Assembly: GCA_040876345.1 (NCBI GenBank)
Contig: JBBDPM010000006.1
Location: 264,547 to 328,546, forward strand
DNA length: 64,000 nucleotides
Direction of reading: 5' to 3'
DNA from: Candidatus Woykebacteria bacterium
Lineage (GTDB): Bacteria > Patescibacteriota > Microgenomatia > Woykebacterales > RBG-16-39-9b
Part shown: one piece after another, positions 1-64,000 of the stretch
How the letters are laid out: each line of letters begins with the position of its first letter
Numbering within the stretch: position 1 is the first letter of the stretch
The notes under the pieces: generated by a model
The model's database searches: none
What the model saw: only the letters and a program-made list of their open reading frames with translations
What the model was told of the DNA's origin: nothing
Position numbers and translations under genes: made by a program

Positions 1-60
1 AGCTTCTTTACGCAGTTTCCTAATAGTTCGCCCGAGCTTTACGTCGTCTTTGGTGACCAT
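1..60 (-). CDS. Partial N-terminus of an XRE-family helix-turn-helix regulator; gene runs off the window start
   Basis: Reverse complement of 1-60 reads ATG..MVTKDDVKLGRTIRKLRKEA, the typical start of a Cro/C1-type HTH (LGxxIRxLR). Truncated by the window edge. Confidence 0.35.
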   Translation of the reverse strand, partial: MVTKDDVKLGRTIRKLRKEA

Positions 61-158
61 AACATAAGGCTATCAATTGGTGAAGACAATTTTTATAATC
101 TGTGGGTTTATAAATAGCCTCGCTTTTAGCTTTGACTTTTATAAACTGCTAGTTTAAG

Positions 159-398
159 ATGAGTTTGGAGAGTATGAATATGAACAGTTCAGAAAAAGAT
201 TCAAAAGTTACTAAATTTGATTGGTTTATATTAGCTGGTTCTGTTTTGGTGTTCTTGCTTTTTTCTCCAGTCGCTTTGGTAGATTTACTTAACTTAAATG
301 TAAATGCTTCTACAATCGCGGCGCCTATTATGATGGTAATTAGCCTCTGGGTATTTATAAGCAAATTTAGGAAAATATGGATGGCTAAAAAGAAATGA
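159..398 (+). CDS. Small hypothetical membrane protein (79 aa, two predicted TM segments)
   Basis: ORF with hydrophobic stretches FILAGSVLVFLLF and IAAPIMMVISLWVFI. No recognisable family. Confidence 0.3.
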   Translation: MSLESMNMNSSEKDSKVTKFDWFILAGSVLVFLLFSPVALVDLLNLNVNASTIAAPIMMVISLWVFISKFRKIWMAKKK

Positions 399-675
399 AA
401 TTAAGTACGCCTCTACCAGACAAACCCAAAACAAAATCCCAGAAATCGAGCTGGAAACAACAGGACATCCCGAAATGGTTACAGATTTTGTCAGATAATC
501 TAAACAATAATGTCTTGGAAGAAGAGAGAAGGCTTCAGTCAAAGCAAGACTTAAATAAAGGCTAACTGCCTTGAAAACTCAACTTGGCTCAACTATGTAG
601 CCTCAACTCGAGTAGCAAAAGTAGCATTTTATAGTGATAAACATAAAGTTTTTTCAGTTGTTAGCTTCAATCTAA

Positions 676-2838
676 CTATTTTAATTTCGACAACTTCTCC
701 TCAAATTTTTTAATGTATTCTGGGTCATAAAGGGCTTTATCAGCGTCCATGAAGAATTTCGGTCGGAAGGGTAAATAGGGACGGCGCACGTGCCAACCAC
801 GCCCTGTTAAACCCTCCGGGTAAGGATTACGGTAGCCATATATTCCGTCCCGAATAGTTTCACTTGGCTGTTCTTTTAACTCTTTTAGAACGGTTACCAG
901 CAGCTTACTCTTTGGAGCGAACTTTAAGAGCCAAACACCATTCAATCTTAAGTGCCTGTATAGCTCAGACAAAGGATTCACTATTTCCGGTTTTGGATAC
1001 TTCTTCCCCTCGTGCAAAGCAAGCCTATCTTTCTTTTTAGTGTCTATAATTTCCACTAAATGCTCTATCCAGTTCTGCAAAATTGAAAGGGCTCTATCGT
1101 TATCTTTAAGTTGGAAAAAACCTAAACCAATTAGTGATGTAAACGTGTCTAAATAATCATGGTCAAAGATATGCTTTCTTTCTTCATACTTGAAAGACAT
1201 AGAAATTGCATTTGTGAAGGGATATTCGAAATGCTTTTCAAGCAGATTAATTAGCTCTTCCTTTAATCTCTGGTCTTTTGTCATTTTGACAAGCCCAAGA
1301 ACAGACATGCCTATCATGTAAACATGTTCAAGCATTTCTTTCACGTCGATATACAGTCCTTTATTCATAGCAGCCATTACGTTTTGGTTTAAGTCCACAA
1401 GAAAGTCTTCCAAAGCCTCTAGCACGTAAGAATAAACTCGCTTGTCCTTTCTAGGTTGCTGTAGAGCTCTTACAAAAACTGAGGCTATTCCGTGTTGCTC
1501 AACGGAAAATGGTCCGAAAAAGGGTTTAATATTTGAACGCAATGTGTATTGATATTTCTCGTCGTCTTCCAAGTAAGTTTTTATGTTTTTGTCTATCTCT
1601 TCCAGAGTGGTTTTAATTGCCAACTTTGGGTTAAATTTACTCATTTCTTCCATTCTGATAAATAAGTAATCCAAAACTGCCGCTAGTCCCCAATTGGCTT
1701 TGCCTGCTACAAAATCTGTGAACGAAAGGTGCAGCTTAGTAGTAAGCCTTCCAATTTCACCGATTTTATCAACGACAATTGGAACTGTGTTTGGAAAGCC
1801 TCTGTCTACAGCTTCTTTTGCTATATCAACCAAATATTCAATCGTGGACATTGGTGCATAAGAAGTTTCTTTAAGCAATTCTTGGCTTATGCAGATGTCT
1901 CTTAAAATATTTACAAAACCAAGCGGAATGAAATTTTCGCCAGCAAAAGTTCTAACTGGAGAAATTTTTAAGGAGTCAATAGCAATATCTCTGGCTGTCC
2001 TAGCAACGGCTAAAGTAATCTTTGGGTGTGTATCTTTTCCGATTAAATTTTTCACGTCGATTAGTTTTTCTCTTACGTAAGTAATAAGTGCGTCATCTTC
2101 ACTTGTATAATCCTTTCTCGCAATTATGTACGCATTAACCAAACCAACTAGGTCGTGCAATCCAGATTCAACCACTTCGAACCTGTTGTCCAAAACAGCT
2201 CTTTGTATGACATCAATTGGAAGGTCTATTTCTGACTTTAACCAGTCGGTTACAGAATCTTCCACCTGAAATTTTCTTAAAACTTGTTCCACGTTTGCGG
2301 TTAACGGTTCCTTCATTTGTTTCTGAAACCGCTCTATTTCCTCTTTTCTCCTCGATTCACTTTTAGTCAATTTGGTTTTTATTAGTCTCTTTGCCCCATT
2401 AAACATGTCTTTGACCTGATTTCGAGCGTCCAGTTTATAAAACGTGTGCACCAGAAGAAGTGCAAGAATTAAGACGGCCTCTATGTCGAGACCAAAGCTA
2501 ATCCAAACCAACTCTCGATTGGTTCCAAATGATAGAAGTGCTGCGTTAAAAACGAAAATAAACCCTAGAGATATAAATGCCGAAATAAAGATAGCGTCAC
2601 CAGTCAATCGTTTTATTAAATCTTGAGAGTAACGACTTAAAATATTTTGAAGAGGAATTGAAATAAGAGTAAAAAATATAGCCAATACCGTACCAGCAAA
2701 CGCTGTGCCAGCAACAAGTATTTCTGTATGGTTATCGTTGTTACCGATTAGTTCTAAGAGGTTACTATTTATCTGCTCAAGAAAATTTATTAGCTCCATA
2801 AAACAAAACTGCTCAGCAGCAGTAATTATAGCTGCCAT
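676..2838 (-). CDS. Large hypothetical membrane protein (720 aa): N-terminal TM helices plus a large soluble domain
   Basis: Long uninterrupted ORF. N-terminal hydrophobic helices (AGTAFAGTVLAIFFTLISIPL, IFISAFISLGFIFVFNAALL, LDIEAVLILALLLV). No motif recognised. Divergent from an ArsR-family regulator. Confidence 0.6.
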   Translation of the reverse strand: MAAIITAAEQFCFMELINFLEQINSNLLELIGNNDNHTEILVAGTAFAGTVLAIFFTLISIPLQNILSRYSQDLIKRLTGDAIFISAFISLGFIFVFNAALLSFGTNRELVWISFGLDIEAVLILALLLVHTFYKLDARNQVKDMFNGAKRLIKTKLTKSESRRKEEIERFQKQMKEPLTANVEQVLRKFQVEDSVTDWLKSEIDLPIDVIQRAVLDNRFEVVESGLHDLVGLVNAYIIARKDYTSEDDALITYVREKLIDVKNLIGKDTHPKITLAVARTARDIAIDSLKISPVRTFAGENFIPLGFVNILRDICISQELLKETSYAPMSTIEYLVDIAKEAVDRGFPNTVPIVVDKIGEIGRLTTKLHLSFTDFVAGKANWGLAAVLDYLFIRMEEMSKFNPKLAIKTTLEEIDKNIKTYLEDDEKYQYTLRSNIKPFFGPFSVEQHGIASVFVRALQQPRKDKRVYSYVLEALEDFLVDLNQNVMAAMNKGLYIDVKEMLEHVYMIGMSVLGLVKMTKDQRLKEELINLLEKHFEYPFTNAISMSFKYEERKHIFDHDYLDTFTSLIGLGFFQLKDNDRALSILQNWIEHLVEIIDTKKKDRLALHEGKKYPKPEIVNPLSELYRHLRLNGVWLLKFAPKSKLLVTVLKELKEQPSETIRDGIYGYRNPYPEGLTGRGWHVRRPYLPFRPKFFMDADKALYDPEYIKKFEEKLSKLK

Positions 2839-2867
2839 TCTAGCATTTTTGGTGTGAGATACAAAAC
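2831..2867 (-). promoter_or_regulatory. 37-bp element spanning the start codon of the 720-aa gene; identical (1 mismatch) to the element at 9498-9534
   Basis: Minus-strand GTTTTGTATCTCACACCAAAAATGCTAGAATGGCAGC. It contains AAAAAT and TAGAAT -10-like hexamers immediately at or overlapping the ATG. Confidence 0.45.
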
Positions 2868-2925
2868 TTTTCCACTTGACATATACTCTAATATGGTTTA
2901 ATATCTGAACATATATTCATATACT

Positions 2926-3234
2926 ATGGCTAAAAATCTTACTGAGTTAAAAACAGAGCTCAAAGACAGGGAAAGATTAGAACAGTGTGCTCGGCAATTC
3001 GGTGTGGTGGGTGACCTTACTCGCCTAAAAATCTGCTATACCCTTTGCCACTACCCAGAGCTTTCGGTAAATGAAATATCTAAGGCGGTCGGTGTGTCTC
3101 CGTCAGCTGTATCTCATGCCTTAGCAAAGCTATTTGATATACAACTTGTCAAGAAGAGGAAAGAAGCCCAAACAGTTTATTACTCGCTGAAAAGCAACAA
3201 GTTCACAAATAATTTGAAGGATTTAATTGTATAG
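2926..3234 (+). CDS. ArsR/SmtB-family metalloregulatory transcriptional repressor
   Basis: HTH region LTRLKICYTLCHYPELSVNEISKAVGVSPSAVSHALAKL is typical of ArsR/SmtB winged-helix repressors. Sits at the head of the mer gene cluster. Confidence 0.8.
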   Translation: MAKNLTELKTELKDRERLEQCARQFGVVGDLTRLKICYTLCHYPELSVNEISKAVGVSPSAVSHALAKLFDIQLVKKRKEAQTVYYSLKSNKFTNNLKDLIV

Positions 3235-3640
3235 AATAGATATGAGAAGCATTGTCAGGAACCTACAAACTATTCTTTTACCTATACTGGGAGCGGGAGC
3301 AGTCGGAGCTTGCCCACTCTGCTGGATAGGTTCTGCTTCGCTTTTAACCTACCTGGGCCTCGGAGCCCTTATCCCAATTTGGAGACAATTAGCTTTTGCT
3401 ACGCTGGCTATAGCGGGGATAGGCTTTCTCTTGGATTTTCGTAGTCACAAAAATATTATACCTTTAGTACTTATCGTCGTAGGCGGGGGCCTTTTGTACT
3501 TAGGACGTTATGTTTATGGAGGAGTAGATTTTACTGGCTGGCCTATCTGGGGATTAGGAGGTGTTCTTGTCGTTGCCGCTGTAATTTATAATAAACGTCT
3601 TTTTAAAAAACAAAAGGAGCACGGTCATGCAACAATTTGA
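3227..3640 (+). CDS. Membrane protein with a GACPLC motif in TM1; putative metal (mercury) transport/binding component
   Basis: 137 aa, about 4 TM helices, Cys pair VGACPLCWIG inside the first helix. Its stop overlaps the merA start (translational coupling). Confidence 0.55.
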   Translation: MYRIDMRSIVRNLQTILLPILGAGAVGACPLCWIGSASLLTYLGLGALIPIWRQLAFATLAIAGIGFLLDFRSHKNIIPLVLIVVGGGLLYLGRYVYGGVDFTGWPIWGLGGVLVVAAVIYNKRLFKKQKEHGHATI

Positions 3641-5027
3641 TTTAATAGTTCTCGGTGGTGGAGCGGGAGCCTTTGCTGCTGCCATTGCTGCCAATGAGGC
3701 AGGTACGAAGGTAGCGATGGTCAACGCGGGGCTTCCCCTTGGTGGCACTTGTGTCAATGTTGGCTGTGTTCCTAGTAAAACCCTCCTAAAAATTGGTGAG
3801 ATTGCTTATTACGGCAATCACGGCTTTGACGCTATTTCGGGAAAGCTAGAAGTAAATTTTGAAAAAGCGATTGAACATGAGTTAAATATAGTCGAGAAAA
3901 TGAGGCACGATAAATATTCAGAAGTTCTCTCTAATCTCGAAAATGTCACGCACTTTGAAGGAAAGGCAAAATTTGTTTCCAAAAATGAAATTGAGGTAAA
4001 CGGTCAGCGACTTTGCGGAGACAAGTTTGTAATAGCCACAGGTTCCACAGCTTTACCGACTCCCTTAGAAGGTTTAGACAAAGTTGATTACATCACCCAC
4101 ATAGACGCTCTTAAACTTAAAAAACTCCCCAAATCGATGGTGATTATTGGTGCAGGCCCGCTTGGACTAGAGTTTGGGCAGATGTACCATCATTTTGGAA
4201 CAAAGGTCACAATTCTCCAAAGAGGCCCTACAGTGATGGCGAGGACAGAACCAGAGTTATCAGAAGCACTACAAAAATACCTTGAAGATGAAGGAGTTAG
4301 CATTTTCACCAACGCCAACAGTAAAAAGGTAAGGAAGGAAAACGGAGAAAAAGTTGTAACTTTTGAGGTCGATGGTAGGGAGATGGAAGCTAAAGGTGAA
4401 ATTCTAATGTTTGCGGCAGGAAAGACACCAAACACTAAAGAGCTTGATTTAGACAAAGTTGGAGTTGAAGTAAATCAAAAAGGAGCAATTAAGGTGGGAG
4501 ATAACCTGCAAACTACCGCACCACATGTTTGGGCGGTTGGAGATGTAGTTGATAGACCTTTAAGACTCGAAACCACTGCTGGTAAGGAAGGCAAAATTGC
4601 TACCGAAAACGCTCTTGGCGGAAAGAAAAGAAAAATGGATTACTCCGCCGTTCCTTATGCGGTCTTTACTACTCCAAACCTTGCAGGTGTTGGTAAAACA
4701 GATGCAGAGGCTGTTAGCGGAGGTTCAAGATGCACCTGTAATACTTTAGGTTTTGATATGGTTCCCAAAGCAGCGATTATCAACGATACGAGAGGTTTAA
4801 TAAAGATTGTGGCAGAAAGAGAAAGCCACAAAATTATTGGTATTCATATCCTTGGACCAGAGGCTGCCGACCTTATCCACGAAGCGACAATGATTGTACG
4901 AAATAAAATGACGCTGGAAGACGTGATAGATACAGTACATGTATTCCCGACTCTAAGTGAAGTAATAAAACTGGCAGCCCAAAACTTCTTTAGAGACGTA
5001 TCCAAACTTTCTTGTTGTGTGGAGTAA
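3627..5027 (+). CDS. merA: Mercuric reductase MerA (core enzyme, no N-terminal HMA domain)
   Basis: FAD GxGxxG motif LIVLGGGAGAFAAA. Redox-active site GGTCVNVGCVPSK as in MerA. C-terminal vicinal cysteines ...KLSCCVE, the MerA hallmark that separates it from lipoamide dehydrogenase. Confidence 0.8.
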   Translation: MQQFDLIVLGGGAGAFAAAIAANEAGTKVAMVNAGLPLGGTCVNVGCVPSKTLLKIGEIAYYGNHGFDAISGKLEVNFEKAIEHELNIVEKMRHDKYSEVLSNLENVTHFEGKAKFVSKNEIEVNGQRLCGDKFVIATGSTALPTPLEGLDKVDYITHIDALKLKKLPKSMVIIGAGPLGLEFGQMYHHFGTKVTILQRGPTVMARTEPELSEALQKYLEDEGVSIFTNANSKKVRKENGEKVVTFEVDGREMEAKGEILMFAAGKTPNTKELDLDKVGVEVNQKGAIKVGDNLQTTAPHVWAVGDVVDRPLRLETTAGKEGKIATENALGGKKRKMDYSAVPYAVFTTPNLAGVGKTDAEAVSGGSRCTCNTLGFDMVPKAAIINDTRGLIKIVAERESHKIIGIHILGPEAADLIHEATMIVRNKMTLEDVIDTVHVFPTLSEVIKLAAQNFFRDVSKLSCCVE

Positions 5028-5262
5028 TTTAAGTATGGAGCAAGACACAAAAAAAGAAATCTCCAAATCCGTATTTGGAGCAGGCCTTATAGCGTTTGCA
5101 CTTTGCTGTGGCCCAATTCTTTTAGTGCTTTTAGCCTTTTCAGGCGTAGGTGGGTTTCTTGGACTTATCACTGGTTTTCTAACTAAGAACATTTATTTCG
5201 TTATTTTTGGTTTAATCTCACTAGGAGTAGCTGGCTGGGTTATTTACAACCGTAGAAGTTGA
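5017..5262 (+). CDS. MerT/MerF-like small mercuric ion transporter (2 TM, CC motif)
   Basis: 81 aa. TM1 AFALCCGPILLVLLAFSGVGG closely resembles MerT TM1 (ACCLGPLVLIALGFSGAW). Overlaps the merA 3' end. Confidence 0.55.
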   Translation: MWSNLSMEQDTKKEISKSVFGAGLIAFALCCGPILLVLLAFSGVGGFLGLITGFLTKNIYFVIFGLISLGVAGWVIYNRRS

Positions 5263-5306
5263 GAAATCTTTACTTGTCTGTAAGTTTTGAAGGGAGGTGA
5301 AGCTAG

Positions 5307-5576
5307 ATGAAAAGGTTTTTGGTAGGAGTTGCCGCCAGTGCGGCGATGTTTGCAAGTTTAGCCACGCCAGTTTTTGCAAACCCATCTTCAGCACCTGGTG
5401 CTGGGGATGCTACTGATATAGCCAATGTAGCTACAGGCGAAAATCCGCCTCTTGGAGCTAGTGGCACAGGCGGACTACTGAACAACGAGGCTGGCAATCC
5501 AGCTATTGGTTCAGTATTTGCCAAAATCATTGAGCACAACCCACTGTGTGACATACACGATGATAGCACTCACTAG
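5307..5576 (+). CDS. Small secreted protein (89 aa) with a signal peptide
   Basis: Strong SD (GGGAGGTGA) 8 nt upstream. Signal peptide MKRFLVGVAASAAMFASLATPVFA followed by a Gly/Ala/Pro-rich region. Local GC is higher than the genome background. Confidence 0.45.
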   Translation: MKRFLVGVAASAAMFASLATPVFANPSSAPGAGDATDIANVATGENPPLGASGTGGLLNNEAGNPAIGSVFAKIIEHNPLCDIHDDSTH

Positions 5577-5622
5577 CGATTGTGGCTCACCTGCCCTCTG
5601 CCCTGCCTTCGGTTAAATAAAC

Positions 5623-6168
5623 ATGAGGAATGCATTTTTGATAATGGTAAGCGTCTCTATAGTCATAGCGATTGTCGGTGCCATTGCCCTATCTAGTAAT
5701 CAACCAGGATTAACTGGTTCAAACAGTGCAAGCAATTCTGGTACGGAGGTCGGTAATCGAACACCAGATTTTACTTTGACAGACATTGAAAAGAGAAAAA
5801 TCTCTCTTGATGGACTTACGGGCAAACCCGCAATTATTTGGTTTACGGCAAGCTACTGTGTGCCTTGTCAAATCGGTGCGAAAGAAGTCAGGAGACTCGA
5901 TGAAGACCTCGGTGGAGATAAATTTAATGTCTTAATGGTCTTTATCGACCCACGGGAGACCGAAAAGGATTTAAGAGATTGGCAAGACTCTTTCGGTAGT
6001 AAAGATTGGCTCATTGCTTTTGCGAACAAAGAAATTACAGATAGTTACGAGATTAGATTTTTAGACACCCAATATCTTTTGGACAAAGAGGGGATTATTC
6101 GAAACTTAGCCAACAGCCCAGTTGGTTACGAAGCTTATAAAAGTAAAATTGAGGAGCTCCTGCAATAA
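5623..6168 (+). CDS. Membrane-anchored TlpA/ResA-like thiol:disulfide oxidoreductase (thioredoxin fold)
   Basis: N-terminal TM anchor. Thioredoxin CxxC active site in the context IIWFTASYCVPCQIGAKEV. Confidence 0.8.
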   Translation: MRNAFLIMVSVSIVIAIVGAIALSSNQPGLTGSNSASNSGTEVGNRTPDFTLTDIEKRKISLDGLTGKPAIIWFTASYCVPCQIGAKEVRRLDEDLGGDKFNVLMVFIDPRETEKDLRDWQDSFGSKDWLIAFANKEITDSYEIRFLDTQYLLDKEGIIRNLANSPVGYEAYKSKIEELLQ

Positions 6169-6599
6169 TGATAATTGCTAAAGCGTGGACAAACAAACTT
6201 TCTGCTTCTTTTGGACTTTTCGTCCTATTGGTATCTTTACTTTGGCCAGCTATTCCCCTACGAAGCTTAGATATTTGGCTGGCCACTTTAACTGGAAGAT
6301 TCCCCACTAACCTTTTCTATCCTATTTTGGCAATTCTTGTTGGTAGCTTTGTAGCAATTTATGTGTACAACAAATATGTACATACTTGTTGCCCAGTAGG
6401 AAGCGGCAAAAGTGGTGGGGCAGCCTCTTTATTTGGCGTTTTACTCGGGGCCTGCCCTGCTTGCATTCCCGCCTTGGGTTTCTTTCTACCACTTGGTGTG
6501 ACAGTAACCCTAGGCTATTTTAGTTGGGTGTTTTTACTCGGCTCGGTAGCTCTTTTAACTTTTTCTATTTATCGTATGAATGGGTTTAAAAGTTTATGA
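6168..6599 (+). CDS. Small 4-TM membrane protein with CC and GACPAC motifs; putative CcdA/DsbD-like thiol electron-transfer partner of the adjacent thioredoxin
   Basis: ATGA start/stop overlap with the upstream thioredoxin gene. Cys motifs HTCCPVGSG and LLGACPACIPALG. The GACPxC motif is shared with the 3227-3640 protein. Confidence 0.5.
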   Translation: MIIAKAWTNKLSASFGLFVLLVSLLWPAIPLRSLDIWLATLTGRFPTNLFYPILAILVGSFVAIYVYNKYVHTCCPVGSGKSGGAASLFGVLLGACPACIPALGFFLPLGVTVTLGYFSWVFLLGSVALLTFSIYRMNGFKSL

Positions 6600-7060
6600 A
6601 ATCGCACACCGCTTTTAATTATTCAAAAATTACTGACCAAATCTTTATCGGTACAAATCAGTGCTGCAAACTCCATTTTGATGAAAAATTACTAAGTCAA
6701 GGTATAACTGCTGATATTTCACTTGAGGACGAAAGTCTGGACACACCTTACGGAGTTAATTATTTCCTTTGGCTTCCAACCAAAAATCACCACGCTCCTA
6801 GCGAGCAGCAGCTACTCCTTGGAGCAGTCACTATCGATTTGCTAACAGAGCTTGGTAGCAAAGTTTACGTTCACTGTCAAAACGGCCACGGCAGAGCCCC
6901 TACTTTGGTAGCAGCTTACTTTATCAGTCAAGGAGGGAGTGTAAAAGAAGCGATAAATCTTATTAAGACTAAAAGACCTGAAATTCATTTAACTAAAGAG
7001 CAGCTTCACGCTTTGGAACATTTTGAAAAATCCGAAATTGAAAAGGAGCCTTGTTGCTGA
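6596..7060 (+). CDS. Cys-based protein phosphatase (dual-specificity/PTP-like, CX5R)
   Basis: Signature VHCQNGHGRAPT (HCxxGxxR[S/T]) of Cys-dependent phosphatases. Overlaps the upstream gene by 4 nt. Confidence 0.75.
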   Translation: MKSHTAFNYSKITDQIFIGTNQCCKLHFDEKLLSQGITADISLEDESLDTPYGVNYFLWLPTKNHHAPSEQQLLLGAVTIDLLTELGSKVYVHCQNGHGRAPTLVAAYFISQGGSVKEAINLIKTKRPEIHLTKEQLHALEHFEKSEIEKEPCC

Positions 7061-8231
7061 AGCCATGCATATAAATTCATTTGGTGACCAATATGGGCCA
7101 GAAATGGTAATAGAAGTCTATGAGCCCAAAGTGGGGTTGAAAGGAATGTTGGTTATAGACAATACCACCTTAGGCCCAAGTAAGGGCGGGGTAAGAATCA
7201 CACCGAGTGTTACGGTTCAAGAGGTATTTAAATTAGCGAGGGTAATGACTTGGAAGACAGCTTTAGCCAAGCTTCCTTTTGGCGGTGCTAAGGCAGGAAT
7301 TGTTGCAAATCTAAAAAATTTAACCAGAGAGCAAAAGAAAAAGCTAATTCAGGAGTTTGCCAAGGCAATAAAGCCTTTCTCTCCAAGTAAATATATCGCT
7401 GGACCAGATATTGGAACAGGTGAGGAAGAAATGGATTGGTATACGCAGGCAAATGGTGATTGGCACTCGGCTACTGGTAAGCCAGCCGAAGTTTGTATGA
7501 AGTTTTTTGGCAAACCAGGGGAAAAGTGCGGGATTCCTCACGAGTATGGTAGTACTGGCTTTGGGGTTGCTTGTGCGGCAGAAGCGGCAGCAAAACACTT
7601 AGGTTTAGACTTAAAAGATTTAACCCTGGCGATAGAAGGTTTTGGTAATGTGGGCAGCTTCGCATTTAAACATTTAGATGAGTTAGGAGCAAGCGTGGTA
7701 GCAGTAGCGGACAGCAAAGGAACAGTTTATAACCCACACGGACTTGATTTTAATAGCATTCAAGCTATCAAAAGAGAAGCCGGCACCGTAACAGCTTACA
7801 AGAGAGGGAAAATTTTGTCCCACAAGGATATATTTACTCTGCCAGTAGATATCATTATTCCCGCTTCTCTTCCAGAAGTAATTAATGATAAGAACGCAGA
7901 AAAGGTTAGAGCCAGAATAATTATTGAGGCAGCTAACCTACCAGTAAGTGAGACAGCTGAAAAAATTCTTGCCAAAAAAGGAGTACTGATAGTTCCCGAT
8001 TTGATAGCGAACGCTGGTGGTGTGATTTCCTCCTATTCGGAGTATATTGGAGAAAATCCTAAGGACATGTTCAGGGAGGTAGAAAAAAGAATTACAGAAA
8101 ATGTTAGGTTTATTCTTGAGCATGCCAAAGACAAAAATTTAACACCGAGAGAAGCAGCTCTGGGAATAGTGAAAGCCCGAATAGCAAGGGGCTTTGCTAA
8201 AAATGTTAATTCTACCTTAGCCCAAAGGTAA
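7023..8231 (+). CDS. gdhA: Glutamate dehydrogenase (Glu/Leu/Phe/Val dehydrogenase family)
   Basis: Catalytic-lysine motif LPFGGAKAGI and substrate region KGGVRITPSV. C-terminal NAD(P)-binding GFGNVGS. The true start may be the internal Met near 7065. Confidence 0.88.
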   Translation: MKNPKLKRSLVAEAMHINSFGDQYGPEMVIEVYEPKVGLKGMLVIDNTTLGPSKGGVRITPSVTVQEVFKLARVMTWKTALAKLPFGGAKAGIVANLKNLTREQKKKLIQEFAKAIKPFSPSKYIAGPDIGTGEEEMDWYTQANGDWHSATGKPAEVCMKFFGKPGEKCGIPHEYGSTGFGVACAAEAAAKHLGLDLKDLTLAIEGFGNVGSFAFKHLDELGASVVAVADSKGTVYNPHGLDFNSIQAIKREAGTVTAYKRGKILSHKDIFTLPVDIIIPASLPEVINDKNAEKVRARIIIEAANLPVSETAEKILAKKGVLIVPDLIANAGGVISSYSEYIGENPKDMFREVEKRITENVRFILEHAKDKNLTPREAALGIVKARIARGFAKNVNSTLAQR

Positions 8232-8233
8232 TT

Positions 8234-8437
8234 ATGGAAGCTTTGGGTTTTACTTTGGATGTTATCGGTAAGCTACCTGTTGCCTATACAGCAATTCGAA
8301 TCCACTACCGATTCTGGAAAGAACATAAAATTAACAATAGAGTCTTTTCGGAAATGCGGAAAGAACAGATTATTGGGCTGGCTGGAATTGGACTGATTAT
8401 TTTAGGGTACTTCCTACAATTGCCATCAAAGCTATAA
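8234..8437 (+). CDS. Small hypothetical protein (67 aa, C-terminal TM)
   Basis: ORF immediately after gdh with the hydrophobic segment IIGLAGIGLIILGYFL. Confidence 0.3.
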   Translation: MEALGFTLDVIGKLPVAYTAIRIHYRFWKEHKINNRVFSEMRKEQIIGLAGIGLIILGYFLQLPSKL

Positions 8438-8469
8438 ATAGAGACTTATTAGATAGTGTTATAATTCAG

Positions 8470-8553
8470 AAACCGACCTATGTTGGACATACTGAAATCA
8501 AACGAATTTAAAGTCGGCCAGAGGTTCCTGATATCGTCCAACAAGGCCGACCA
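8470..8553. repeat. ~85-bp structured intergenic repeat, copy 1 (inverted repeat GTCGGCC...GGCCGAC)
   Basis: AAATCAAACGAATTTAAAGTCGGCCAGAGGTTCCTGATATCGTCCAACAAGGCCGACC is near-identical to 11503-11560, and the similarity extends about 25 bp upstream. The 7-bp arms can form a stem-loop. Confidence 0.7.
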
Positions 8554-8632
8554 ATTCATTTCGTGCCTGAGTTACTATATCAAATACTATCAGGGCTGAG
8601 AAGAATCGGACTTCTTAGCCTCCTACCATCAT

Positions 8633-9505
8633 TTAAACACTAAAAACTGAAAGTAAGACTATACCAACTAACGTCGTCACAATTCCTAAAATTTGTTGCT
8701 TGTTAATCGCATCTTTGAAAACAAAATAAGCAACAACAGCAAACAAGGTTGGGTAAGAAGCGGAGATGGGTGTTACGATTGAAACATTCCCGCCAAGTCC
8801 CACTGCATAGTTAAAGGCTAGTAATCCACCACCGAGAAAAATGGCGTTAAAGATTAACGGGTATTTTGTCTGTTTAAAATCTTTTAAATCGATTTTGATA
8901 TTTTTGATTTTTAAGACAATCAGGATAGAAGGATAAGCTAAAGCAGCAATTAAATTTGGCCAAGCTGGCCCAATTATATCTATTGGGATTTTTATAAAAG
9001 TGTAATAAACACCCCAAACAATCATCGTCATTATTGCCAGAACCGCTCCAGCATCTAACTTAAACTTCCCATCTTTGACATCTCTGAAATTTATACTGGA
9101 TATGATGACACCAAGTAAAATAATCAAGATTGCTATTACTTGTTGAGTAGTCATACCTTCCCTTAGAAAAACAATTGATAGTATAACTACAAGTGCTGGA
9201 TATGAAGCAGAAATAGTTGTTACCAACGAAGCATTTCCAAGACGCAGGGCTTCGTAAAACAGAATCAAGCTTAGACCGCCAATAATTCCTAAAAACAAAT
9301 TCAGAAGAAACAAAGTTGGCGTTAAATTCTGAAGGCCATTCGGAAACAACAAACAAAACAAGCCATAGATTGGAATTAGAAATAGAAGAAGCCAAAAAGT
9401 TGTTTTATACGGTCCGATTTTTCTGGTAGCAATAGTACCAAATACGTTACTGCCCCAGATTATATACGCAATAATCGCAAAGAAAATCGGCTGCATAGCT
9501 GCCAT
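8633..9505 (-). CDS. EamA/DMT-family transporter (10 TM, internal duplication)
   Basis: Two EamA-like halves (e.g. YIIWGSNVFGTIATRKIG). The ORF track extends to 9547 with a GTG start. The ATG at 9505 (MAAMQPIFF...) sits inside the conserved 37-bp 5' element and is the likelier start. Confidence 0.8.
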   Translation of the reverse strand: MAAMQPIFFAIIAYIIWGSNVFGTIATRKIGPYKTTFWLLLFLIPIYGLFCLLFPNGLQNLTPTLFLLNLFLGIIGGLSLILFYEALRLGNASLVTTISASYPALVVILSIVFLREGMTTQQVIAILIILLGVIISSINFRDVKDGKFKLDAGAVLAIMTMIVWGVYYTFIKIPIDIIGPAWPNLIAALAYPSILIVLKIKNIKIDLKDFKQTKYPLIFNAIFLGGGLLAFNYAVGLGGNVSIVTPISASYPTLFAVVAYFVFKDAINKQQILGIVTTLVGIVLLSVFSV

Positions 9506-9534
9506 TCTAGCATTTTTGGTGTAAGATACAAAAC
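9498..9534 (-). promoter_or_regulatory. Second copy of the 37-bp start-codon-spanning element (see 2831-2867)
   Basis: GCTGCCATTCTAGCATTTTTGGTGTAAGATACAAAAC matches 2831-2867 with 1 mismatch. Both genes begin MAA... Confidence 0.45.
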
Positions 9535-9536
9535 AT

Positions 9537-10340
9537 ATGAAACTCACAATTCTTGGTTCTGGAGGTTCAATTGCAAACCCAACCAGAATGTCTACTGGAT
9601 TTCTTTTGGAAACAAGTAAATCCTCTTGGGTTATAGATTTTGGCGGAGGAAGTTTCTACAGACTATACAACGACCTAAACTATGATTATGTTTCCAAGGT
9701 AGACGGGGTATTTATTTCTCACCCCCACGCAGACCATCTAGTAGATTTGATGTGGTTTATGCACTCGTTATACAACTCAACGGTCTATGCTGACTGGAGA
9801 AAAAGACCTCAAGACAATCGCACTAAACCGCTTTATTTACACGGTTACCCTAGGTTTAACGAGGATTATGAGAAATTGAGACTTATGTTTCCTGAAAGGC
9901 GGGAAAAATATGAGGTTTCAATAAACGAACATGGTGAGGATAATTTCCAAGCGTTGGACTTGAAAGTAACTACAAAAATTGTTCCCCATGTTCCAGAACA
10001 CTTTACTGCTATTGGTTTCCGGATAGAAGCAGAAGGTAAAACTCTTATGTATTCGGGGGATTCGGCTTACAGCGAAGTTTTGGTTGAACTGGCAAAAGAT
10101 GCTGACTTGGCACTAATGGAGTCATCAGTCTTTCCGACTCTTTATAGGGAAAGGGGGGCTGGTAGAACCCACATTTCACCATTTGAAGGTGGTAAAATTG
10201 CAAAAGAAGCTTCCGTAAAAAAGCTAGTCCTTACCCACCTTTATGATTTTGACCCAGAAGCCGAATTTATAAAAGAAGCTAAAAAATCATATTCAGGGGA
10301 AGTAGTTGTAGCTAAAGACTTGCTAAGTCTTGAGATTTAA
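9537..10340 (+). CDS. MBL-fold metallo-hydrolase (RNase Z/beta-lactamase superfamily)
   Basis: HxHxDH motif ISHPHADHLVDL plus downstream His/Asp ligands. Confidence 0.8.
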   Translation: MKLTILGSGGSIANPTRMSTGFLLETSKSSWVIDFGGGSFYRLYNDLNYDYVSKVDGVFISHPHADHLVDLMWFMHSLYNSTVYADWRKRPQDNRTKPLYLHGYPRFNEDYEKLRLMFPERREKYEVSINEHGEDNFQALDLKVTTKIVPHVPEHFTAIGFRIEAEGKTLMYSGDSAYSEVLVELAKDADLALMESSVFPTLYRERGAGRTHISPFEGGKIAKEASVKKLVLTHLYDFDPEAEFIKEAKKSYSGEVVVAKDLLSLEI

Positions 10341-10343
10341 TCA

Positions 10344-10751
10344 ATGGAAAAAGTAAGTGTAGTAGCAGTCCACATTGAGCAAGGTAGTAAGATTCTAATG
10401 GTTCAAGAAAAGGGTCGGGCGTGGGGTTTGTGGTCTATACCAATAGGCCACGTAGACGAAGGCGAAACTTTAGAACAAGCAGCGATACGAGAGTTAAAAG
10501 AGGAAACAGGTTACGATATTGAAGTTACGCAGAGTCTCGGCCAAAAGGCTGTTTCCGATACCGAATATAAAGGTGGTGAAAAGGACGTAGGTAAACAAAT
10601 AGAGATAAATTTCTTTGAGGGAAAGATAATCGGTGGAGAATTAAAGCCAGATTTGGAAGGGCTTTTGGACGTTAGGTGGGTTGAAAAAGACAAAGTTTTA
10701 GATTTGCCGTTGCGAGGCGATTGGTTAAAAGATATCTTAACTCATGATTAA
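10344..10751 (+). CDS. NUDIX hydrolase
   Basis: Nudix box GHVDEGETLEQAAIRELKEETG (GX5EX7REUXEEXGU). Confidence 0.85.
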   Translation: MEKVSVVAVHIEQGSKILMVQEKGRAWGLWSIPIGHVDEGETLEQAAIRELKEETGYDIEVTQSLGQKAVSDTEYKGGEKDVGKQIEINFFEGKIIGGELKPDLEGLLDVRWVEKDKVLDLPLRGDWLKDILTHD

Positions 10752-11463
10752 ACAAAAATTTCTAATAACAGGTTCACGTGGTTTAATAGGAAGTATTTTA
10801 TCAAAGGCATTATCAGAAAAATTTGAAGTTTTTGGTACTGATGTTAAAGAGAAGTCAGAGGAAAAATATTACGGAATTGATTTATCAGACTTAGAAGCAG
10901 TAAAAAAGGTCTTTAATGGGCTTCCCGAACTTGACTGTATTATTCATCTAGGAGCAGACGCTAATCCGAATGCAAGCTGGGAGTCAGTTCTTAAAAATAA
11001 CATAATAGCTACAAGAAATATATATGAGTGTGCAAGAGAATTTGAAGTCCCTAAAGTAATTTTTGCTAGTACAAATAGAGTAACAGAAGGTTATGAAGGC
11101 AATACTACTAGTAAACTAGTCTCAAACGAGGACGCAATAAGACCAAAAAGTTATTATGGAGTAAGTAAGGCTTTTGGAGAAGCGGTCGCTAGACAATTTT
11201 TTGAGGTTGACAAAATTAAATCAATTTGTTTAAGAATTGGGAGTGTCTTAAAGGATGATGACCCAAGAGGTGATAACCTTAAAATGAAAAAGTGGTTAAG
11301 TCATAGAGACCTTGTGCAGCTAATTGAGAGGTGCTTAGAATCAGATGTTAAGTTTGGAATCTATTACGGAATTTCAAACAACAAAACCAGATTTTATGAT
11401 ATTTCAGACGCTCTAAAGGATTTGGGTTACACACCACAGGATGATTCGTCTTTGTTAACTTGA
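10744..11463 (+). CDS. NAD-dependent epimerase/dehydratase (SDR family)
   Basis: N-terminal Rossmann motif ITGSRGLIGSILSKAL and catalytic YxxxK (SYYGVSK). Confidence 0.75.
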   Translation: MIKQKFLITGSRGLIGSILSKALSEKFEVFGTDVKEKSEEKYYGIDLSDLEAVKKVFNGLPELDCIIHLGADANPNASWESVLKNNIIATRNIYECAREFEVPKVIFASTNRVTEGYEGNTTSKLVSNEDAIRPKSYYGVSKAFGEAVARQFFEVDKIKSICLRIGSVLKDDDPRGDNLKMKKWLSHRDLVQLIERCLESDVKFGIYYGISNNKTRFYDISDALKDLGYTPQDDSSLLT

Positions 11464-11479
11464 TAAGTTATAATTGAAA

Positions 11480-11562
11480 AAACGGCCTAGGTTGGCTTGG
11501 CTAAAATCAAACGAGTTCAATGTCGGCCAGAGGTTCCTGATATCGTCCAGCAAGGCCGACCA
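11480..11562. repeat. ~85-bp structured intergenic repeat, copy 2, just upstream of the pilin gene array
   Basis: AAATCAAACGAGTTCAATGTCGGCCAGAGGTTCCTGATATCGTCCAGCAAGGCCGACC has about 4 mismatches relative to copy 1. Confidence 0.7.
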
Positions 11563-11603
11563 AATTGTTGACACCTCCAAGTTTAAATACTATAGTTTAA
11601 CTA

Positions 11604-12095
11604 ATGATTCTGCCACTATCTAAACTCTACTCTGGACCTAGAAAAAAGCGCAATGGGTTCACCCTACTTGAGCTGTTAATAGTAGTTGCCATAATCGCTA
11701 TATTAACATCTATTGGGATTTTTGCCTTGAGGAACGCACAAAGAAACGCTCGGGATAGCAAAAGACAACAAGATCTCAATCAACTTAAAGTTTCCCTAGA
11801 GCAGTATTTTGAAACTACCATACCTCATCAATACCCGTCTAGCACTGCCGGAAAAATTAATTGTGGTGGAGCTCTGGATTGGGGTACCTCTCCATTCACC
11901 TGTAATAATAAGACTTACATGAAGCAGTTACCAAATGATCCTGTTGGGGGGAGAAATTATTGTTACGATTCCACCGGCAGTACGTTCTCACTCTACACTA
12001 ACGTGGAGAATCTGCGTACTCCCGGGATTTTGAGCCCAGCGGTTGCTTGCAATGGATCTACAACCTACAATTACAGAGTTCAAGGCGAGAAATAG
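11604..12095 (+). CDS. Type IV pilin/pseudopilin (prepilin-type N-terminal cleavage/methylation domain)
   Basis: Class III signal KRNG|FTLLELLIVVAIIAIL with G-1, F+1, E+5. Confidence 0.8.
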   Translation: MILPLSKLYSGPRKKRNGFTLLELLIVVAIIAILTSIGIFALRNAQRNARDSKRQQDLNQLKVSLEQYFETTIPHQYPSSTAGKINCGGALDWGTSPFTCNNKTYMKQLPNDPVGGRNYCYDSTGSTFSLYTNVENLRTPGILSPAVACNGSTTYNYRVQGEK

Positions 12096-12133
12096 GTTTG
12101 ACAAGTATTATTTGCTAATCTATATTTAAACTA

Positions 12134-12883
12134 ATGTCCAACTTCAAGAAATTTCAAATATCAAGGCGTGGTTTTACTCTTATCGAGATCCTGATTGCTC
12201 TTGCAATAATTGCCATTCTCCTCACGGTCGGTATCCTTTCTTTTAGAAATGCCCTGCGCCAAGGTAGAGACTCAGAAAAGAAAGCTACGATTAAAGAAGT
12301 CCAATCCGCCCTTGAAGCATATTATGCAGATCATGGGCGTTATCCTATTCACAATAATCCTCCTACCACTCCTGATGATGCTGCAGCAAGTGATTACGGG
12401 GCCTGCGACCCTTCAAGTACTTCGCAATGTTTGGTTGCTACAAACACTATGGAAGTAGATTTCAATAGAGGGCATAATAACTACCAGACAAAAGTTGCGA
12501 AATCTTTCGACGACGCTATTGAGCCTTATTTAGCTGGCGGTCTTCCCGATGCACCCATGGGACCTTTCCAAGGTAACACATATACCAGTGGTTGGAGTTG
12601 GACAGGTTATTTGTATACCTCGAGGGTAGAAGTGTCACCAGGGGTTTGGAGCACAGATGGTAGTACTTACCGGCTTGGTACTTGGCTTGAGAATAACGGT
12701 AGCGGTGGGGGTACTGCCGATCCAGATATAAATAATCCAGTAGGATTTACCCCACCAGGAAACAATGGATCCCAAGCAAGAGCTGGTTTATGTTGTGGTG
12801 GGAACGGACCTGCCGTCTGCAATAAATTTCAATGGGGATGCCTAACAAATTATTTTGTCGGCCCACCCACAGAAGGTTTTTGA
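12134..12883 (+). CDS. Type IV pilin (249 aa)
   Basis: RRG|FTLIEILIALAIIAIL prepilin leader with a hydrophobic N-terminal helix. Confidence 0.8.
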   Translation: MSNFKKFQISRRGFTLIEILIALAIIAILLTVGILSFRNALRQGRDSEKKATIKEVQSALEAYYADHGRYPIHNNPPTTPDDAAASDYGACDPSSTSQCLVATNTMEVDFNRGHNNYQTKVAKSFDDAIEPYLAGGLPDAPMGPFQGNTYTSGWSWTGYLYTSRVEVSPGVWSTDGSTYRLGTWLENNGSGGGTADPDINNPVGFTPPGNNGSQARAGLCCGGNGPAVCNKFQWGCLTNYFVGPPTEGF

Positions 12884-12886
12884 TCA

Positions 12887-13444
12887 ATGATGTTTAATCG
12901 AAAGTCTTATGGTTTCACCTTAATAGAGCTTCTAATTGTGATTGTAATTATTGCGGTTTTAGTCACGATTACTGCCTCGTCCTATCGAGAAGCTCAGGAG
13001 AGCAGCCGAGATTCTAAAAGAAAATCTGATTTGGCAAAATTGGAAGCAGCCCTAGAAAGATTTTATAGTGATAACAATAAATACCCAAACGACAATGGAG
13101 TTGGAGGCCTAATCGTTTGTCCGGATGGAACTGCATTAACTTGGGGTGAGGACCATGCGTTTCAATGTACAATTGGTGGCAGCGATAAAGTTTATATGAA
13201 TGAGATGCCTAAGGATCCAAGAGACTCACGAGGTTATTTCTATAACGCAACCGACATAAACAATAACCCTTGTGATAATAATGATACAAATTCTGGCAAT
13301 GATTGTTTTAAATACATAATCTCTGCGCAAATTGAAGATGCACAAGATAAGGACGTTATCAACCTTACAGGATGTAGTCCCCAAACCGGAGCAACTCCTA
13401 CCTACAACTACTGTGTCCCTCGGGGTCAGAGAAAACAAGTATAG
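12887..13444 (+). CDS. Type IV pilin (185 aa)
   Basis: SYG|FTLIELLIVIVIIAVL. Third gene of a tandem array. Confidence 0.8.
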   Translation: MMFNRKSYGFTLIELLIVIVIIAVLVTITASSYREAQESSRDSKRKSDLAKLEAALERFYSDNNKYPNDNGVGGLIVCPDGTALTWGEDHAFQCTIGGSDKVYMNEMPKDPRDSRGYFYNATDINNNPCDNNDTNSGNDCFKYIISAQIEDAQDKDVINLTGCSPQTGATPTYNYCVPRGQRKQV

Positions 13445-13458
13445 ACTAGATTACTGGA

Positions 13459-14007
13459 TTAATAAGACTGAATTTCGTCTTTGTGGAACCAAAGGCTTTC
13501 TTCAAACTTCGCTTCCTTAACCGAACCTGAGACGTGGACAATATTCTCTACTCCTCGCTTCTCAACATTAGCATAAGCGGCCGAATCAGTCGCCAAATCG
13601 CCTCTAATGGTCCCTGGTGCTGCCTTAACCGGCATTGTGGGGCCAGCAACTGAGCGGACATTATCTACAGCGTGACGGCCCTCAAGAAGGATTGCCACTA
13701 TTGGGCCAGATCCCACATAATTTATCGTCCATTGACGTATCATCTTTCCAAGCTCTAATACATCAGTTGTACCAAGGTCTTCTCCCGGGTCTTTACCATA
13801 CTCCTCGTAAGTCTTTAAAGTCTTCTCCCCAAGGCTCATCAGATATTCTTTATCATCTTTATAGTGTTTGCCCAGTTGATCGTAATTTGCCCAAACGAGC
13901 TTCATGGCCACGATTTTGAGCCCCATTTTTTCAAATCGAGAAATAACCTCTCCGACAAGAGCCCGTTTTACTCCATCTGGTTTTATTAAAATAACAGTAC
14001 GTTCCAT
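13459..14007 (-). CDS. ndk: Nucleoside diphosphate kinase with a C-terminal extension
   Basis: MERTVILIKPDGVKRALVGEVISRFEKMGLKIVAMK and active-site His region NIVHVSGS. 182 aa against the usual ~140. Confidence 0.85.
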   Translation of the reverse strand: MERTVILIKPDGVKRALVGEVISRFEKMGLKIVAMKLVWANYDQLGKHYKDDKEYLMSLGEKTLKTYEEYGKDPGEDLGTTDVLELGKMIRQWTINYVGSGPIVAILLEGRHAVDNVRSVAGPTMPVKAAPGTIRGDLATDSAAYANVEKRGVENIVHVSGSVKEAKFEESLWFHKDEIQSY

Positions 14008-14071
14008 GATTTTTGTATGAAGTATCAGGTATCAATCAAAATCTTAATCCTTAACACATGACACTTTGATA

Positions 14072-15340
14072 CTAGAACCTCAGAATTTTTTCAAATTTCG
14101 AAGATTCTTTATATGGTCCTATCACCGCTAAGTTCAACCCCTGATTGACAAAGATATCTTTTGCTACACTTTGTATATCTTTAGCAGTAACTTTTTCAAC
14201 TTCTTTAAATATTTCTTCTGTCGATCGTATCTTTCCTTCTAAAATCTCTTGCAAGCCAAAGATATTACCCACTTCCCTACTATCTTCAAGATCGAGAATC
14301 ATTTTACCTTTTATGTACTCTTTTGCTCTTCTCAATTCTACCTCGGAAGGCGGATTTTGTGCAATATCCGAATATTCCTGAAGAATCACTTTAGCTGCCT
14401 CTTCAATGTTTTTTGGTTCAACTCCAGCTTGGGCGGCCAAACTTCCAGCATCGTGATATTCCTCAACGCCAGCTCGTACATAGTAAGCTAATCCTCGTCG
14501 CTCCCTTAGCTGAATAAAAAGCCGGCTACTCATTGATCCGCCCAGTATTGTTGAAAGAAGGGCAATTTTATACCTATCTTTATGACCCCGCTCATATGAC
14601 CGGACCCCTAAGCAAAGGTGAGCCTGCTCACTACCCTTAAAGAAAGTCTTAACCATTGGTTTTGATTGACTCAAGGTTACTGGCAAGAACCCTTTGGCTT
14701 TTTTATCTTTAATCGCTCCCATATATTCATCAACAAACAAGTTTGCTCTCTCTGGATCCACTCCTCCAGATATAACTACCACCATGTTACTTGGAGTGTA
14801 AAAATCCTCAATATATTTAAAAAAGTCCCGACGCTCGATGTTCTTCAGAGACTCTAAAGTACCAGCTGTATCCCAACCAAGAGGCTGATCGCCAAAAAGA
14901 AGCATTTCGTAAATATCCCCGATATAGCGCATCGGCGTATCAAGGTACATTCTAATTTCCTCAGCGATTACGTTTCTTTCCCGGTTAATCTCTTCTTGCG
15001 CAAAAATTGAGTTTAAAAGCATATCAGAAACTACATCCAGGCAAAGCTGAAGATGCTCTTTTGCCGCTTTAATGTAGTAGCCGGTAAATTCTTTCGAGGT
15101 AAAAGCGTTGAACTCACCACCAACTCCGTCTATCAAACTAGATATATCTAATGTAGAAGGCCTCTTTTTAGTTCCTTTGAAGAACATATGCTCGGCAAAA
15201 TGAGCAATACCGTTTGTTTTCTTCTCTTCATAGCGAGATCCGGATCTTACTAGAATCATGCTAGTAGCCGACTGAACAGACGGCATTTGGTTGTTAACTA
15301 CTCTTAATTTATTATTTAAAGTAACTTTTTCTGGTTTCAT
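14072..15340 (-). CDS. M16-family (insulinase/pitrilysin-like) zinc peptidase
   Basis: Inverted zincin motif HFAEHMFFKGT (HxxEH). Confidence 0.8.
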   Translation of the reverse strand: MKPEKVTLNNKLRVVNNQMPSVQSATSMILVRSGSRYEEKKTNGIAHFAEHMFFKGTKKRPSTLDISSLIDGVGGEFNAFTSKEFTGYYIKAAKEHLQLCLDVVSDMLLNSIFAQEEINRERNVIAEEIRMYLDTPMRYIGDIYEMLLFGDQPLGWDTAGTLESLKNIERRDFFKYIEDFYTPSNMVVVISGGVDPERANLFVDEYMGAIKDKKAKGFLPVTLSQSKPMVKTFFKGSEQAHLCLGVRSYERGHKDRYKIALLSTILGGSMSSRLFIQLRERRGLAYYVRAGVEEYHDAGSLAAQAGVEPKNIEEAAKVILQEYSDIAQNPPSEVELRRAKEYIKGKMILDLEDSREVGNIFGLQEILEGKIRSTEEIFKEVEKVTAKDIQSVAKDIFVNQGLNLAVIGPYKESSKFEKILRF

Positions 15341-15635
15341 AAAAAGTAATTATGTAACCTAATGACGCGAAAAGTTCCGCTAACCTAAGATTTGAACGAT
15401 GATTGTAACAGAAAGTTCAAAAGATGCAAAGAGTTAAAATGACCCCCTCCACGGATCTTATGCCCACAGTTTCCGACGTTTTTTCCACGCCGTTCGGCGG
15501 TCTCGAAAACAACCTGCGCGCTATTAACAAATTATTAATCCTAAATCAAACCTAAATATGACAATATTAACGATCGTATATTTTGTCAATTTTTAATCTG
15601 GTTTTGAAATTCAAGGTATTTGGTTTTTTGGCAAT

Positions 15636-17324
15636 CTACATACTTTCAGGCGCGGAGACTCCAACAAGGTTTAGCGTGTTGCGAAGAACTATTTTTGTGG
15701 CTAATATTAGATTCAAGCGAGCCTTAGCAATATCTTCCTTCTCACCTATCACTCTATAACTCTCATAATACTTATGGAACATTTCTGCTAGTTCAACTAA
15801 GTAAGTGGTAAATTGATTTACTGCTAAGCTCTCGGACAAATCTTCAACTAAATCAGGAAGTTTTAGGAGTTTTTTCGCGAGTGCTAATTCTTGAGGCTGT
15901 CTTAGCAAAGATAAGTCCGCTCCGATAAACTTTTCGTGGCTAAAACCTTCCTCTTTCGCCTTTTTCAAAATGTTACTCACCCGAGCGTAGGCATATTGGA
16001 CATAATATACTGGATTGGATTCATTCCTCTTCTTTGCAAGTTCGAGGTCAAAATCCATATGGGTACTTGGCGAGTGTGAAAGGAGGAAAAATCTAAATGC
16101 GTCACGACCAACCTCATCGATCACCTCACCTGCAGTTATGAAATTCCCCGCCCTTTTGGACATACTAACTATATCTTTACCTTTCTTTACCCTAACATAT
16201 TGATATAAAATTACTTTAAACTTTTTTTCTTCAAATCCAAGAGCTTTTACTGCTGCTCGAAGACGTGGGACGTGCCCGTGGTGATTACTACCTAAAACGT
16301 CTACGACTAAGTCTGGCTTGTTTTCAAACTTCAGCTCATGAAAGGCTATATCATCGGCAAAATACGTGTAGCGTTCATCTGAGCGGCGCAGAACTGCCTC
16401 TTTATCCTTCACTGGATGATGCTCAAGTGCAAACCATAATGCGTCGTCTTTTTCCTTTGTTAACCCTTTTGAAGAAAGGTATTTAACAACTTTTTCTGTT
16501 CTACCAGATTTTTGAAGATCACTCTCATGTTGAATTTTATCAAACCTAATTCCCATACTTTTTATATCAACCAAAATTTCCTCGAAAATTAACTTTATCG
16601 CCGTCTCTCTAATCTCATCTAAACTTTTTCCAGAAAGATTATTCAGCCTTGCCGCAAGATCGTTATAAAATTCCCCCTGATACTGATCCATTACCACTTC
16701 ACCGTCAATCATTCCCTTTAAATTCTCCGCGAATACATCAACCTGGGTGCCTAAATTATTATCGTAATATTCCCGAATAACTTGATATCCAGAAGCTGAA
16801 AGGACATTAGCTATCGTATCTCCCAAAGGGCCTCCCCTTGCATTACCAATGTGTAGTGGTCCAGTCGGATTTGCCGATATGAACTCGACGCTTGCTTTTT
16901 TACCTTTATTAATCTCGTTTTCTCCGAAAGACTCATCTTCCTTAATTATTTTTTGGATATTATTCGTTATTGTAGAGGGTTCTATGTAGAAGTTTACGAA
17001 TCCAGGTTCGACAAAATCTACTTTTGAAAACTCCTCAAATTTTTCCGCTTTAGCTATAAATTTTTTAGCACACTCTAGCTTTGAGTGTTTATCCTGAGCT
17101 TTTTCCAGCTTCATTACAACATTAGTCGAATAATCACCAAACTTAACATTGGAAGATTCTCTAACTTCATAGGAGACTTTAGGAAATTTTTCCTCTTTTA
17201 AAACTTGTTCGATTGTCTTCTTGACTGTATTCCTAATCATTTTGTTTATTAGTATAACATCCTTGACCGTCGGTAACAATTTCAACTGTCCCATCTTGAT
17301 CAGTTCGGTAAATTTCCGTATCAA
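15636..17324 (-). CDS. argS: Arginine--tRNA ligase
   Basis: Class I HIGH (PTGPLHIGNARGG) and KMSKS-like (SMSKRAGNFI) motifs with ArgRS N- and C-terminal domains. The track start is TTG. An internal ATG (MGQLK.. or MIRNTVKK..) is probably the real start. Confidence 0.9.
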   Translation of the reverse strand: MIRKFTELIKMGQLKLLPTVKDVILINKMIRNTVKKTIEQVLKEEKFPKVSYEVRESSNVKFGDYSTNVVMKLEKAQDKHSKLECAKKFIAKAEKFEEFSKVDFVEPGFVNFYIEPSTITNNIQKIIKEDESFGENEINKGKKASVEFISANPTGPLHIGNARGGPLGDTIANVLSASGYQVIREYYDNNLGTQVDVFAENLKGMIDGEVVMDQYQGEFYNDLAARLNNLSGKSLDEIRETAIKLIFEEILVDIKSMGIRFDKIQHESDLQKSGRTEKVVKYLSSKGLTKEKDDALWFALEHHPVKDKEAVLRRSDERYTYFADDIAFHELKFENKPDLVVDVLGSNHHGHVPRLRAAVKALGFEEKKFKVILYQYVRVKKGKDIVSMSKRAGNFITAGEVIDEVGRDAFRFFLLSHSPSTHMDFDLELAKKRNESNPVYYVQYAYARVSNILKKAKEEGFSHEKFIGADLSLLRQPQELALAKKLLKLPDLVEDLSESLAVNQFTTYLVELAEMFHKYYESYRVIGEKEDIAKARLNLILATKIVLRNTLNLVGVSAPESM

Positions 17325-18378
17325 TTGAGGCTAATAAATTTAGTAGGTCCTTGTGAGGATGCCCATATCTATTTTTTTTACCTACTGATATTACCACGAC
17401 TTCTGGCGAAAGTTTCTCAGCATAGTCTTTTCTTAAGGCAGTCTCCGATCCGTTGTGAGGAATTTTCAGAAACTCAATATCCGAAACTGAACATGAATAA
17501 AATTTTACTTGCTTATCGTCATCCCCATTTATTAATCCTTCGGGATCTTCCGGTAAATCTTTTTTAACACCAAGAAGAACCCCAGAAAGAAGAGGTGCTT
17601 GGGCTCGGGTAATAAATTTGTTTATTTTATCCTCAACCTTTTTCTTGTGAATAAAGAAAAGTTTGGAGGCTGCTTACTCTTGTAATCTTTTCGATCTTAG
17701 GGTAAATGATTAAACCAGTTTCATTAGCAACTCCATCAACTCTAACAACATCACCATATGATATATTTGGATACTTTTTAATTATAATTTGATAGTCATT
17801 TAATTTGAAATAAATTTGTTCGCTGGCCCTTCTTGACTCCTTCGATACTTTTCCCTCAGTTATAACATTTCCTACTTTTAATTGCGTTCGAGGAATAAAG
17901 TGATACCTAATTGCTACTAAACCGGCTGCGATCAGAATGCTGGATAAATAAAGCGGTAAACTCTTACTGTACAATAACCAGATCCTTGACTCCCTTAAAA
18001 AAGTTTTTGGCCCTAAAACTTTTTTGGTCAGTAAATCATCTACTGAAAGGTATGGACGATCCTCAACCATCTTTTGATCTGTAACTGGCCCGATCTTTGG
18101 CAGAGTGTCAAGATTAGATAAAGAAGCGTTGTTAATGTTTACTTTTCCAGAGACTTTTGATTATGCACCTTGCGAATTACCGGCACTTGTGCCAGAAGAT
18201 ACGAGCTCACCAACCGTTGGAACGTATATTTTTGCACCGTCATTAACAACTTGAGCAAGGTTTAAGTTCTTCGCAACCCAATTATCAGCACTCGAGAGTA
18301 CCCAAATAACTTGAGCGATTAGCGAATGGATTTGTTTACCTAGAGTGCTATAGGAAATTTTATGCGTGTTTGAGGTTT
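17238..18378 (-). pseudogene. Decayed comEA-comEC competence locus. ComEA SLBB fragment, in-frame TAA, ComEA HhH fused to the ComEC N-terminal (DUF4131-like) domain, frameshift, ComEC C-terminal MBL fragment
   Basis: Minus-strand translation gives ...DNWVAKNLNLAQVVNDGAKIYVPTVGELV (ComEA SLBB-like), then TAA (+18161-18163). Next comes SKVSGKVNINNASLSNLDTLPKIGPVTDQKMVEDRPYLSVDDLLTKKVLGPKTF (ComEA HhH) running into the 145-aa ORF 17633-18070 (ComEC N-terminal OB/TM region). In another frame (about 17238-17680) is ...LKIPHNGSETAL...VISVGKKNRYGHPHKDLLNLL, the conserved C-terminal end of the ComEC beta-lactamase domain. The central competence channel domain is absent. Confidence 0.5.
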
Positions 18379-18432
18379 AGGAGCGCAAAGCGCTTTTAAT
18401 AATTTAAGATCAACAAGGTGGGACACTAAACC

Positions 18433-18828
18433 TTAATCTTTTATTGACCTTTTATACTTGGGAACCCAGGATTTATAGAAATCTACTAGATGATCCAAAC
18501 CCCGAGACCGGAGTTCCTTATCAATCACCCCTCCGCGATGAGGATAGCGATGCATTCGAGGGTTTTCTGAAGAGAAACCTTGGGTATAATGCACAAGTTC
18601 ATGGGCAAGAGTGTGATCTATTACTTCGGCTGGGAACTTTGAGTTGCTAAACCTCCCATTAATCGTAATGTAACTAATCTTTTTTTTAAGATCAAGACGA
18701 ATTGAACCAAATCGATAAATTGCTTCTCTGCCAAACCTTATTACGATTGGGTTGGTTCTCTTGACATCAGAGAAGTAATTTCGCCAAATTTTATTCAAAC
18801 GCGATTCAAGCCAATAGTTATCACGCAC
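18433..18828 (-). CDS. Putative zinc metallopeptidase (SprT/DUF45-like, HExxH)
   Basis: HTLAHELVHYTQGF...H motif near the C-terminus. Small, 131 aa. Confidence 0.5.
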   Translation of the reverse strand: MRDNYWLESRLNKIWRNYFSDVKRTNPIVIRFGREAIYRFGSIRLDLKKKISYITINGRFSNSKFPAEVIDHTLAHELVHYTQGFSSENPRMHRYPHRGGVIDKELRSRGLDHLVDFYKSWVPKYKRSIKD

Positions 18829-18888
18829 TAAAATAACTCCTTGTCTAATTTGGGTGGTAAAAACCTTCTAGAAACTAGTGGAAAGTGG

Positions 18889-21429
18889 TTAACCACCAGT
18901 AACTAGATTGAGTAGCCTGCCTTCGATCCAGATAGATTTCTTGATCTGTCCTTTTTTAGTGTAAACTTTTACTTTTGGTCGGTCAAGGGCCAAGCGAGCG
19001 ACATCTTCCTTAGATATACCTTTAGGAGCCTCTAATTTGTCTCTGAAACGTCCATTAACTTGGATGACTATTGTTACTTTATCTTCTTCCAAAAATTTGG
19101 TCTTGTAACTTGGCCAAAGTTGGTGGTGAACCGAAAACTTTTCTCCTAAAACTTCCCATAATTCTTCTGATATGTGTGGTGCCAAGGGGGAAAGAAGTAA
19201 AACAAACTTCTTGGCTAATTCTTTGTTTAACTCATCTTTCTTCTCGTTCATCATGTTCAAGAACTCCATCATTGCAGCAATCGCCGTGTTAAACTTTAGG
19301 TTTTCCAAATCCTCACCAACCTTTTTAATCAAAAGGTTAAGCGCCCTTTCCATTTCAAGGCTGGGCGTTGCAGTCGAAGTATTGTCGGCAATCTCTTGAA
19401 CTAAAGACCATACCCGATTCAAGAACCGATAAACTCCGGCAATTGCGCGATCCGAAAAGTCCCCACCTTGTTCATAAGGACCTAAAAATAACAAATAGAT
19501 TCTAAGTGTATCAGCACCGTAAGAGTCCATAAACTCATTGGGATTCACTACATTACCGCGCGACTTGCTCATCTTGGCTCCTTCGTGAATAACCAAACCG
19601 TGAGCTCGAAACTTTTTAAATGGCTCTTCAAAATCTAAATAGCCAATATCATGCAGCGCCATGGTTATGAATCTCGCGTAGAGCAAATGAAGAACCGCGT
19701 GTTCGTTACCACCTATGTAAGAATCAACTGGTAACCACTTCTTCGTAATATCGGAATCAAATGGGACTTGTCCTGAGCGAGCGGAGCGAGTCGAAGGATA
19801 GCGGAGGAAATACCAAGACGAATCTAAAAATGTGTCGGACACATCAGTTTCGCGTTTCGCCAAACTTCCACATTCTGGGCATTTTACGCTCAAAAACTCT
19901 GGCACAGTGGCAAGTGGGCTGACACCGGTTCCTTTGGGTTGGTAGTTCTTTAGATACGGGAGTTCTACTGGCAAATCTTTCTCAGGTACCGGAAACCAGC
20001 CAGTCATATCTTTGTTGGCTGATTTGCCATCTTTAGCACATTTATCGCAGAAAATCATCGGAATCGGCGGTCCCCAATAGCGCTGGCGAGAAATCAACCA
20101 ATCACGCAGATGATAATTAACTGTTCTTTTACCCAACTGATTTTCTTCGATATATTCTGATATCTTTTTTATTCCTTCTTTAGAATCCAAACCATCAAAT
20201 TCCCCAGAATTCACTAACTTCCCTTCGCCAATATAAGCTTCTTTCGAAACGTCTCCACCAATTATCACTTCGACTATTTCTAGATTATATTTTTTTGCAA
20301 ATTCATAGTCACGAGAATCGTGCGCCGGGACAGCCATTATGGCACCAGTTCCGTAGCTTCCGAGGACATAATCGGCTACCCAAACGGGTATTTCTTTTTT
20401 ATTTCCTGAGTTTATTGCAAATACTTCTGTAAAAACTCCAGTCTTTTCTCTTTTTTCAGCTGTTCTATCCTGCTGATCAACCTTTAGTGATTTAGTAATG
20501 TAATCAGCTACTTCTTTTGGAGCTTTCCAACCAAGATCTATCCAACTTTTTGCAACTTCTGGAGATACAACCACAAATGTGGCGCCAAACAAAGTGTCCG
20601 CTCTTGTGGTAAATACCTCAACTAAATGTTTCTTATCTTCCTGCCTTGGTACTTCAAGGCTAAATTTTATTTGCAACCCCTCGCTCTTACCAATCCAATT
20701 CTTCTGCATAGTTTTGGTGGTTTCTGACCAATCTATTTTGTCTAGATTGCTCAATAACTTTTCAGCGTAGTCGGTGGTTTTAAGAAACCACTGCTCAAGT
20801 TCTTTTTCGATGACTTGGCTTTGGCAACGCTCACATTTACCCCCTATCACCTGCTCATCAGCAAGAACGGTTTTGCAGGATGGGCACCAGTCCACTGGTG
20901 CTTTTTTACGTACGGCAAGGCCAGCCTTGAATAGCTGAATAAACAGCCATTGAGTCCATTTGTAATAGTTTGGTTGTGAAGTGATCACTTCATGATCCCA
21001 GTCAAAGAGAGCGCCAAGCCTTTTCATTTGCCTCTCGCGGAAATAAGACGTTGTTTCTTGTATCAATTCTCTTGGGTGCTTGCCCACTTTAATTGCGTAG
21101 TTTTCTGAGTGAATTCCAAAGCTATCAAATCCCATCGGCTCAAACACGTTGTAACCCTGCATGCGCTTGAGACGACCAAAAGTATCTGCTCCACCAAAAG
21201 CGTAGACGTGACCGACGTGCAAACCCTCTCCTGAGGGGTACGGAAACATCATAAGATTGAAGAAGGGTCGTTCGGCTTTCTTGATATCGACTCTGAACGT
21301 TCCATCTCTATCCCACCTTTCCTGCCACTTAGCCTCAATTGTCTTAGCGTCATATCTTTTCATCTCTGGGGATGATTCTACCAAACTAAATGTCTTTAGC
21401 AAAGCTATAAATTTGTTACCTTTTACCAA
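18889..21429 (-). CDS. leuS: Leucine--tRNA ligase
   Basis: HIGH motif PYPSGEGLHVGHVYAFGGAD, KMSKS motif KMSKSRGNVV, plus editing and anticodon-binding regions. 846 aa. Confidence 0.95.
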   Translation of the reverse strand: MVKGNKFIALLKTFSLVESSPEMKRYDAKTIEAKWQERWDRDGTFRVDIKKAERPFFNLMMFPYPSGEGLHVGHVYAFGGADTFGRLKRMQGYNVFEPMGFDSFGIHSENYAIKVGKHPRELIQETTSYFRERQMKRLGALFDWDHEVITSQPNYYKWTQWLFIQLFKAGLAVRKKAPVDWCPSCKTVLADEQVIGGKCERCQSQVIEKELEQWFLKTTDYAEKLLSNLDKIDWSETTKTMQKNWIGKSEGLQIKFSLEVPRQEDKKHLVEVFTTRADTLFGATFVVVSPEVAKSWIDLGWKAPKEVADYITKSLKVDQQDRTAEKREKTGVFTEVFAINSGNKKEIPVWVADYVLGSYGTGAIMAVPAHDSRDYEFAKKYNLEIVEVIIGGDVSKEAYIGEGKLVNSGEFDGLDSKEGIKKISEYIEENQLGKRTVNYHLRDWLISRQRYWGPPIPMIFCDKCAKDGKSANKDMTGWFPVPEKDLPVELPYLKNYQPKGTGVSPLATVPEFLSVKCPECGSLAKRETDVSDTFLDSSWYFLRYPSTRSARSGQVPFDSDITKKWLPVDSYIGGNEHAVLHLLYARFITMALHDIGYLDFEEPFKKFRAHGLVIHEGAKMSKSRGNVVNPNEFMDSYGADTLRIYLLFLGPYEQGGDFSDRAIAGVYRFLNRVWSLVQEIADNTSTATPSLEMERALNLLIKKVGEDLENLKFNTAIAAMMEFLNMMNEKKDELNKELAKKFVLLLSPLAPHISEELWEVLGEKFSVHHQLWPSYKTKFLEEDKVTIVIQVNGRFRDKLEAPKGISKEDVARLALDRPKVKVYTKKGQIKKSIWIEGRLLNLVTGG

Positions 21430-21844
21430 AAGGTAACACCAAAGGGTCCGCCTGAACTGCGCGTGCTAGCAAAATTTAAGTCGCTCAAGTGAAATAGATC
21501 GCTACGCGCTCTGCGTTCCTATCCAAACTCGCCTTCGGCTCAAACATGCAATTTACACTAGGTCGCTTTGTTGAATTTTGCCTATACTCATGCTCGTATG
21601 GCGGTTTAAGGGCTTCTCCTTACCGGCCATAGATTAGTCAGCGTGAAGAAACCCTCGATTTTAGCTGGAGGATCTCTGGCCGGCAGTTTGGCTCCACCTT
21701 TGCTGCCAAAGGTGGAAAGTACTTTTTAGCAAAAGCCCTTACCTTCCAAACTTGACACATACCTCTATTTAATGGTATAAAAAAGGTATAATTATACTTA
21801 TTGGTAAAGCTAAAACGAAACTTTACCGATAAGCCCTGCCCAAA

Positions 21845-24800
21845 ATGGAAGACAACCTGCCCAAAGTTGATCTCGCCTTGGGCGAGATTTTTTCGAAATA
21901 TAGGGATTACCTAAAATCCTCCGGGTACTCCAATCCCACTGTAAAGAACTATTTGTCGGATCTTCGCCATCTTATCGCTTGGATTAATGAGCGCTATTCC
22001 GGCTTTTCCTTTGTCTTTCTTACTCTCCCCTCAGTTCGGGCCTACCGAAGTTTTGTTAAGGAAAAATTTCGCTCTAAACCATCAATCTCGGCTCGCCGCC
22101 TCTCATCCCTTCGCAAATTCCTCTCCTGGGCTGGCAATTTAAAATATGTTCCAGAAGATCTAGTAAAAGCGACTGAATATATTCTTTCCGACAAAGAGGC
22201 ACCGACTACTCTACCCCAACCTCAAATAATCTTCCAAGGACCATCAACTGAGCTTAAGGACGAAACCAAAACTCCTCCAGTGCCAGATAAAATACATCAA
22301 AAGCACCATATCAAATACACTCGCCCACTCTGGTATCAGCGTTACCACGAGCACCCTGCTCACCGCGTAATCCACTTCTCCATACTGGGAGTGTTCCTGT
22401 TACTACTTGCAAACCTAATGTTTGGTCAACTCATAGGCGACTTGCTAAAAAGAGAAACTGCGCCGGATCTTGGTAATGTTTTGGCCGCGACTCCACCGAG
22501 GATTCTTTCTTTTCAAGGAAGACTAACAGATGAAAATGATGTACCGGTTTCGACGGCTACCAACATTGTCTTCAGAATATGGGACGACGATCTTGATAGT
22601 ACGGAGGTTGATTGTGATGGCGGCGGTGACGAAGATTGTATGTGGAAGAGTAAAACCTGGTCAGTTACACCAGATCAAAATGGTATCTTTTCTGTCTTAC
22701 TAGGTGATACAAGTCAGTCGGATACCACCATACCGGCTTCTCTATTCTCCGATAATGCTTCACTTTGGCTTGGGGTAAAGGTTGAATCCGACTCAGAAAT
22801 GACTCCTCGCCAACGCATCGCCTCCTCCACTTACGCTCTCAATGCTGATGCGCTTGATGGAGTCGATTCGGTATCATTCCTTCGCTCTGATGCATCGGAC
22901 AACTACACCTCCGGCACCCTTACCATAGATGACGGCACTACCTTTGCCGTCAACTCAACCACAATCGGCATTGGCAATGCTTCTTCAGACGCGGCCACGA
23001 TTAACGCTACCTCTACCTTTAACACTGATGTTAACCTAAGTTTAGCGTCAACTGAAGATTTGGTAATTACAAATACCAACTGGGCACCCGCATCAGGCAT
23101 AGGATTAGTTGATGTCAACGCTACCTCCTCCACCAACGACGCTCGTGGTGTTGACAATTATTTTGATTTAAACAGTACTGGCAGTGTTACTCAATACGGG
23201 TACTATGGAAATTTTGATGCTACCAGCGTAGCCTTGGCCGACGATACCACTTCAAACTACTACGGTATCTACCAGACTGTCAGTAAAACTGGTACCGATA
23301 CGGCCGCAACAACTGCCACAACAACTGGCACCTACGGGATAAGAGCCTCAGCTTCAAACACTTCAGGTACAAATGACGCGGAAATTACCAGGAAAACGTA
23401 TGGAGGCTACTTTTCAGCTGAAAATAACGGAACCGGGAACGGTCAAGCTTATGGGATTTACTCAACGGTGTCTGGAAATGATGACTCATCAGAATCGGAC
23501 TTCGCCTACGCCGGCTACTTCAACGGGGCTCTGAACACAACCTACAACGTTGGTGTGGCTTCCGGTACTGGCTGTTATATTAACATTTGCGACGCCGTGA
23601 CTTCAAACCCTACCGACATCGCCGGCCAAGGCTTCTTTGGAGCCGGCAGGCTAACTGCATTCTCTGCAAAAGTTGATATAAACCACTCATTTACCACTGA
23701 CAGCGCCATTGGTTTGTTAGTCAATACCGGTACTAAAACTTCCGGAACCGTTACCAATAACTATGGTATTAAAGTTGAAAACCAGACCTACGGCAGCACC
23801 GATTATGGTCTTTATATTGCTGGTGCGGAAGATTATGCAATTTACACGGCTGCTGATGACATCAAATTTGTCCAAGCAGCTGCCGACTCCCTAACTATTG
23901 ACGCTGGCACAACGGACAAGACCCAAGACGCAATTTCCCTTGATGTTGATGTTAATAGCACAAATGTAGCTGGAATGTTTGTTGACCTGGATGTTGGTAC
24001 TGCCCTATCTTCTGGAGAAATTGCCGATGGACTCAAAGTAGACGTTGCCGGTAATGCATCGGATAATGCCGCTGCAGCTGTTAATGGTCTTCGCTTGAAA
24101 GGTGCAACTGCCTCTGGAGCTCCTGTAACCGGAGTCAACATTGAAACAGCTTTTGACGTTGATATAGATCTTCAAAATGATGAACAAATACTAAATACTG
24201 CCGATGACGAGATTGAATTCCAATGTGCGCCAGCTGGCAGCTGTACTGCATCTAATGACTTAAGGTTTGACTTAGACGGTACCAATCCTGTCATTGATTC
24301 GCCTACGGACACAATAATACAGATAAACGATACTCTGATGATTGATCTAGCTGGTAACGCTAGTGATGAGGCCATCTGTGGAGACAATGCTGAGGATGAT
24401 ACGACGGATGTTATGGTAAACGATTGTACCACTGGTTCTACTGAAGATTACGCCGAATTCTACTCAGTTGAGCCCAATACAACGTACGGCCATATTGTTT
24501 CTGCTGGAGATGAGTATATTACAACAACTAAGCATAAACTAGATCCGCAAACTCACACTTTCGTCAAATTAGTCAAAGCTCAAAAAGGCAGTAACCGCAC
24601 TATGATTGGGATAGTTAGTAATAACTACAGCGATTTTAGTGTTACAGGTGACAGGATAAAGCCAGAAGACAACCCCTTTCCTATCGCTCTAAATGGGCGA
24701 GTGCCAGTATTTGTAACCGATGAAAATGGATCAATCGAAGTCGGGGACCGAATAACTTCTTCTTCAACTCCGGGTGTGGGTATGAAGGTTGATGATCAAA

Positions 24801-25363
24801 CCGAACAAACGATTGGTATTGCTCTTTCTGCTTTCGATGAGCGTGGTCAGGGTAGCATTATTGTATTTGTAAATATCGGTTGGAATTTTATTGATCTTGA
24901 CCAAGAAACCCGAATAAAAAACCAGATAACCGAATACCTAACCGGTATCGACCATTTGAATATGAAAAACCTTAAAGCTGAAACCATAAGCATTGGCGAA
25001 AACAAAATTTCGCTGGACGATGAAGGTAATTTAAGAGTTGATGGAAATCTTGTTGCAAAGGGTGATGTAAAAATTGAGGGTAACTTAACTTTAGACGGAA
25101 GTTTTTCAGCTAAAGAGATCAAAACGGAAAAATTGGGCTTGGGTGAAAAATCAACTGGAACGGCAACTCTACGCAAAGGAGAAACAAGGGTTGAAATTGA
25201 AGCATCGGAAATATCCGAAAACTCGTTGGTTTTTATCACCCCAACCTCAAGAACTTATGATGTGCTAACAGTGATTGAGAAAAAGCCTGGGGAGGGCTTT
25301 GTCGTTGAAGATTACTTCCCCGCTGAAGAAGACATCCACTTCAACTGGTTCTTTGTAAATTAG
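21845..25363 (+). CDS. Giant membrane-anchored surface protein (1172 aa): cytoplasmic XerD/integrase SAM-like N-domain, single TM, S/T/G/D-rich ectodomain, conserved C-terminal module
   Basis: The N-terminus (PTVKNYLSDLRHLIAWINERY...LSSLRKFLSWAG) matches the phage-integrase N-terminal SAM-like core-binding fold. TM is HFSILGVFLLLLANLMFG. The C-terminal module (PIALNGRVPVFVTDENGSIEVGDRITSSSTPGVGMKV...IVFVNIGW, then ENKISLDDEGNLRVDGNLVAKGDVKIEGNLTLDG) is shared with the 1730-aa protein and with the c-subunit fusion protein. Confidence 0.8.
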   Translation: MEDNLPKVDLALGEIFSKYRDYLKSSGYSNPTVKNYLSDLRHLIAWINERYSGFSFVFLTLPSVRAYRSFVKEKFRSKPSISARRLSSLRKFLSWAGNLKYVPEDLVKATEYILSDKEAPTTLPQPQIIFQGPSTELKDETKTPPVPDKIHQKHHIKYTRPLWYQRYHEHPAHRVIHFSILGVFLLLLANLMFGQLIGDLLKRETAPDLGNVLAATPPRILSFQGRLTDENDVPVSTATNIVFRIWDDDLDSTEVDCDGGGDEDCMWKSKTWSVTPDQNGIFSVLLGDTSQSDTTIPASLFSDNASLWLGVKVESDSEMTPRQRIASSTYALNADALDGVDSVSFLRSDASDNYTSGTLTIDDGTTFAVNSTTIGIGNASSDAATINATSTFNTDVNLSLASTEDLVITNTNWAPASGIGLVDVNATSSTNDARGVDNYFDLNSTGSVTQYGYYGNFDATSVALADDTTSNYYGIYQTVSKTGTDTAATTATTTGTYGIRASASNTSGTNDAEITRKTYGGYFSAENNGTGNGQAYGIYSTVSGNDDSSESDFAYAGYFNGALNTTYNVGVASGTGCYINICDAVTSNPTDIAGQGFFGAGRLTAFSAKVDINHSFTTDSAIGLLVNTGTKTSGTVTNNYGIKVENQTYGSTDYGLYIAGAEDYAIYTAADDIKFVQAAADSLTIDAGTTDKTQDAISLDVDVNSTNVAGMFVDLDVGTALSSGEIADGLKVDVAGNASDNAAAAVNGLRLKGATASGAPVTGVNIETAFDVDIDLQNDEQILNTADDEIEFQCAPAGSCTASNDLRFDLDGTNPVIDSPTDTIIQINDTLMIDLAGNASDEAICGDNAEDDTTDVMVNDCTTGSTEDYAEFYSVEPNTTYGHIVSAGDEYITTTKHKLDPQTHTFVKLVKAQKGSNRTMIGIVSNNYSDFSVTGDRIKPEDNPFPIALNGRVPVFVTDENGSIEVGDRITSSSTPGVGMKVDDQTEQTIGIALSAFDERGQGSIIVFVNIGWNFIDLDQETRIKNQITEYLTGIDHLNMKNLKAETISIGENKISLDDEGNLRVDGNLVAKGDVKIEGNLTLDGSFSAKEIKTEKLGLGEKSTGTATLRKGETRVEIEASEISENSLVFITPTSRTYDVLTVIEKKPGEGFVVEDYFPAEEDIHFNWFFVN

Positions 25364-25367
25364 ACCT

Positions 25368-27779
25368 TTATCTACAATCAGTACCGTAGGCGCTCACCAT
25401 TGCCCCGATCTCTTGAACACCCACTATTCCATCCGGAGGTCCCCACTGCCAAGCACTCATACCCGCAAATTTTGATCTATCATAATTTATTGAGTAATTT
25501 GGTTGGCCCCATCTTGCCCCATAATGACTAACGATCAATCCTATGTCAGTGACCGCTATTACTGAGTCATGATCCGCGTCAAAGAAGTCCCATTTATTCA
25601 GGGGATCTCGTAATCCACCCAACCATTTGTTTGGCCCAAGCTCCTTGACATTTTTGCAACCATCACCATCGGCATCTTCCAAACCGTCATTTGTCCCATT
25701 CCCGTTACTGTCAGAAGCGTTTGGATTTGTTTTTAAAATAAATCTTTCTTGGTAGTCCCGCAACCCATCACTATCTTGATCCCCTTCTCCATCCAAAACT
25801 CCATTGTTGTCAGAGTCACTATCATGCGGGTCAGTTCCTAAAGTTAGTATTTCCTCGTGATCCAGCACTTTATCGCTGTCGCTATTGTGGCCAATAAAAA
25901 TGGACTTTGTGCCCTTTAGACCTACGTTATCGGTGACAGTCAATCTAATTTCCAAAAAGTGTAACTCGCTTCCTGAGTCCGCCGGTGCAATGAAATTTTT
26001 GTTTGTTCCTAAAGTTTGCAAATATGGATGGGTGTGACAACCCCCTCCAACCACGGGCTCGCAGTGGTGCAATAAAACGGTCCAGGAAAGGCCTGAGGCA
26101 ACCATTGGCCCGTTTTCTGGATCAAAGCCACTACCGTTTAGTGTCAATGTTTGTAAGTAATTGTAAGATAAACGAGCGGTTGGTGTGCCAATAAAAGCCT
26201 CGGGAGGAGCGTTTCCGACAATTATATTAATCACATCAGTATCGGTAGCACCATCGTTGTCAGTTACCGTTAGTTGAACATTATATGTCCCGTTTTGATT
26301 AAAAATGTGTTGTGGGTTTGCCTGGGAAGAAGAGCTGCCATCTCCAAAATCCCAATCATAAGAGACTATATTTCCATCAGAATCGTAACTGGTGTTATTA
26401 AAATCAACCGTCAGCGGTGAAAGCCCACCCTGAACGGACGATGAAGCTTGCGCGACTGGAGCCAAATTACCCTCAGGAGCAATAATATGCCGGATGTCCC
26501 CACTACTGTCAGTAAAAGCCTCCCACGTAATATAGTAAACATCTCCATCAGGACCAATTTTGAATGCTATTGGGGAGCCTTGATTCTGCAAAATAGTCTC
26601 CACACTTCCTTCAATAAGCTCGTTGTTTGCATCCAGTTTCAACACACCAATTTTTTTCTGGACCCAATCAGCAAAGAAAAAGGAATTCGAAAAAACTGAA
26701 GGGTAGTTTTCACCCTGATAAAACACCCCTCCTATAACGGCAGCCCCTTGACTTGGTGGCCTTTCGTAGCTGTAAACAGGATGAACAACTGCTGCCCCAG
26801 AGGCATAAAGTTCCTGGCACACTTGCATACTACTATTAGTTGGGTGTTGGCTCACCCCCTCATAACAAGGCCATCCGTAGTTGCCGCTAGCGGTAGCCAC
26901 ATCAATTTCTTCCCAATAAGTTGATCCAACGTTCCCAACAACCGGAAGATTCGTTCCTGGTTGAATTGTAAGACTGTGGGGATTGCGAAAGCCGTAAGCC
27001 CAAATTTTTGAGCGGTTGGCATTTGGATCTCCAGTAAAAAATGGGTTATCTGCTGGTCCTGTACCATCCGTATTAATTCTTAGAACCTTACCTGACAGAC
27101 TATCCAAATTTTGAACCCTTGCCAGTTTGTTCGGATCTAGGAAATTATCTGTACTGTCACCAATAGCCAAAAACAGTTTTCCATCTGGAGCAAATTCCAT
27201 GCCACCACCAGTGTGAAACGGATCATCATTTGGGATACAATCCGTGCCAGTGGGAAAATTGTTACACGATGGAGCGGCCGGTGTGCCTACTTGCGTTCCA
27301 AGTAAGACCACTTCGCTCCCAGGCACCGCTACATCACCGTTAGCTGTCACTCTGATAAGCCGCCCATTTTTTGGCCCCTGGGGATTAGCAGGATCATTCT
27401 CGTAAGTATAGTAGATATAAACATATCCATTTGTATCAAAATTTGGATCTAAAGCAAAATTTTCTAGGCCTCTTTCTATCGCGTTATTTACCGGAAGTTG
27501 GATGAATGGTGTTGGTAGTATTTGCCCATTTTTATGAACTAGTACCTTACCGTCAAGGGTAGCAATTAATATTCTACCGTCATTCGTAAACTCAAAATCT
27601 TTTGGTTGGCTTAGATCGTCCACGACAATTTCGCTGTAAAGCAAACCTTCTAGTTGGGCATGGGTGGGGGATGATGATTTAATAGAAACTACTAGAAGAC
27701 TGCACAAGAAAATGAAAAGAACCACGCTTAGTAATAACCTCTGGAGAAAATTTTTTCGCGCTTTAACTTTCATCATCAT
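25368..27779 (-). CDS. Secreted multidomain protein: glucose/sorbosone-dehydrogenase-like beta-propeller, PKD domain, thrombospondin type-3-like Ca-binding Asp-rich repeats
   Basis: Signal peptide. GSDH-like motifs (DPNFDTNGYVYIYYTYEND...GRLIRV). PKD domain (SPLTVDFNNTSYDSDGNIVSYDWDFGDGS...YNVQLTVTDNDGATD). D-x-D-x-D repeats (DSDSDNNGVLDGEGDQDSDGLRDY; DSNGNGTNDGLEDADGDGC). Confidence 0.7.
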   Translation of the reverse strand: MMMKVKARKNFLQRLLLSVVLFIFLCSLLVVSIKSSSPTHAQLEGLLYSEIVVDDLSQPKDFEFTNDGRILIATLDGKVLVHKNGQILPTPFIQLPVNNAIERGLENFALDPNFDTNGYVYIYYTYENDPANPQGPKNGRLIRVTANGDVAVPGSEVVLLGTQVGTPAAPSCNNFPTGTDCIPNDDPFHTGGGMEFAPDGKLFLAIGDSTDNFLDPNKLARVQNLDSLSGKVLRINTDGTGPADNPFFTGDPNANRSKIWAYGFRNPHSLTIQPGTNLPVVGNVGSTYWEEIDVATASGNYGWPCYEGVSQHPTNSSMQVCQELYASGAAVVHPVYSYERPPSQGAAVIGGVFYQGENYPSVFSNSFFFADWVQKKIGVLKLDANNELIEGSVETILQNQGSPIAFKIGPDGDVYYITWEAFTDSSGDIRHIIAPEGNLAPVAQASSSVQGGLSPLTVDFNNTSYDSDGNIVSYDWDFGDGSSSSQANPQHIFNQNGTYNVQLTVTDNDGATDTDVINIIVGNAPPEAFIGTPTARLSYNYLQTLTLNGSGFDPENGPMVASGLSWTVLLHHCEPVVGGGCHTHPYLQTLGTNKNFIAPADSGSELHFLEIRLTVTDNVGLKGTKSIFIGHNSDSDKVLDHEEILTLGTDPHDSDSDNNGVLDGEGDQDSDGLRDYQERFILKTNPNASDSNGNGTNDGLEDADGDGCKNVKELGPNKWLGGLRDPLNKWDFFDADHDSVIAVTDIGLIVSHYGARWGQPNYSINYDRSKFAGMSAWQWGPPDGIVGVQEIGAMVSAYGTDCR

Positions 27780-27980
27780 TAAAAATCAAACTATTATAAA
27801 CTACAACTGAAAGGCAGCTGAATGGTAGCAGGTAAAATTGGGTTAGTCAAGAGCTTGCAAGGGTGCAGGAGCTAGTGCCCTGATAGTCTAAGACGGTTTT
27901 ATTTGACTTTTGAATTTATTCTAGTTAGACTTAAATTGGCAGGCTAAAGTTACATAAATCCTTAATATATAACTAATTTT

Positions 27981-28667
27981 ATGTATAAAGCCTTGCCTTT
28001 CTTTATATTTGGACTGACAATTCTATTAATACCCTCCTCTGTTTGGGCTTTTGGTTCTTCGTCAACAAATTACACACTGGACGCTGAATTTGGGAACTGG
28101 GCTGGATCTAAATCTAGTACAAACTATAACTTAACGGATACTGGTGGTGGGTTTGCTGTTGGGTTCGGGAGCAGCGCAAATTATGGAACCGGCAGTGGTT
28201 TCCAGTATGTGCTAGCCGAGATTCGCGAGATGACAGTTACACTATCGAGTAATTCCATAAATCTTGGGACACTAAGCACCGGAGCCGTTACAACGGCTTC
28301 AAATTCAATTGAGGTAGATACAAATGCCGCTGGCGGCTACCAAGTAACAGTGCTAGATGACGGTAATTTACGCACTGGAGCTGGTGCCGACATTAACGAT
28401 GTTTCCGGTGGAACAGTTGGCTTAGGAAGCGAAGAATATGGTCTTGCAACCTCGCAATCCGGTCAAACTATTACTCAAGATGCCTCATGTGGCCCTGATC
28501 CAGATAATGCAAGCGCCATTACAACCTCAGCTCAACTAGTAGCTTCATCATCCCTACCTATAGAAGATGACGCCACCATTCTTTGTTATTCAGCTTCAAT
28601 ATCTGGGTCAACTTCAGCTGGGTCTTACTCTCACGTTTTAACGTACATAACAACAGGTACATTCTAA
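27981..28667 (+). CDS. Secreted S/T/G-rich surface protein (228 aa) with a conserved C-terminal module ...AGSYSHVLTYITTGTF
   Basis: Signal peptide MYKALPFFIFGLTILLIPSSVWA. The C-terminal ~50 aa are paralogous to the next gene. Confidence 0.7.
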   Translation: MYKALPFFIFGLTILLIPSSVWAFGSSSTNYTLDAEFGNWAGSKSSTNYNLTDTGGGFAVGFGSSANYGTGSGFQYVLAEIREMTVTLSSNSINLGTLSTGAVTTASNSIEVDTNAAGGYQVTVLDDGNLRTGAGADINDVSGGTVGLGSEEYGLATSQSGQTITQDASCGPDPDNASAITTSAQLVASSSLPIEDDATILCYSASISGSTSAGSYSHVLTYITTGTF

Positions 28668-28686
28668 TTGACAAAGTTTTTGGTTT

Positions 28687-29787
28687 ATGAAAAAATCATT
28701 AGACAGGATGCTTAAACGCACAGTTGCAATCTTAGTCTTATTGACAATAATAGCCCTTCCCTTTTCATTCAATAAGGATGTTCAAGCTGCATCTCACACA
28801 GCTATATCTGATACTTTATCACGTCTCCAAGACACAACTACAGCCAACCACACAATTCAGTTTGATCTCGCAACCGCTTGGGATGATACGGAAGCTCTTG
28901 TAGTAGATTTTGTCGACGGTGATGGTTTTAGCACGGCCGGTTTTGCTAATACTGAAGCCGAAGATTTTGATATTACTTGGGAAGGAGCTGAGCAGACTAT
29001 TGTGGCCGCCGGTGGTTGTAGTGGAGCTGCCATTGAGATAGAAGTTACCACTGTAGACACAACTACTGATACCTTTACCTTCACCCGCTGCACTGGTGAT
29101 GCTGATTCAGCCGCCAATGACACTGTGGTTATTGAGATTGGTACCAACGCAACCGCAGGCAGCGCTGGTAATGACCAAATTGTAAACGCTACCAGCTCTG
29201 GGAGTAAAACAGTATCGCTAACCGGTCCGACTTCTGGAGATAGCGCTCAATTTGCTCTGGCCATAATGAGTGGGGATCAGGTTACCGTCTCAGCAACTGT
29301 TGATCCATCAGTTACTTCTTCGCTAAGTGCCTCAACCTGTACTTTGGGTACTCTAGTCTCAAGTGCAATCAATTTTTGTTCATACACCAATACGGTTTCG
29401 ACAAACGCAACCAGCGGCTACGCATCCACTATAGTTGAAAACGGAAATCTTTGTTCTCCTTCCGTCGCCGTTTGTACAAATACCGTAGATGATGCAGCTG
29501 GAGATAACGACGTGGATCAAGCTAGTGAAGAATATGGAGTCTCTAGCAACGACACTACAGGTACTCAAGACATTATTGATAGTACTGGATGTGATGACAG
29601 TGGAGTTGTTGAAGCAGCCAGCGCAATTACAACAAGTGCCCAGGTTTATGCTGACAGCGGTGATGGCGATACTGGGCCAGTTTCGGGCGCGGTTACCACT
29701 GTTTGTCACTCGGCTTCTGTAAGTGGTACTACACCGGCCGGAAGTTATAGTCATATTGTCACTCACATTACGACTGGTACTTTTTAA
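28687..29787 (+). CDS. Secreted S/T/G/D-rich surface protein (366 aa), paralog of the preceding gene, same C-terminal module ...AGSYSHIVTHITTGTF
   Basis: Signal peptide. Shared ASAITTSAQ...C.SAS.SG.T.AGSYSH..T.ITTGTF ending. Confidence 0.7.
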   Translation: MKKSLDRMLKRTVAILVLLTIIALPFSFNKDVQAASHTAISDTLSRLQDTTTANHTIQFDLATAWDDTEALVVDFVDGDGFSTAGFANTEAEDFDITWEGAEQTIVAAGGCSGAAIEIEVTTVDTTTDTFTFTRCTGDADSAANDTVVIEIGTNATAGSAGNDQIVNATSSGSKTVSLTGPTSGDSAQFALAIMSGDQVTVSATVDPSVTSSLSASTCTLGTLVSSAINFCSYTNTVSTNATSGYASTIVENGNLCSPSVAVCTNTVDDAAGDNDVDQASEEYGVSSNDTTGTQDIIDSTGCDDSGVVEAASAITTSAQVYADSGDGDTGPVSGAVTTVCHSASVSGTTPAGSYSHIVTHITTGTF

Positions 29788-29794
29788 TTAACAA

Positions 29795-30868
29795 ATGACT
29801 GCTCAACTGCCTAGTAAGAAAGTATTAATAGCCCTTTTAACAACAGTGTTTGCGCTGGCAACCCTCAGCTCTACTCTATTCGCTCAAGAATCTGACCAGA
29901 AAGAAGAAGCTGCTGAAGGTAGCGTGGGTATTCAAATATCCGCCCCTATCTATAACTTCGAAATAGACCCCGGTAAATCGGCTCAGGAAATAATCAAAGT
30001 GCGCAATGTCTCTAATATTGTACACACTTTTTACCCAGAAGTTTTTGACTTTAAACCAAAGGACGAAACTGGAACTCCGGAATTTTTAATTGGCGATCAG
30101 AGCAACTCTTATGGGTACTCGCTCGCCTCTTGGATAAAAATCGCCCAGGAAGGCATAAAACTCGCTCCAGATGAATCAGCGGCTTTGAATTTCACCATAA
30201 ATGTACCAGCCGATGCCGAGCCAGGTGGTCATTACGCCGGAGTATTGTTTGGCACTTCAGCACCAAAAGTGGGCGGAAGCCAAATTGGAATATCAAATAA
30301 AGTTGGCTCGCTTATCTTAGTGAGAGTTGCCGGAGACGCGAAAGAGTCAGCAAATATTAAAGAATTCACCACCTCAACGAATTTTTATGAGCAAGGGCCA
30401 GTCCCATTTACAGTCAGAGTGGAAAACACGGGCAACGTTCACGTTATACCAAAAGGCGTAATTGAGATCAAAAATATTTTTGGTAGTTCAGTAGCTACAC
30501 TTAACGTTAATGAGAAAGATGGCAGCCTACTTCCAGAGAGCATCCGCGCCTTTATGGATAAAGATGGTAACAAAATTACCTGGAGTCCAGATAGTCTAAC
30601 GATTGGAAGGTTTACGGCAACCTTAAACTTAACCTACGGTGATCCTGCTAAAAATCTAACCTCGAGCGTCACTTTCTGGGTGGTGCCTTGGAAAATATTA
30701 CTCGTAATTCTACTTGGTCTAATAATAATAATTCTTATGATTATCTTCCTAGTTAAAAAGTACAATCGCTGGATTGTTTCGCGAGCGACGAATAATGCGT
30801 CTGGACCGGGGCAAAATCCACCAACAAGGAATAGTCAAGGCGGGCCTGCCTCCCCACCGATAGGCTGA
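29795..30868 (+). CDS. Cell-surface protein with signal peptide and C-terminal TM anchor (possibly DUF916/CscA-like)
   Basis: Signal peptide, a beta-rich ectodomain (ISAPIYNFEIDPGKSAQEIIKV...GGHYAGVLF...VGSLILVRVAG), C-terminal TM ILLVILLGLIIIILMIIFLV, then a positively charged, Pro-rich tail. Confidence 0.55.
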   Translation: MTAQLPSKKVLIALLTTVFALATLSSTLFAQESDQKEEAAEGSVGIQISAPIYNFEIDPGKSAQEIIKVRNVSNIVHTFYPEVFDFKPKDETGTPEFLIGDQSNSYGYSLASWIKIAQEGIKLAPDESAALNFTINVPADAEPGGHYAGVLFGTSAPKVGGSQIGISNKVGSLILVRVAGDAKESANIKEFTTSTNFYEQGPVPFTVRVENTGNVHVIPKGVIEIKNIFGSSVATLNVNEKDGSLLPESIRAFMDKDGNKITWSPDSLTIGRFTATLNLTYGDPAKNLTSSVTFWVVPWKILLVILLGLIIIILMIIFLVKKYNRWIVSRATNNASGPGQNPPTRNSQGGPASPPIG

Positions 30869-31473
30869 TGAGAGCTTTCTCCTCTTTAGCTTCAGTTTTG
30901 CTAGCTTTCATACTAGTTTCTCCAATATATGCTCAAGATGTGGACGTTGGTGGTACGGTGGATAAAGAAAACCCAACTGTCTTAATAACTAACCCGATCA
31001 ATGGATCAACCGTATCAGGAACTATAAATGTTACTGCAAACGCTTCGGATGATGTAGGGGTCTCTAAAGTAGAATTTTACGTCGATGGCGATTTAGTTGT
31101 TACCGACACAAGCGCACCTTATGGATTCGGTCTAGACACAAAAACCTTCTCTAACGGCTCTCACACGCTTCTGGCAAAGGTTTATGACACCGTTTCCAAA
31201 ACCGCTACTGATAGTGTTACTTTCAAGACAGCTAATAAAGTGACTCTTGAATCACCAACAAAACGGATACAAGAGCCAACCATCGGCCCGCCAAAGGTAG
31301 CCACGAAGTCAACTGGGGAGGGTAGAAAAACCACCTTAGTCCAAATACCGGAAGAGGAAAAGGAAGGAGGCCCGTCTAATAATCAACGGGATTTTATTTT
31401 AGGGCTTATCATTGGAGTTGAGATTTTTTCGGTCCTACTCTTAATTTATCTACTACGCAGAAGGAAAACTTAA
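30868..31473 (+). CDS. Surface protein with a bacterial Ig-like domain and C-terminal TM anchor
   Basis: Signal peptide. Ig-like segment VSKVEFYVDGDLVVTDTSAPYGFGLDTKTFSNGSHTLLAKVYD. C-terminal TM ILGLIIGVEIFSVLLLIYLL plus RRRKT. Start overlaps the stop of the previous gene. Confidence 0.6.
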   Translation: MRAFSSLASVLLAFILVSPIYAQDVDVGGTVDKENPTVLITNPINGSTVSGTINVTANASDDVGVSKVEFYVDGDLVVTDTSAPYGFGLDTKTFSNGSHTLLAKVYDTVSKTATDSVTFKTANKVTLESPTKRIQEPTIGPPKVATKSTGEGRKTTLVQIPEEEKEGGPSNNQRDFILGLIIGVEIFSVLLLIYLLRRRKT

Positions 31474-31745
31474 ATACCCAAGAAGATTTTGACTACGTTA
31501 TTGCTGACCTCTAGCACTCCATTTCTAAACTGATAATTAACCCCTTTGCCATCAACTGTTCTTACAATAATTCGGTCTTTGATAAGACTAATTAAATTGG
31601 CATGCTGGGGAAGAACATCAAACGGGCCTAAATCATTTTGGGTGGAGATAGATGAGGCTTTGCCTTTATAGTCCGGATCACGAGTAAAGGAATGCCAGAG
31701 AATTGAAACATCCAGTTCGTTTTTGGTCACTACTTCTTGGTTCAT
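31470..31745 (-). CDS. atpC: ATP synthase F1 epsilon subunit (short form, beta-sandwich domain only)
   Basis: Directly downstream of atpD. FDVLPQHANLISLIKDRIIVRT...NGVLEVSNNVVKIF resembles the epsilon N-terminal domain (ILPGHAPL..). The C-terminal helical hairpin is absent. Confidence 0.65.
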   Translation of the reverse strand: MNQEVVTKNELDVSILWHSFTRDPDYKGKASSISTQNDLGPFDVLPQHANLISLIKDRIIVRTVDGKGVNYQFRNGVLEVSNNVVKIFLGI

Positions 31746-31752
31746 AAAATCC

Positions 31753-34006
<2,254 letters not shown>

Positions 34007-34010
34007 AATT

Positions 34011-35498
34011 TCAAACTACTGTGTTTTGGATTCTTGAATATAGAATTTGCTCAATTTTCTCTCGGTTTGCTCCTAGATAGTTTTCTAGAGCCTCAACATC
34101 TTCAAACTTTTGCAAATCTGCCACAACACTTTCAAAGGCACATTTCGCAAAGGCCTCGACGAGTTTTGTCCTCTCAACCCGCACTTGCTCAATATTTTTA
34201 CTAGACCAATAATCTGAAAATGCGAGGCCAACAAGTATAAGTGCAACATCTTTCGGTATCACGGTGTATGTCTCTTGATCAAATATAGCCTCGAGTCGCT
34301 CTCCAATATTTAAGTCCGATCTTGTTTTGAGTGGAAGATCAAAGCCAAAATGTGAAAGCTCCTGGGCTTTGCGATAAAGGTTGAGTTTTTCAACAAGAGC
34401 TCTTCTTATTTTTTGCTCTAGCATATTTTGGGTTTGATTGCCAACTCTTGTTACTGAAAGAGAGGTATTTACCGCGGGCCTTCTTCCCTTTTTAAATTCT
34501 GCCTCGTCAAAGAAAATATGACCGTCCGTCATAGCCATAGAATTTGTTGGTAAGTAACCGGTTAAGTCGCCTTGGACTGTTTCAACTACTGGCAAGGCTG
34601 TGATACTGACTGAACCACTCCCGTATTTGATCCTACCGGCTCTCTCAAGAATTTTTGCGTGGATGTGAAAAATGTCGCCCGGGTAACTCTCCCTGGCTGG
34701 CATCTTTTTAGAAAGTAGAGAAATTTCCCGGTAAAATTTTGCGTGGTTTGTAAGGTCATCCAAAACAATTAGTACATCTTTCCCCAAATCTCGAAAATAC
34801 TCCGCTAAAGTAAAGGCGGAGTAAGGCGCAAGATAAACGAGGGATGCGGGATCAGCTGACGACGCAAATACAATAACACAGTTTCCCAAAATCCCAGTTT
34901 TCTGAAGATAATCCTCAATACTTTTAATATCCGATTTTTTCTTTCCAATTCCAACATAGATACAAATAGTACCTTTTTTTGCCTGGTTGTAAATTGTCTG
35001 GAGCAAAAAAGTGGTCCTTCCAGTTTTTTGATCCCCAAGAATAAGCTCCCTTTGACCCTTGCCTAAGGGAATCATATAGTCAACTATTGCTACACCAGTC
35101 TCAAGCTGTTCTGAAATTTTAACCCTTTCCTGAATCCCTGGCGCTTTATTGAATACAGGCCTAGACTCTTTCTCCCCCATTGCTGGACCAAGGCCGTCTT
35201 GGGTATTCATAAGGGGTCCAACAACCCTACCTAACAAATTTTGTGATACCTGGATCTTCATATTCTCTCCGGTTCTTGCAACTCTTTCCCCTATTACGGG
35301 TAGATCGCTCTCCAAAAGAATTACCTCTACAAGTTCTGGGTCGATAGATTGAACAATACCTTTCTTTCCAGTCTCAGTTATTACTACCTCAGAAAGCTTA
35401 GCCTTAGGCAGACCGGAAAGATAAATGACTGTATTTAAAACACTCTCCACTCTACCGATTTCTTGAGTTTCCCTTAAGTAGTCGTCGAAGGTTTTCAT
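34011..35498 (-). CDS. atpA: ATP synthase F1 alpha subunit
   Basis: Walker A ELILGDQKTGRTTFLLQTI. 495 aa. Confidence 0.95.
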   Translation of the reverse strand: MKTFDDYLRETQEIGRVESVLNTVIYLSGLPKAKLSEVVITETGKKGIVQSIDPELVEVILLESDLPVIGERVARTGENMKIQVSQNLLGRVVGPLMNTQDGLGPAMGEKESRPVFNKAPGIQERVKISEQLETGVAIVDYMIPLGKGQRELILGDQKTGRTTFLLQTIYNQAKKGTICIYVGIGKKKSDIKSIEDYLQKTGILGNCVIVFASSADPASLVYLAPYSAFTLAEYFRDLGKDVLIVLDDLTNHAKFYREISLLSKKMPARESYPGDIFHIHAKILERAGRIKYGSGSVSITALPVVETVQGDLTGYLPTNSMAMTDGHIFFDEAEFKKGRRPAVNTSLSVTRVGNQTQNMLEQKIRRALVEKLNLYRKAQELSHFGFDLPLKTRSDLNIGERLEAIFDQETYTVIPKDVALILVGLAFSDYWSSKNIEQVRVERTKLVEAFAKCAFESVVADLQKFEDVEALENYLGANREKIEQILYSRIQNTVV

Positions 35499-35950
35499 GA
35501 AAAAGCCCCCTTAACTTTCTCTTTTACAACTTGGTCCAGTATTGAAGCGTAAGAATAATCTCGGAAATTTCCCATAAACTCGATGGTTGCACCCGCCAAT
35601 AAGTCTCTCTTTACCGTAATTTCCAGTACTAAGTGATCACTCCTCCCTACATTTAGTAGTCGGGATATCTTCCTAATAAATTCTTCGTTTGGCTCAAAAG
35701 CAAATTCAAGCCGAGCCTTTGGTAATTTGACGAGAAAGTCTTTTAAGTTTTTCAGCTTTTTAGCTAAATCTTCTTCGGGTGGTTCCCTGTTACCCTCAAT
35801 CCCAAGCTCCTTTAAAACTTCGGGAACGCCTGGATTTACCTCTGCAAGGTTCGTCCTTGCAGATTCACCTATCTTCGCTATTTGGTAAAGCAAATCATTG
35901 AGCTCCTTTGTTGTATATATTTTTGCTATAACTTCTCTCGAGAGTTGCAT
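35495..35950 (-). CDS. atpH: ATP synthase delta (OSCP) subunit, short
   Basis: Operon position and a delta-like C-terminal pattern (LLAGATIEFMGNFRDYSYASIL). 151 aa. Confidence 0.65.
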   Translation of the reverse strand: MQLSREVIAKIYTTKELNDLLYQIAKIGESARTNLAEVNPGVPEVLKELGIEGNREPPEEDLAKKLKNLKDFLVKLPKARLEFAFEPNEEFIRKISRLLNVGRSDHLVLEITVKRDLLAGATIEFMGNFRDYSYASILDQVVKEKVKGAFS

Positions 35951-35952
35951 GC

Positions 35953-36627
35953 CTACAAAAACCTTTCATTTTTGGCGCGCTCGAGTGCCTTAAGTACAAG
36001 CTCTTCGTGTTTACCTGTATCAACCGATTGCTCAATAGTTTCTCTAGCAACATCAGAAACCACCAGGAATATCTTCTGATCAAGATCATTTTTCACCTTT
36101 TCTTTATAAGAGGAGAGTTCTTGGTTGACCTTACCTCTCTCCTCGATAGTGGCCTTGATAAGCTCCTCTCGCAGCCTGCCAATCTCAAGCTGGATGGAAG
36201 ACTTGGCACCGGCCACTACTTTACCAAACTCAGAGTTTTGAACTTGGGCTAAATTCTCAAATTCTTTTTTATAAGATTCTGTGATAGTATTTATTATATT
36301 TTGAAATACTTCAGAATCTTTTGATATAGTATCCCTAACTAACGCCTCTGCTTTGGCGTTTAATTCTTGCCTCATTTGCTCCCCCACATCCTCTACACTC
36401 TTGAGTTCTTCTAGGGTCTCTTCCACCGTATCTTTAGATTCCTCAAGCGCTTCGCTCAAGACCTTTTTCTCTTTGCCGACAACTCTATTTCGAAGTTTCA
36501 ATATCCTTCTTAGAAATGGTGTTAAATCGGCTAAATTGCGTTGAGTTTGATATAAACTAAAAAGGAGCAATAAAACAATGAGATTTAGGAAAATTGATCC
36601 TATTAATAGTATTTGTAAGGTGTCCAT
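35953..36627 (-). CDS. atpF: ATP synthase Fo b subunit (long, 224 aa)
   Basis: Single N-terminal TM LLIGSIFLNLIVLLLLFSLY followed by a long charged coiled coil. Position upstream of atpH. Confidence 0.7.
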   Translation of the reverse strand: MDTLQILLIGSIFLNLIVLLLLFSLYQTQRNLADLTPFLRRILKLRNRVVGKEKKVLSEALEESKDTVEETLEELKSVEDVGEQMRQELNAKAEALVRDTISKDSEVFQNIINTITESYKKEFENLAQVQNSEFGKVVAGAKSSIQLEIGRLREELIKATIEERGKVNQELSSYKEKVKNDLDQKIFLVVSDVARETIEQSVDTGKHEELVLKALERAKNERFL

Positions 36628-36628
36628 A

Positions 36629-37459
36629 TTATCTGCCTAAGAAAATTAACAATAAAGAAAGCCCTACTCCGGCTGCTGTGAATATTAAAACTGTTAATAA
36701 ATTCAAAAACATGCTACCTTGGATAGTCCCCTTTGCCAGTGGGTTTCTGCCAATTGCAACTATTCCAGTCCTAACTGCCCGAGCTGCTGAAATGAATCCC
36801 AGACCAAATGATATAATTATTAAAATTAGGGCGAACAAGTATCTAAGCAAAAGTTGAAAGTTGTTAGGCTCTTGAAGACTTGTTGAGGTAAAAGCAACTA
36901 GCTTTTGCCAAAGGTCATCGGCATTTTGTCCCCCCAGTTGAGTTTGATAATGAATATTAATTTGCACAGATATATTACCCACCCCACTGCCAGAATACGA
37001 TGCTAACGCCTTACCGAGAACCACACCAGCTTGTGTGGCCTTTTGACCAACACCAGGATCTTTTGAAGCAGTGATAAAATCGCCCAGTGAAATGTTACCG
37101 TTTACCGTTGATACTTTTACGAGCGCCTCACCCTCTGAAACTATAGCTTTTGACTTGTCTGTTTTTTTGTTGAGTTCAATGGCCGGGTTTTCAACAACTA
37201 CTCCAAAAACATTTTGATCGTAGGCAACTACTGCGCGGACCAGATTATCATCCTCTGTAATTGAGACTATATCTCCCGCCTGCGCTTCGCTGTCAGAAAC
37301 CTCAAGATTTGTGGCAATCTGCGTCCCCAAAAACTCTTGAGCAAAACTACTGCGCGGGAATATAAAACCAAAGACCGCCATTATCAACATTAAACCCAGT
37401 AAGGTTCGAGTGTACATAGGCTTAGAAACTAGTGACCAGAGACCAGGGGAAGTTATCAT
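36629..37459 (-). CDS. Fusion protein: signal/TM + extracellular domain (homologous to the giant-protein C-terminal module) + C-terminal Fo c-subunit-like helical hairpin lacking the ion-binding carboxylate
   Basis: The C-terminal 75 aa (GLGFISAARAVRTGIVAIGRNPLAKGTIQGSMFLNLLTVLIFTAAGVGLSLLLIFLGR) align to c-subunits (ARQPE loop becomes GRNPL; ...IYLGR end becomes IFLGR), but the conserved TM2 Glu/Asp position is Leu. Residues ~40-200 (IVSEGEALVKVSTVNGNISLGDFITASKDPGVGQKATQAGVVLGKALASYSGSGVGNISVQI) match the giant proteins' C-terminal module. It sits in the atpE position directly upstream of atpF, and no atpB lies between it and the next gene. Confidence 0.6.
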   Translation of the reverse strand: MITSPGLWSLVSKPMYTRTLLGLMLIMAVFGFIFPRSSFAQEFLGTQIATNLEVSDSEAQAGDIVSITEDDNLVRAVVAYDQNVFGVVVENPAIELNKKTDKSKAIVSEGEALVKVSTVNGNISLGDFITASKDPGVGQKATQAGVVLGKALASYSGSGVGNISVQINIHYQTQLGGQNADDLWQKLVAFTSTSLQEPNNFQLLLRYLFALILIIISFGLGFISAARAVRTGIVAIGRNPLAKGTIQGSMFLNLLTVLIFTAAGVGLSLLLIFLGR

Positions 37460-37540
37460 TGTCCCTGACTTCTGGTCCCTTGCATCTAACCAAATGGTAT
37501 CACAAACTTACTCAATTACTTAAATACTTGAAGCTGATAC

Positions 37541-40500
37541 TTGACAAATCTTCCAGGAAATTTCATAATTTTAGGTAGAGTTTCCCGTGACGGGAAAGCC
37601 TACCTCCCGTGGGAAACCAAGTTCCAATCTCTGCCAATGGAACCGACTAAATTAGAGGGCCAAACATTACTGCCATACTCTGAAATCATTACCCTTGCTA
37701 AGAAGGTGGGTGTTGATTTTGGTAAAGGCTATCCCTACAATAGGCTCCGCTACTACACCAAAATCGGTCTTTTACCCCGCGCGCAAAGAAAATCTTTTGG
37801 TGCATCACCTGAAGGGTGTTACCCCTCTTGGGTTGTCGATAAGTTAGTTGATGTAGACCGAAAGCTAAAAAGTGGCGCAACAATCCAAGCAATTCTCCGG
37901 GAAGAAAGTGATCCAAAGACTAACCCTGTAACAAACCTTGAACCAATAACTTTAACTCCGGCTTACGGAGTTTACCCAAACCTCCTTGCCCAATCCGAAA
38001 TCGATCATAGATCGTCGATAGTCGATAGTCGAACTTCGAACATCGACCATCCAACATCCTGGTTTCCCTTCTTGGGTAAAACCCTCGCCTACTCTACTTT
38101 ATTATTAATAATACTAGGTGCGTCCCTAGTGAGCGCTTACTTTTGGCCACCGACTCATCAAGGGTTGAGAAATATAGCTGCCAATTTAGGCACGAAAGAT
38201 TCAATTTCCCGTGACGGGAAAGATATTTCCCGCTCCGCCAACCTCCTAAGTGACAAAGTTGGATCGGTACTTGGCCGGGCCACTTCCCCATTCCTTAAGA
38301 TAAATGTTGAAACTGAGATGGATAAACTCCTGTCCGCAAACGGCGGCATTGTAACTAATGGTGCAGATGTTAACCTCGGAGATGGTCAATTAACCGCTTC
38401 GAATGTTATTTACGATATTGTAGCTGGTGAAAATGTGACTGTGGGTACTGGTCAAACTCCAACTATCTCTGTACCAGACATTACCGCTGGAATTGGATCT
38501 GTAAGTGGAACAGCCGGAAGAATCACATCCACTGGAGGTGATAACCCTGCTATAAATATTGCTAGCAACTACGCGGGTCAGACTTCCATCAATACTTTAG
38601 GTACTATCACAACTGGCAATTGGAATGGATCAGTAATATCCGATGCCTTCATCAACAATAACCTAACGATATCTTCTTCCGGCAGTGTTGCCTGGTCAGC
38701 GCTAAATAGCTACCCTGCTTCTTGTGGAGCCGGTGAATTCGTTCGAGCAGTCGGCGACGCTCTTACTTGTGTTGCCGAGTCTGGTGGTGTCCCAACAACC
38801 AGAACTTTAACAGCCGGGGCTGGTCTGAGTGGTGGTGGCGATCTTTCGGCGGATAGAACTTTTGATGTTGGTGCGGGTAATGGAATTACGGTAAATGCTA
38901 ACGACGTAGAAGTCAACGCGAACGCGGCCGATTTTGAATTTGTGGCCGGGGTTTTAAATATTGCCGCTGGTGCAATTGAAGATGATGAGGTGGATGATGA
39001 TATAACTATTAGTTCATCTGGCAGTGTTGACTGGAGTGCGCTAACGGGTTACCCTGCAGATTGTTCTGCTGGATCTGCCCTAACCGGGTTTAATGACGCA
39101 AACCCCGACACCTTTGATTGCGATGCGGATTTTGTGGAAAGCAACGTCGCGGAAACTATTACCGGTGGTTGGGTCTTTAATACCAACCCAACAACATTCG
39201 ATACTGATGCCACTTTTAACGCTGGTATAATTGCTAGTGCGCTTTCGGGAGCAGCCGGTACTGCCTTGTGTATTGATGGGACCGATAACATAGTTACTTG
39301 TAATGCAGGTTCCTCTTCCGCTACCCTGCAAAGTGCCTATGACGCTGGTAATTCTATCACCACAGCCGATGCAGATGGCAGCATACTCTTTAACTTGGCT
39401 GACACTGCTGCCGATCAAGATTTCATTGTTGATATTTTAGGAACCGGGAATACTTTTGAAGTTCGGGATAATAACTCCCCTATTCTTTCAGTGGCCGACG
39501 GCGGAACAGTCGGCATCACCGGTACCTTGGACGTTTCTGGCCACGGTGCTTTTGGAGGAGGCGGAAGCGTTTTAAGCTCTCGAATTCTTAATGTAAGTGA
39601 AACTTTCACAACAGGTGGTGCTAGAGGGCTGGTAGTTAATCCTACGTTTAACCCAAGCGCCTTAACCACCGTTCGTTCCTTCGATAACACACCTACATTT
39701 GGCCCAACTGGAGCAAGTACTATTACAATGGTGGGCGATTACGTCAAAAGTACTGTCGGTGGTTCCAATACAGGTGCTGGAACGAGTCTTTACAACTCCT
39801 ACATTGACTCGCCAACAATTGGAGGCACAACAGTTGTCAACAATTATGGCCTTTATATGGCTGATCAAAGTGGTGCCACAAACAATTACGCACTATACCA
39901 AACCGGAACAAGCGCCACCAACATATTGAACGCCAACACCAGAATTGGCTCTACTACTATCCCTGCAGCGACTTTAGATATAGCTGGGACTTTGCTCGCT
40001 GATTCTGATGTTACTCTCAGTCATTCTGGAACAGAAAATTTGGAAATTATATCTACTAGTTCAACTGATATGATTAACCTTGCTATATACGCACACGCAT
40101 CCGCCCTGGCTGGTGCCAAGACTGGGATTCTAATCTCCAATGCTGGGGGAGGATTTCCTGAAGGTCTTGACATAGGACTTAATGTCACAAATGTAAATGG
40201 TCTTGATATGCCAGACGGTATATTAATCGACTCATCTTCTGGAACTTATACAGATGCCATTGATGTTTCAGATTCTGACATTGTGAATGCCCTGAACGTA
40301 GGTAGTAACGTAATTTTAGGAACCACACCAACAATTGATTTCACTAATTTTGATGTTTCTAGCGGTGGGCAGCTTACATTTACTGGCGTCTCAACGGATA
40401 TTACTACGGGGGCAAACGAAGATTTAACTCTTTCACCAAACGGTACTGGTGACATTATATTGTCCACTGATGGAGATACTTCGGCAATTCTATCTTCCTT

Positions 40501-42733
40501 CGCTAATAACAATGGGGTTGTTTACACTAACGGTTCTGGGGTGCTAGCTCAAACAGCTACTGGTGGGGCGGGAACGCTTTGTCTAACATCTGCTAGTGGT
40601 GCCGCGCCGCTTTGGAGTGCTTGCTCTGGTTCGGCCGCTACAGCCTGGTCCTCATTAACAGCCCCTAGTGGAAGCCTCTCAATTGCTCATGCGGCTAATA
40701 CAACCAGCTTCACATTCAATTCTGTAACCAGTGGAACAGCCTGGACCCAAAGCTCTACTTCTTTAACCACCGGGATACTTAACCAAGAATCCTTCACTTC
40801 AGCACTTGCTGCAACCGGAACTACTACTGGTTTAAGAATTAGCCCTACAATCGCGGGTACTGCTGCAGCTAACACTTACACTATCAACGCTCTAGACCTA
40901 GCTGCTATAGCGGGGTCTTGTCCAGCCACTGCTACCTGCCGAAACAACGCCATGAACATTGGATCTTACGCCATCGCCGATGCTGACCAAACTTCAGTTG
41001 CCATAAATATCGCGGATCAATACAACGCCACGGGCACCCACTACGGGATCTGTTTTGATTGTGATGGGACTTATAGTAATGCGCAGGCAGCAAATGGTAT
41101 CAACTGGGGTAATGATGCCAATAGTGTCGATCTTTATCGATCTGATTTAAATACTTTGAAAACTGATGACACCTTTGAAGCTAGTCCAATACTAACAGAC
41201 ACCTCTGGAGTGAAATGGGGAGGTATATTAAATGCTGATATACGACCCACAGCTGATTCCTCCGGGACATTTAGTGGCGTCATAGGTCAAGCTCAAATAT
41301 TGATTGGTACAACAGTTGATTTAACCGCAGATGTGTCCGGGGTGAAAGGTTCCATAAGACCTGTGTTTAGCACCACGAGTGGATCGGTAACTTGGGCTAA
41401 GGGAGTGGCCGGCGTTTTTGACGGTGCGGCCAATGTGAGCATAAACTTCACCAATTTTGCAAACTTTCACGCAAAGGATCCTACACTTGGAGGCGCTACA
41501 ATTACTAATAGCTACGGTCTTTATCTCGAGCCTCAAACTCAAGCTACGAATAATTACGGCATTTGTTTTGATTGTGACGGTACTTTCGGTACTCAAACAG
41601 TCGGTACAGGAATCCGCTGGGGTACAGATGCTACCACTGCAAATAATGTTCAGCTTTACCGAAGTGCTGATGGAACTGCCCTACTTGAGCTTGGCGACGG
41701 AACTGATTTAATTTCAGCAGCCGCAGCTACTTTCTCGCTCAATTTGGACAACACCACCTCAAGGACAGAACGGCTTTGTCACGGTGGCGGAGACGCCGGA
41801 ACCGGAATTGCCGCCATATCGGATTGCTCAGGAACCCCAGGAGATTACGCTGAAGAGTATGGTACTGCTGATTCTTCCATCGAAGCTGGTGATTTAGTTG
41901 CGGTCGATTCTAACCGCCAGGCTCAAGGTGTAGTTAATGACGGTCAACTAGGTTCAAAAGCTTGGGTGTTGAAGTCGAAAGAATCCTACGAGCCAAGCTT
42001 AATCGGAGTTGTTTCCACAAATCCAAATGAAGTGATTGGTAAGAATTTTAACTCAAGTGAAAATCCGAGGCCAGTAGCTTTAAATGGTAGAGTTCCTCTT
42101 AAAGTTTCTTCTGGGAACGGCTCTATCGCTCCAGGCGACCCATTAACAAGTTCGTCTACCCCAGGAGTGGCTATGAAAGCCACAAAGAGCGGGGCGATTG
42201 TTGGAAAAGCCTTACAGTCCTACGATGGATCCGGTGTTGGTAAGATAATTGCCTTTGTCTCTGTGGGGTGGTATGTAGAACCAATACAGACAAATGGCGA
42301 GGGGCAAGTAACAAGTTTAGAGGGCTCACTTATTAACTCACTAACTATCAACTCGATACAAATTGGTGAGAACAAACTAGGTTTGGACAACCAAGGAGAC
42401 CTGCGATTAGATGGAAACTTAGTGGTGGCTGGGGATATTAATATTAGTGGAGATCTTGCCTTAACCGGTGATTTAGTTGCTTCAAGCGTTAAGACAGATG
42501 AACTCAAGATAAGCGATAAGACCTCGGGATCTGGAGAGATACTGGCTGGCAAATCCTTTGTCGCTATAGAAAATGTGAAATTAACCAAAGACTCAAAAGT
42601 TGTAACAACCTTTACTTCTGATTGGGCAGGGGCAACACGCTACTGGATTACTAAAGAAGATGGGAAGTTTGAGGTTCACACGGACCAATCCGTAACCTCT
42701 AATGCTAGCTTTGATTGGATCATAATAAATTAA
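37541..42733 (+). CDS. Giant membrane-anchored surface protein (1730 aa): cytoplasmic MerR-like HTH N-domain, single TM, huge ectodomain, conserved C-terminal module
   Basis: N-terminal LPYSEIITLAKKVGVDFGKGYPYNRLRYYTKIGLLPRAQRK...SWVVDKLVDVDRKLKSGATIQAI matches the MerR-family HTH plus wing. TM is LAYSTLLLIILGASLVSAYFW. The C-terminal module (PVALNGRVPLKVSSGNGSIAPGDPLTSSSTPGVAMKATKSGAIVGKALQSYDGSGVGKIIAFVSVGW ... ENKLGLDNQGDLRLDGNLVVAGD) is shared with the 1172-aa protein. Confidence 0.8.
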   Translation: MTNLPGNFIILGRVSRDGKAYLPWETKFQSLPMEPTKLEGQTLLPYSEIITLAKKVGVDFGKGYPYNRLRYYTKIGLLPRAQRKSFGASPEGCYPSWVVDKLVDVDRKLKSGATIQAILREESDPKTNPVTNLEPITLTPAYGVYPNLLAQSEIDHRSSIVDSRTSNIDHPTSWFPFLGKTLAYSTLLLIILGASLVSAYFWPPTHQGLRNIAANLGTKDSISRDGKDISRSANLLSDKVGSVLGRATSPFLKINVETEMDKLLSANGGIVTNGADVNLGDGQLTASNVIYDIVAGENVTVGTGQTPTISVPDITAGIGSVSGTAGRITSTGGDNPAINIASNYAGQTSINTLGTITTGNWNGSVISDAFINNNLTISSSGSVAWSALNSYPASCGAGEFVRAVGDALTCVAESGGVPTTRTLTAGAGLSGGGDLSADRTFDVGAGNGITVNANDVEVNANAADFEFVAGVLNIAAGAIEDDEVDDDITISSSGSVDWSALTGYPADCSAGSALTGFNDANPDTFDCDADFVESNVAETITGGWVFNTNPTTFDTDATFNAGIIASALSGAAGTALCIDGTDNIVTCNAGSSSATLQSAYDAGNSITTADADGSILFNLADTAADQDFIVDILGTGNTFEVRDNNSPILSVADGGTVGITGTLDVSGHGAFGGGGSVLSSRILNVSETFTTGGARGLVVNPTFNPSALTTVRSFDNTPTFGPTGASTITMVGDYVKSTVGGSNTGAGTSLYNSYIDSPTIGGTTVVNNYGLYMADQSGATNNYALYQTGTSATNILNANTRIGSTTIPAATLDIAGTLLADSDVTLSHSGTENLEIISTSSTDMINLAIYAHASALAGAKTGILISNAGGGFPEGLDIGLNVTNVNGLDMPDGILIDSSSGTYTDAIDVSDSDIVNALNVGSNVILGTTPTIDFTNFDVSSGGQLTFTGVSTDITTGANEDLTLSPNGTGDIILSTDGDTSAILSSFANNNGVVYTNGSGVLAQTATGGAGTLCLTSASGAAPLWSACSGSAATAWSSLTAPSGSLSIAHAANTTSFTFNSVTSGTAWTQSSTSLTTGILNQESFTSALAATGTTTGLRISPTIAGTAAANTYTINALDLAAIAGSCPATATCRNNAMNIGSYAIADADQTSVAINIADQYNATGTHYGICFDCDGTYSNAQAANGINWGNDANSVDLYRSDLNTLKTDDTFEASPILTDTSGVKWGGILNADIRPTADSSGTFSGVIGQAQILIGTTVDLTADVSGVKGSIRPVFSTTSGSVTWAKGVAGVFDGAANVSINFTNFANFHAKDPTLGGATITNSYGLYLEPQTQATNNYGICFDCDGTFGTQTVGTGIRWGTDATTANNVQLYRSADGTALLELGDGTDLISAAAATFSLNLDNTTSRTERLCHGGGDAGTGIAAISDCSGTPGDYAEEYGTADSSIEAGDLVAVDSNRQAQGVVNDGQLGSKAWVLKSKESYEPSLIGVVSTNPNEVIGKNFNSSENPRPVALNGRVPLKVSSGNGSIAPGDPLTSSSTPGVAMKATKSGAIVGKALQSYDGSGVGKIIAFVSVGWYVEPIQTNGEGQVTSLEGSLINSLTINSIQIGENKLGLDNQGDLRLDGNLVVAGDINISGDLALTGDLVASSVKTDELKISDKTSGSGEILAGKSFVAIENVKLTKDSKVVTTFTSDWAGATRYWITKEDGKFEVHTDQSVTSNASFDWIIIN

Positions 42734-42786
42734 TTTCTCGTAACAATTGACAGTCTTGTGGATTTTTAATAAACTTCTAAAGTCAG

Positions 42787-44979
42787 ATGAGAGAACAATA
42801 TTCTAGAATCATTAGTCAAATAATAAACTTTGGAATAATCGCTATAATTTTTATCGTTCCTCTTCTTTTTATTCCCCTACCCCAAAACGCGAATGACGCG
42901 AGAGTTTTTACTGAGTTTAACAAGGGTTTGCTTTTTATTTTTGGATCTCTGGCCCTTTTTAGTCTCTGGACCTTTAAGATGGTTCTGGAAAAAAAAGTAA
43001 CGATAATTCGCACCCCAATCGACATACCCCTGATAGCATTTCTTTTGATTTACGCCCTTTCTACAATCTTCAGTATCGATCCTTTTGTGTCGGTTGCTGG
43101 CTATTACGGCATTTTTCACCCCTCGCTACTTGGTGTTTTTGCCCTTGTCTTATTTTACTTTACAGCAGTCTCCAATTTAAACCGGAGAACTAGAGCTTTG
43201 GCTCTTTGGTCTATGGTAGCTTCAATTGTACTGCTATCAATTATAAATATTTTTAATTTCTTTGGGCTACACACGATCCCCTACAAAATCGCCCAAACCC
43301 GCGATTGGATACCAATTTTGAGCCTGGGAACTTTATCCTTCATTAATGCCTTGGTAATACCAGTGAGCGTTGGGCTCGCGCTTTCCAGTAAAATTTTGTG
43401 GCAGAGGGTTTTAGGCTTTGGCTTTGCGATAATCCTTCTTATCCCTATTCTAATAATTAATGTACTCGGCGCCTGGTTAGCACTAATTGCCGCCCTTGCC
43501 ACCTTTCTTATATTCGCCCCTAACGTTCTTCAAGACAAGGAAACCCGTCTACATATTTTAATTGCTTCTGGTATTGCTATCATATTAGCGATAATATTTT
43601 TAACTCCCGCCCTTTCTGATAACATAGTTAAACCTTTAATAAATGGGGAGAACAAATCTAAAAACTTACAAGCGGAGCCCGCACTTTCCTTAGACAGCGG
43701 CTGGAAAATAGCTGCAAATGCAGCTAGCAAAAGGCCTTTTCTTGGCTCTGGCCCAGCAACATTTCCTTTTGTTTTTACCCGCTACTCGCCTCTCTCTCTA
43801 AACCAAACCCAAAATTGGAATGTTCGCTTTGAGCAAGCTTCAAACGAATATATTAATCTAATCTCGACAGTAGGTTTCGCGGGGCTTGCTCTTTTCTTAA
43901 TTATTTTATTCTTAATATTACGTCCACTTTTTCAATTTGTTTCGAAAAGTTCAACGATAAGGGAAAATCCCCTGCTTCTATTACTTCTATCTTCCCTCTC
44001 GGGATTTGTAGTTGGGAGTTTATTTTTCGACACGAGCCTAATAATAGGTATATTTCTAATGCTTCTTGCGGTGTCAATATTCGGAGCTCTCTTTGATTTT
44101 GGTGCTAAAGGGGTAGAAAAAATCAACTTAAAGCTCGTATCCCTAAATTCAGGTGCCATAAAAACTTTTTCTGATGAAAAGGAAGGAACCAACAATACAC
44201 TTGGTTTTGCCCTTTTAATACCTTCGACAGTTGTCATGGCACTATTAGCATATTTTGGTACCCAAGCTTATCGCGCCGAGGTTTTTTATCAAAAAGCTCT
44301 TCAAAAAGCCTCTGAAAATAAGGGGCTTGAGACTCGGGATCTTTTGGAAAAAGCAACTAATACTTTTCCCCACCGAGATATTTATCACCGAACTTTATCT
44401 ATAGTAGACCTTAAACTTGCTGTTAATCTAAGTTCTCAAGAAGCGAATGAGCAAAACAAAAAAAACTTAGAAACATTATTATCCCAAGCTGTTTCCGAAG
44501 GTAAAATAGCAAGCGGATATCAAACGCCTCGTACTTGGGGTACAAGCAGTGAAAACGTGGTTAACTGGGAGTCTTTATCCACAGTTTATACGAGTCTTGT
44601 CGGTTCAGTAAAAGGTGCGGATGATAATACTATTCGAACCTATTCCATGGCTATAGAAAAATTCCCCAGAAATCCTCTATTTTATGAAGCTTTAGCAGGT
44701 GTGTACTTAAAAATAAATCAAACCGAAAATGCGATCAGGGCTGCCGAAAGGGCCGTAACTCTAAAACCCGATCTTGCCTCCCCCCATTATACACTGGCTC
44801 AAGCTTACAGAAAAAAAGAGGACCGCGGGCAAGACGCTGCAATCCAACTACAAGTTGCCTTAAACTTATTACCCGAAGGTTCTGATAAAGATAGAGTAAA
44901 ATCCGAACTTGAAGAACTAAAAAAGGGCCTGAAAACCAAACCATCTGAAACAACCTCTTCAGCGAAACCAAATCCTTGA
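42787..44979 (+). CDS. O-antigen ligase/polymerase-like (Wzy_C) integral membrane protein with C-terminal TPR repeats; possible pilin/surface glycosyltransferase
   Basis: At least 10 TM helices with a Wzy_C-like core. The C-terminal soluble region holds TPR-like repeats (YEALAGVYLKINQTENAIRAAERAVTLKPDLASPHYTLAQAY). Confidence 0.7.
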   Translation: MREQYSRIISQIINFGIIAIIFIVPLLFIPLPQNANDARVFTEFNKGLLFIFGSLALFSLWTFKMVLEKKVTIIRTPIDIPLIAFLLIYALSTIFSIDPFVSVAGYYGIFHPSLLGVFALVLFYFTAVSNLNRRTRALALWSMVASIVLLSIINIFNFFGLHTIPYKIAQTRDWIPILSLGTLSFINALVIPVSVGLALSSKILWQRVLGFGFAIILLIPILIINVLGAWLALIAALATFLIFAPNVLQDKETRLHILIASGIAIILAIIFLTPALSDNIVKPLINGENKSKNLQAEPALSLDSGWKIAANAASKRPFLGSGPATFPFVFTRYSPLSLNQTQNWNVRFEQASNEYINLISTVGFAGLALFLIILFLILRPLFQFVSKSSTIRENPLLLLLLSSLSGFVVGSLFFDTSLIIGIFLMLLAVSIFGALFDFGAKGVEKINLKLVSLNSGAIKTFSDEKEGTNNTLGFALLIPSTVVMALLAYFGTQAYRAEVFYQKALQKASENKGLETRDLLEKATNTFPHRDIYHRTLSIVDLKLAVNLSSQEANEQNKKNLETLLSQAVSEGKIASGYQTPRTWGTSSENVVNWESLSTVYTSLVGSVKGADDNTIRTYSMAIEKFPRNPLFYEALAGVYLKINQTENAIRAAERAVTLKPDLASPHYTLAQAYRKKEDRGQDAAIQLQVALNLLPEGSDKDRVKSELEELKKGLKTKPSETTSSAKPNP

Positions 44980-45015
44980 GTGAAAGCTCACACTGTGCTA
45001 AAATTGCTCATCTAA

Positions 45016-45092
45016 GGGCCTGTGGCGCAATTGGTTAGCGCGCCTCCATGGCATGGAGGAGGTTAGGGGTTCGAGTCCCCTCAGGTCCACCA
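45016..45092 (+). tRNA. tRNA-Ala (anticodon GGC), CCA encoded
   Basis: Cloverleaf: acceptor GGGCCTG/CAGGTCC with the G3:U70 Ala identity pair. D-arm GCGC..GCGC. Anticodon stem CCTCC/GGAGG with loop ATGGCAT (GGC). T-arm AGGGG-TTCGAGT-CCCCT. 3' ACCA. Confidence 0.85.
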
Positions 45093-45169
45093 TGGGCCTG
45101 TTTGATTCTTACGAATCCTGTGCTCTTAAAGAGCTGATGCTCAGTTGGCTAGACCTGCCTGCCGCTAAA

Positions 45170-45243
45170 GGGCTCGTAGTTCAATGGTAGAACAGGGCAT
45201 TCGCATTGCCCAGATCCGAGTTCGATTCTCGGTGGGTCCACCA
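45170..45243 (+). tRNA. tRNA-Ala (anticodon CGC), CCA encoded; acceptor stem with three G:U pairs
   Basis: Acceptor GGGCTCG/TGGGTCC (G3:U70 present). D-stem GTTC/GAAC. Anticodon stem GGGCA/TGCCC with loop TTCGCAT (CGC). T-arm CCGAG-TTCGATT-CTCGG. ACCA. Confidence 0.7.
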
Positions 45244-45248
45244 CATAT

Positions 45249-46268
45249 TTAAGCCAATTTAATCAACTCATCCTTAAGTTCTTCTAAACCCTCACCCGTA
45301 ACTGATGATATTGATATTACTTCTATATTGTACTTTTTAAATTGATCTATTTTGTTCTTTAAATCCTCAGCAATTAGTATATCAATCTTATTCATAACAA
45401 TTATTACTGGTTTATCATTTAGGCTACCAGTCTTTACTGATAATTTTTTTGAGTACTCGGAAAGCTCGTTTTTAATTACAGTGATATCTGCAAAAGGATC
45501 CTGACTTTCAGCTGATACCAGGTGGACTAAGGCTCTAGTTCTCTCAACATGCCTAAGAAACTGATCCCCTAGCCCCTTACCTTTACTAGCTCCTTCAATT
45601 AACCCTGGAATGTCGGCAATTACTAACTCCTTACCCTTATGGTGCATCACCCCTAGATTAGGCTCAAGTGTCGTAAAGGGGTAAGGCGAGATTTTGGGTT
45701 TTGCGGATGTTAGTTTTGAAAGAAGTGTTGATTTCCCAGAGCTTGGAAGTCCAACTAGACCGATATCGGCTAAAAGCTTCAACTCCAAAGTTACAAGTAC
45801 CTGTTCCCCAGGAGAGCCTTTTTCAGCGTGTTTTAGGGCTTCGTAATTGATCTTTCCATTAAAATCTTTGGGTATATCAGATCTTTTTAGATGAGAGTTG
45901 CCTCTACCCCCTTTACCTCCAAGAGCTAAAAGCTCTTTCTGTTCATTCTTTACCATATCAATGATAGTGGAACCCGAATCATCATTAACTAAAGTTCCAA
46001 CCGGTACTTCCAATACTAAATCTTCCCCTTTTGCCCCTTGCTTATCCGATTTCCCCCCATCAACCCCATCTTGGGCATCAAAATCTTTCTTATACCGATA
46101 AGGTAGCAGGGTTGAAAGGTTCCTAGTTGCTTTTATGAATAAGTTACCACCGTCTCCACCATTTCCCCCCTCCGGCGGGCCGTAGGCTTTACCCTTCAAC
46201 CTTCTAAATGAGACGTGTCCATCACCACCATCGCCCGCCCTAATGCGAATTTTTACATAGTCGATCAT
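45249..46268 (-). CDS. obg: GTPase Obg/CgtA
   Basis: Gly-rich Obg fold (MIDYVKIRIRAGDGGDGHVSFRRLKGKAYGPPEGGNGGDGG) and G1 motif GLVGLPSSGKSTLLS. Confidence 0.9.
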   Translation of the reverse strand: MIDYVKIRIRAGDGGDGHVSFRRLKGKAYGPPEGGNGGDGGNLFIKATRNLSTLLPYRYKKDFDAQDGVDGGKSDKQGAKGEDLVLEVPVGTLVNDDSGSTIIDMVKNEQKELLALGGKGGRGNSHLKRSDIPKDFNGKINYEALKHAEKGSPGEQVLVTLELKLLADIGLVGLPSSGKSTLLSKLTSAKPKISPYPFTTLEPNLGVMHHKGKELVIADIPGLIEGASKGKGLGDQFLRHVERTRALVHLVSAESQDPFADITVIKNELSEYSKKLSVKTGSLNDKPVIIVMNKIDILIAEDLKNKIDQFKKYNIEVISISSVTGEGLEELKDELIKLA

Positions 46269-46319
46269 AAATCAACCATATGTTACAAGAAAAGTGAGTA
46301 AAGTTGAAGTCTTAATATC

Positions 46320-47255
46320 TTAAAAGACTGAAAGTGGGTTGATGGAAGATCCGTTTCTTCTCACTTCAAAGTGTAAATGGGCTCCCGTACAAAGACCGGT
46401 GCAGCCGACAGCACCAATTATTTGCCCCCGCTTAACAGACTGCCCTACATTTACTTTAATATCGGAAAGGTGGGCGTATGATGTCACGTAACCGTTGCCG
46501 TGATCAATGAATATATGCCAACCAAAACCGTACCATTGTCTAGTTGCGGTAACTACGCGTCCTGTGCCAACAGCATAGACTCCATCACCGTAAGATGCAC
46601 CGATATCTACTGCCGGATGCCACCAACTCGGGTATTGATTAATTACATGGACGCTGGTTGGCCACCCGAACAACCCACTACCAGAAGCAGCGTAATAGAC
46701 TGGTGCTTGACTATTGGTGGAGCCGGCGACCGGTACTCTCAAAGGAGCTGGTTTTTCACCTCCTGGAACAAAAAGCGTTGTACCCACCTGAAGTGCTAGC
46801 GAACTATCAATATAATTGAACGGGAAATCAGCAATTGCCTGAGCAGCCGCCTTATACCTTTTGGCAACGCTTGTAATTGTTTCCCCCTTCTTAACTTTGT
46901 GAACAACTCCGCTAACCGGTGGGATATTGACAACGTCCCCCGGCTTTGTACTATCTGCATCTGAAAGATCGTTTGCCCATTTTATGCTATCTATTGACAC
47001 ACCAAATTTTTCCGCAAGTTGTGAGAGTGTGTCTCCCTTGACGATTGTGTATTCGATAACGCTAGACCTTGGCCTATCCTGAGGAATTATCGTCTCAGGG
47101 TTGCTATTTACAGTTAAAGCCGCCTCCGTCAGTGTTAAATCCTGGGCTGCAAGATCACTTTTGCTAAAAAGTCCGCTTGCCACCACAGCTATCACTATTA
47201 AAGCCACTACTCCTCCATGAACAAACGGGCGGAAAAGTAGTCCTCTTCGCCACAT
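46320..47255 (-). CDS. LysM-domain M23 (LytM-type) peptidoglycan endopeptidase
   Basis: N-terminal TM MWRRGLLFRPFVHGGVVALIVIAVV. Two LysM domains (YTIVKGDTLSQLAEKFGVSIDSI; HKVKKGETITSVAKRY). M23 HxH motif (GAHLHFEVRRNG). The ORF track extends to 47570; the Met at 47255 that precedes the TM anchor is the likelier start. Confidence 0.8.
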   Translation of the reverse strand: MWRRGLLFRPFVHGGVVALIVIAVVASGLFSKSDLAAQDLTLTEAALTVNSNPETIIPQDRPRSSVIEYTIVKGDTLSQLAEKFGVSIDSIKWANDLSDADSTKPGDVVNIPPVSGVVHKVKKGETITSVAKRYKAAAQAIADFPFNYIDSSLALQVGTTLFVPGGEKPAPLRVPVAGSTNSQAPVYYAASGSGLFGWPTSVHVINQYPSWWHPAVDIGASYGDGVYAVGTGRVVTATRQWYGFGWHIFIDHGNGYVTSYAHLSDIKVNVGQSVKRGQIIGAVGCTGLCTGAHLHFEVRRNGSSINPLSVF

Positions 47256-47712
47256 CAAAGCACCTACTACTTTATCCTTAATAGACTCAAAGAGGACCGT
47301 AGAATCGATTAGTTTTATTTTAACGAACGCTACATAGATAATGAGAAATTTAATAAAGTCAAAAACAAGCATAAATGTACTTGTAATTATGGACAACAAT
47401 AACTTTGTTAAATTTTTAATTGAAGTACTAAGATCAGTTTGTAGGAATCTTAGACTGAGAGAATATTTTAGGCCACTCTCTCCAACTTGGTATGGAGTGT
47501 ATTCGAATATATTTGAGGTTTCTGTATAAAAGAGATCTTCCCTGCTGTCTTGTGACGATGGCTCTTCCATCGAAAAACCCGCTTCAATAAGAAAAAGTGT
47601 CCTTCCGAATACTCACTCTTATCTAACGGGACCCTCCGTAAACAAACTGTTACTAATATAATAACACAACCAAACAACCCACTCTACTTACCCATTCGTA
47701 TTAATTCGGGTA

Positions 47713-49023
47713 TCACACTTCTTTGTGCAAAGTTTCCAAGAAATCTTCGTTACTTGCTGTCTTTGAAAGCCTCTCAATAAGAAGCTCGGTTCGCTCCAGG
47801 TCACCCAAGGCTTCAAGCATGCGCCTGAGCCTCCATACTTTTTGAAGCTCGCCTTCTTTGAATAAATACTCTTCATTTCTGGTGCCCGACATGCTCACGT
47901 CTATACTTGGGAATATTCTTCTTTCTGAAAGACTTCGGTTTAGATGGAGCTCCATATTACCCGTGCCTTTGAACTCTTCGTAAATTAAATCATCCATGCG
48001 GCTACCTGTATCTACAAGAGCGGTCGCAATAATTGTAAGCGAGCCCCCGCCTTCAAAGTTTCTGGCAGCTCCAAAGAATTTTTTTGGCGGATACAAAGCC
48101 ACTGGGTCAAAACCCCCACTTAAGGTTCTGCCTGAAGGGGGAAGAGCCAGGTTATAGGCACGGCCAAGCCTTGTTATTGAATCAAGGAGAATAACAACAT
48201 CTTTTCCAGTCTCAACTAGTCTTTTGGCTCTATCTAAGCTAATTTCGGCCACTTTTATCTGACTCTCCGGTGGTTCATCAAAGTTGGAGGAAACTACTTC
48301 ACCCTTAACGCCTCGGCGAATATCAGTCACCTCTTCTGGTCGCTCTCCTATTAAAACAGCCATCAGATGAACATCTTTATGATTAGTAGATATTCCGTTT
48401 GCAATATCTTTTAAAATTGTGGTTTTGCCGGCCTTCGGGGGTGAAACAACCATTCCTCTTTGCCCAAAACCAATTGGAGATAAAATATCGATCATCCGAG
48501 TTGATAGTGGGGTTTTACCTGTTTCCAATTTTAATTTTTTGTCTGGGTAAATAGCGGTAAGATTTTCAAAGCGGGGTCGGGCCGTTGCTTTATCAGGATC
48601 CAAGCTGTTAACCTTCTCTACTTTGAGCATACCGTAATAGCGCTCAGTATCTTTCGGTGGTCTTATCTCACCCTCTACCTCATCTCCAGCTCGGATATCG
48701 AAGCGGCGGATTTGACTCTGCGAAATATAAATATCACCTTGCCCGGGGATCATACCACTGGCCCGCAAGAAACCGTAGCCGTCTGGCATAACCTCTAATA
48801 CTCCTTTTCCTCTACCTGTTGGTCCAGCATTAGTATCTTCGTAGGTTGGTACTTCCTCTTTTTGAGGAGGCTCGGAGACGGTTGTGTAATCTAGAACTTG
48901 GGGCTTAACACTAGTTTCCTTCGAAGCAGAAGTTTTTCTCTCATTTAGAGAAGCTTCTTCTTTAGGTTCGGTTTTTTCACTAACCAGATCTTTTGGTTCA
49001 ATTTTAGTAGATTTACTTGGCAT
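47713..49023 (-). CDS. rho: Transcription termination factor Rho (low-complexity N-terminal extension)
   Basis: CSD-like RNA-binding [16 protein letters not shown]. Walker [22 protein letters not shown]. The N-terminal ~80 aa are K/E/S/T/P-rich in place of the canonical Rho_N domain. Confidence 0.9.
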
Positions 49024-49192
49024 AATAAACTTTTGGCTTTTGCACGTTTAGGGAAACTTAATGAGAGGCCAATTCGCCCAAATTAAAACATAGTCTACAT
49101 TACTTGTCAAGGGCTTTAGCTAGGTACTTAAGATGGCCAGACTAAGATGTAAGAGCACTAGTGTAACCAGGGCTTTGAAGTTACGAAGCGTC

Positions 49193-50548
49193 TTATATCT
49201 TTCTCTTCAACCTGCGAAGGAACACACCGGCTGGTGCTATACCACCAAGAAGTAGTAACAACGCTCCAGGACCAGTATTTGGAAGCTCTTTGATCTTACT
49301 AAGCACTTTACCAACTTGCTTGTTCCCAAATCGAACTTCAGAAAGCTCTTTGGCTTTAACTTCAACTTTAACGTTATTGTCGGTAGTGATTCTCCAACCA
49401 GCTGGGACTATTTCGGACACTCTGTAAGTTCCAGGCTCAAGGTCACGAATTATAACTACGCCATCACCTTCAGTGGTTACAGTTTTCTCAATTCCTTCAC
49501 CAGAGATTCTGAACTTGAATCCAGGTAGGCTGCGCTCACCATCGTTGAATGTTTTATCACCATTGCTATCTTCAAACTTGAAGATCTTTAAATGCCCACG
49601 CTCTGGCGCACCTTTCTTGACTTCTACTTTAATTTTGTTGTCACATTCAATCCAAACTGGAGTTTGATCAGATTTAATTCTAGCTGCGTTTCTGATTTCA
49701 GTTCCGTCTTTAACGTCACTTTTTACTTTAACTTTAAATTTCAAAAGACCTTTGTTAACTGTGTCTAAATCACCAACGTTAAGACCATCTTTGATCCAAG
49801 CGTCAGTTATATTAGTGTGGAAATTACCACGATCGTAAGTAGTACTACCTTTTATGTAAGTTACTTCAGAAGGAAGCACATCAAAAACTCTTACGTTATT
49901 AAGCACCATGTTACCGTTGTTGCAAAGCTCAATTGTGTAAGTAACAGTGTCTCCTGGAGAAACTGTAGATTTATCGGCTTTCTTAGCAGCACAAATACTT
50001 GGGTTTCTTAAGAACACCTTTGTCTGGGAATTCTTTTGAACTCTAGCTGTTTGATCGCTTGTAACCGAGACCGCACTCCAAATAATATTGTCATTATTGG
50101 CATTTTGAGCAACTCTGGTTTGATACTTAAGTATTACATTTGTACCTGAGAGTACCGTACCAAAGTTTACACCATCGCGAATCCATGCATCGGTTAGTGA
50201 ACGCGTAATTCCTGTAGAGGTTCTAGTGTAGGTAGTAGAACCATTTATGTAATCAGCTAAGTTCGGTTCGTTAATCCATAGGAAAACTGTAGTTAAGTCA
50301 GCTGTTCCCGTATTTTTTATTGTAAGAGTGTAATTAAGAAGGTCACCTCTGTCTGCAACCGCCTTATCAACCACATTGGTGAGCTCTATATTTGGCGCTG
50401 CGTGTACTGGTGTTGCTAATGCAAAAGTAATTGGCAATAGAGAACCAGAAAGTAGAGCAACGCTAGTTGCTCCTGCTAAAACTTTTTTAACTACTTTGTT
50501 TAATTTTTTCATAATTTTTCTTTTGGGCAGAAACCTTAAGAGGGGCAT
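49193..50548 (-). CDS. LPXTG cell-wall-anchored surface protein with DUF11-type repeats and a Cna-B/SpaA-type (prealbumin-like) domain
   Basis: Signal peptide. Two repeats of type LTIKNTGTADLTTV.../TIELCNNGNMVLNNV... Cna-B-like segment (GHLKIFKFEDSNGDKTFNDGERSLPGFKFRISGEG...LEPGTYRVSEIVPAGW). C-terminal sortase signal LPNTG plus hydrophobic segment plus RRLKRKI. Confidence 0.8.
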   Translation of the reverse strand: MPLLRFLPKRKIMKKLNKVVKKVLAGATSVALLSGSLLPITFALATPVHAAPNIELTNVVDKAVADRGDLLNYTLTIKNTGTADLTTVFLWINEPNLADYINGSTTYTRTSTGITRSLTDAWIRDGVNFGTVLSGTNVILKYQTRVAQNANNDNIIWSAVSVTSDQTARVQKNSQTKVFLRNPSICAAKKADKSTVSPGDTVTYTIELCNNGNMVLNNVRVFDVLPSEVTYIKGSTTYDRGNFHTNITDAWIKDGLNVGDLDTVNKGLLKFKVKVKSDVKDGTEIRNAARIKSDQTPVWIECDNKIKVEVKKGAPERGHLKIFKFEDSNGDKTFNDGERSLPGFKFRISGEGIEKTVTTEGDGVVIIRDLEPGTYRVSEIVPAGWRITTDNNVKVEVKAKELSEVRFGNKQVGKVLSKIKELPNTGPGALLLLLGGIAPAGVFLRRLKRKI

Positions 50549-50624
50549 GTGTCATCCTGAACTTGATTCAGGATCTCTGTTTAAGATTTGCGCACTATAA
50601 CATAAACTATGAGCCTTGTCAAGT

Positions 50625-50671
50625 CCCTCTTCGAAACTACTAACTTTTGCTACTAATTTCGAAGAGAGGGG
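50625..50671. other. Imperfect ~12-bp inverted repeat (CCCTCTTCGAAA ... TTTCGAAGAGAGGG) at the low-GC/high-GC boundary
   Basis: Read directly from the sequence. Lies between the LPXTG gene start and the 3' end of the high-GC operon. No clear poly-U tract on either strand. Confidence 0.4.
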
Positions 50672-50744
50672 CAGACGATTCTTGTCCGAAGACTAAGAAC
50701 CGTATTTGATCTCACTCCTTCCCCTCTCTCCTTCACCTATGACC

Positions 50745-51968
50745 TCAGGGCACCGACGTTGGGACCGGTGGCCTTGGCATCTGAGTCGCCGTCGGTGCAG
50801 GTGTATCGCTGGGTTCCGGCGTAAACGTCGGGGCCACTGACGTACCTCCACCTGGGTTGTCCTGGATAGGCGCAGGTGGGCAGCATGGTGGCGGTGATGT
50901 TGGGCGTGCATCTCCCGTTTGGGTCGGCGTTGGACCAGGCGGCCTTGGCGTATTCGTGGCCGTCGGCTTCGGTGTTGGTGACGGTGCCTCCTTACTCACC
51001 TGCTGGTTCTTGAACCGTGCAGGGATTGATTGGTCCGTCTCAACCCTGATGGTGACTTTGCCCGGCGTAACAGGCTCCCAACCAGTTTGATTGACCTCAC
51101 GAACTGTATACGTTCCAGGCTCGACATCGTCGAACCGGACCATACCCGATCCGTCGGTCACTCCTTCCAGGTGCTGAGGGCCATCCGCGATGATGCGGAA
51201 GCCCGGCACGGGAAGGTCACGGCCGAGAAGGTTATTACCATCGTCGGTCTTGACGACAGTAATCCTGCCCTTGCCAAGCGCAGGTGGCCTCTCCGGCGAT
51301 ATCTTGTTGCCGCACTCTTTGCGGAGATGCGTTTCAGCTCCGTCCTCAGTCAAGATCGTGAGGACTTTGTCGTCGGCGTTTTTGACATCTGTCTTCAAGC
51401 CGACCTGGTCACCACCGCTCACGAAAGTGTTGGCGATTATGACCTGTCCGTTCTCGACGTTGATGTCGAGGCGGTTGGCCAACTCGCCAATCGTCTCGTC
51501 CTTGAACTTGCTCACCCGGAGGATACCGTCGAGCATCGCGAACGCCTCTTTGCGCTTGTCCACGCATCGAAGCTCTTCGGGTGTTGGGATCTCATCGTAC
51601 ACTTGCGCTTCCGCAAGCACAAGCGGAACCCCTTCCACCTTGTGACGAGACTCCGCCAATAATTGGAGGAGCAGGGTGTGCAAAACGACAGGGTCGTGCT
51701 TAGCAGCAGCGCGGAGGTCGTCCACGCTCTTGAACCCGTCGTTCAGCACCCGGCCGCCATCGCCGTGGAGATCCTGAAGCTCCCATTCCCCTTCGCCCGT
51801 AGCGCAATCGAAGGTGGGGGTTGGCGTTCCATCCTTTGGCGTCGGTGTCGTTGTCGTTTGGGCGTCGGTGTCGCCCATGTTCATGCCCATGAAGATCAAG
51901 ACGACCAACAGAGCGACCATGGCAGTGACGACAGTAGCTACCGCTGTCCTCCATTGCCTTCGGTTCAT
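50745..51968 (-). CDS. High-GC (~62%) gene: membrane-anchored/secreted protein with a Cna-B-type domain and Pro/Thr-rich C-terminal region; compositionally foreign
   Basis: N-terminal TM AVATVVTAMVALLVVLIFMGM. Cna-B-like GFRIIADGPQHLEGVTDGSGMVRFDDVEPGTYTVREVNQTGWEPV. C-terminal PTPKPTATNTPRPPGPTPTQ tail. GC and codon usage (G/C-rich third positions) contrast sharply with the flanks. Confidence 0.65.
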   Translation of the reverse strand: MNRRQWRTAVATVVTAMVALLVVLIFMGMNMGDTDAQTTTTPTPKDGTPTPTFDCATGEGEWELQDLHGDGGRVLNDGFKSVDDLRAAAKHDPVVLHTLLLQLLAESRHKVEGVPLVLAEAQVYDEIPTPEELRCVDKRKEAFAMLDGILRVSKFKDETIGELANRLDINVENGQVIIANTFVSGGDQVGLKTDVKNADDKVLTILTEDGAETHLRKECGNKISPERPPALGKGRITVVKTDDGNNLLGRDLPVPGFRIIADGPQHLEGVTDGSGMVRFDDVEPGTYTVREVNQTGWEPVTPGKVTIRVETDQSIPARFKNQQVSKEAPSPTPKPTATNTPRPPGPTPTQTGDARPTSPPPCCPPAPIQDNPGGGTSVAPTFTPEPSDTPAPTATQMPRPPVPTSVP

Positions 51969-52366
51969 GACCCACCTCCTGTGGTCTGTTGCGGCGGCGG
52001 CTGAGGAGCCGGCGCAGTAACGTTGACGTTCACGTCAATGACCATGTGGTGCTGACCGCCTTGCTGTGCCGTTTGGGGCGGCGGCTGAGGAGCCGGCGCT
52101 GGCTGAGCCTTCCTCCCACCACCGTTCCGGTTGATCACATTCATGGCGTAGTTCGCCGCCACAGCGAAGGCTTTGAGATGATCCTGCGGTGCGGCTTTGC
52201 GCCGACTGGCATTGTCAGCCAAGTCGAGAATACCGACCGCAGTCTCCATCTCGTCGATGGGGTTCGGCTGCTCCTCACGCGGTCGCCACATGATCAGGAG
52301 CAACAGCAGGAAGAAGAACAGCCCCATCCCTGCTGCCGCCAAGACAAACCATCCAATGTTATCCAT
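51965..52366 (-). CDS. High-GC small membrane protein (133 aa) co-oriented and overlapping (ATGA) with the downstream Cna-B protein gene
   Basis: TM GWFVLAAAGMGLFFFLLLLLIMW, then a Pro/Gln/Ala-rich low-complexity tail. Same compositional island. Confidence 0.5.
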   Translation of the reverse strand: MDNIGWFVLAAAGMGLFFFLLLLLIMWRPREEQPNPIDEMETAVGILDLADNASRRKAAPQDHLKAFAVAANYAMNVINRNGGGRKAQPAPAPQPPPQTAQQGGQHHMVIDVNVNVTAPAPQPPPQQTTGGGS

Positions 52367-53495
52367 GGTTCACCTCCCATTGGGATGAAAAGACCACGTA
52401 TGTGGTCTGCTTGCCGATGTTGTGAAACGCCCTTTTGGGCGGAACTAAGTTTGTCACCACCTTGTGCCCAACGAACTAACCAGATCACTAAAATACTGAG
52501 ACAAGAAATCTAATAAATGTTTGCCATTTCTTTCTCAAAAAATTCAACTAATCTGATCAGATTGTTGGGCACAATCAATTATTTAGGCAAAATTTCAAGG
52601 TGCAAAAATTTGCCAGGGCAGCATAACACAGTTCTGCCCATTTGTCAAACTATGGGGCTTTCTTGAGGCTAAAAAATCGCTTACAATGGATATTTTGTAT
52701 AGAGGTCGGGTACTATCTTACTAAATGTACAACTAAGTTGTTCAAAACCAATAATGGCCGCTCCTCAGCGCCCAGTATGAGTGTTACCCCAAACCGGACG
52801 CCAGGGACCGACCATTACGAAATTACGAAGCTAAAATTTATAGTGTACAAGGTGCTACTTATTATATTGCTTTAGTCACCTTTTGTATAAACGCTGTTTC
52901 AGGCTTGACTTTTATTTTCAGGAGCCTTTTAATATATACAAAGAGTGCACCTGCTGTCCAGATGTACTTCCCGAAGCACTGCCATTGGTGTCTAAAGAAA
53001 TCCTTCCGACCATGGTGGTGCTTCGTTTTTTAACACCCTTTTTCGTTGTCAAAGTCCTTCCGAAAAAATTCTCAGATAATTGATTTCTCTGATTACCTGA
53101 CTAACCCTAATGTTAGTCGCTTTTCCAACTAATATATCATTCCAAAAAAATCTCATTAACTCTTCCCTCATCACTAATAACTAGCTTGATGATTCCTCCC
53201 CGACTTTACGTCGGGGGATCGCCACAATCCCTGCCCATTGTTCTTGTGGCTTGGGAAGCAATGCTTCCCTTTTAGAGGGCCTACCTCTAATAGCTAATTG
53301 ATAAGGAGCTTTAATTAAGATACTTTATCATCCTAATTAACACTCTAAGGTGTATTCTGCCACATTATTATTAGGTTGTCAAGTTTTGTAACCCCATAGA
53401 AAAAAATAGTCTAAATTTTTGTGTGCCCCATAGTTAAAATAGGTTCGATAAAAGGGTTTTTTAGCGATGTGAAAAACTTTTAAGGGTCGCGATTG

Positions 53496-54419
53496 TTAGA
53501 CAACTGGGGGTTCTAGTCGCTTAGCAAATATCATCCTGCCAGCGGCTGTCTGAAGGGCTCGAGAAACTACCACGTCTACTGTTTCTCCTATTAAATTTCC
53601 GGCATTTTCAACTACAATCATCGTCCCGTCTGGAAGATAGGCTACACCTTGATTTTTCTCTTTACCCTCTTGGACTAGCTTCACGCTTATATCTTCACCC
53701 GGAATGAGCGGGGTTTTAACAAAATTGGAGAGATCATTGACATTTAAAGTTTTAACTCCCGAGACAGAAGCCACTTTATTGAGATTAAAATCGGTGGTGA
53801 TTAGTTTCGCCCGCCAACCCTTTGCTAGCTTGAGAAGCTTCTCATCGATACCTTTTAGACCACTCTGGCCTGTTTCGTAAACCACTATTTTAATACTATT
53901 TATCTTCTTAAGTGCCTCTAATATTTCAAATCCCCGTCTACCCCTTGCCCGCTTTAGTTCATTACTAGAATCGGCAATATTTTGAAGCTCCAAAAGAATA
54001 AAATTTGGTACGATGATTGTGCCGAATAGGAAATGGCTTTCAGCTACACCCAAAATACGACCGTCAATTAAAGCGCTAGTGTCAACTACCATTGGGTTAA
54101 CCCACTTAGAAGTCTCTCTATTTCTGCCTCTTCTCACTGGATTTGAAATGCGAGGCATCTGAGGCATTTGCGGGATTCGAAGCTGCGAAATAACTTCTTT
54201 GGCTACTCTTTGGGCAAAGGCACCGCTCCAGTACCCAACCCAGCGGGTAACAAGCGGGAAAACGTAAATACCCGCACCCAAACCTAAAGCTACGCTAATT
54301 ACCCTTACGCCCAGACGCACTCCAGCCTCGGGTGGATTAAGAAAAAGAGTCGAGAGGTAAAAACCGGCTGCTCCAAAAGCAATTCCAATTGCAAGCCTAA
54401 TTAAGGCTCTGACATTCAT
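53496..54419 (-). CDS. PIN + TRAM domain membrane protein (YacL-like)
   Basis: N-terminal TM helices. PIN domain (MVVDTSALIDGRI...). C-terminal TRAM-like beta-barrel (GETVDVVVSRALQTAAGRMIFAKR). Sits next to radA as in Bacillus (radA-disA-yacL). Confidence 0.75.
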   Translation of the reverse strand: MNVRALIRLAIGIAFGAAGFYLSTLFLNPPEAGVRLGVRVISVALGLGAGIYVFPLVTRWVGYWSGAFAQRVAKEVISQLRIPQMPQMPRISNPVRRGRNRETSKWVNPMVVDTSALIDGRILGVAESHFLFGTIIVPNFILLELQNIADSSNELKRARGRRGFEILEALKKINSIKIVVYETGQSGLKGIDEKLLKLAKGWRAKLITTDFNLNKVASVSGVKTLNVNDLSNFVKTPLIPGEDISVKLVQEGKEKNQGVAYLPDGTMIVVENAGNLIGETVDVVVSRALQTAAGRMIFAKRLEPPVV

Positions 54420-54526
54420 TAAAGATAAGTCCCTTCCGCTTGCCCGGTGATAAATCCAACTTTGAAAGATAAGGCAAGTCGAGAATGCATTATAACATAT
54501 ATTTTAAATACCGAACAAAAATGGTT

Positions 54527-55837
54527 TTATTTCCCCAGTCCCAATCCTTCTCTCACCGCTTCTCTAAGGGTTCTTACGTTTTTCGGCGTAATAAATTTCT
54601 TAAAACCCAAGCGTTTTGCCTCATCTAGCCTTTTATTAATATAAGGAACTTCACGCACCTCTCCAAGAAGGCCAACCTCACCAACAACCACAGTGTCTTT
54701 TGGCACAACCTTATCGTAAGCGGATGATGCGATTGCAAGGCAAATTGCTAGGTCGGCGGCCGGCTCAGCTACTTTCAGGCCACCGGCAACATTTATAAAA
54801 ATATCTTGGTTTCCGACTGATAAGCCCGCCCTTTTGATTAAAGTAGCAGATAGTAGTGAGAGTCTATTTTGATCAATTCCACTTGCCCGACGAACCGGAA
54901 GACCAAAAGTAGTCGGGTTTGTAAGAGCCTGAATTTCGGTCAGCACGCTTCTTGACCCTTCAAGAATTGGAACGACAACTGATCCTGGAGCCGAGATTCT
55001 ACCTGATAAAAACTCTTTCGAGGGGTTTTTTACTTCCTCCATTCCTTTTTCGGTCATTTCAAAAACGCCAATTTCATCCACCGGCCCGAACCGATTTTTG
55101 GAAGCAGATAAAATCCTGAATAAATGGTGCTGTTCACCTTCCAGGAAAAGCACTGTATCAACTAGATGCTCAAGTACCTTTGGCCCGGCCACTGAGCCTT
55201 CTTTCGTAACATGACCGATCAAAAAGACTGCCACCCCTTTTTCCTTAGCAAGCCGGTGGAGACGATAGGCGGATTCGCGAACTTGAGAGACGGAGCCAGC
55301 TGCTGAATTTAAATCTTCAGTCACTAAAGTTTGGATTGAATCGGCGACTACGACTTTATAGCCGTCTTGGGAAATTGAGGCGATGGCCACATCAACATCT
55401 GTTTCCGGAACAATAAAAAGATCTTTTGAACGCTCTCCAAGACGGTCAAAACGAAGTTTTACTTGCTCAACCGATTCTTCGGCGGAAATGTATAAAGACT
55501 TGAAACGGGCGGCAAGCTGAAGAAGCAGCGTTGATTTACCAATTCCTGGGTCTCCGGAGAGTAAAATTACACTGCCCGGAACTATCCCTCCCCCAAGTAC
55601 CCTATCAAGCTCCAAAATCCCACTCTTAAGCCTCTGTAATGGCTTTCTTGAGGCTTCCGACAACCTCTGCGGGCTAGATACTTCTTTTTTGCCACCTGTA
55701 CTACGCGCCCTACTCCCCACCAACTCTATTGTTTCTACCAAGCTACCCCAAGCCTCACAATTCGGACATTTACCTAAGTACTGAGGAGACTGGTACCCAC
55801 ATTGTTGGCAAATGTATTTTGTTTCACTCTTACCCAT
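54527..55837 (-). CDS. radA: DNA repair protein RadA/Sms
   Basis: N-terminal C4 zinc finger CQQCGYQSPQYLGKCPNCEAWG. Walker A GDPGIGKSTLLLQ. KNRFG motif. C-terminal Lon-protease-like domain. Confidence 0.95.
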   Translation of the reverse strand: MGKSETKYICQQCGYQSPQYLGKCPNCEAWGSLVETIELVGSRARSTGGKKEVSSPQRLSEASRKPLQRLKSGILELDRVLGGGIVPGSVILLSGDPGIGKSTLLLQLAARFKSLYISAEESVEQVKLRFDRLGERSKDLFIVPETDVDVAIASISQDGYKVVVADSIQTLVTEDLNSAAGSVSQVRESAYRLHRLAKEKGVAVFLIGHVTKEGSVAGPKVLEHLVDTVLFLEGEQHHLFRILSASKNRFGPVDEIGVFEMTEKGMEEVKNPSKEFLSGRISAPGSVVVPILEGSRSVLTEIQALTNPTTFGLPVRRASGIDQNRLSLLSATLIKRAGLSVGNQDIFINVAGGLKVAEPAADLAICLAIASSAYDKVVPKDTVVVGEVGLLGEVREVPYINKRLDEAKRLGFKKFITPKNVRTLREAVREGLGLGK

Positions 55838-56082
55838 AGCTCGCGTATTCTAGCAGTTACAAGTAATAAGAGACAAGTTGTGAAAAATTCAAGATTATAA
55901 TTTAAATTTTTAAAAGAAAAACGACCCATTTCCGAGTCGTTCTTCCTCCTAAGAAAACCAACATTATCTGACTTCCTTAGGAATTGGAGGTTTTTATGTA
56001 ACCACTCATTATCTAAGTCAAGGGAAACCTCCACTGGTAACCTTGACTTACCTCTCCCATCGCAGGACAGGATTTTGGGGGT

Positions 56083-56568
56083 CTAAAAGTCGTAATCTAC
56101 GCTGCGGATTTCCAAGTCAGGCGGGTAGTGATAGCCTGTGTACTGGTACGACAATCGACCATCTGGCTCGACACAAACCAGCACATTAAGCAACTTGAAA
56201 GTCTTTTCGTCTTCGATCGAAATCCGACCTATACCTTCAGGGCTCTTCTCTGCTATTTCCCGAGCCCACGGAAGGTGCCTCGACAAGTACTCCTCAATTA
56301 AGAGAAGCGTTTCTTCACTCGCCGGTTCAATAGGCAAGGATTCCGAGTCGATTAGAGCATGACCAAGTTCTCTGAACCTTAACTCTCGGTCATACTCCAT
56401 CCTCCTTTCAGGATCGCTCAGAACTTTGTACGCCTCCTGGACTTTTTTGAAGTTCTCGGCATCTCCACCTAAATCTGGGTGAACTTTTTTGGCCTCCCTT
56501 CTATAGGCAGATCTTACCTGTGACGCGTCAGCGTCGCGAGGAATCCCTAACCTTTTATAATGGTCCAC
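56083..56568 (-). CDS. J-domain (DnaJ-like) protein
   Basis: J-domain with HPD (DHYKRLGIPRDADASQVRSAYRREAKKVHPDLGGD) followed by an unrelated C-terminal region. Confidence 0.8.
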   Translation of the reverse strand: MDHYKRLGIPRDADASQVRSAYRREAKKVHPDLGGDAENFKKVQEAYKVLSDPERRMEYDRELRFRELGHALIDSESLPIEPASEETLLLIEEYLSRHLPWAREIAEKSPEGIGRISIEDEKTFKLLNVLVCVEPDGRLSYQYTGYHYPPDLEIRSVDYDF

Positions 56569-56744
56569 TATCCTCTCCTTGTCCCGCGGCCCTTATGTCC
56601 ACTGCAGACTAGAAAAGTCTAACATAAAACCCAGATTATTTCAACTATAGGGTTAAAACTTTCGACCAGCAAAAACTGTTTGACAACCTTTAAAAAACCT
56701 GTCTATAATAACTAGCAAACGGCTGCCCACGATAAACCAAAATA

Positions 56745-57947
56745 ATGGCAAGGGCACAAAGACAGCAACCATCAAAATCTCCTGCGCAATCAACTCCCGC
56801 TAATCAACTCACCATAACGGTAATCAAAGCCGATTGTGGCTCTTTGGGTGGTCACACAAAACCTTCTTCCGGAATGCTGAGGCTCGTTAAAGATTACATC
56901 GCCATTAGACCGTGGATGATTGATTACAAAGTAACACATACTGGTGATGACATCGCCATTATCACTACCCATAAAGAGGGGGTGAGCTCCGCCACTGTTC
57001 ACAAAGATTGCCGCACTGCCTTTGAAATTGCGGCTGATAAGGCCGCGAAAGAAGGTCTTTATGGGGCTGGTCAAGACCTTTTCCCTACTTCCCCAAGCGG
57101 AAATGTCCGAGGCACAGGCCCAGGAGTAGCCGAAATTTCGTTTGAACTTTTGCCAAATCATAGACCAGCCGAGTCCATCGCTATTTTTGCGGCTGATAAA
57201 TGTGGCCCTGGAGCCTACAATCAGGCCCTTTACCAATCGTTTGCCGACCCTTCCCGAAGCTCTGGATTTTTGCTCAGTCCAGACGTTGGTAAAGGCTACA
57301 CCTTTGTAATCGAAGACATGGATCATAAGGTACGGGCTGGTGGCGCCCCAACCCACCGCCAAGTCCGTCTGAACGCGCCGGAAGAAAACACGGCAATTTT
57401 GGCGCTTCTTCGCAATATCGACCGCTATGGAATCGCCACGATCGTTAGTCGAGCATACCCTGCCGAAATAGCCGTCGCCGCCAGTACAGACCGGCTTCAC
57501 AATATTACCGGTACTTATCAGGGTAAAGACGACCCAGTAATGATCGTACGTAATCAAAGAATCTTCCCTGCTTTGGAAGAAGTTGTCGACCCCTTTAGAC
57601 TAACCCCGTTGATAACAGGTGACGCAAGGGGCAGCCACACAATGCCTTTGATGCCCGCCCCGATAAACACTCCGGTTGCCGGCTCTTACTGTTTACCATT
57701 AGTAAGCTGCCTTGCCTTTTCAGTTAATGCTGAAGGTAAGTTAAGTGAGATGGTGGATGTTTTTGGCAACTTCGCTTGGGATCGCTACCGCGCTCTTGCG
57801 CAAGAGAGAGCTGATTGGATGAGGCAGCAAGCACCATTTGGCGTTGCCATGGCCTCTCAAGAAGAAATAGCCTACACCGGCCTTCAAAAACTCCAAGAAG
57901 CGCTTGATAAACGCTTCGAAATTGTCCCCGAAGTCACCCAAAAGTAA
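56745..57947 (+). CDS. Bifunctional fructose-1,6-bisphosphate aldolase/phosphatase (archaeal-type, FBPase class V)
   Basis: N-terminal LTITVIKADCGSLGGH and GLYGAGQDLF match the conserved start and core of class V FBP aldolase/phosphatases. About 48-52% GC, above the genome background. Confidence 0.75.
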   Translation: MARAQRQQPSKSPAQSTPANQLTITVIKADCGSLGGHTKPSSGMLRLVKDYIAIRPWMIDYKVTHTGDDIAIITTHKEGVSSATVHKDCRTAFEIAADKAAKEGLYGAGQDLFPTSPSGNVRGTGPGVAEISFELLPNHRPAESIAIFAADKCGPGAYNQALYQSFADPSRSSGFLLSPDVGKGYTFVIEDMDHKVRAGGAPTHRQVRLNAPEENTAILALLRNIDRYGIATIVSRAYPAEIAVAASTDRLHNITGTYQGKDDPVMIVRNQRIFPALEEVVDPFRLTPLITGDARGSHTMPLMPAPINTPVAGSYCLPLVSCLAFSVNAEGKLSEMVDVFGNFAWDRYRALAQERADWMRQQAPFGVAMASQEEIAYTGLQKLQEALDKRFEIVPEVTQK

Positions 57948-58051
57948 TTTCTCTTTTTCTCAGTCTATTTTGACACGCGAAAAAACAGATGTATTATTGA
58001 TTTATAACGGTCGAAGGGATTCCCGATCACTTCGGGAGAAAGGAGTCTCAG

Positions 58052-58303
58052 ATGCGCGTACTACCGACAGTAGCGATTGACCTATCAACCGTCTCCGAGT
58101 GCGGGTCAGACCGAACGTTCCGGGGGACCTTGCTCGGCCACATTGACGGTCGACGGCGCGGCTCTCAGGTCGAAGGCACATTCAGCGGCCGAGAGCTGCT
58201 CCTAGAGGTACGCAGTTTGCGCAGGCGTAAACCAAGGCGAGGTATCATTGGTGTCTTCAACCCCGAAACCGGCTGCCTAGTCACCGTCGAACCTGAGAAC
58301 TGA
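58052..58303 (+). CDS. Small high-GC ORF (83 aa), member of a tandem paralogous trio
   Basis: Strong SD (AAAGGAG) 8 nt upstream. The C-terminal region (GIIGVFNPETGCLVTV) parallels the other two ORFs (VVAYYDAVTGVITQL; VVALYDDTRGAIESL). Confidence 0.45.
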   Translation: MRVLPTVAIDLSTVSECGSDRTFRGTLLGHIDGRRRGSQVEGTFSGRELLLEVRSLRRRKPRRGIIGVFNPETGCLVTVEPEN

Positions 58304-58361
58304 TAAGATCGTACCAACGCGGCGCACAAGAACCAATTCACAGAAGAAGGAAGGTGACAAC

Positions 58362-58634
58362 ATGATCCTAGTCGCAGCGAAGGTCACAAATGTAACCGTG
58401 AACTGGGACTTGGGCAAGGCCTTTGGCGATATCGTAGTCCTTCGAGGCGGCGTGTGTGTACGACGATGAGAACAGAACCTCGCAGTCTTCGACAGTTTCC
58501 GTAACGGCTGTAAAGCTGCCGAGGACATAAGTAGGGGTGAGCCTGTGGTAGCCTACTACGACGCGGTCACGGGCGTTATCACTCAGCTCCTCCCCGCGAA
58601 AAGCTGGACGGGAGAGCTCGAGGGGATCGACTGA
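58362..58634 (+). CDS. Small high-GC ORF, paralog of 58842-59114, interrupted by an in-frame TGA at 58467-58469
   Basis: SD GGAAGGTGA. MILVAAKVTNVTVNWDLGKAFGDIVVLRGGVCVRR-TGA-EQNLAVFDSFRNG...EPVVAYYDAVTGVITQL... aligns along its full length to the 90-aa paralog, where Gly stands at the TGA position. Confidence 0.4.
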
Positions 58635-58841
58635 CCCGGAGTCACCTACTCAACAGCTGGCGGGCGTAGTATGAAAAATCAGCAAGGAGAGGAAAGGGCG
58701 CCTTGGGATACTTGCGAAAGCTTTTACCCCGAGGCGCTTTGGCGTTTTTAGATACTTTTGACATATTTAAATTTCTTGATATACTACTCCCCTAGTTAAC
58801 GATAGGGCGCTATCAACCCACGGGATAAGGGAGGTGACAGA

Positions 58842-59114
58842 ATGAGCCTAGTTGGAGCGTTGGTGACTACTGCGACTGTTGGCGGTAGTGGTGGCTCTGC
58901 CACAATCACAGTCCTCAGAGATTGCGCACGGCATAAGAAGGGTGAGCAGACTGCAGCAGTCTTTGATAACCCAGGAGATGCCGAGAGAGCAACGAGACTC
59001 ATCCGTGAGAAGGAGAGGGTGGTCGCTCTATACGACGACACCAGAGGTGCGATCGAGTCTCTTAGCGATGCGGTCTGGGACGAGGAACTCGAACAGCTCG
59101 ACGACTCGCAATAA
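58842..59114 (+). CDS. Small high-GC ORF (90 aa), paralog of the two upstream ORFs
   Basis: SD GGGAGGTGA 5 nt upstream. MSLVGALVTTATVGGSGGSATITVLRD...EQTAAVFDNPGD...ERVVALYDDTRGAIESL. Confidence 0.5.
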   Translation: MSLVGALVTTATVGGSGGSATITVLRDCARHKKGEQTAAVFDNPGDAERATRLIREKERVVALYDDTRGAIESLSDAVWDEELEQLDDSQ

Positions 59115-59164
59115 CCTGCTCACGGCTGGCCTTACCTTTGCGCCCTGGGCAAGGTCAGCTACAC

Positions 59165-59896
59165 TCAAGCAGCTCTCGCGATTGTAAAGTAACTCACCTC
59201 ATCAAGACCAGGTGCAAACTCTAGTACTTCAAATCCATTTTCTTCCAACAACTTTTTAACATCTTCCTGAGAAAACCCTCTTACTAGGTGTTCCACATCA
59301 TAAAACCTAGCTTCTCCGTTATCGTAGGCCTTAAAAGAAAAGGCTAAATTGGTTATGGGTGGGTCATAACTAACAATTTTTGTTTTTATATGCCTAGCAA
59401 TCTCAATTCCGTCAATCTTAATTTTTTTTATCTCCGGGTAAAGCTCTCCTTGTAACATCTTATCGGCAAAAAAAGTATCAAAAATCAAAATACCCTGGGG
59501 CTTTAAAGAATCATGAAATTTTTCGAGTGCTTCTGAAATATCTTCATCGGTTAATAAATGGGGGAAGGCTCTACCCGCCAAAATCACGGCATCAAACTCT
59601 TCTGAAAGGTGAAAATCCCGCATATCTGCAAGGGTCTGAGGAATTTTTGGGAGAAGCTTGTGGGAGAGCTCAATCATTTCTTTCGAGCTGTCCAACATCT
59701 GCACATCGTATTTATTTTTTTGAGAAAGAATTTTTGTAAGACGGCCCGGGCCAGAGCCAACATGAAGAACCTTCTTGGCTCGATACTTTTTTAAATATTG
59801 ATCAATTAAACTGGCAACTTTAGGGTAGTTGAAATGCTTTTGGTAAAAAAGGTCGTAAATATTGGCGAGATCGGTATAGAGCTTTGATTGATCCAT
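59165..59896 (-). CDS. Class I SAM-dependent methyltransferase
   Basis: Motif I KVLHVGSGPGRLTKIL and post-I acidic residue (MLDSS). Confidence 0.75.
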   Translation of the reverse strand: MDQSKLYTDLANIYDLFYQKHFNYPKVASLIDQYLKKYRAKKVLHVGSGPGRLTKILSQKNKYDVQMLDSSKEMIELSHKLLPKIPQTLADMRDFHLSEEFDAVILAGRAFPHLLTDEDISEALEKFHDSLKPQGILIFDTFFADKMLQGELYPEIKKIKIDGIEIARHIKTKIVSYDPPITNLAFSFKAYDNGEARFYDVEHLVRGFSQEDVKKLLEENGFEVLEFAPGLDEVSYFTIARAA

Positions 59897-59906
59897 TTAC
59901 AGTTTT

Positions 59907-62327
59907 TTACTTAATTACTATCTCGTTCTTTTCCACCTTAACCTCAACAGTCTCTCCCTTTTTAAACTTCCCAGAAATTATTCCCTCGGAGAGCGGGTCT
60001 TCTATTTTTTCTTGAATTACCCTTTTTAGCTCTCTTGCTCCATATTCTGGGGAAAATCCAAGCTCAACTAGCTTTGTATAAACGCTTTCATCTGTTTTGA
60101 GCTTTATTTTAAGATCTTTGAGCCTTTCCTTAACCTCGGCTAATTCTAAACTCGCTATTTTCTTAACCACTACTTTATTTAAAGGCTTAAAGACAATTAT
60201 TGAATCAACTCTATTTAAAAATTCCACTTTAAAGCTGCGCTTAAGCTCCTCCTTCAATTTATTCGACATTTCTTGGTGATATTTTATCTCGCTTTTTCGC
60301 CCTTCTTCTTTTTTGGAAAAGCCAATATCCCCTTCTTTCCTGATTAAGTGCGAGCCGACATTACTTGTCATAATGAGGACGCAATTCCTAAAATTCACAA
60401 TTCTCCCTTTTCCATCCATAAGATGACCATCATCTAATACTTGGAGCAAAATATTGAAAACTTCGGGATGGGCTTTTTCAATCTCATCAAGTAGGACAAC
60501 GCTGTAAGGGTGGTGACGAAGTTTCTCGGTTAATTCTCCTCCTTCTTCATAACCAACGTATCCAGGTGGAGCACCAACTAGGCGAGAGACGGTGTGGCGT
60601 TCCGAAAATTCACTCATGTCAAGGCGAATCAAGGCTTCTTCATCCTCAAAAAGAGCCCGGGAGAGGGTTTTGGCAACTAAAGTTTTTCCCACCCCGGAGG
60701 TGCCAAGAAAGATAAAACTTCCAATCGGCCTTTTCGGATCACGCAAGCCTACCCGAGAGCGGCGAAGAACTGAAGCGAGATTTCTTAAAACTTCCCCTTG
60801 CCCTACAACACTCTTTCCCAGCTCTTTTTCTAGGTTCAGAAGCCTTTGGGCTTCGTCTACAGAAAGCTCTTCAGTTGGGATACCAGTTATCATGGAGACC
60901 ACTTCAGTCACATCTGCTTCATCGACTATCCTAGCTTCTCTTGTTTGGTTCTTAGAAAGGATTTCTTCTAGTTGATCTTCTAATTTTTTCTCTTTTTCGC
61001 GTAGCTTAATAGCTGTATCGTACTGTTCTTCTTTAACTAAACTTTCCTTGTCCAAACGCAGGGATTTGATCTTGTCCTCAATGTGGATAGCCGATGGTGT
61101 TAGCGAGTTTACTCGAACTGCTTTTTTAGATGCCGCTTCATCTAATATATCAATTGCGCTATCTGGTAAGTGTCTATCGGTAAGGTAGCGCACTGCCAGG
61201 TTTACGGCAAGATCAATTGCCTTTTTCTTGATTCTAACTCCGTGAAAATCCTCGTAGCGTTTTTTCAAACCTTCCAGAATACCAACCGTGGTTTTCTCAT
61301 TTGGCTCCTCTACCATTATCGGCTGAAATCTTCGCTCTAGGGCCGGATCTTCCTCAATAAAATGGGCGTATTCATCCACGGTAGTCGCCCCAATACAATT
61401 AAGCTCTCCTCGGGCTAGTGCTGGTTTAAGGATGTTAGCAGCGTCCAAGGCGCCGCCCGCACCCCCCGCACCAACAATAGTCTGAATTTCATCAATGAAC
61501 AAAATTATGTTGCCCGCGTCTTTTATCTCATCGATAACTCCCAAAAGTCTTTCCTCAAAGTCCCCTCTAAAACGAGTGCCCGCAACTAAGGCGTTGAGAT
61601 CAAGACTAATGAGCCTCGTGCCAAAAAATTTCTGGGGGACAGTTCGTTCTACTATTCTTTTAGCAAGCCCTTCCACGATCGCTGTCTTGCCGACTCCCGC
61701 CTCCCCAAGCAGAACTGGATTATTTTTTGTCCTTCTGGAAAGCACTTGAAGCACCCGAGAAATTTCATTGTGTCTACCAATAACCGGATCTAGCTTACCA
61801 GAACGGGCTAAAGACGTAAGCTCGCGGCTATAATTATTTAAAAGTGGTGTTTGAGGTTGTTTAGTTGGGGTCTGGGGCTGTTGGTAAGAAGTGTAAGACT
61901 CTACTCTACTTTTTAAAGATTCGTAAGTAATGCCCCAGCTTCTTAAAATATGACAGGCAAGACCAGATGGAGTCTTAGCCAGTCCACAAAGTAAGTGCTC
62001 GGTCCCGACAAAAGGAGAACCCCAAAGATAGGCTTGAAGAGCGGCCGCCGCAATTGCTTCTTGAGAGCTTTCGGAAAAGCCACCATCATTGTCCTCTTGA
62101 ACTCCTTCTGGATCAGTTGAGGCGATAACTGCTTCCCTCACTTTCTCGGAGTCAACCTGAAAGCTAGAGAGTACTTTGTGAGCAATTGAGGTTTTGTCCT
62201 TTAAAATTCCAAGCAAAACATGTTCGGTGTCGACAATATTTGAATTGAGTTCTCTGGCCTCTTTGGCGCTGACAGAAAGAGCTCTTCTAGCTCTTTCAGT
62301 AAATTTTTCGATTAACTTCTTGCTCAT
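59907..62327 (-). CDS. clpC: ATP-dependent Clp protease ATP-binding subunit ClpC
   Basis: Clp_N repeats. Two AAA+ modules with Walker A ([18 protein letters not shown]; [19 protein letters not shown]). Short middle domain. 806 aa. Adjacent to radA as in Firmicutes. Confidence 0.9.
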
Positions 62328-62356
62328 ACGCTATTTATAGAGTGCTGAGTTATTAG

Positions 62357-63562
62357 TTATGATTTTTTAGTTGCTTTCTTAACCTTTCGCGTCTTGTCCT
62401 TAGCCTGAGTTTTGGCAGTGGCCCTCTTTTCTTGGTCACTTGGCACGTCAGTGGGTTTCTTTTCCTTCTTCTTCTCCACAGACTCATCTTTTTCATCAGT
62501 CTCAAGCCTCAATGCGACTCTTCTCTGCTCCGGGCTAAAAAGATCAATACTTACGGTAACTTTGTCTCCTCTATCAAGCTTTTTGCCATAAGGTATTTTA
62601 GAGCTGTGAATCAATCCTTCGATTCCCTTTTCAAGCTGAACAAAGGCGCCATATGAGCTTATTCTTGAGATTTCCGCTTTAATTTCTTTACCAACTGGGT
62701 ATTTGCTTTCTGCTTTTTTCCAGGGGTCTTCTTCAAGCTGTTTTATGGATAGGTTTACTTTTCCAGAGCCAGGATCTATTTCTACCACTTTCACCTTAAC
62801 CTTATCACCAATTTTAAATATCGCATCCAGCGCCTCAACTCTTTCCCAAGAAATCTCACTAATATGGACTAGCCCATCAACGCTGCCCATTTCTCCTTCT
62901 GTTGAGGATGGTAGGCCAACCAAAATTCCAAACGGCAAAATTTTGCTCACTTTACCTTCTATCTCTTCGCCTTCTGAGAAGGGAAGCTCAAATTTAGGAA
63001 GTTTGGCCGCTTCGGGATTGGCCTCTTTTTCAGAAAAAACTAGGCGATTGAGTTTTTTATCAACTTCCAAAATTTTAACTTGAATTGGTTCAGTCGAATC
63101 TTTGCTTGGATTACTTGTTAAATGCGAGGATGGAATAAAACCCCGAATACCACCAAAATCTACTAAAAATCCCCCTTTATTTGATTCAACTGGGCGTACT
63201 TCTACTGTCTCATAAGTTTCCATCTTCTTGGTAGCTTCTTGCCAACGACGCTCACTTCCGGCTTTTTTGATGGATAAAATAACTTGACCACCCTCAGATT
63301 CTGGTACCAGCACATAAGCCATGAGGTTGTCCCCTATTTTTATATTTTCTAGTTTTTCATCGCTTTCAAGCTCTCGGGCGGAAATTACTCCTTCTGCCTT
63401 TGCCCCAATGTCAACAAAAACTTGGTCCTTACTTTTAGCAACTACTTTGCCTTCAACAATTTGGCCTCTGGAAAGGGTTTTTGGAGCATAGTCTTCTTTT
63501 TCAAGAAGAGCTCCCATTACTGAACTTGGGTTAGATGAAATTATTTTATTTGATTTTGCCAT
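62357..63562 (-). CDS. rpsA: 30S ribosomal protein S1 (four S1 domains, Lys-rich C-terminal tail)
   Basis: Repeated S1 OB-fold motifs (GQIVEGKVVAKSKDQVFVDIGAKAEGVI; GEEIEGKVSKILPFGILVGL; GDKVKVKVVEIDPGSGKVNLS; GKEIKAEISRISSYGAFVQLE). Confidence 0.85.
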   Translation of the reverse strand: MAKSNKIISSNPSSVMGALLEKEDYAPKTLSRGQIVEGKVVAKSKDQVFVDIGAKAEGVISARELESDEKLENIKIGDNLMAYVLVPESEGGQVILSIKKAGSERRWQEATKKMETYETVEVRPVESNKGGFLVDFGGIRGFIPSSHLTSNPSKDSTEPIQVKILEVDKKLNRLVFSEKEANPEAAKLPKFELPFSEGEEIEGKVSKILPFGILVGLPSSTEGEMGSVDGLVHISEISWERVEALDAIFKIGDKVKVKVVEIDPGSGKVNLSIKQLEEDPWKKAESKYPVGKEIKAEISRISSYGAFVQLEKGIEGLIHSSKIPYGKKLDRGDKVTVSIDLFSPEQRRVALRLETDEKDESVEKKKEKKPTDVPSDQEKRATAKTQAKDKTRKVKKATKKS

Positions 63563-63736
63563 AAAACTCCTGTTCTTAATCTAAAAGTTTCCCTAGTATA
63601 GCTTAAATCATATCGATATTCAAACAGTAAACCAAGACTAAATTTGATCTTAAGCGCCAAGGCCCACCGAACAGTCTTTTGACAAAACTGTGGTGGGCCC
63701 CTCTTGGCAACTTTTGCCATCGCTCACCTACTCCCG

Positions 63737-64000
63737 TCACTCGTCCTCGATGCCGTGATCCTTTAGATAGTCGAGAACGTCTTGCACCTTGACAAGCTTC
63801 TCTGCTTCTTCGTCCGAAATCTCGAAAGGCTGATCGTTATTCGTGAAGAACTCTTCCTCCATCGCCATGATCATCTCGACAAGATCCAGCGAGTCAGCGT
63901 TGAGATCGTCGACGAAATTGGAGTGCGGTTGCACCTGATCCGATTCGACTCCGAGTTGCTCAACGACAATCCTCACCACCCGATCGAAAACCGTTTCCTT
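63737..64000 (-). CDS. acpP: Acyl carrier protein (N-terminus beyond the window end)
   Basis: Phosphopantetheine attachment motif [21 protein letters not shown]. The reading frame is open to the window edge (..[17 protein letters not shown]). Confidence 0.7.

Follow-up and report, generated by a model that had tools for sequence, protein, structure and literature searches.

The window, a 64-kb stretch of DNA from a genome of Candidatus Woykebacteria (Microgenomates, Patescibacteria), carries on its minus strand, between a sprT-like gene and argS, a pseudogenised operon comprising comEA, comEC-N and a gene for a ComEC-type metallo-beta-lactamase (MBL) (Table 1). A sequence-only reading had proposed a decayed, fused comEA-comEC remnant at 17238-18378; synteny and alignment to seven loci (L139, L136, L052, L012, L003, L063 and L053) bear this out, although the feature extends from 17233 to about 18432. 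The gene order leuS-sprT-[comEA-comEC]-argS is found at a conserved position, and in four close relatives (L139, L136, L052 and L012) that position holds about 2.7 kb of intact genes encoding ComEA (~205 aa), ComEC-N (OB fold plus Competence domain, ~403 aa) and MBL (~284 aa), compared with the 1.2 kb left in the window. In these relatives MBL is a gene of its own, overlapping comEC-N in the +1 frame, rather than part of one ComEC polypeptide as had been supposed. The intact order leuS-sprT-comEA-comEC-N-MBL-argS(-M16-ndk-pilin) was recovered at L139/L140, L136, L052, L012, L003 and L063, and at L053 argS is directly preceded by intact comEA-comEC-N-MBL. The useful references were obtained by synteny-based locus retrieval with ArgS and by searching with the intact ComEC-N of L052; about 20 Microgenomates loci place comEA-comEC at this canonical, deeply conserved position.

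Table 1. Features of the comEA/comEC-N/MBL remnant (positions in the window)
Feature	Position	Strand	Remarks
Degenerate comEA 5' region	18290..18432	-	start codon, TM anchor and first half of SLBB gone
comEA remnant, C-terminal half of SLBB and linker (..ADNWVAKNLNLAQVVNDGAKIYVPTVGELVSS..)	18164..18376	-	open frame without start codon
In-frame TAA nonsense codon in ComEA linker	18161..18163	-	every intact ComEA has a sense residue here (E, S or T)
comEA helix-hairpin-helix DNA-binding segment (HHH_3)	17999..18160	-	PF12836, E=1e-9
T6 homopolymer indel	17997..18002	-	comEA frame shifted into overlapping comEC-N frame
Ancestral comEA 3' end with TAA stop (17966-17964)	17964..17996	-	out of frame with comEA body
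Residual ORF, HhH + TM + OB	17633..18136	-	145 aa from ATG 18070; 167 aa in NCBI records
comEC-N remnant: ancestral TTG start (17974-17972), TM helix, OB fold (DUF4131-like)	17636..17974	-	
A5GG run (17643-17637) with 1-nt indel, then TGA stop (17635-17633)	17633..17643	-	
comEC-N linker and first Competence residues (..KINKFITRAQAPLLSGVLLGVKKDLPED)	17533..17646	-	read in +1 frame
1,300-nt deletion junction	17532..17533	-	ComEC-N codon ~142 joined in frame to MBL codon ~182
MBL C-terminal remnant, ~99 codons and TAG stop	17233..17532	-	
MBL remnant end/argS start overlap, 8 nt	17233..17240	-	TAG 17235-17233; argS ATG 17240-17238

The homology of these fragments to ComEA, ComEC and MBL is far above chance. 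When the intact L012 proteins were compared with the window by tblastn, ComEA (6e-27) and MBL (7e-31) were each found and ComEC-N gave a split match. At the DNA level, the 1,200 nt of the remnant align with the 2,727 nt of the intact L052 locus with one 1,300-nt gap. Homology is thus combined with conserved synteny to intact genes of relatives, as expected of a pseudogene.

The comEA part is truncated at its 5' end and interrupted internally. Its 5' region is ~200 nt shorter than in intact relatives (gaps of 193, 6 and 7 nt in the alignment to L052) and has stops in frame at 18412, 18406 and 18379, and alignment of the remnant with the 204-213-aa ComEA proteins of L139 and L052 starts no earlier than residue ~94-100. 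Residues 1 to ~93, which would include the anchor or signal, are deleted or degenerate, leaving no intact ORF and no start codon; as first read, the SLBB-like frame, open from 18376, contains no ATG, GTG or TTG, and the in-frame TAA is present. The fragment upstream of this TAA is 46-67% identical to the ComEA of relatives by tblastn; it gave no Pfam match to SLBB (PF10531), whereas the ComEA of L012 matches at 1e-12. The NCBIfam comE model TIGR01259 spans the TAA (E=4e-11), and downstream of it the ComEA HhH is recognised by HHH_3 over positions 4-57 of 65. Overall, the ComEA remnant is 62-71% identical to the ComEA of L136, L139 and L052. The HhH then runs straight into the N-terminal TM and OB segment of ComEC, as had been described for the 145-aa ORF (17633-18070). 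This apparent fusion arises because the indel in the T6 run shifts the frame: one frame there gives GPKTF and the other KGVKDLVIVQ followed by a stop, compared with GPKTFEGVKDLVSVN and a stop in L052, so that the second of these frames still preserves the ancestral ComEA C-terminus.

The comEC-N remnant begins at a TTG with the same 11-nt comEA/comEC-N overlap as in L052 and L053, and shares 36-52% identity with the first 144 aa of intact ComEC-N proteins of 403-406 aa. Removal of one base at the A5GG run yields a single collinear alignment with residues 7-147 of the L052 ComEC-N (one HSP, E=2e-26); the scores are 2e-26 against P0082 and 3e-43 against P0190. The OB fold of the DUF4131 type is identified by collinearity with residues 2-144 of intact ComEC-N; DUF4131 itself gave no direct Pfam match in this segment, and matches P0082 only weakly (0.005). 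Pfam run on the raw fragments detected HHH_3 only, and because the OB and MBL-tail fragments are too short for it, NCBIfam and alignments with orthologues were used for the rest. When the concatenated remnant was used in a word-based search of proteins, the matches were partial only, to stand-alone MBLs and to ComEA. The Competence channel (PF03772) is absent from the window by Pfam, alignment and tblastn, whereas in relatives it is found at E values of about 1e-47 to 1e-57. Lactamase_B, too, is recognised by Pfam in relatives and absent from the window.

Downstream, the +1 frame had been read as only the last ~115 aa of the MBL domain, with the channel and the first half of MBL missing. The MBL C-terminus is there (TIGR00361 positions 597-663 of 663, E=1.6e-10) and the channel is gone, but the first ~38 homologous codons of this frame (17646-17533) belong to ComEC-N, namely the linker that follows the OB domain and LLSGVLLG, where the Competence domain starts; MBL accounts for the following ~99 codons, so that ~64% of the MBL gene is missing and the last ~35% is kept. 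Because the +1 frame begins with ComEC-N, the A5GG frameshift and the large deletion are separate events. The junction reads as a hybrid D-(F>P)-E motif, and in both L139 and L052 the two D-F-E motifs lie exactly 1300 nt apart. The deletion takes the whole PF03772 domain and the HxHxDH region of MBL. The remaining tail is 50-57% identical to residues ~186-284 of intact MBL proteins, and its conserved HHGS reads HNGS (17457-17452), the HH being present in all six comparators; with the HxHxDH region deleted as well, the metal-binding motif set is incomplete. The tail overlaps the start of argS, as had been noted, by 8 nt, compared with 4 nt for the intact MBL gene in L012 and L052. A TTGTTA-17-TATACT match lies upstream of argS (17279-17251) and is a hint only; the promoter and terminator scan of 17000-18950 returned no more sites than shuffled sequence, and an Rfam scan of the window found two tRNAs and nothing else.

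We consider the locus, at a probability of roughly 90%, to be the non-functional remnant of a three-gene DNA-uptake operon at its ancestral position, destroyed by at least five independent lesions. With ~200 nt lost from its 5' end, comEA would be left without a start codon or membrane anchor and with only half of its SLBB domain; the TAA would truncate what remained within the ComEA linker; the T6 indel would make the reading of comEA continue in the frame of comEC-N, which it overlaps; a further 1-nt indel in the A5GG run would break comEC-N after the OB domain; and the 1,300-nt deletion, for which slippage or illegitimate recombination between the two short D-F-E-coding motifs is the probable origin, would have cost the locus its entire membrane channel and the catalytic two-thirds of MBL. 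The remnant probably persists as a transcribed spacer in the co-directional leuS-sprT-argS array, its last MBL codons perhaps being retained because of the overlap with the argS start, and the leftover ORFs of 145/167 aa and ~53-54 aa are presumably without function. Measured against outgroups, the divergence of the remnants exceeds that of the intact L052 segments by only a few percent; as they are barely more diverged than intact orthologues, inactivation appears to have been evolutionarily fairly recent. Taken alone, the conservation of the remnants (62-71% in the ComEA part, 50-57% in the MBL tail) could also indicate residual constraint.

As judged from the genes that remain, the organism would be unable to move DNA across the cytoplasmic membrane via ComEC, and ComEC-mediated DNA import has very probably been lost in this Woykebacteria lineage. 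It is unlikely, though it is the alternative we take most seriously, that the locus is a pseudogene yet DNA uptake has been kept, with intact comEA and comEC elsewhere in the genome and the remnant a redundant copy. The window covers 64 kb, whereas the contig from which it comes is at least 586 kb long, and the type IV pilin genes and radA in the window are intact. Against such a copy, the remnant occupies the canonical position shared by the ~20 Microgenomates loci, and, one strain excepted, genes with the Competence domain are single copy in the bacteria surveyed (PMC6299819). Moreover, tblastn with the intact relatives found no second ComEC-like sequence within the window, and searches of a protein database that includes the proteins of this MAG turned up no near-identical intact ComEA, ComEC or MBL.

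The same locus has decayed separately at L056, L070 and L071. In the window and L070 nearly the same interval has been removed, that is, the channel and the catalytic part of MBL, while the OB domain and the MBL tail remain. A loss shared by the window and L056 is not favoured: ArgS places L052, whose locus is intact, together with L056, and the window, L052 and L056 lie at about equal distances from one another. An unexplained spacer of ~470 nt at L056 gave no Rfam match. That comEA-comEC decay in Microgenomates is recurrent and convergent rather than sporadic seems to us improbable; if it were so, positive selection could have acted to close DNA entry through ComEC, or against truncated channel fragments, in some episymbionts. 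An alternative, likewise improbable, is that the HhH-TM-OB ORF left in the window has acquired a new function in DNA binding.

Still less probable is the proposal that the fused ORFs form a naturally short, functional ComEA-ComEC derivative kept by selection, one possibility being a DNA-binding protein made of HhH and OB and anchored in the membrane, alongside a small MBL-tail protein. The 145/167-aa ORF is open, with a nearly complete HHH_3, a TM helix and an OB fold; the OB segment and the MBL tail are independently kept in L070, and an MBL-tail ORF of ~53 aa in both L071 and the window; and the remnants show little excess divergence. However, when 1.84 billion cluster representatives were searched exhaustively with HMMER, the architecture appeared only in the window's own ORFs (P0029 and P0033), so that no homologue shares it or spans the junctions and the short fusion family that would have argued against decay did not appear. 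The breakpoints in L070 are unlike those in the window, and the same MBL tail is itself degraded in L056; the tail has none of the HxHxDH metal ligands and its HHGS is mutated. On the known topology of ComEA and ComEC, moreover, an HhH with no upstream signal or anchor would face the opposite side of the membrane from the HhH of ComEA.

Base for base, three NCBI MAG records, whose proteins include the remnant ORF, and three Logan run assemblies carry the same stop, frameshifts and deletions; the sequence is 100% identical in the Logan contigs of SRR27977662, SRR27977658 and SRR27977663 and in GCA_040881185.1. It is therefore not an assembly error, contrary to the caution attached to the sequence-only reading, and the locus was disabled by several independent lesions, which recur from assembly to assembly. 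Although two lesions (T6 and A5GG) lie in homopolymer runs, which are typical error sites, and all three Logan assemblies break at 18289-18325, near the comEA 5' breakpoint, the chance that the lesions are assembly or sequencing errors and that the genes are intact in the organism is close to nil, given this identity across records and independent assemblies, the TAA, missing comEA 5' end and channel-removing 1,300-nt deletion that would be left after homopolymer correction, and the substituted residue in a conserved catalytic motif. The breaks could reflect an alternative allele in the population; a repeat search around the locus offered no explanation for them. Recoding by an alternative genetic code or programmed frameshifting was also rejected: if TGA is read as sense, a TAA follows two codons on, and the corrected frame would still be without the channel domain. 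To our knowledge, TAA is a stop in all bacterial genetic codes.

The decay of the operon in the window is ordinary gene decay and nothing new in kind. The loss had been called notable; it is real but only mildly notable, because ComEC is detected in 86% of CPR genomes and so not in all (PMC6744442), is reported as single copy in every surveyed strain except one (PMC6299819), and is dispensable for growth: in a cultured Saccharibacterium a comEC deletion is viable and comEC is not a fitness gene in Tn-seq (PMC10633639). The three separately decayed related loci temper it further. The ComEC route is often assumed to be near-universal in Patescibacteria for nucleotide scavenging and gene exchange; the window and these three loci support the experimental finding that ComEC is dispensable in epibiont growth. 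Presence/absence surveys should therefore look for remnants. For annotation, the name given to the 167-aa ORF in the NCBI records, 'helix-hairpin-helix domain-containing protein', hides a pseudogene. A literature search on the assembly and run accessions found no publication.

Compared with known systems, the comEA remnant resembles the membrane-anchored SLBB and HhH DNA receptor (TIGR01259; PF10531 plus PF12836) in its recognisable C-terminal half-SLBB and full HhH and in its placement upstream of comEC as in intact loci, but differs in having no start codon, membrane anchor or first SLBB half, and in its internal TAA and 3' frameshift. In patescibacterial ComEC/Rec2, ComEC-N (OB fold plus PF03772, ~403 aa) and the MBL nuclease are encoded by separate overlapping genes, which fits Meheust et al. 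The TM and OB segment and the last ~99 MBL residues of the window are collinear with those of L139, L136, L052 and L012, and both the 11-nt comEA/comEC-N overlap and the argS overlap are kept; in contrast, 1,300 nt are absent, with all of the Competence domain and MBL residues 1 to ~182, a further frameshift is present and HHGS reads HNGS. The Competence-only short ComEC ('C' profile, Pimentel and Zhang 2018), represented by the 300-aa protein of L002-type Daviesbacteria-like loci, is likewise a shortened ComEC directly upstream of argS at the same locus; however, those loci keep PF03772 (E=6e-47) as intact ORFs, whereas the window keeps the accessory ends only. Inactivation or loss of a central DNA-import gene in a small-genome bacterium also has parallels elsewhere: comEC is interrupted by an IS in Piscirickettsia salmonis (PMC12955456), and genes with the Competence domain are absent from Buchnera, Rickettsia and Mycoplasma (PMC6299819). 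Unlike these cases, the operon in the window decayed through deletion, nonsense mutation and frameshift rather than IS insertion, and it did so in a group that is otherwise enriched in ComEC (86% of genomes).

The canonical comEA-comEC locus of this Candidatus Woykebacteria contig has undergone a genuine and probably fairly recent pseudogenisation. The decayed, fused remnant described by the sequence-only reading is confirmed as an observation and supported in its interpretation by reading frames, orthologue alignments, synteny and reproducible lesions. Between the sprT-like gene and argS, the minus strand holds no long ORF. One minus-strand frame is open from 18376, lacks an ATG, GTG or TTG start, reads ..ADNWVAKNLNLAQVVNDGAKIYVPTVGELVSS.. 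and stops at a TAA (18163-18161). Past this TAA, the same frame encodes SKVSGKVNINNASLSNLDTLPKIGPVTDQKMVEDRPYLSVDDLLTKKVLGPKTF, followed by a transmembrane helix and a beta-rich domain, as far as a TGA at 17635-17633. The sequence continues in the +1 frame as KKVEDKINKFITRAQAPLLSGVLLGVKKDLPEDPEGLINGDDDKQ...KIPHNGSETAL...VISVGKKNRYGHPHKDLL...NKQND*, ending at 17233, 8 nt inside argS. The frames, the missing start, the TAA and the argS overlap thus agree with the earlier account. HHH_3 is recognised in the remnant by Pfam (E=1e-9), the NCBIfam comEA model TIGR01259 matches across the TAA (4e-11), and the +1-frame tail corresponds to the final 67 positions of the NCBIfam ComEC/Rec2 model TIGR00361 (1.6e-10). 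The ComEC N-terminal part is too divergent for a Pfam match; when one base is dropped at an A5GG run, it aligns in a single HSP with residues 7-147 of P0082, the intact ComEC-N of the related locus L052 (36% identity, E=2e-26), and is closer to another intact ComEC-N, P0190 (51%, 3e-43). The NCBI annotation of the source MAGs gives 17633-18136 as a 167-aa 'helix-hairpin-helix domain-containing protein' with no pseudogene flag and, apparently, an ATT start codon; this 167-aa version of the remnant ORF occurs in three NCBI protein records, as does ArgS.

Comparison loci were found with ArgS in GTDB genomes and JGI metagenomes, and through ComEC-N homologues. They share a conserved array, leuS - sprT-like - comEA - comEC - argS (- M16 peptidase - ndk - pilins), and in the nearest relatives the interval contains three intact genes: comEA, comEC-N and a separate gene for the ComEC-type metallo-beta-lactamase (MBL). 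The intact loci L139/L140, L136 and L052 show 57-62% ArgS and 72-80% SprT identity to the window; L012, L003, L063 and L053 are intact and more distant. Frames were compared in five loci (L052, L012, L003, L063 and L053): comEC-N lies in the +1 frame relative to comEA and overlaps its end (11 nt shared in L052 and L053), and the MBL gene in turn shares ~17-53 nt with comEC-N (ORFs as listed), again in the +1 frame. Because this arrangement is conserved across divergent genomes, the comEC-N/MBL split is not a sequencing frameshift, and the repeated overlaps indicate a natural two-gene ComEC, in accord with Meheust et al. Daviesbacteria-like loci (L002; also L001, L004-L008, L010 and L061) encode a natural ~300-aa ComEC directly upstream of argS, which comprises the Competence domain only (PF03772, 6e-47); neither an OB domain nor a nearby MBL gene was found at loci such as L002.

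Features of the window and of the comparison loci (prefixed L)
Feature	Coordinates	Strand	Description
sprT-like gene	18433-18828	minus	flanks remnant on one side
argS	15636-17240	minus	ATG at 17240; flanks remnant on other side
145-aa ORF	17633-18070	minus	residual ORF in sprT-argS interval
54-aa ORF	17233-17397	minus	residual ORF in sprT-argS interval
L056 remnant	L056:5361-5534 (within 5320-6001)		degraded 58-codon MBL tail only, between sprT and argS
L070 remnant	L070:1856-2652		ComEA N-terminal scrap, OB segment, MBL tail
L071 remnant	L071:2293-2457		53-aa MBL tail only (MBL aa 232-283)
Intact two-gene ComEC	L052:1228-3908		
Intact two-gene ComEC	L012:7369-10004		
Intact two-gene ComEC	L003:1607-4338		
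Intact two-gene ComEC	L063:3300-6004		
Intact two-gene ComEC	L053:3396-5998		
Intact two-gene ComEC	L139:2198-4836		
ComEA of relatives			203-213 aa; TM, SLBB, HHH_3
ComEC-N of relatives			400-447 aa as listed, mostly 403-411 aa; OB-type N-domain, PF03772 Competence (E about 1e-53)
MBL protein of relatives			283-293 aa; own gene
Daviesbacteria-like short ComEC	L002:9042-9944		
L071 leuS	L071:69-2237		
Three pilin-like genes	11604-13444	plus	tandem type IV, N_methyl motif, weak T2SSG and ComP_DUS similarity
radA	54527-55837		intact
Small cluster	2926-5027	plus	resembles mercury or metal resistance unit: ArsR-type regulator, MerC-like membrane protein (weak, 4e-4), pyridine-nucleotide disulfide oxidoreductase (MerA-like class, 466 aa)
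1,172-aa protein	21845-25363	plus	N-terminal phage-integrase SAM-like domain (PF02899, 6e-7), long Thr/Ser/Asp/Gly-rich remainder with no Pfam domain match; unusual pairing
Local GC peak	50001-52600		0.52 vs ~0.42 for the window; spans 407-aa ORF with prealbumin-like and CarboxypepD_reg domains
174-aa ORF	51989-52513		Arg-rich; immediately downstream of 407-aa ORF, opposite strand

The stretch between the sprT and MBL stops is 1,200 nt long in the window and 2,727 nt long in L052. The comEA 5' end is short by about 200 nt, with its start, anchor and first SLBB half lost or degenerate, and the TAA aligns with sense codons of relatives. An indel in a T6 run (18002-17997) shifts the frame, so that the comEA body reads into comEC-N and an apparent ComEA-ComEC fusion results; the old ComEA end, KGVKDLVIVQ*, is legible in the other frame at 17996-17964 (EGVKDLVSVN* in L052), and the ancestral comEC-N TTG start (17974-17972) retains the 11-nt overlap. 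A 1-nt indel in the A5GG run (17643-17637) follows the OB domain. A 1,300-nt deletion with its junction at 17533|17532 then places MBL codon ~182 directly after ComEC-N codon ~142; PF03772 is lost entirely, as is the HxHxDH region of the MBL. The window also has HNGS where six comparators invariably have HHGS. In intact relatives, a D-F-E-coding motif stands at both ends of the deleted segment (GLPxDFE in comEC-N, DYxxFEG in the MBL), with a spacing of exactly 1,300 nt in L139 and L052 alike, and the window has a single hybrid copy, DLPED-P-EGLINGDDD. The motif lies in codon phase in each of the two genes and 1300 = 1 mod 3, so the deletion yields an in-frame junction, as is seen in the window. 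Taken together, the paired motifs, the hybrid copy and the in-frame junction suggest that the deletion was likely mediated by microhomology between the D-F-E-coding motifs.

The remnants are somewhat less identical to the outgroups (L012, L003, L063 and L053) than are the intact L052 segments in 10 of 12 comparisons: 46-55% against 54-62% for ComEA, 25-34% against 30-37% for the N-domain and 50-56% against 54-60% for the MBL tail. Judged from these sequences, the genes appear to have been under selection for most of the divergence time, which would make their inactivation comparatively recent, while leaving time for five or six lesions to build up.

The sequence-only reading had named a naturally short ComEA-ComEC fusion family as an alternative. 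Against this, an HMMER search run exhaustively over 1.84 billion representatives matched only the window's own two ORFs at full length; each remaining hit was confined to the HhH segment, the N-domain or the tail of the MBL. Assembly error, which would make the stop and frameshift artefacts, is contradicted by 100% identity of the region in three separate Logan run assemblies (SRR27977662, SRR27977658 and SRR27977663) and in NCBI contig JBBEDR010000006.1 (586 kb; GCA_040881185.1, a Candidatus Woykebacteria MAG). The Logan contigs stop at 18289, 18315 and 18325, in the comEA 5' breakpoint zone, where the NCBI MAG contig is continuous; no local repeat accounting for these breaks was found, and they could reflect strain or population heterogeneity. 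Recoding fails: no bacterial code reads TAA as sense, and the frame stays broken even if TGA is taken as a sense codon.

Pseudogenisation is not confined to the window, as about four of roughly 26 loci with this neighbourhood are decayed. In L056 (SprT 74%, ArgS ~58-60%), sprT and argS are intact and comEA-comEC is almost wholly gone; the ~470 nt beyond its MBL tail contain no recognisable ORF or Rfam match. Its LeuS (916 aa) has a ~70-aa insertion relative to that of the window. The window, L052 and L056 are roughly equidistant, and a loss common to the window and L056 is not favoured, because ArgS groups L056 with L052, which is intact. The L070 and L071 remnants, on Microgenomates contigs of one metagenome, lie directly after leuS, and in both the MBL tail shares 8 nt with a convergent histidine-kinase gene, at the 3' end of the latter. 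L070 joins ComEC-N aa ~135-141 to MBL aa ~171, a central deletion similar in extent to that of the window but with different breakpoints. The L071 LeuS carries a NUDIX hydrolase insert (PF00293, E=5.7e-11, residues 177-277) between its editing and catalytic parts. At L089, a search of ~6 kb upstream of argS gave no match to ComEA, ComEC-N or MBL.

Three pilin genes and radA are still intact in the window, consistent with type IV pili that have roles besides DNA uptake. The pilin-like trio lies a few kb from the decayed locus, and L139 has the same neighbours.

The pseudogenisation described here is of an ordinary kind and modestly interesting. The earlier view that the loss is notable holds in so far as ComEC is commoner in CPR genomes (86%) than in other bacteria (51%; PMC6744442), and is weakened by precedents. 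Competence-domain genes are single copy in all surveyed strains but one, and their absences fall mainly among highly reduced symbionts (PMC6299819). Transformation of the cultured Saccharibacterium Southlakia epibionticum requires comEC, which is no fitness gene and whose deletion is viable (PMC10633639). Considering its prevalence in CPR, the absences elsewhere and this viable deletion, a loss of ComEC can be tolerated and has precedents.

Follow-up and report, generated by a model that had tools for sequence, protein, structure and literature searches.

Tyrosine recombinases, among them XerC, XerD, XerA and the phage integrases (PF02899/PF13495), are soluble, cytoplasmic proteins of ~300-400 aa. 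In the Cre and lambda Int complexes, helices B and D of the core-binding (CB) domain are those that enter the major groove. The CB domain of real recombinases binds DNA cooperatively with the catalytic domain and is possibly a weak binder alone. In a second kind of system, represented by ToxR, TcpP, CadC and PsaE, a winged helix-turn-helix (HTH) of the OmpR type is combined with a small periplasmic sensor. Lastly, a 'tail fibre-like protein' encoded together with the pam pilus operon and the genes for ATP synthase has been reported in CPR bacteria (Troman et al., bioRxiv 10.64898/2026.03.03.709456). The protein in that preprint is from Ca. Mycosynbacter amalyticus and is only a node in a neighbourhood network; the preprint is silent on an integrase/SAM-like or HTH head, a transmembrane helix (TM) or domain swaps. 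Here we describe a giant surface-protein gene of Candidatus Woykebacteria (Microgenomatia, CPR), found in a window of 64 kb, by which we mean the whole stretch of DNA analysed (Table 1).

Table 1. Features of the locus, with positions numbered from the first letter of the window and residues from the start of the encoded protein.
Feature	Position	Strand	Basis or remarks
Perfect 10-bp-arm hairpin/palindrome TCCACCTTTG-CTGC-CAAAGGTGGA, then T-rich run	21693..21716	+	Terminator-like
Promoter-like site, TTGACA (21752-21757), 18-nt spacer, TATAAA (21776-21781)	21752..21781	+	Read from sequence
Candidate operator GGTATAA-AAAA-GGTATAATTATACT	21774..21798	+	Sequence; no binding data
Giant surface-protein gene	21845..25363	+	ORF, 1172 aa, ATG start, bitopic protein
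SAM-like core-binding domain, residues 12-113, five helices	21878..22183	+	Profiles, predicted fold; cytoplasmic side predicted
Pro/Thr-rich linker, residues 114-174, ending in basic-aromatic juxtamembrane motif HQKHHIKYTRPLWYQRYHEHPAHR	22184..22366	+	Sequence
Single transmembrane helix VIHFSILGVFLLLLANLMFGQLI, residues 175-197	22367..22435	+	Hydropathy
Membrane-proximal extracellular (post-TM) domain, residues 206-345, ..ILSFQGRLTD..PDxNGIFSV..EMTPRQRIA..YALNA	22460..22879	+	Family-defining module
Hypervariable T/A/D/G/S/N-rich fibre region, residues 346-835, two short-loop Cys pairs	22880..24349	+	Alignment, composition
C-terminal module, residues 836-1172, common to the 1730-aa protein	24350..25360	+	Sequence comparison
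Invariant D868-Y-A-E871 motif of the C-terminal module	24446-24457	+	Relatives
Terminal beta-sandwich, residues ~1102-1172	25148-25360	+	Model; fold matches to phage tailspike/fibre distal domains
Conserved cluster: two paralogous secreted pilin-like proteins (228, 366 aa), 357-aa and 201-aa proteins	27981..31473	+	Neighbouring cluster
F-type ATP synthase genes (beta, gamma, alpha, delta- and b-like)	31753..36627	-	Part of conserved neighbourhood
Second giant protein, 1730 aa listed	37541..42733	+	Putative MerR-type HTH head, TM ~185-205, different fibre, same C-terminal module

A predicted core-binding domain without its catalytic partner

The first-pass annotation had assigned the N-terminal region to the SAM-like fold of integrase CB domains and had found no catalytic recombinase domain behind it. 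Both assignments are borne out. In Pfam, PF02899 (Phage_int_SAM_1, gathering score 22.3) matched residues 18-96 of the full protein with 30.0 bits. When residues 1-120 were searched alone, as the annotation had proposed, PF02899 rose to 35.4 bits; PF13495 and PF13102 gave weaker matches. The NCBIfam XerC and XerD models were matched only over the N-terminal ~110 of ~295 positions (positions 2-112), scoring 38 and 29 bits vs cut-offs of 335 and 330, and no Phage_integrase catalytic domain (PF00589) was found in the protein by Pfam at E<=1. Beyond residue 115 there are only linker, TM and ectodomain, with no R-H-R-Y catalytic part.

The predicted fold agrees with the profiles. An AF2 model of residues 1-130 (mean pLDDT 90.7) places helices at residues 12-25, 30-50, 61-74, 79-98 and 104-113, and its top Foldseek matches were integrase CB domains throughout (3nrw, TM-score 0.76, rmsd 2.4 Å; then XerA, IntI, Cre and lambda Int CB). 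A PDB profile search with the head returned XerA, XerD and stand-alone integrase N-domains. The residues conserved across 41 domains, T32, K34, N35, Y36 and D39 together with R84, S87 and S88, sit at the starts of helix B and helix D, and the head is basic (pI 9.8, net +8; family-wide median pI 9.19, n = 92). Judged from these profiles and the model, the head is an exapted tyrosine-recombinase CB domain that has lost its catalytic domain; that it binds DNA is only inferred, with no experiment or structure behind such binding. As a head without a catalytic domain cannot recombine DNA, the GenBank name of this protein, 'site-specific integrase', and the database name 'XerD' are misannotations, here and across the family.

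Moreover, the N-terminal region is not a mis-called extension, an outcome that would have undone the original observation. Homologs have the same start position and the same N-terminal sequence, the promoter-like site and hairpin lie upstream, and the entire upstream unit is kept in two further Woykebacteria genomes. That observation is therefore confirmed, and its interpretation is supported with three qualifications, all elements open to testing having stood.

Membrane anchor and ectodomain

Hydropathy (Kyte-Doolittle) peaks at 2.34 over residues 175-193, in keeping with the single TM that had been placed near residue 180, and a TM occurs at the equivalent position in ~95% of 80 relatives. 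The juxtamembrane motif that precedes it is kept in SAM-type and HTH-type relatives alike, and no signal peptide precedes the head. With a pI of 4.05 the ectodomain is strongly acidic, and the 8 Cys residues of the protein are all found C-terminal to the TM, as four close pairs. From the basic head, the acidic ectodomain and the position of the Cys pairs we infer an N-in/C-out (type-II) topology with a cytoplasmic head. This is a prediction only, and the positive-inside signal across the family is no more than moderate (2.47 vs 1.76 K+R).

The post-TM domain stands directly behind the TM in 84/86 relatives and has no sequence match in Pfam or PDB. The fibre region could be aligned with just 2 relatives, over its first ~85 residues. 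In the C-terminal module, which has the barrel core 'GRVPV.V..ENG.I..GD.lTSSS.PGvgMK', a weak, sub-threshold match (E 0.089) to the auto-chaperone of phi29 gp12 (3gqh) aligns the invariant D-x-A-E motif with residue 1 of the cleaved C-terminal fragment. K1-lyase_C of Pfam was likewise under its cut-off (E 3.6e-4). The monomer model of the module is poor (pLDDT 59.6) and only its last ~70 residues are confident; for this terminal sandwich Foldseek returned 7eea (E 3.6e-3, probability 1.0, 72 residues, rmsd 2.4 Å), followed by pyocin R2 fibre and K1 lyase. No Peptidase_G2 or Peptidase_S74 match (Pfam) and no PHROG match was found for the protein itself; relatives do carry Peptidase_G2 (PF11962) or Peptidase_S74 (PF13884) matches.

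A modular family with exchangeable heads

The gene had also been described as one of two giant paralogs that pair different DNA-binding-type N-domains with the same ectodomain and C-terminal architecture. The C-terminal module is indeed common to both (residues 842-1172 vs 1410-1730, 33% identity, E 6e-47). However, 'same ectodomain' holds only for these last ~330 aa; the fibre differs, and the 1730-aa protein is without the family-defining post-TM domain. The listed TTG start of the latter (37541) is the -35 box of its own promoter, and the true start is probably ATG 37637, giving 1698 aa. As to the N-domains, the SAM-like half of the claim stands, whereas the MerR-type half is below the Pfam threshold when the protein is taken alone (MerR, E 0.0013, 18.9 bits vs a cut-off of 28.2, 16 residues covered). 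The call rests instead on homology to MerR_1-positive small proteins: over its N-terminal part the 1730-aa protein has 59% identity (E 1e-19) with CPR proteins of 221-229 aa that have precomputed PF13411 matches and are named MerR regulators in their sources.

The idea of a modular family is strongly supported, with hundreds of relatives whose heads are exchangeable. Their plan is one to three SAM-like domains, one or two excisionase/MerR HTH domains or no head, followed by TM, conserved post-TM domain, variable fibre and C-terminal module. At E<=1e-30 the architecture was found in 285 clusters (50% identity), and the post-TM domain located 244 loci in GTDB genomes, nearly all of them Microgenomatia. 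Family proteins reach ~6000 aa. The architecture recurs in at least 56/80 GTDB species loci, and the head is always at the extreme N-terminus; most members have two tandem SAM-like domains, and up to three copies occur. This layout of head, TM and giant ectodomain without an enzyme part is thus a large, undescribed family, mislabelled as integrases in databases.

Repeats upstream of the gene

The terminator-like hairpin shields the gene from the region upstream. A block running from GGCAGTTTGG to CCACCTTTGCTGCCAAAGGTGGAAA is near-invariant among the window and the loci L002 and L006. The promoter-like site was overlooked by a promoter scanner because the scanner accepts only -10 hexamers that end in T; TTGACA and a -10-like box are kept upstream of relatives. 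The candidate operator has two direct GGTATAA half-sites, of which the second makes a 14-bp near-palindrome (GGTATAAT/TATACC) that overlies the predicted transcription start. One copy of GGTATAATTATAC occurs in the window, where 0.01 would be expected by chance, and the same element is found upstream of the orthologs in L002, L006, L010 and L014.

Similar repeats recur across the family. GTATAA-type repeats lie upstream of 52/72 ORFs that begin with a SAM-like domain, with none on the opposite strand, and the remaining 20/72 have no recognised repeat. All instances of GTATAAT-N2-GTATAAT in 1.2 Mb (53/53) are on the gene strand, directly upstream of SAM-encoding ORFs. The HTH-type genes (n = 3) are instead preceded by ACAAATCTATACAAATCTATG, a tandem 10-mer that is absent elsewhere in 1.24 Mb. 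How the repeats are arranged (direct, palindromic or spaced inverted) shows no correspondence with how many SAM-like domains follow. The repeats overlap -10-like TATAAT boxes and so may be an unusual promoter architecture only. Their co-variation with head type could be linkage: promoter, 5' UTR and head-coding sequence may have moved or descended together, and when a gene splits, its promoter is bound to remain on the 5' (SAM) side.

Gene neighbourhood

Within the conserved cluster downstream, the 357-aa protein is secreted, chaperone-like and has a C-terminal TM, and the 201-aa protein combines Big_7 with a C-terminal TM. Homologs of the cluster adjoin the giant gene in L002, L004, L005 and L087. 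A W357-like gene is present in 62/80 loci, including 23/23 of those of at least 18 kb, and a W228-like gene in 47/80. As the window contains both this pam-like cluster and the atp genes, the locus matches the published neighbourhood of pam pilus, ATP synthase and 'tail fibre-like protein', although identity of the protein sequences has not been established.

Proposed function and alternatives

Our preferred reading, which we regard as having an even chance of being correct, is that the protein is a surface fibre, tethered in the membrane, that binds DNA as a one-component system and probably regulates its own gene. It draws on the fold and homology of the head, the charge pattern, the replacement of the head by HTH domains, the repeats that co-vary with head type, and the occurrence of the head as a separate soluble protein, which fits a regulator. 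Domain identity, the missing catalytic part, the architecture and its wide conservation, domain swaps, split-domain variants and cis-repeats are observed; topology, DNA binding, target and regulation are inferred. Outside the cell, the protein would form an appendage resembling a phage tail fibre or tailspike, built from the conserved membrane-proximal domain, the hypervariable fibre and an intramolecular-chaperone-like C-terminal module with its distal beta-sandwich, and probably serving in host or surface recognition. Inside, the head would still bind DNA through helices B and D, following the logic of ToxR and CadC. Its most likely target would be the GGTATAA repeat/palindrome over its own promoter. 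The state of the fibre (assembly, load, host contact) could in this way be coupled to transcription. If true, a cell-surface fibre may be wired directly to DNA.

The alternative that survives best, unlikely as we consider it, is that the SAM-like head is now a protein-protein interaction or assembly module, oligomerising the fibre base or docking a cytoplasmic partner, and that its recombinase ancestry no longer matters. The second SAM-like domain is divided in at least 10 species, one part belonging to a small soluble protein and the other to the giant protein, which implies that the four-helix bundle can assemble from two polypeptides; the tandem copies in most members and the missing catalytic partner also fit. 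However, HTH heads have independently replaced the SAM-like head. The close relatives P0016, P0019, P0021 and P0023 keep juxtamembrane motif, TM and post-TM domain and have one or two excisionase/MerR-type HTH domains as head (MerR 51 bits, HTH_17 32 bits), L087 has an HTH head at the locus orthologous to the SAM-type L002, and 221-aa mini-proteins consist of MerR HTH, TM and terminal beta-sandwich only. To our knowledge DNA binding is the sole role of excisionase/MerR HTH domains, and their independent arrival argues that nucleic-acid binding is the selected property. Helices B and D carry the conserved polar and basic residues, which point the same way, as do the consistently basic heads, and an interaction role would not exclude DNA binding.

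Somewhat more doubtful is a partner switch, in which the DNA-binding module is the regulator proper, held at the membrane by the fibre protein and freed by proteolysis or dissociation upon a surface signal. The hold would be covalent where head and fibre are fused and would rest on complementation of the split domain where they are separate, comparable to anti-sigma factors, Mlc-PtsG or Notch-type signalling. Fused and split forms do coexist, and the break point is the same throughout, in the loop between helices B and C of the second SAM-like domain. The two genes of a split form lie side by side or are coupled in translation, the genes of the small soluble proteins are preceded by the GTATAAT tandem motif, and long flexible Pro/Thr-rich linkers join head to TM. 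Nevertheless, neither a protease gene nor a cleavage motif was identified close to the TM, and evidence of release is absent. Such a switch would refine rather than replace the proposal of a tethered DNA-binding fibre.

It is improbable that the head only anchors DNA at the membrane without regulating, be it to position the locus or chromosome so that a giant protein is inserted co-transcriptionally, to handle DNA arriving at a contact site or to modulate a trans-acting recombinase at a core-type site. The palindrome GGTATAA/TTATACC is shaped as two inverted arms, and the core sites of recombination are what CB domains recognise. CPR bacteria rely on taking up DNA, and in L004 comEC and comEA are two genes from the giant gene. 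However, such adjacency is limited to this one locus, no tyrosine recombinase gene was found in the window, where SAM profiles match this ORF only, and no flanking inverted repeats suggesting an invertible element were seen at the gene. An artefact (mis-called start, chimeric assembly, or chance fusion of a surface-protein gene with the remains of an integrase gene), for which the GenBank name and a frameshift at a C9 run between head and TM in the relative L002/L003 might speak, deserves practically no credence and is refuted by identical copies of the protein on 6 contigs and by recurrence in at least 285 clusters and in GTDB loci with the head always in place, start and promoter being conserved as well.

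Comparison with known systems

By both sequence and fold the head is a homologue of the CB domain of XerC, XerD, XerA and phage integrases, with which it shares 'T-x-K-N-Y..D-L' in helix B and 'R-x-L-S-S-L-R-x-F' in helix D. Unlike those proteins, this one has no catalytic domain or RHRY site, is 1172 aa long with a TM and a giant extracellular region, and belongs to a family in which heads are often tandem duplicates. Its likeness to phi29 gp12 and endosialidase-type fibres, which have a C-terminal intramolecular chaperone, rests on the alignment of the D-x-A-E motif, on a terminal sandwich resembling the distal domains of tailspikes and pyocin fibres and, in relatives, on PF11962/PF13884, and is sub-threshold for the 1172-aa protein itself; unlike phage tail fibres and tailspikes, the protein has an N-terminal TM of its own as anchor in the cell membrane, with no virion. 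The pam-neighbourhood 'tail fibre-like protein' (bioRxiv 10.64898/2026.03.03.709456) resembles it in the accompanying genes (pilin-like, membrane-anchored chaperone-like, ATP synthase), in occurring in Microgenomatia and in a tail-fibre-like ectodomain.

RsgI-type anti-sigma factors, like other membrane proteins in which a regulatory head in the cytoplasm is paired with a binding module outside, are likewise built of a regulatory module on the inner side, one TM and an outer recognition domain, and the split variants recall a soluble regulator that is sequestered at the membrane. Here, however, the head is of DNA-binding type, without a sigma-factor-binding domain, and the locus has no sigma factor partner. 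As in ToxR, TcpP, CadC and PsaE, a DNA-binding-type domain predicted to be cytoplasmic precedes a single TM and an extracytoplasmic domain, and the proposed principle, with regulation still inferred, is the same direct coupling of the outside domain to DNA with no phosphorelay. In place of their OmpR-type heads and small sensors, this family has a CB domain or an excisionase/MerR HTH joined to a fibre of 1,000-6,000 aa.

Results

A recombinase-type head without a catalytic domain

The ORF at 21845-25363 (+) is a genuine gene for a protein of 1172 aa. Six contigs carry an identical protein; on one of them, 586 kb long and from MAG GCA_040881185.1, the NCBI name reads 'site-specific integrase [Candidatus Woykebacteria bacterium]'. 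The first-pass annotation had assigned the N-terminus to the SAM-like core-binding domain of tyrosine recombinases, and profile searches bore this out. PF02899 (Phage_int_SAM_1) matched residues 18-96 at 30 bits in the full protein and at 35.4 bits in residues 1-120 (both above the gathering score of 22.3), with weaker matches to PF13495 and PF13102. A profile of 41 head domains from the family matched XerA (5hxy) and XerD (1a0p) in the PDB, as well as the stand-alone integrase N-domains 2key and 3nrw. The top PDB sequence match of the head profile was chain 14 of 9i5v (401 aa, deposited as 'Ribosome-associated translation inhibitor RaiA'), which is XerC-like over residues 3-109; this is probably a fused XerC-RaiA gene model and not a functional link. 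AlphaFold2 modelled residues 1-130 confidently (mean pLDDT 90.7) as five helices. The folds closest to this model were all recombinase core-binding domains, with 3nrw first (TM-score 0.76, rmsd 2.4 Å), followed by XerA, IntI, Cre and lambda Int.

The absence of a catalytic recombinase domain, also claimed at first pass, held: Pfam gave none in the 1172-aa protein even at E<=1, and the protein matched only the first ~110 positions of the NCBIfam XerC/XerD/XerA models. Since the defining catalytic domain was tested for and is absent, a true tyrosine recombinase is excluded, and the existing 'site-specific integrase' and 'XerD' annotations are wrong. Residues conserved across the family cluster at the start of helix B (T32, K34, N35, Y36, D39) and at that of helix D (R84, S87, S88), which we take to be the helices that enter the major groove in Cre-loxP and lambda Int-core complexes.

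Membrane topology and ectodomain

The head is followed by a Pro/Thr-rich linker, a basic-aromatic juxtamembrane motif and a lone hydrophobic segment at 175-197. The 1172-aa protein has no N-terminal signal peptide and therefore an N-in/C-out orientation, although inferred, is the natural reading. The head has a pI of 9.8 (net +8), whereas the C-terminal 970 residues have a pI of 4.05 (net -89). All eight cysteines are C-terminal to the transmembrane (TM) segment, forming four close pairs.

Three regions make up the ectodomain (Table). Neither a PDB profile search nor Pfam gave a match to the first, the post-TM domain. The last, the C-terminal module, aligns with the C-terminus of the neighbouring 1730-aa giant protein at 33% identity (E 6e-47), in agreement with the shared module proposed from the sequence alone. 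Its D868-E871 (D-x-A-E) is invariant across the family and aligns, below threshold (E 0.089), with the first residue of 3gqh, the auto-chaperone fragment cleaved from phi29 gp12; several relatives carry Pfam matches to Peptidase_G2 or Peptidase_S74. The AlphaFold2 model of the module as a monomer was of low confidence (pLDDT 59.6), and the fold search used the terminal sandwich (last ~70 residues) alone, the only confidently modelled part. Phage tailspikes, pyocin fibres and K1 lyase have distal domains that these residues resemble. A PHROGs search of both giant proteins and a 276-aa protein of the window returned no matches. 'Tail-fibre-like' is thus a reasonable label for the ectodomain, not a proven one.

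Avd is an accessory protein of diversity-generating retroelements, and Avd/23S-IVP-like genes adjoining several relatives raised such an element as a conceivable source of the hypervariable middle region. Those loci showed no reverse transcriptase, and no Avd-like gene adjoins the 1172-aa gene in the window. Small four-helix-bundle genes of this kind (23S_rRNA_IVP/bAvd-like) recur directly 3' of giant genes, and also where split SAM-like genes have a gap.

Features of the 1172-aa protein, its gene, its neighbourhood and related loci (L0xx)
Feature	Position	Remarks
Post-TM domain	residues 206-345	conserved, ~140 aa
Middle region	residues 346-835	T/A/D/G/S/N-rich; essentially unique to the 1172-aa protein
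C-terminal module	residues 836-1172	common to the C-terminus of the 1730-aa neighbour
Perfect hairpin, then T-rich run	21693-21716	5' of the promoter-like site
TTGACA-18-TATAAA promoter-like site	21752-21781	5' of the 1172-aa gene
Element GGTATAAAAAAGGTATAATTATACT	21774-21798	at the promoter-like site of the 1172-aa gene
pam-operon-like cluster	27981-31473	two pilin-like paralogs, 357-aa protein, 201-aa protein
23S_rRNA_IVP/bAvd-like genes	L004 12964-13340; L086 5519-5881, 10993-11337; L088 4348-4920	also in gaps in L017, L021, L033, L042
C9 frameshift	L002 8413-8421; L003 6739-6747	identical in NCBI and Logan assemblies

The gene and its start

The 1172-aa gene is its own independent transcription unit. 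The LeuRS gene lies upstream in divergent orientation, and the unit of hairpin, promoter-like site and element (Table) is kept whole in two other Woykebacteria genomes. That the N-terminal region might be a mis-called extension, a possibility left standing by the first-pass annotation, or that the gene might be a chimera, was rejected: the start (in homologs) and the promoter are conserved, six contigs carry the identical protein, and hundreds of clusters show the same architecture.

The ~290-bp stretch between LeuRS and the gene (21430-21720) is partly conserved across three Woykebacteria and ends in an invariant block, GGCAGTTTGG(C/T)(T/G)CCACCTTTGCTG(C/T)CAAAGGTGGAAA. The stretch might encode a small RNA together with its terminator, or else contain a palindrome to which a protein binds. 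Rfam gave no match to this region at the gathering score, nor any at E<=1. In place of a Shine-Dalgarno sequence, CTGCC(C) is found 1-4 nt 5' of the ATG in the 1172-aa gene (CCTGCCCAAAATG) and in many relatives.

Size and spread of the family

A full-length search recovered 86 relatives of 700-2050 aa from CPR MAGs. In HMM and hydropathy scans, most start at the extreme N-terminus with SAM-like domains (a tandem pair more often than a single copy), followed by a single TM segment and then the post-TM domain (present in 84/86). When the head profile was searched exhaustively with HMMER against 1.84 billion representatives, 285 clusters were obtained at E<=1e-30; all of the best 150 contained tandem N-terminal matches, with lengths up to 6048 aa. 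Moreover, one genome per GTDB species was scanned for the post-TM domain, with an alignment of its closer sequences as query, and 244 loci were confirmed. The best 80 of these are overwhelmingly from Microgenomatia, their taxa being Woyke-, Levy-, Shapiro-, Roizman- and Beckwithbacteria and CPR3. Of these 80, 40 carry two or more full SAM-like domains and 16 a single one; a further 12 carry a partial domain, 8 carry none and 4 have a truncated N-terminus. The complete ORFs span 368-3724 codons.

Exchanged and split heads

Four relatives (P0016, P0019, P0021 and P0023) keep the juxtamembrane motif, TM segment and post-TM domain, with one or two excisionase/MerR-type HTH domains as the head (MerR 51 bits, HTH_17 32 bits). 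The HTH-type gene of locus L087 occupies the exact syntenic slot of the SAM-type gene in L002. The head of the 1730-aa neighbour has only a sub-threshold match to MerR (E 0.0013) and is 59% identical to MerR_1-positive CPR proteins of 221-229 aa, themselves a miniature of the same chassis with HTH, TM segment, short ectodomain and the same terminal beta-sandwich. The 1730-aa ORF is listed with a TTG start at 37541, but that position is where a TTGACA-17-CATAAT promoter-like site begins; its true start is likely the ATG at 37637, preceded by CTGCC, giving ~1698 aa.

The main rival to a DNA-binding role is that the head acts purely in protein-protein contacts. However, it has repeatedly been replaced by bona fide DNA-binding HTH domains, which weakens this explanation. 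That the head of the 1172-aa protein binds DNA at the membrane is an inference which we regard as evenly poised.

In at least 10 species the second SAM-like domain is split: a small upstream protein contains one full SAM-like domain and profile positions ~3-45 of the second, and its giant partner begins at around profile position 50. The break always falls in the helix B-C loop. The two genes are adjacent, at times with overlapping start and stop; elsewhere variable, selfish-looking ORFs lie between them. These forms represent a gene fission, which implies that the soluble module associates physically with the cytoplasmic stub of the fibre, and they suggest that in some lineages domain complementation keeps the regulator at the fibre.

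A frameshift at a C9 homopolymer separates the SAM-like head from the TM segment in the Woykebacteria relative GCA_040876265.1 (Table). It could reflect slipped-strand phase variation that uncouples head from fibre, or a shared sequencing error.

Repeats upstream of the giant genes

SAM-type genes of Woykebacteria have in common GGTATAA-N4-GGTATAATTATAC(C), the palindrome of which occurs once in the window against 0.01 expected. Levybacteria-type genes carry two or three tandem GTATAAT units at 9-bp spacing and a third group of genes carries GTATAACT-N15-AGTTATAC. A GTATAA-type motif lies upstream of 52 of the 72 ORFs whose first domain is a complete SAM-like one, and of none of the three HTH-type genes; immediately before their start codons these have ACAAATCTATACAAATCTATG in common, a sequence absent from the rest of the 1.24 Mb. 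The class of cis-repeat therefore co-varies with the class of head. No simple correlation was found between repeat arrangement and the number of SAM-like domains.

GTATAAT-N2-GTATAAT (<=1 mismatch) occurs 53 times in 1.2 Mb, on the strand of the giant gene in every case; 36 instances are no more than 300 bp from a giant ORF and most others are directly 5' of stand-alone SAM-like ORFs. A generic promoter is rejected, as none of the 53 is on the opposite strand or before an unrelated gene. That the repeat is merely this family's own promoter architecture is not excluded. Autoregulation predicts the co-variation of repeat and head, as does inheritance of promoter and head as a block, and these data do not separate the two. 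Autoregulation through the GTATAA repeats is inferred, and remains tentative and rather doubtful.

Gene neighbourhood and the Pam pilus

In the pam-operon-like cluster (Table), the paralogs of 228 and 366 aa are secreted and pilin-like, ending in '..GSYSH.LT.ITTGTF'. The 357-aa protein is secreted, with a C-terminal TM segment and a weak WxLIP_PGBD match, and the 201-aa protein combines a Big_7 domain with a TM segment at its C-terminus. Homologs of the cluster adjoin the giant gene in most related loci; F-type ATP synthase genes adjoin the cluster here. The Pam pilus of CPR bacteria has been described as built from donor-strand-exchange pilins with membrane-anchored chaperones (bioRxiv 10.64898/2026.03.03.709456, 2026 preprint); the same work has a 'tail fibre-like protein' co-localised with the pam operon and ATP synthase genes in CPR. 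The giant proteins are very likely the tail fibre-like protein of that preprint, although no sequence comparison underlies this, and the preprint makes no mention of an integrase-like or HTH head.

The 276-aa ORF (36629-37459, -) stands first in the atp operon, in the c-subunit position. It encodes a signal peptide and the barrel core of the C-terminal module, 'GVV..G.A.VKVS..NG.I..GD.iT.S..PGvG.KAT', shared with the giant proteins (E 7e-9). Its C-terminus is a hairpin of two helices whose 'AIGRNP' loop recalls subunit c of ATP synthase; the resemblance is unverified and Pfam ATP-synt_C gave no match. Homologs occur in 8 of the best 80 of the 244 loci. The gene directly 3' of the 1730-aa gene (42787-44979) encodes a Wzy_C (O-antigen ligase-like) protein of 730 aa that carries TPR repeats at its C-terminus. 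Homologs occur in L002 and in 10 of the same 80 loci, a hint that the fibres are connected with glycosylation or the attachment of polymers. Ordinary features include a 249-aa protein with a type IV pilin N-methylation motif (12134-12883, PF07963) and two tRNA-Ala genes (GGC and CGC anticodons; 45016-45243) between the Wzy-TPR gene and obg.

Discussion

CPR/Patescibacteria are mostly uncultured episymbionts with few classical regulators and, to our knowledge, how they sense and hold their hosts is an open question. The architecture-level claims made here are solid; the mechanism is inferred. The reading we favour is that the 1172-aa protein would be a membrane-tethered surface fibre with a DNA-binding head, the likely target of which would be its own promoter. 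In its widest form, the proposal is a contact-to-transcription device of Microgenomatia: a tail-fibre-like appendage with one TM segment places an exapted integrase core-binding head (swappable with excisionase/MerR HTH domains) on repeat operators at its own promoter, in some lineages a free module docks via the split four-helix bundle, and host contact could sequester or release a transcription factor. We consider it unlikely that this holds in full. If true, it would be a family-wide signalling device made from domesticated phage parts, previously unrecognised in CPR Microgenomatia, and a bacterial relay from contact to transcription without kinases.

Hundreds of giant fibres, each with a DNA-binding-type head, would link the cell surface directly to the genome, and testably so: the 110-aa domain, the 25-bp candidate operator and the fused, split and swapped forms found in nature would serve as reagents. 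The misannotation as 'site-specific integrase' or 'XerD', now corrected, is systematic and inflates mobile-element counts in CPR genomes.

No description of a SAM-like head, TM segment and giant fibre in one protein was found in the literature searched, where the Pam pilus preprint alone touches the locus. Bitopic DNA-binding membrane proteins and tail-fibre-like surface proteins are known kinds. What appears to be new is the recombinase core-binding head, the fact that excisionase/MerR heads can take its place, the existence of split-domain forms and the coupling of such heads to giant fibres in CPR. If true, this would mark the first time, within the literature covered, that the core-binding domain of a tyrosine recombinase is clearly seen to have been exapted with no catalytic domain attached. 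The proposed working of the 1172-aa protein may be likened to ToxR/CadC-type logic, with a head of a novel type.

Follow-up and report, generated by a model that had tools for sequence, protein, structure and literature searches.

What does a Candidatus Woykebacteria cell build at its surface with four adjacent genes for exported proteins? The genes lie in a 64,000-nt window (the whole stretch of DNA analysed) from a MAG of the Microgenomates group, CPR, and a preliminary description had likened them to the csc/WxL clusters of Firmicutes and put them forward as a candidate new complex. We conclude, with a probability of roughly 85%, that this operon specifies a minimal pilus of the Pam type, made in a monoderm CPR host by usher-less, chaperone-assisted donor-strand exchange. 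The system as such is already known: NCBIfam holds PamT and Pam_pilin_C models, and a 2026 preprint describes homologous proteins that form donor-strand-exchange pili by cryo-EM (Troman et al., bioRxiv 10.64898/2026.03.03.709456). The filaments and the linker as donor strand are carried over from that work on Mycosynbacter; the present analysis itself shows the conserved order of the genes, the domain make-up of their products, P1 and P2 as homologs of the Pam pilin models, and the homology of P3 together with its fold.

The gene set is real and conserved, with four co-oriented ORFs on the + strand exactly as first described: P1 at 27981-28667 (228 aa), P2 at 28687-29787 (366 aa), P3 at 29795-30868 (357 aa) and P4 at 30868-31473 (201 aa). 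Overlapping starts and stops are found at P3/P4 only (cTGATGa, 1 nt), a TGATG junction that predicts translational coupling of P4 to P3; P1/P2 and P2/P3 are separated by gaps of 19 and 7 nt. Upstream, 201 nt (27780..27980, +) separate P1 from a divergent 803-aa GSDH/PKD gene and probably hold the promoter. A sigma-70-like site, TTGACT-17-TAGACT, lies there at 27903-27931, such sites in this region are no more frequent than in shuffles, and promoter and terminator scans returned nothing above chance. All four N-termini, read directly, are signal-peptide-like (VWA-F, VQA-A, LFA-Q and IYA-Q), and Ser, Thr and Gly do make up much of the first two proteins (40% of P1, 36% of P2).

P1 and P2 had been said to share a C-terminal module; they do, and it extends beyond the last ~60 residues. 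In BLASTP 41% of the residues are identical over an alignment of ~185 aa (E=2e-24), and their paralogous C-terminal domains (P1 aa 85-228, 28233..28664; P2 aa 209-366, 29311..29784; both +) match in profile-profile comparison by hhalign with 100% probability (E=1e-38, 146 columns). Nor is the module confined to these two genes, as 331 homologs were found for P2, all the named ones from CPR bacteria, and 119 matches for P1. Across CPR lineages the alignment keeps ..AGSY...(V/L)T(H/Y)I.TG.F and a terminal aromatic residue, and the P2 form, PAGSYSHIVTHITTGTF, is conserved in its family.

From its NCBIfam matches P1 (27981..28667, +) is a small pilin and a putative PamT-like tip subunit. It matches PamT (NF058579) over residues 9-179 at E=1.2e-12 and Pam_pilin_C (NF058581) over residues 89-228 at E=2.8e-12, both under the curated NCBIfam cut-offs (47.8 vs 240 bits and 47 vs 55); among its aligned homologs the PamT model matches 31/31, the best at 9e-84, and Pam_pilin_C 29/31. 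The PamT-specific N-terminal region (residues 24-84, 28050..28232, +), conserved across the 31 homologs, contains three strongly conserved S-S-x-N-Y-x-L-like repeats, with S28, G42, S46, Y49, G56, S65 and G73 invariant. The NYTL and NYNL sequences once proposed as WxL-like motifs both sit among these repeats and are not WxL-like. The C-terminal domain, which has one Cys pair (C170/C202), is by its family match and its alignment with P2 a predicted truncated Ig-like domain of the donor-strand-accepting Pam pilin type. P1 is without the linker-type donor motif of the large pilins, a motif present in 1 of 54 small pilins.

P2 (28687..29787, +) has the architecture of a two-domain major pilin like PamA and PamB. 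Its AF2 model (pLDDT 89.9) has two beta domains; P2 itself matches no library model, and Pam_pilin_C matches 27 of 43 members of its family (best 4e-13). The N-terminal beta-sandwich domain (aa 35-194, 28789..29268, +; AF2 strands from residue 38 to 194) begins with a conserved SDTLSR..(x)..ANHTI.F, and the protein contains eight cysteines. Between the domains lies the linker SGDQVTVSATVDPS (aa 195-208, 29269..29310, +), a candidate donor strand that is one of the best-conserved segments in the family, with little or no variation at V205, D206 and P207, and that is coil in the AF2 monomer between strands 186-194 and 209-213. In PamA and PamB the linker is the donated strand (10.64898/2026.03.03.709456). 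Domain-level matches of P2 include the CfaE adhesin and, with a probability of 0.98, the pilin domain of PapGII.

P3 (29795..30868, +), described beforehand as beta-rich with a C-terminal membrane anchor, is so in its AF2 model (pLDDT 84.6), which has two Ig domains (46-178 and 186-296) and a helix (299-334) behind the signal-peptide-like N-terminus. The transmembrane helix WKILLVILLGLIIIILMIIFLV (aa 299-320, 30689..30754, +) precedes a basic tail of 37 aa rich in Pro and Gly, and the architecture is that of a membrane-anchored chaperone like PamC and PamD. NCBIfam offers no model that P3 or its homologs match. P3 is demonstrably homologous to the WxLIP/DUF916 proteins of Firmicutes. The top Foldseek matches in the PDB are the E. 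faecium WxLIP structures (DUF916/DUF3324) 9i25_C and 9i1y at E=5e-11, which also lead when the P3 family profile is run against PDB sequences; CfaA, Caf1M, CsuC, DraB and FimC follow at 1e-9 to 1e-7, a PapD-like two-domain fold with a TM-score of ~0.5 on target. P3 itself reaches E=0.0011 against Pfam WxLIP_PGBD (DUF916, PF06030), below the cut-off, 31 of 38 P3 homologs match the model (best 5e-9), tblastn retrieves annotated DUF916 proteins at E=1e-13, and in hhalign nine Firmicutes WxLIPs align over 220 columns that span both domains (97%, E=1e-10). At the end of the first domain, residues 154-181 (TSAPKVGGSQIGISNKVGSLILVRVAGD, 30254..30337, +) comprise a flexible loop, a candidate F1-G1 loop, and a conserved strand whose hydrophobic residues alternate, a candidate for the G1-like complementing strand. 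The model shows coil over residues 154-169, and pLDDT dips to 64 in block 161-170. Among homologs G171, L173, L175, V178 and G180 hardly vary, if at all. The segment lines up with the EfmWxLIP1 loop that comes after the AGIHVS strand and is predicted to insert into WxL (PMC10599100), and it may likewise fill the groove of a pilin.

P4 (30868..31473, +) is, as had been proposed, a small Ig protein with a membrane anchor: a Big_7 domain covers residues 36-101 (E=4e-23), and the C-terminal hydrophobic segment DFILGLIIGVEIFSVLLLIYLL (31390..31455, +), read from the sequence, precedes RRRKT. We consider it a putative pilus terminator or anchor, an analogue of PamR. Orthologs by sequence occur only in the closest relatives, L014-L016. 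The mature N-terminus, QDVDVGGTVDK (aa 23-33, 30934..30966, +), is donor-strand-like and resembles the P2 linker sequence DQVTVSATVDP; the orthologs have DVDITATID, DVDVGATVD and DVDVEATVD. Across 80 loci this motif class has a median position of 191 in the large pilins and is overrepresented in the N-terminal part of the protein encoded directly after the chaperone, where the first 100 aa carry it in 20 of 45 genes, a few of the 20 being TM-segment false positives, against 37 of 715 background ORFs. The N-terminus of P4 may insert into a pilin.

How far, then, does the csc/WxL analogy hold? The parts list does run parallel to that of Lactobacillales, Listeria and relatives, with a small subunit consisting almost wholly of the shared domain, a larger one that ends in the same domain, a TM-anchored two-Ig partner and one further small, anchored protein (Siezen 2006; Hassan, Chaudhuri and Williamson 2023, PMC10599100), and the counterpart of P3 is WxLIP (DUF916 PF06030 plus DUF3324 PF11797; PDB 9i1y, 9i25). 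In both systems a strand of the partner is predicted to complete an incomplete beta-sandwich, and the subunits close with strands that resemble each other, ..Y...(L/V)T(W/Y/H)(x)L/I.., although P1 and P2 have Tyr or His at both motif positions where WxL has Trp. Other parts of the analogy fell away. In the P1 and P2 families Pfam WxL (PF13731) finds no match at E<=1, neither P3 nor its homologs match DUF3324, and P4, in a CPR bacterium, has no LPXTG motif and a TM helix where the small csc protein has LPXTG. By hhalign the similarity of the pilin C-terminal domain to WxL is weak and no more than suggestive, at 15-33%, but it exceeds every shuffled control.

These likenesses lend some weight to a non-polymerising WxL-type surface complex, in which P1 and P2 would be displayed singly, held by strand complementation from P3 and/or by binding of the shared module to peptidoglycan, with P4 as an accessory surface protein. 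The gene set of small subunit, large subunit and partner is identical, the domain similarity is weak but colinear, and the closest relatives of P3 in both sequence and fold are WxLIPs, interpreted in the WxL literature as stabilising surface-bound WxL proteins (PMC10599100). We nevertheless regard it as unlikely. P1 and P2 fall within the Pam pilin families, whose members are filamentous by cryo-EM, and a peptidoglycan-anchoring role for the C-terminal module, as first suggested, is therefore improbable; descriptions of WxL proteins speak of adhesin platforms bound to peptidoglycan and not of filaments, and the peptidoglycan binding of these proteins rests on Firmicutes work, with only a docking prediction for WxLIP. 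Pfam WxL is unmatched, and the conserved P2 linker and the matching N-terminus of P4 would have no role if nothing polymerised.

A second alternative is an unrelated adhesin or S-layer-like set of Ig-fold proteins, whose pilus likeness would come from common beta-sandwiches, with no strand exchange and no coupling. The whole P2 chain gives only weak, mixed Foldseek matches (MSCRAMMs, integrins, BslA), the Ig domain of P4 is the generic Big_7 module present in 29,830 representative proteins, and the flat promoter and terminator scans fit as well. However, the genes are tightly spaced with one overlapping junction, the significant matches are specific to Pam and WxLIP models and not to generic Ig families, and the order of a small pilin, 1-5 large pilins and 1-3 chaperones recurs in 80 loci from several CPR classes, making this reading very improbable. 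Relatives of P3 are encoded at 327 loci in species-representative genomes, and Microgenomates is one of the two groups with the highest prevalence of Pam homologs (10.64898/2026.03.03.709456). The neighbours agree with the Pam reading: conserved neighbours of pam operons include ATP synthase genes (same preprint), and an F-type ATP synthase operon (31470..37459, -; Pfam epsilon, beta, gamma, alpha) converges on P4 with a 4-nt overlap; an ATP synthase neighbour is also present in the close relative L014. On the other side, a 1172-aa membrane-anchored, beta-rich surface protein (21845..25363, +), whose only Pfam match is an N-terminal Phage_int_SAM_1, has relatives beside pam-like operons (L014, L015, L017-L020, L023, L032, L035, L053) and is probably the 'tail fibre-like protein' of 10.64898/2026.03.03.709456.

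For the Pam-type pilus we envisage the following assembly. Sec would export all four proteins, and P3 would stay in the membrane by its C-terminal helix, and the loop and strand with which its first Ig domain ends would fill the open groove in the incomplete C-terminal Ig-like domain of P1 and P2 as these are exported. P1, with an acceptor domain and no linker strand, would begin the fibre at the distal tip; P2 would then be added at the base, the incoming linker (..VTVSATVDP..) displacing the chaperone strand from the preceding subunit. Finally the mature N-terminus of P4 (..DVDVGGTVD..), mimicking that linker, would plug the last P2, and its C-terminal helix would tie the fibre to the membrane. 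The function may be host attachment. In Mycosynbacter the assembly pathway is itself AlphaFold-based (10.64898/2026.03.03.709456).

With Candidatus Mycosynbacter amalyticus, the system shares a CPR host, a small single-domain PamT-like pilin, the absence of an usher, pilins built of an N-terminal beta-sandwich, linker strand and truncated Ig-like domain (PamA/PamB; P2), a chaperone of two Ig domains and a C-terminal TM helix (by architecture), a small protein that is anchored by a TM segment and extended by an N-terminal strand (PamR and P4, by description), and neighbouring genes for ATP synthase and a large fibre-like protein. It is smaller: PamE is absent, and there is a single large pilin and a single chaperone where Mycosynbacter, of the Saccharimonadia, has PamA/B/E and PamC/D, and P4 has one Big_7 domain where PamR has two FnIII (RbmA-like) domains. 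Chaperone-usher pili (Pap, Fim, Caf1, CFA/I, Csu) likewise use Ig-like subunits with a missing strand and follow the same logic from tip to shaft to terminator. Unlike them, the Woykebacteria system has no outer membrane and no usher gene, its chaperone is membrane-anchored and not soluble, its two-domain subunits would donate an inter-domain linker in place of an N-terminal extension, and the Mycosynbacter rod is extended, not coiled (10.64898/2026.03.03.709456).

The point of interest is the link between Pam and WxLIP, which was previously unreported. With P3 a detectable relative of the WxL-interacting proteins, the Pam and WxL systems may work in the same way.

Four plus-strand genes, P1 (27981-28667, 228 aa), P2 (28687-29787, 366 aa), P3 (29795-30868, 357 aa) and P4 (30868-31473, 201 aa), are best explained as encoding an usher-less, chaperone-assisted pilus built by donor-strand exchange, and we put the probability of this reading at roughly 85%. 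The operon is a divergent, minimal Pam pilus, a kind already known from a preprint on Candidatus Mycosynbacter amalyticus and from NCBIfam models, and so is not the new non-covalent surface complex suggested in the preliminary description. That description had located all four ORFs exactly; of the overlapping starts and stops it reported, the one between P3 and P4 stands (one base, TGATG), but the remaining genes are separated by gaps of 19 nt and 7 nt. Signal-peptide-like segments begin all four proteins, and P3 and P4 end in C-terminal hydrophobic helices followed by basic residues. Proteins of the operon are 100% identical to the hypothetical proteins WD231_04575, WD231_04580 and WD231_04585 of a Candidatus Woykebacteria MAG, and the host lineage lies in the Microgenomates group of the Patescibacteria/CPR, which gives the locus a CPR host like that of the Pam system. 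Scans for promoter and terminator consensus sequences returned matches at chance level. Our analysis shows homology, folds and synteny; filaments, and the linker as donor strand, were demonstrated for Mycosynbacter, where cryo-EM of the pilins PamA and PamB at 2.8 and 3.6 Å showed that each subunit has its open C-terminal Ig-like domain filled by the linker strand of a neighbour (10.64898/2026.03.03.709456).

The C-terminal module shared by P1 and P2 is real, and it is wider than the terminal motif first remarked upon, extending over the whole C-terminal domain. The two proteins are 41% identical over ~185 residues (BLASTP, E=2e-24), and their C-terminal domains are homologous by hhalign (100%, E=1e-38). 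P1 matches the NCBIfam model for the tip protein PamT ('CPR-type pilus protein PamT', E=1.2e-12), and its residues 89-228 match NF058581 (CPR_Pam_pilin_C, the C-terminal domain of the 'Pam pilus system pilin subunit', E=2.8e-12), both below the curated cut-offs (47.8 bits vs 240 for the PamT equivalog, 47.0 vs 55 for the Pam_pilin_C domain). Among aligned homologs, PamT is matched by 31 of 31 P1-family members (best 9e-84) and Pam_pilin_C by 29 of the same 31 (best 5e-43) and by 27 of 43 P2-family members (best 4e-13); P2 on its own gave no match even at E<=10. Judged by these profile comparisons, P1 and P2 are divergent Pam members rather than equivalogs. Searches of PDB sequences with P1, P2 or P3 as single sequences (phmmer) found no match, and the P1- and P2-family profiles found no WxL or pilin match there, both missing the 'long WxL' chain of 9i25.

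The AlphaFold2 model of P2 (pLDDT 89.9) predicts two domains, an N-terminal beta-sandwich (~38-194) and a C-terminal beta domain (209-366, with its strands at 209-364), joined by an unstructured linker that is modelled as coil (195-208, SGDQVTVSATVDPS). As modelled, this is the plan of a Pam pilin, namely an N-terminal beta-sandwich, a single linker strand and an open Ig-like C-terminal domain, and PamA and PamB of Mycosynbacter share it. Few parts of the family are as well conserved as this linker, in which V205, D206 and P207 are invariant or almost so. P1 carries ahead of its pilin domain a G/S-rich, strongly conserved region (residues 24-84, 28050-28232), as do PamT-like proteins, and this region lies within the PamT model. 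It holds three S-S-x-N-Y-x-L-like repeats (SSSTNYTL, SSTNYNL and SSANYG). The NYTL/NYNL motifs had been taken as possible degenerate WxL motifs within a WxL-like domain; we reject this, as they sit in the PamT-specific N-terminal region, and in the P1 and P2 families the WxL motifs correspond instead to GY.V in mid-domain and LT(Y/H)I at the C-terminus.

The AF2 model of P3 (pLDDT 84.6) shows a pair of Ig-like domains, at 46-178 and 186-296, followed by a long helix (299-334) at the C-terminus. Among PDB folds, Foldseek ranks the E. faecium WxLIP structures 9i25_C and 9i1y first (E=5e-11 to 2e-10), WxLIP being the partner protein of WxL-domain proteins in the csc/WxL surface-protein clusters of Firmicutes; next come the chaperones CfaA, Caf1M, CsuC, DraB, FimC, EcpB and CupB2 (1e-9 to 5e-7), with TM-scores of ~0.5-0.56 normalised to the chaperone. 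The model thus has the PapD/FimC-like two-domain fold with a C-terminal TM helix, and P3 may be likened by architecture to PamC and PamD, which the preprint describes in the same terms, although the P3 family matched no NCBIfam model. A flexible loop (154-169) precedes the strand KVGSLILVRVAG, in which G171, L173, L175, V178 and G180 are invariant or near-invariant. Two better-known kinds of pilus have to be weighed here. Classical chaperone-usher pili have the PapD-like chaperone fold in common with P3 (Foldseek E=1e-9 to 1e-7), but their chaperones are soluble and periplasmic and P3 is membrane-anchored; moreover, no usher-like gene is found among the four, and the neighbouring genes encode an ATP synthase, a glucose/sorbosone dehydrogenase-PKD protein and a large surface protein. 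A sortase-type pilus is rejected, for there is no LPXTG motif, the operon contains no sortase, and matches to isopeptide domains are at noise level.

In P4 a single Big_7 Ig domain (E=4e-23) is preceded by a short mature N-terminus, QDVDVGGTVDK, and followed by a C-terminal TM segment and RRRKT; there is no LPXTG motif such as a CscD-type protein would carry. The Pam anchor PamR is described as a TM-anchored, RbmA-like protein of two FnIII domains with an extra N-terminal strand; P4 has a linker-like N-terminal strand and a TM segment, but a single Big_7 domain. A phmmer search of 1.84 billion representative proteins with P4 was dominated by giant multi-Big_7 proteins and is uninformative on orthologs, which are recognisable only in the closest relatives (loci L014-L016). 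Beyond these the gene after the chaperone is variable; its product often ends in a TM segment, with a mature N-terminus such as VNVSAVV, INVSGLV or VGLSGTVRGP.P. Across the compared loci, a simple pattern for this class of linker-type motif occurs in 38 of 114 large pilins, at a median position of 191 that corresponds to the inter-domain linker, and in 1 of 54 small pilins, anywhere in the protein. Within the first 100 residues it is found in 20 of 45 genes following the chaperone against a background of 37 of 715 other ORFs, an enrichment that is supportive rather than decisive because in a few of these 20 the pattern falsely matches a TM segment. The conservation and distribution of the motif point indirectly to donation of the P2 linker to a neighbouring subunit as a candidate mechanism. 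Assembly of the pilus would then run as follows. Tethered in the membrane, P3 would hold newly exported subunits by inserting the strand after its 154-169 loop; P1, an acceptor with no linker, would form the tip, if we have the order of assembly right; P2 subunits would polymerise through their linkers; and the last P2 would receive the linker-like N-terminus of P4, which would anchor the fibre.

The surroundings also agree with a Pam locus. An F-type ATP synthase operon (31470-37459, minus strand) converges on P4, and a plus-strand gene for a large surface protein of 1172 aa (21845-25363) lies on the other side; together they match the 'conserved neighbourhood' of the preprint (10.64898/2026.03.03.709456). 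The 1172-aa protein, whose relatives adjoin other pam-like operons, is probably the 'tail fibre-like protein' of that preprint. Its phage-integrase SAM-like N-terminal domain is followed by a TM segment, then by a long stretch rich in Thr/Ser/Gly/Asp, and its last residues are ..FNWFFVN; relatives ending in ..DITFDWFI(I/V)D adjoin pam-like operons in many CPR loci. With a related protein of 1730 aa (37541-42733, plus strand) it flanks the block of pilus and ATP synthase genes. Divergent to the pilus operon, 25368-27779 (minus strand) encodes a secreted protein of 803 aa that combines a glucose/sorbosone dehydrogenase beta-propeller with a PKD domain and has a dockerin-like C-terminal region rich in Thr and Asp. 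Farther off, 49193-50548 (minus strand) encodes a surface protein of 451 aa carrying DUF11 and SpaA/SdrD-B-like prealbumin-fold domains, modules of the Gram-positive pilin or adhesin type that are unrelated to the Pam operon. A local G+C peak at 50001-52000 (52% vs ~42% for the window) coincides with a minus-strand ORF of 407 aa (50745-51968), which several plus-strand ORFs overlap and where no Rfam match was found. The remainder of the window is ordinary chromosome, with LeuRS, ArgRS, Obg, Rho, ClpB and two tRNAs.

Scanned with the P3 family, species-representative genomes yielded 327 loci, of which the best 80 are all from CPR bacteria. A few loci carry misleading bin names such as 'Gammaproteobacteria' or 'Nanoarchaeia' and have the same operon; the public MAGs labelled 'Gammaproteobacteria', 'Nanoarchaeia', 'Magnetospirillaceae' or 'Rikenella microfusus' (L016, L017-L019, L026, L027, L041, L044, L045, L073, L087 and L091) are probably mislabelled bins or contain contaminating contigs. 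In an HMM scan of the loci, the gene order is near-universal: a small pilin (180-260 aa) comes first, one to five large pilins (340-380 aa) follow, and one to three chaperones come last. Large pilins vary from the single copy of the window to three to five tandem paralogs, as in L013 (Berkelbacteria, CP066697.1) and in L069 and L071 (Saccharibacteria), and many Saccharimonadia loci have two chaperones with an opposite-strand small pilin between them. Several Parcubacteria/Falkowbacteria-type loci encode after the chaperone a protein of 680-1110 aa (L042:8064-10331, L044:8024-10294, L060:7961-10219, L063:8137-10404, L091:7959-11297 and L092:8216-10270) with a P2-type N-terminal domain (SVSDTMSRQK..ANHEI.F) and without the pilin C-terminal domain. 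Some of these end in a dockerin-like DLN.DTGVNSLDINILLANL segment; the proteins may be alternative tip or adhesin modules.

The likeness to csc/WxL clusters that was originally drawn is right as to the DUF916 partner, P3, but no Pfam match to WxL or DUF3324 and no LPXTG motif were found. P3 itself matches Pfam WxLIP_PGBD (DUF916, PF06030) at E=0.0011 and 19.4 bits, below the 27.3-bit cut-off; the same model matches 31 of 38 P3 homologs (best 5e-9), some of which in CPR genomes NCBI already names 'DUF916 domain-containing protein'. By tblastn, P3 finds annotated DUF916 proteins on plasmids of Clavibacter, Cellulosimicrobium, Arthrobacter and Streptomyces (best 1e-13) and unannotated proteins of this type in Deinococcus. 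The family profile, run against all PDB sequences, has EfmWxLIP1 as its top match (E=0.005), and in hhalign P3 aligns at 97% and E=1e-10 with nine WxLIPs that come from Firmicutes plasmid loci (L004-L012). Full-length alignments with WxLIP cross both domains, over 220 columns in hhalign and 270 columns in Foldseek on a 251-residue chain. DUF3324 (PF11797) is matched by Pfam in 0 of 38 P3-family members; the second domain of P3, taken alone, gives E=0.034 in hhalign. In the WxL literature a WxLIP consists of two Ig-like domains and a TM helix, the latter corresponding to helix 299-334 of P3. The relationship of P3 to DUF916/WxLIP proteins is real.

The case for the subunits is much weaker. Pfam WxL (PF13731) is found in 0 of 31 P1-family and 0 of 43 P2-family members at E<=1, and in place of the two Trp-x-Leu motifs of WxL these families read GY.V and LT(Y/H)I. 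The P1 C-terminal domain is colinear with the WxL domain over 134 columns (hhalign of trimmed domain alignments, only 15-17% probability, P=3e-4 to 2e-3), GY.V falling on GW.L and ..AGsYs..lTyi.. on ..a.tY.ttltW.L.., and with a broader profile, built from 61 non-redundant Pam C-terminal domains, the probability is 22-33% (P=2e-4 to 1e-3), compared with P=0.03-0.97 for unrelated beta-domain controls. The Pam-WxL scores (27.2 local, 23.1 global) exceed those of all 48 block-shuffled templates (15.5 +/- 1.9 and 4.9 +/- 3.1) and of the reversed template (10.8 and 6.0). These alignments make homology of the Pam pilin C-terminal domain to WxL suggestive but unproven, and, with DUF3324 undetected by Pfam and an LPXTG motif lacking in P4, the locus is not to be classed as a WxL cluster. 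The parts list of WxL clusters is nonetheless that of the operon described here, short WxL proteins being the domain only and long ones having it at the C-terminus, and the WxL-WxLIP arrangement in that literature is donor-strand complementation in all but name. The Pam operon probably works like a WxL cluster, and WxL clusters may work like the Pam operon.

Related gene pairs occur elsewhere. On Clavibacter and Cellulosimicrobium plasmids, beside GH43 and LamG genes, 'hypothetical proteins' of ~210 aa lie directly upstream of DUF916-plus-TM genes (L001:5098-5724 and L002:5058-5702, with the C-terminal end ..AGDYSSTITLSLFE), as also in a Deinococcus locus (L003). The partners of the actinobacterial DUF916 genes have no Pfam match, WxL included, yet are WxL-like by hhalign (66-82%, E=6e-5 to 1e-6); the Pfam WxL model therefore clearly under-detects DUF916 partners, and unannotated WxL/WxLIP-like pairs exist outside Firmicutes. 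In two plasmid clusters of E. mundtii, the small LPXTG protein consists of a signal peptide, a strand-like motif (EVRSVETEGTIGFTGVY, EVQQVETEGSIRFTGTY) of the form VETEG(T/S)I(G/R)FTG, a Pro-rich stalk and an LPxTN sorting signal, and the adjacent WxL protein starts with nearly the same motif (ETRQVTTNGNIEFTPS, EVRKVTTEGKIEFRPA; VTT(N/E)G(N/K)IEF), followed by a Pro-rich linker and the WxL domain (gene pairs L009:7019-7387 and 7392-8183, L011:3526-3867 and 3878-4741). From its sequence, the motif looks like a common N-terminal donor strand on subunit and wall-anchored terminator, a layout that parallels the P2 linker and the P4 N-terminus.

Read as a Pam operon, the locus brings to a pilus system whose structures date only from 2026, and from one Saccharimonadia parasite, a minimal four-gene version in the Microgenomates group, for which the sources consulted describe no characterised attachment organelle. 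Its one pilin and one chaperone make a convenient target for reconstitution. According to the preprint, Pam pilins have no homologues outside CPR (10.64898/2026.03.03.709456), and it does not mention DUF916 or WxLIP; nor did we find in the literature any link of DUF916/WxLIP to pili, pilus chaperones or CPR bacteria. The chaperone family plainly has homologues outside CPR on the sequence comparisons made here, and the membership of the Pam-type chaperone in DUF916/WxLIP qualifies the claim of a CPR-unique Pam system. We tentatively entertain, at somewhat less than an even chance, that Pam pili, the Firmicutes WxL/csc clusters and the small protein-DUF916 pairs of Actinobacteria and Deinococcus form one ancient usher-less monoderm family with donor-strand assembly and a membrane-anchored chaperone. 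If so, Pam pili would not be an exclusive invention of CPR bacteria, and csc clusters would have in their small LPXTG protein a wall-anchored terminator that donates a strand, as P4 and PamR would in theirs. This reading would recast a gene cluster that is widespread in lactic acid bacteria and enterococci and linked to virulence and adhesion, and would for that reason be of high interest. The kinship of the chaperone also points to a specific mechanism, open to testing, for the WxL clusters that have long been puzzling in lactobacilli, enterococci and Listeria: WxL proteins would be pilin-like subunits, WxLIP would be an assembly chaperone completing their open beta-sandwich rather than a host-binding adhesin, and its place may then be taken by N-terminal strands, either from the LPXTG protein or from neighbouring subunits.
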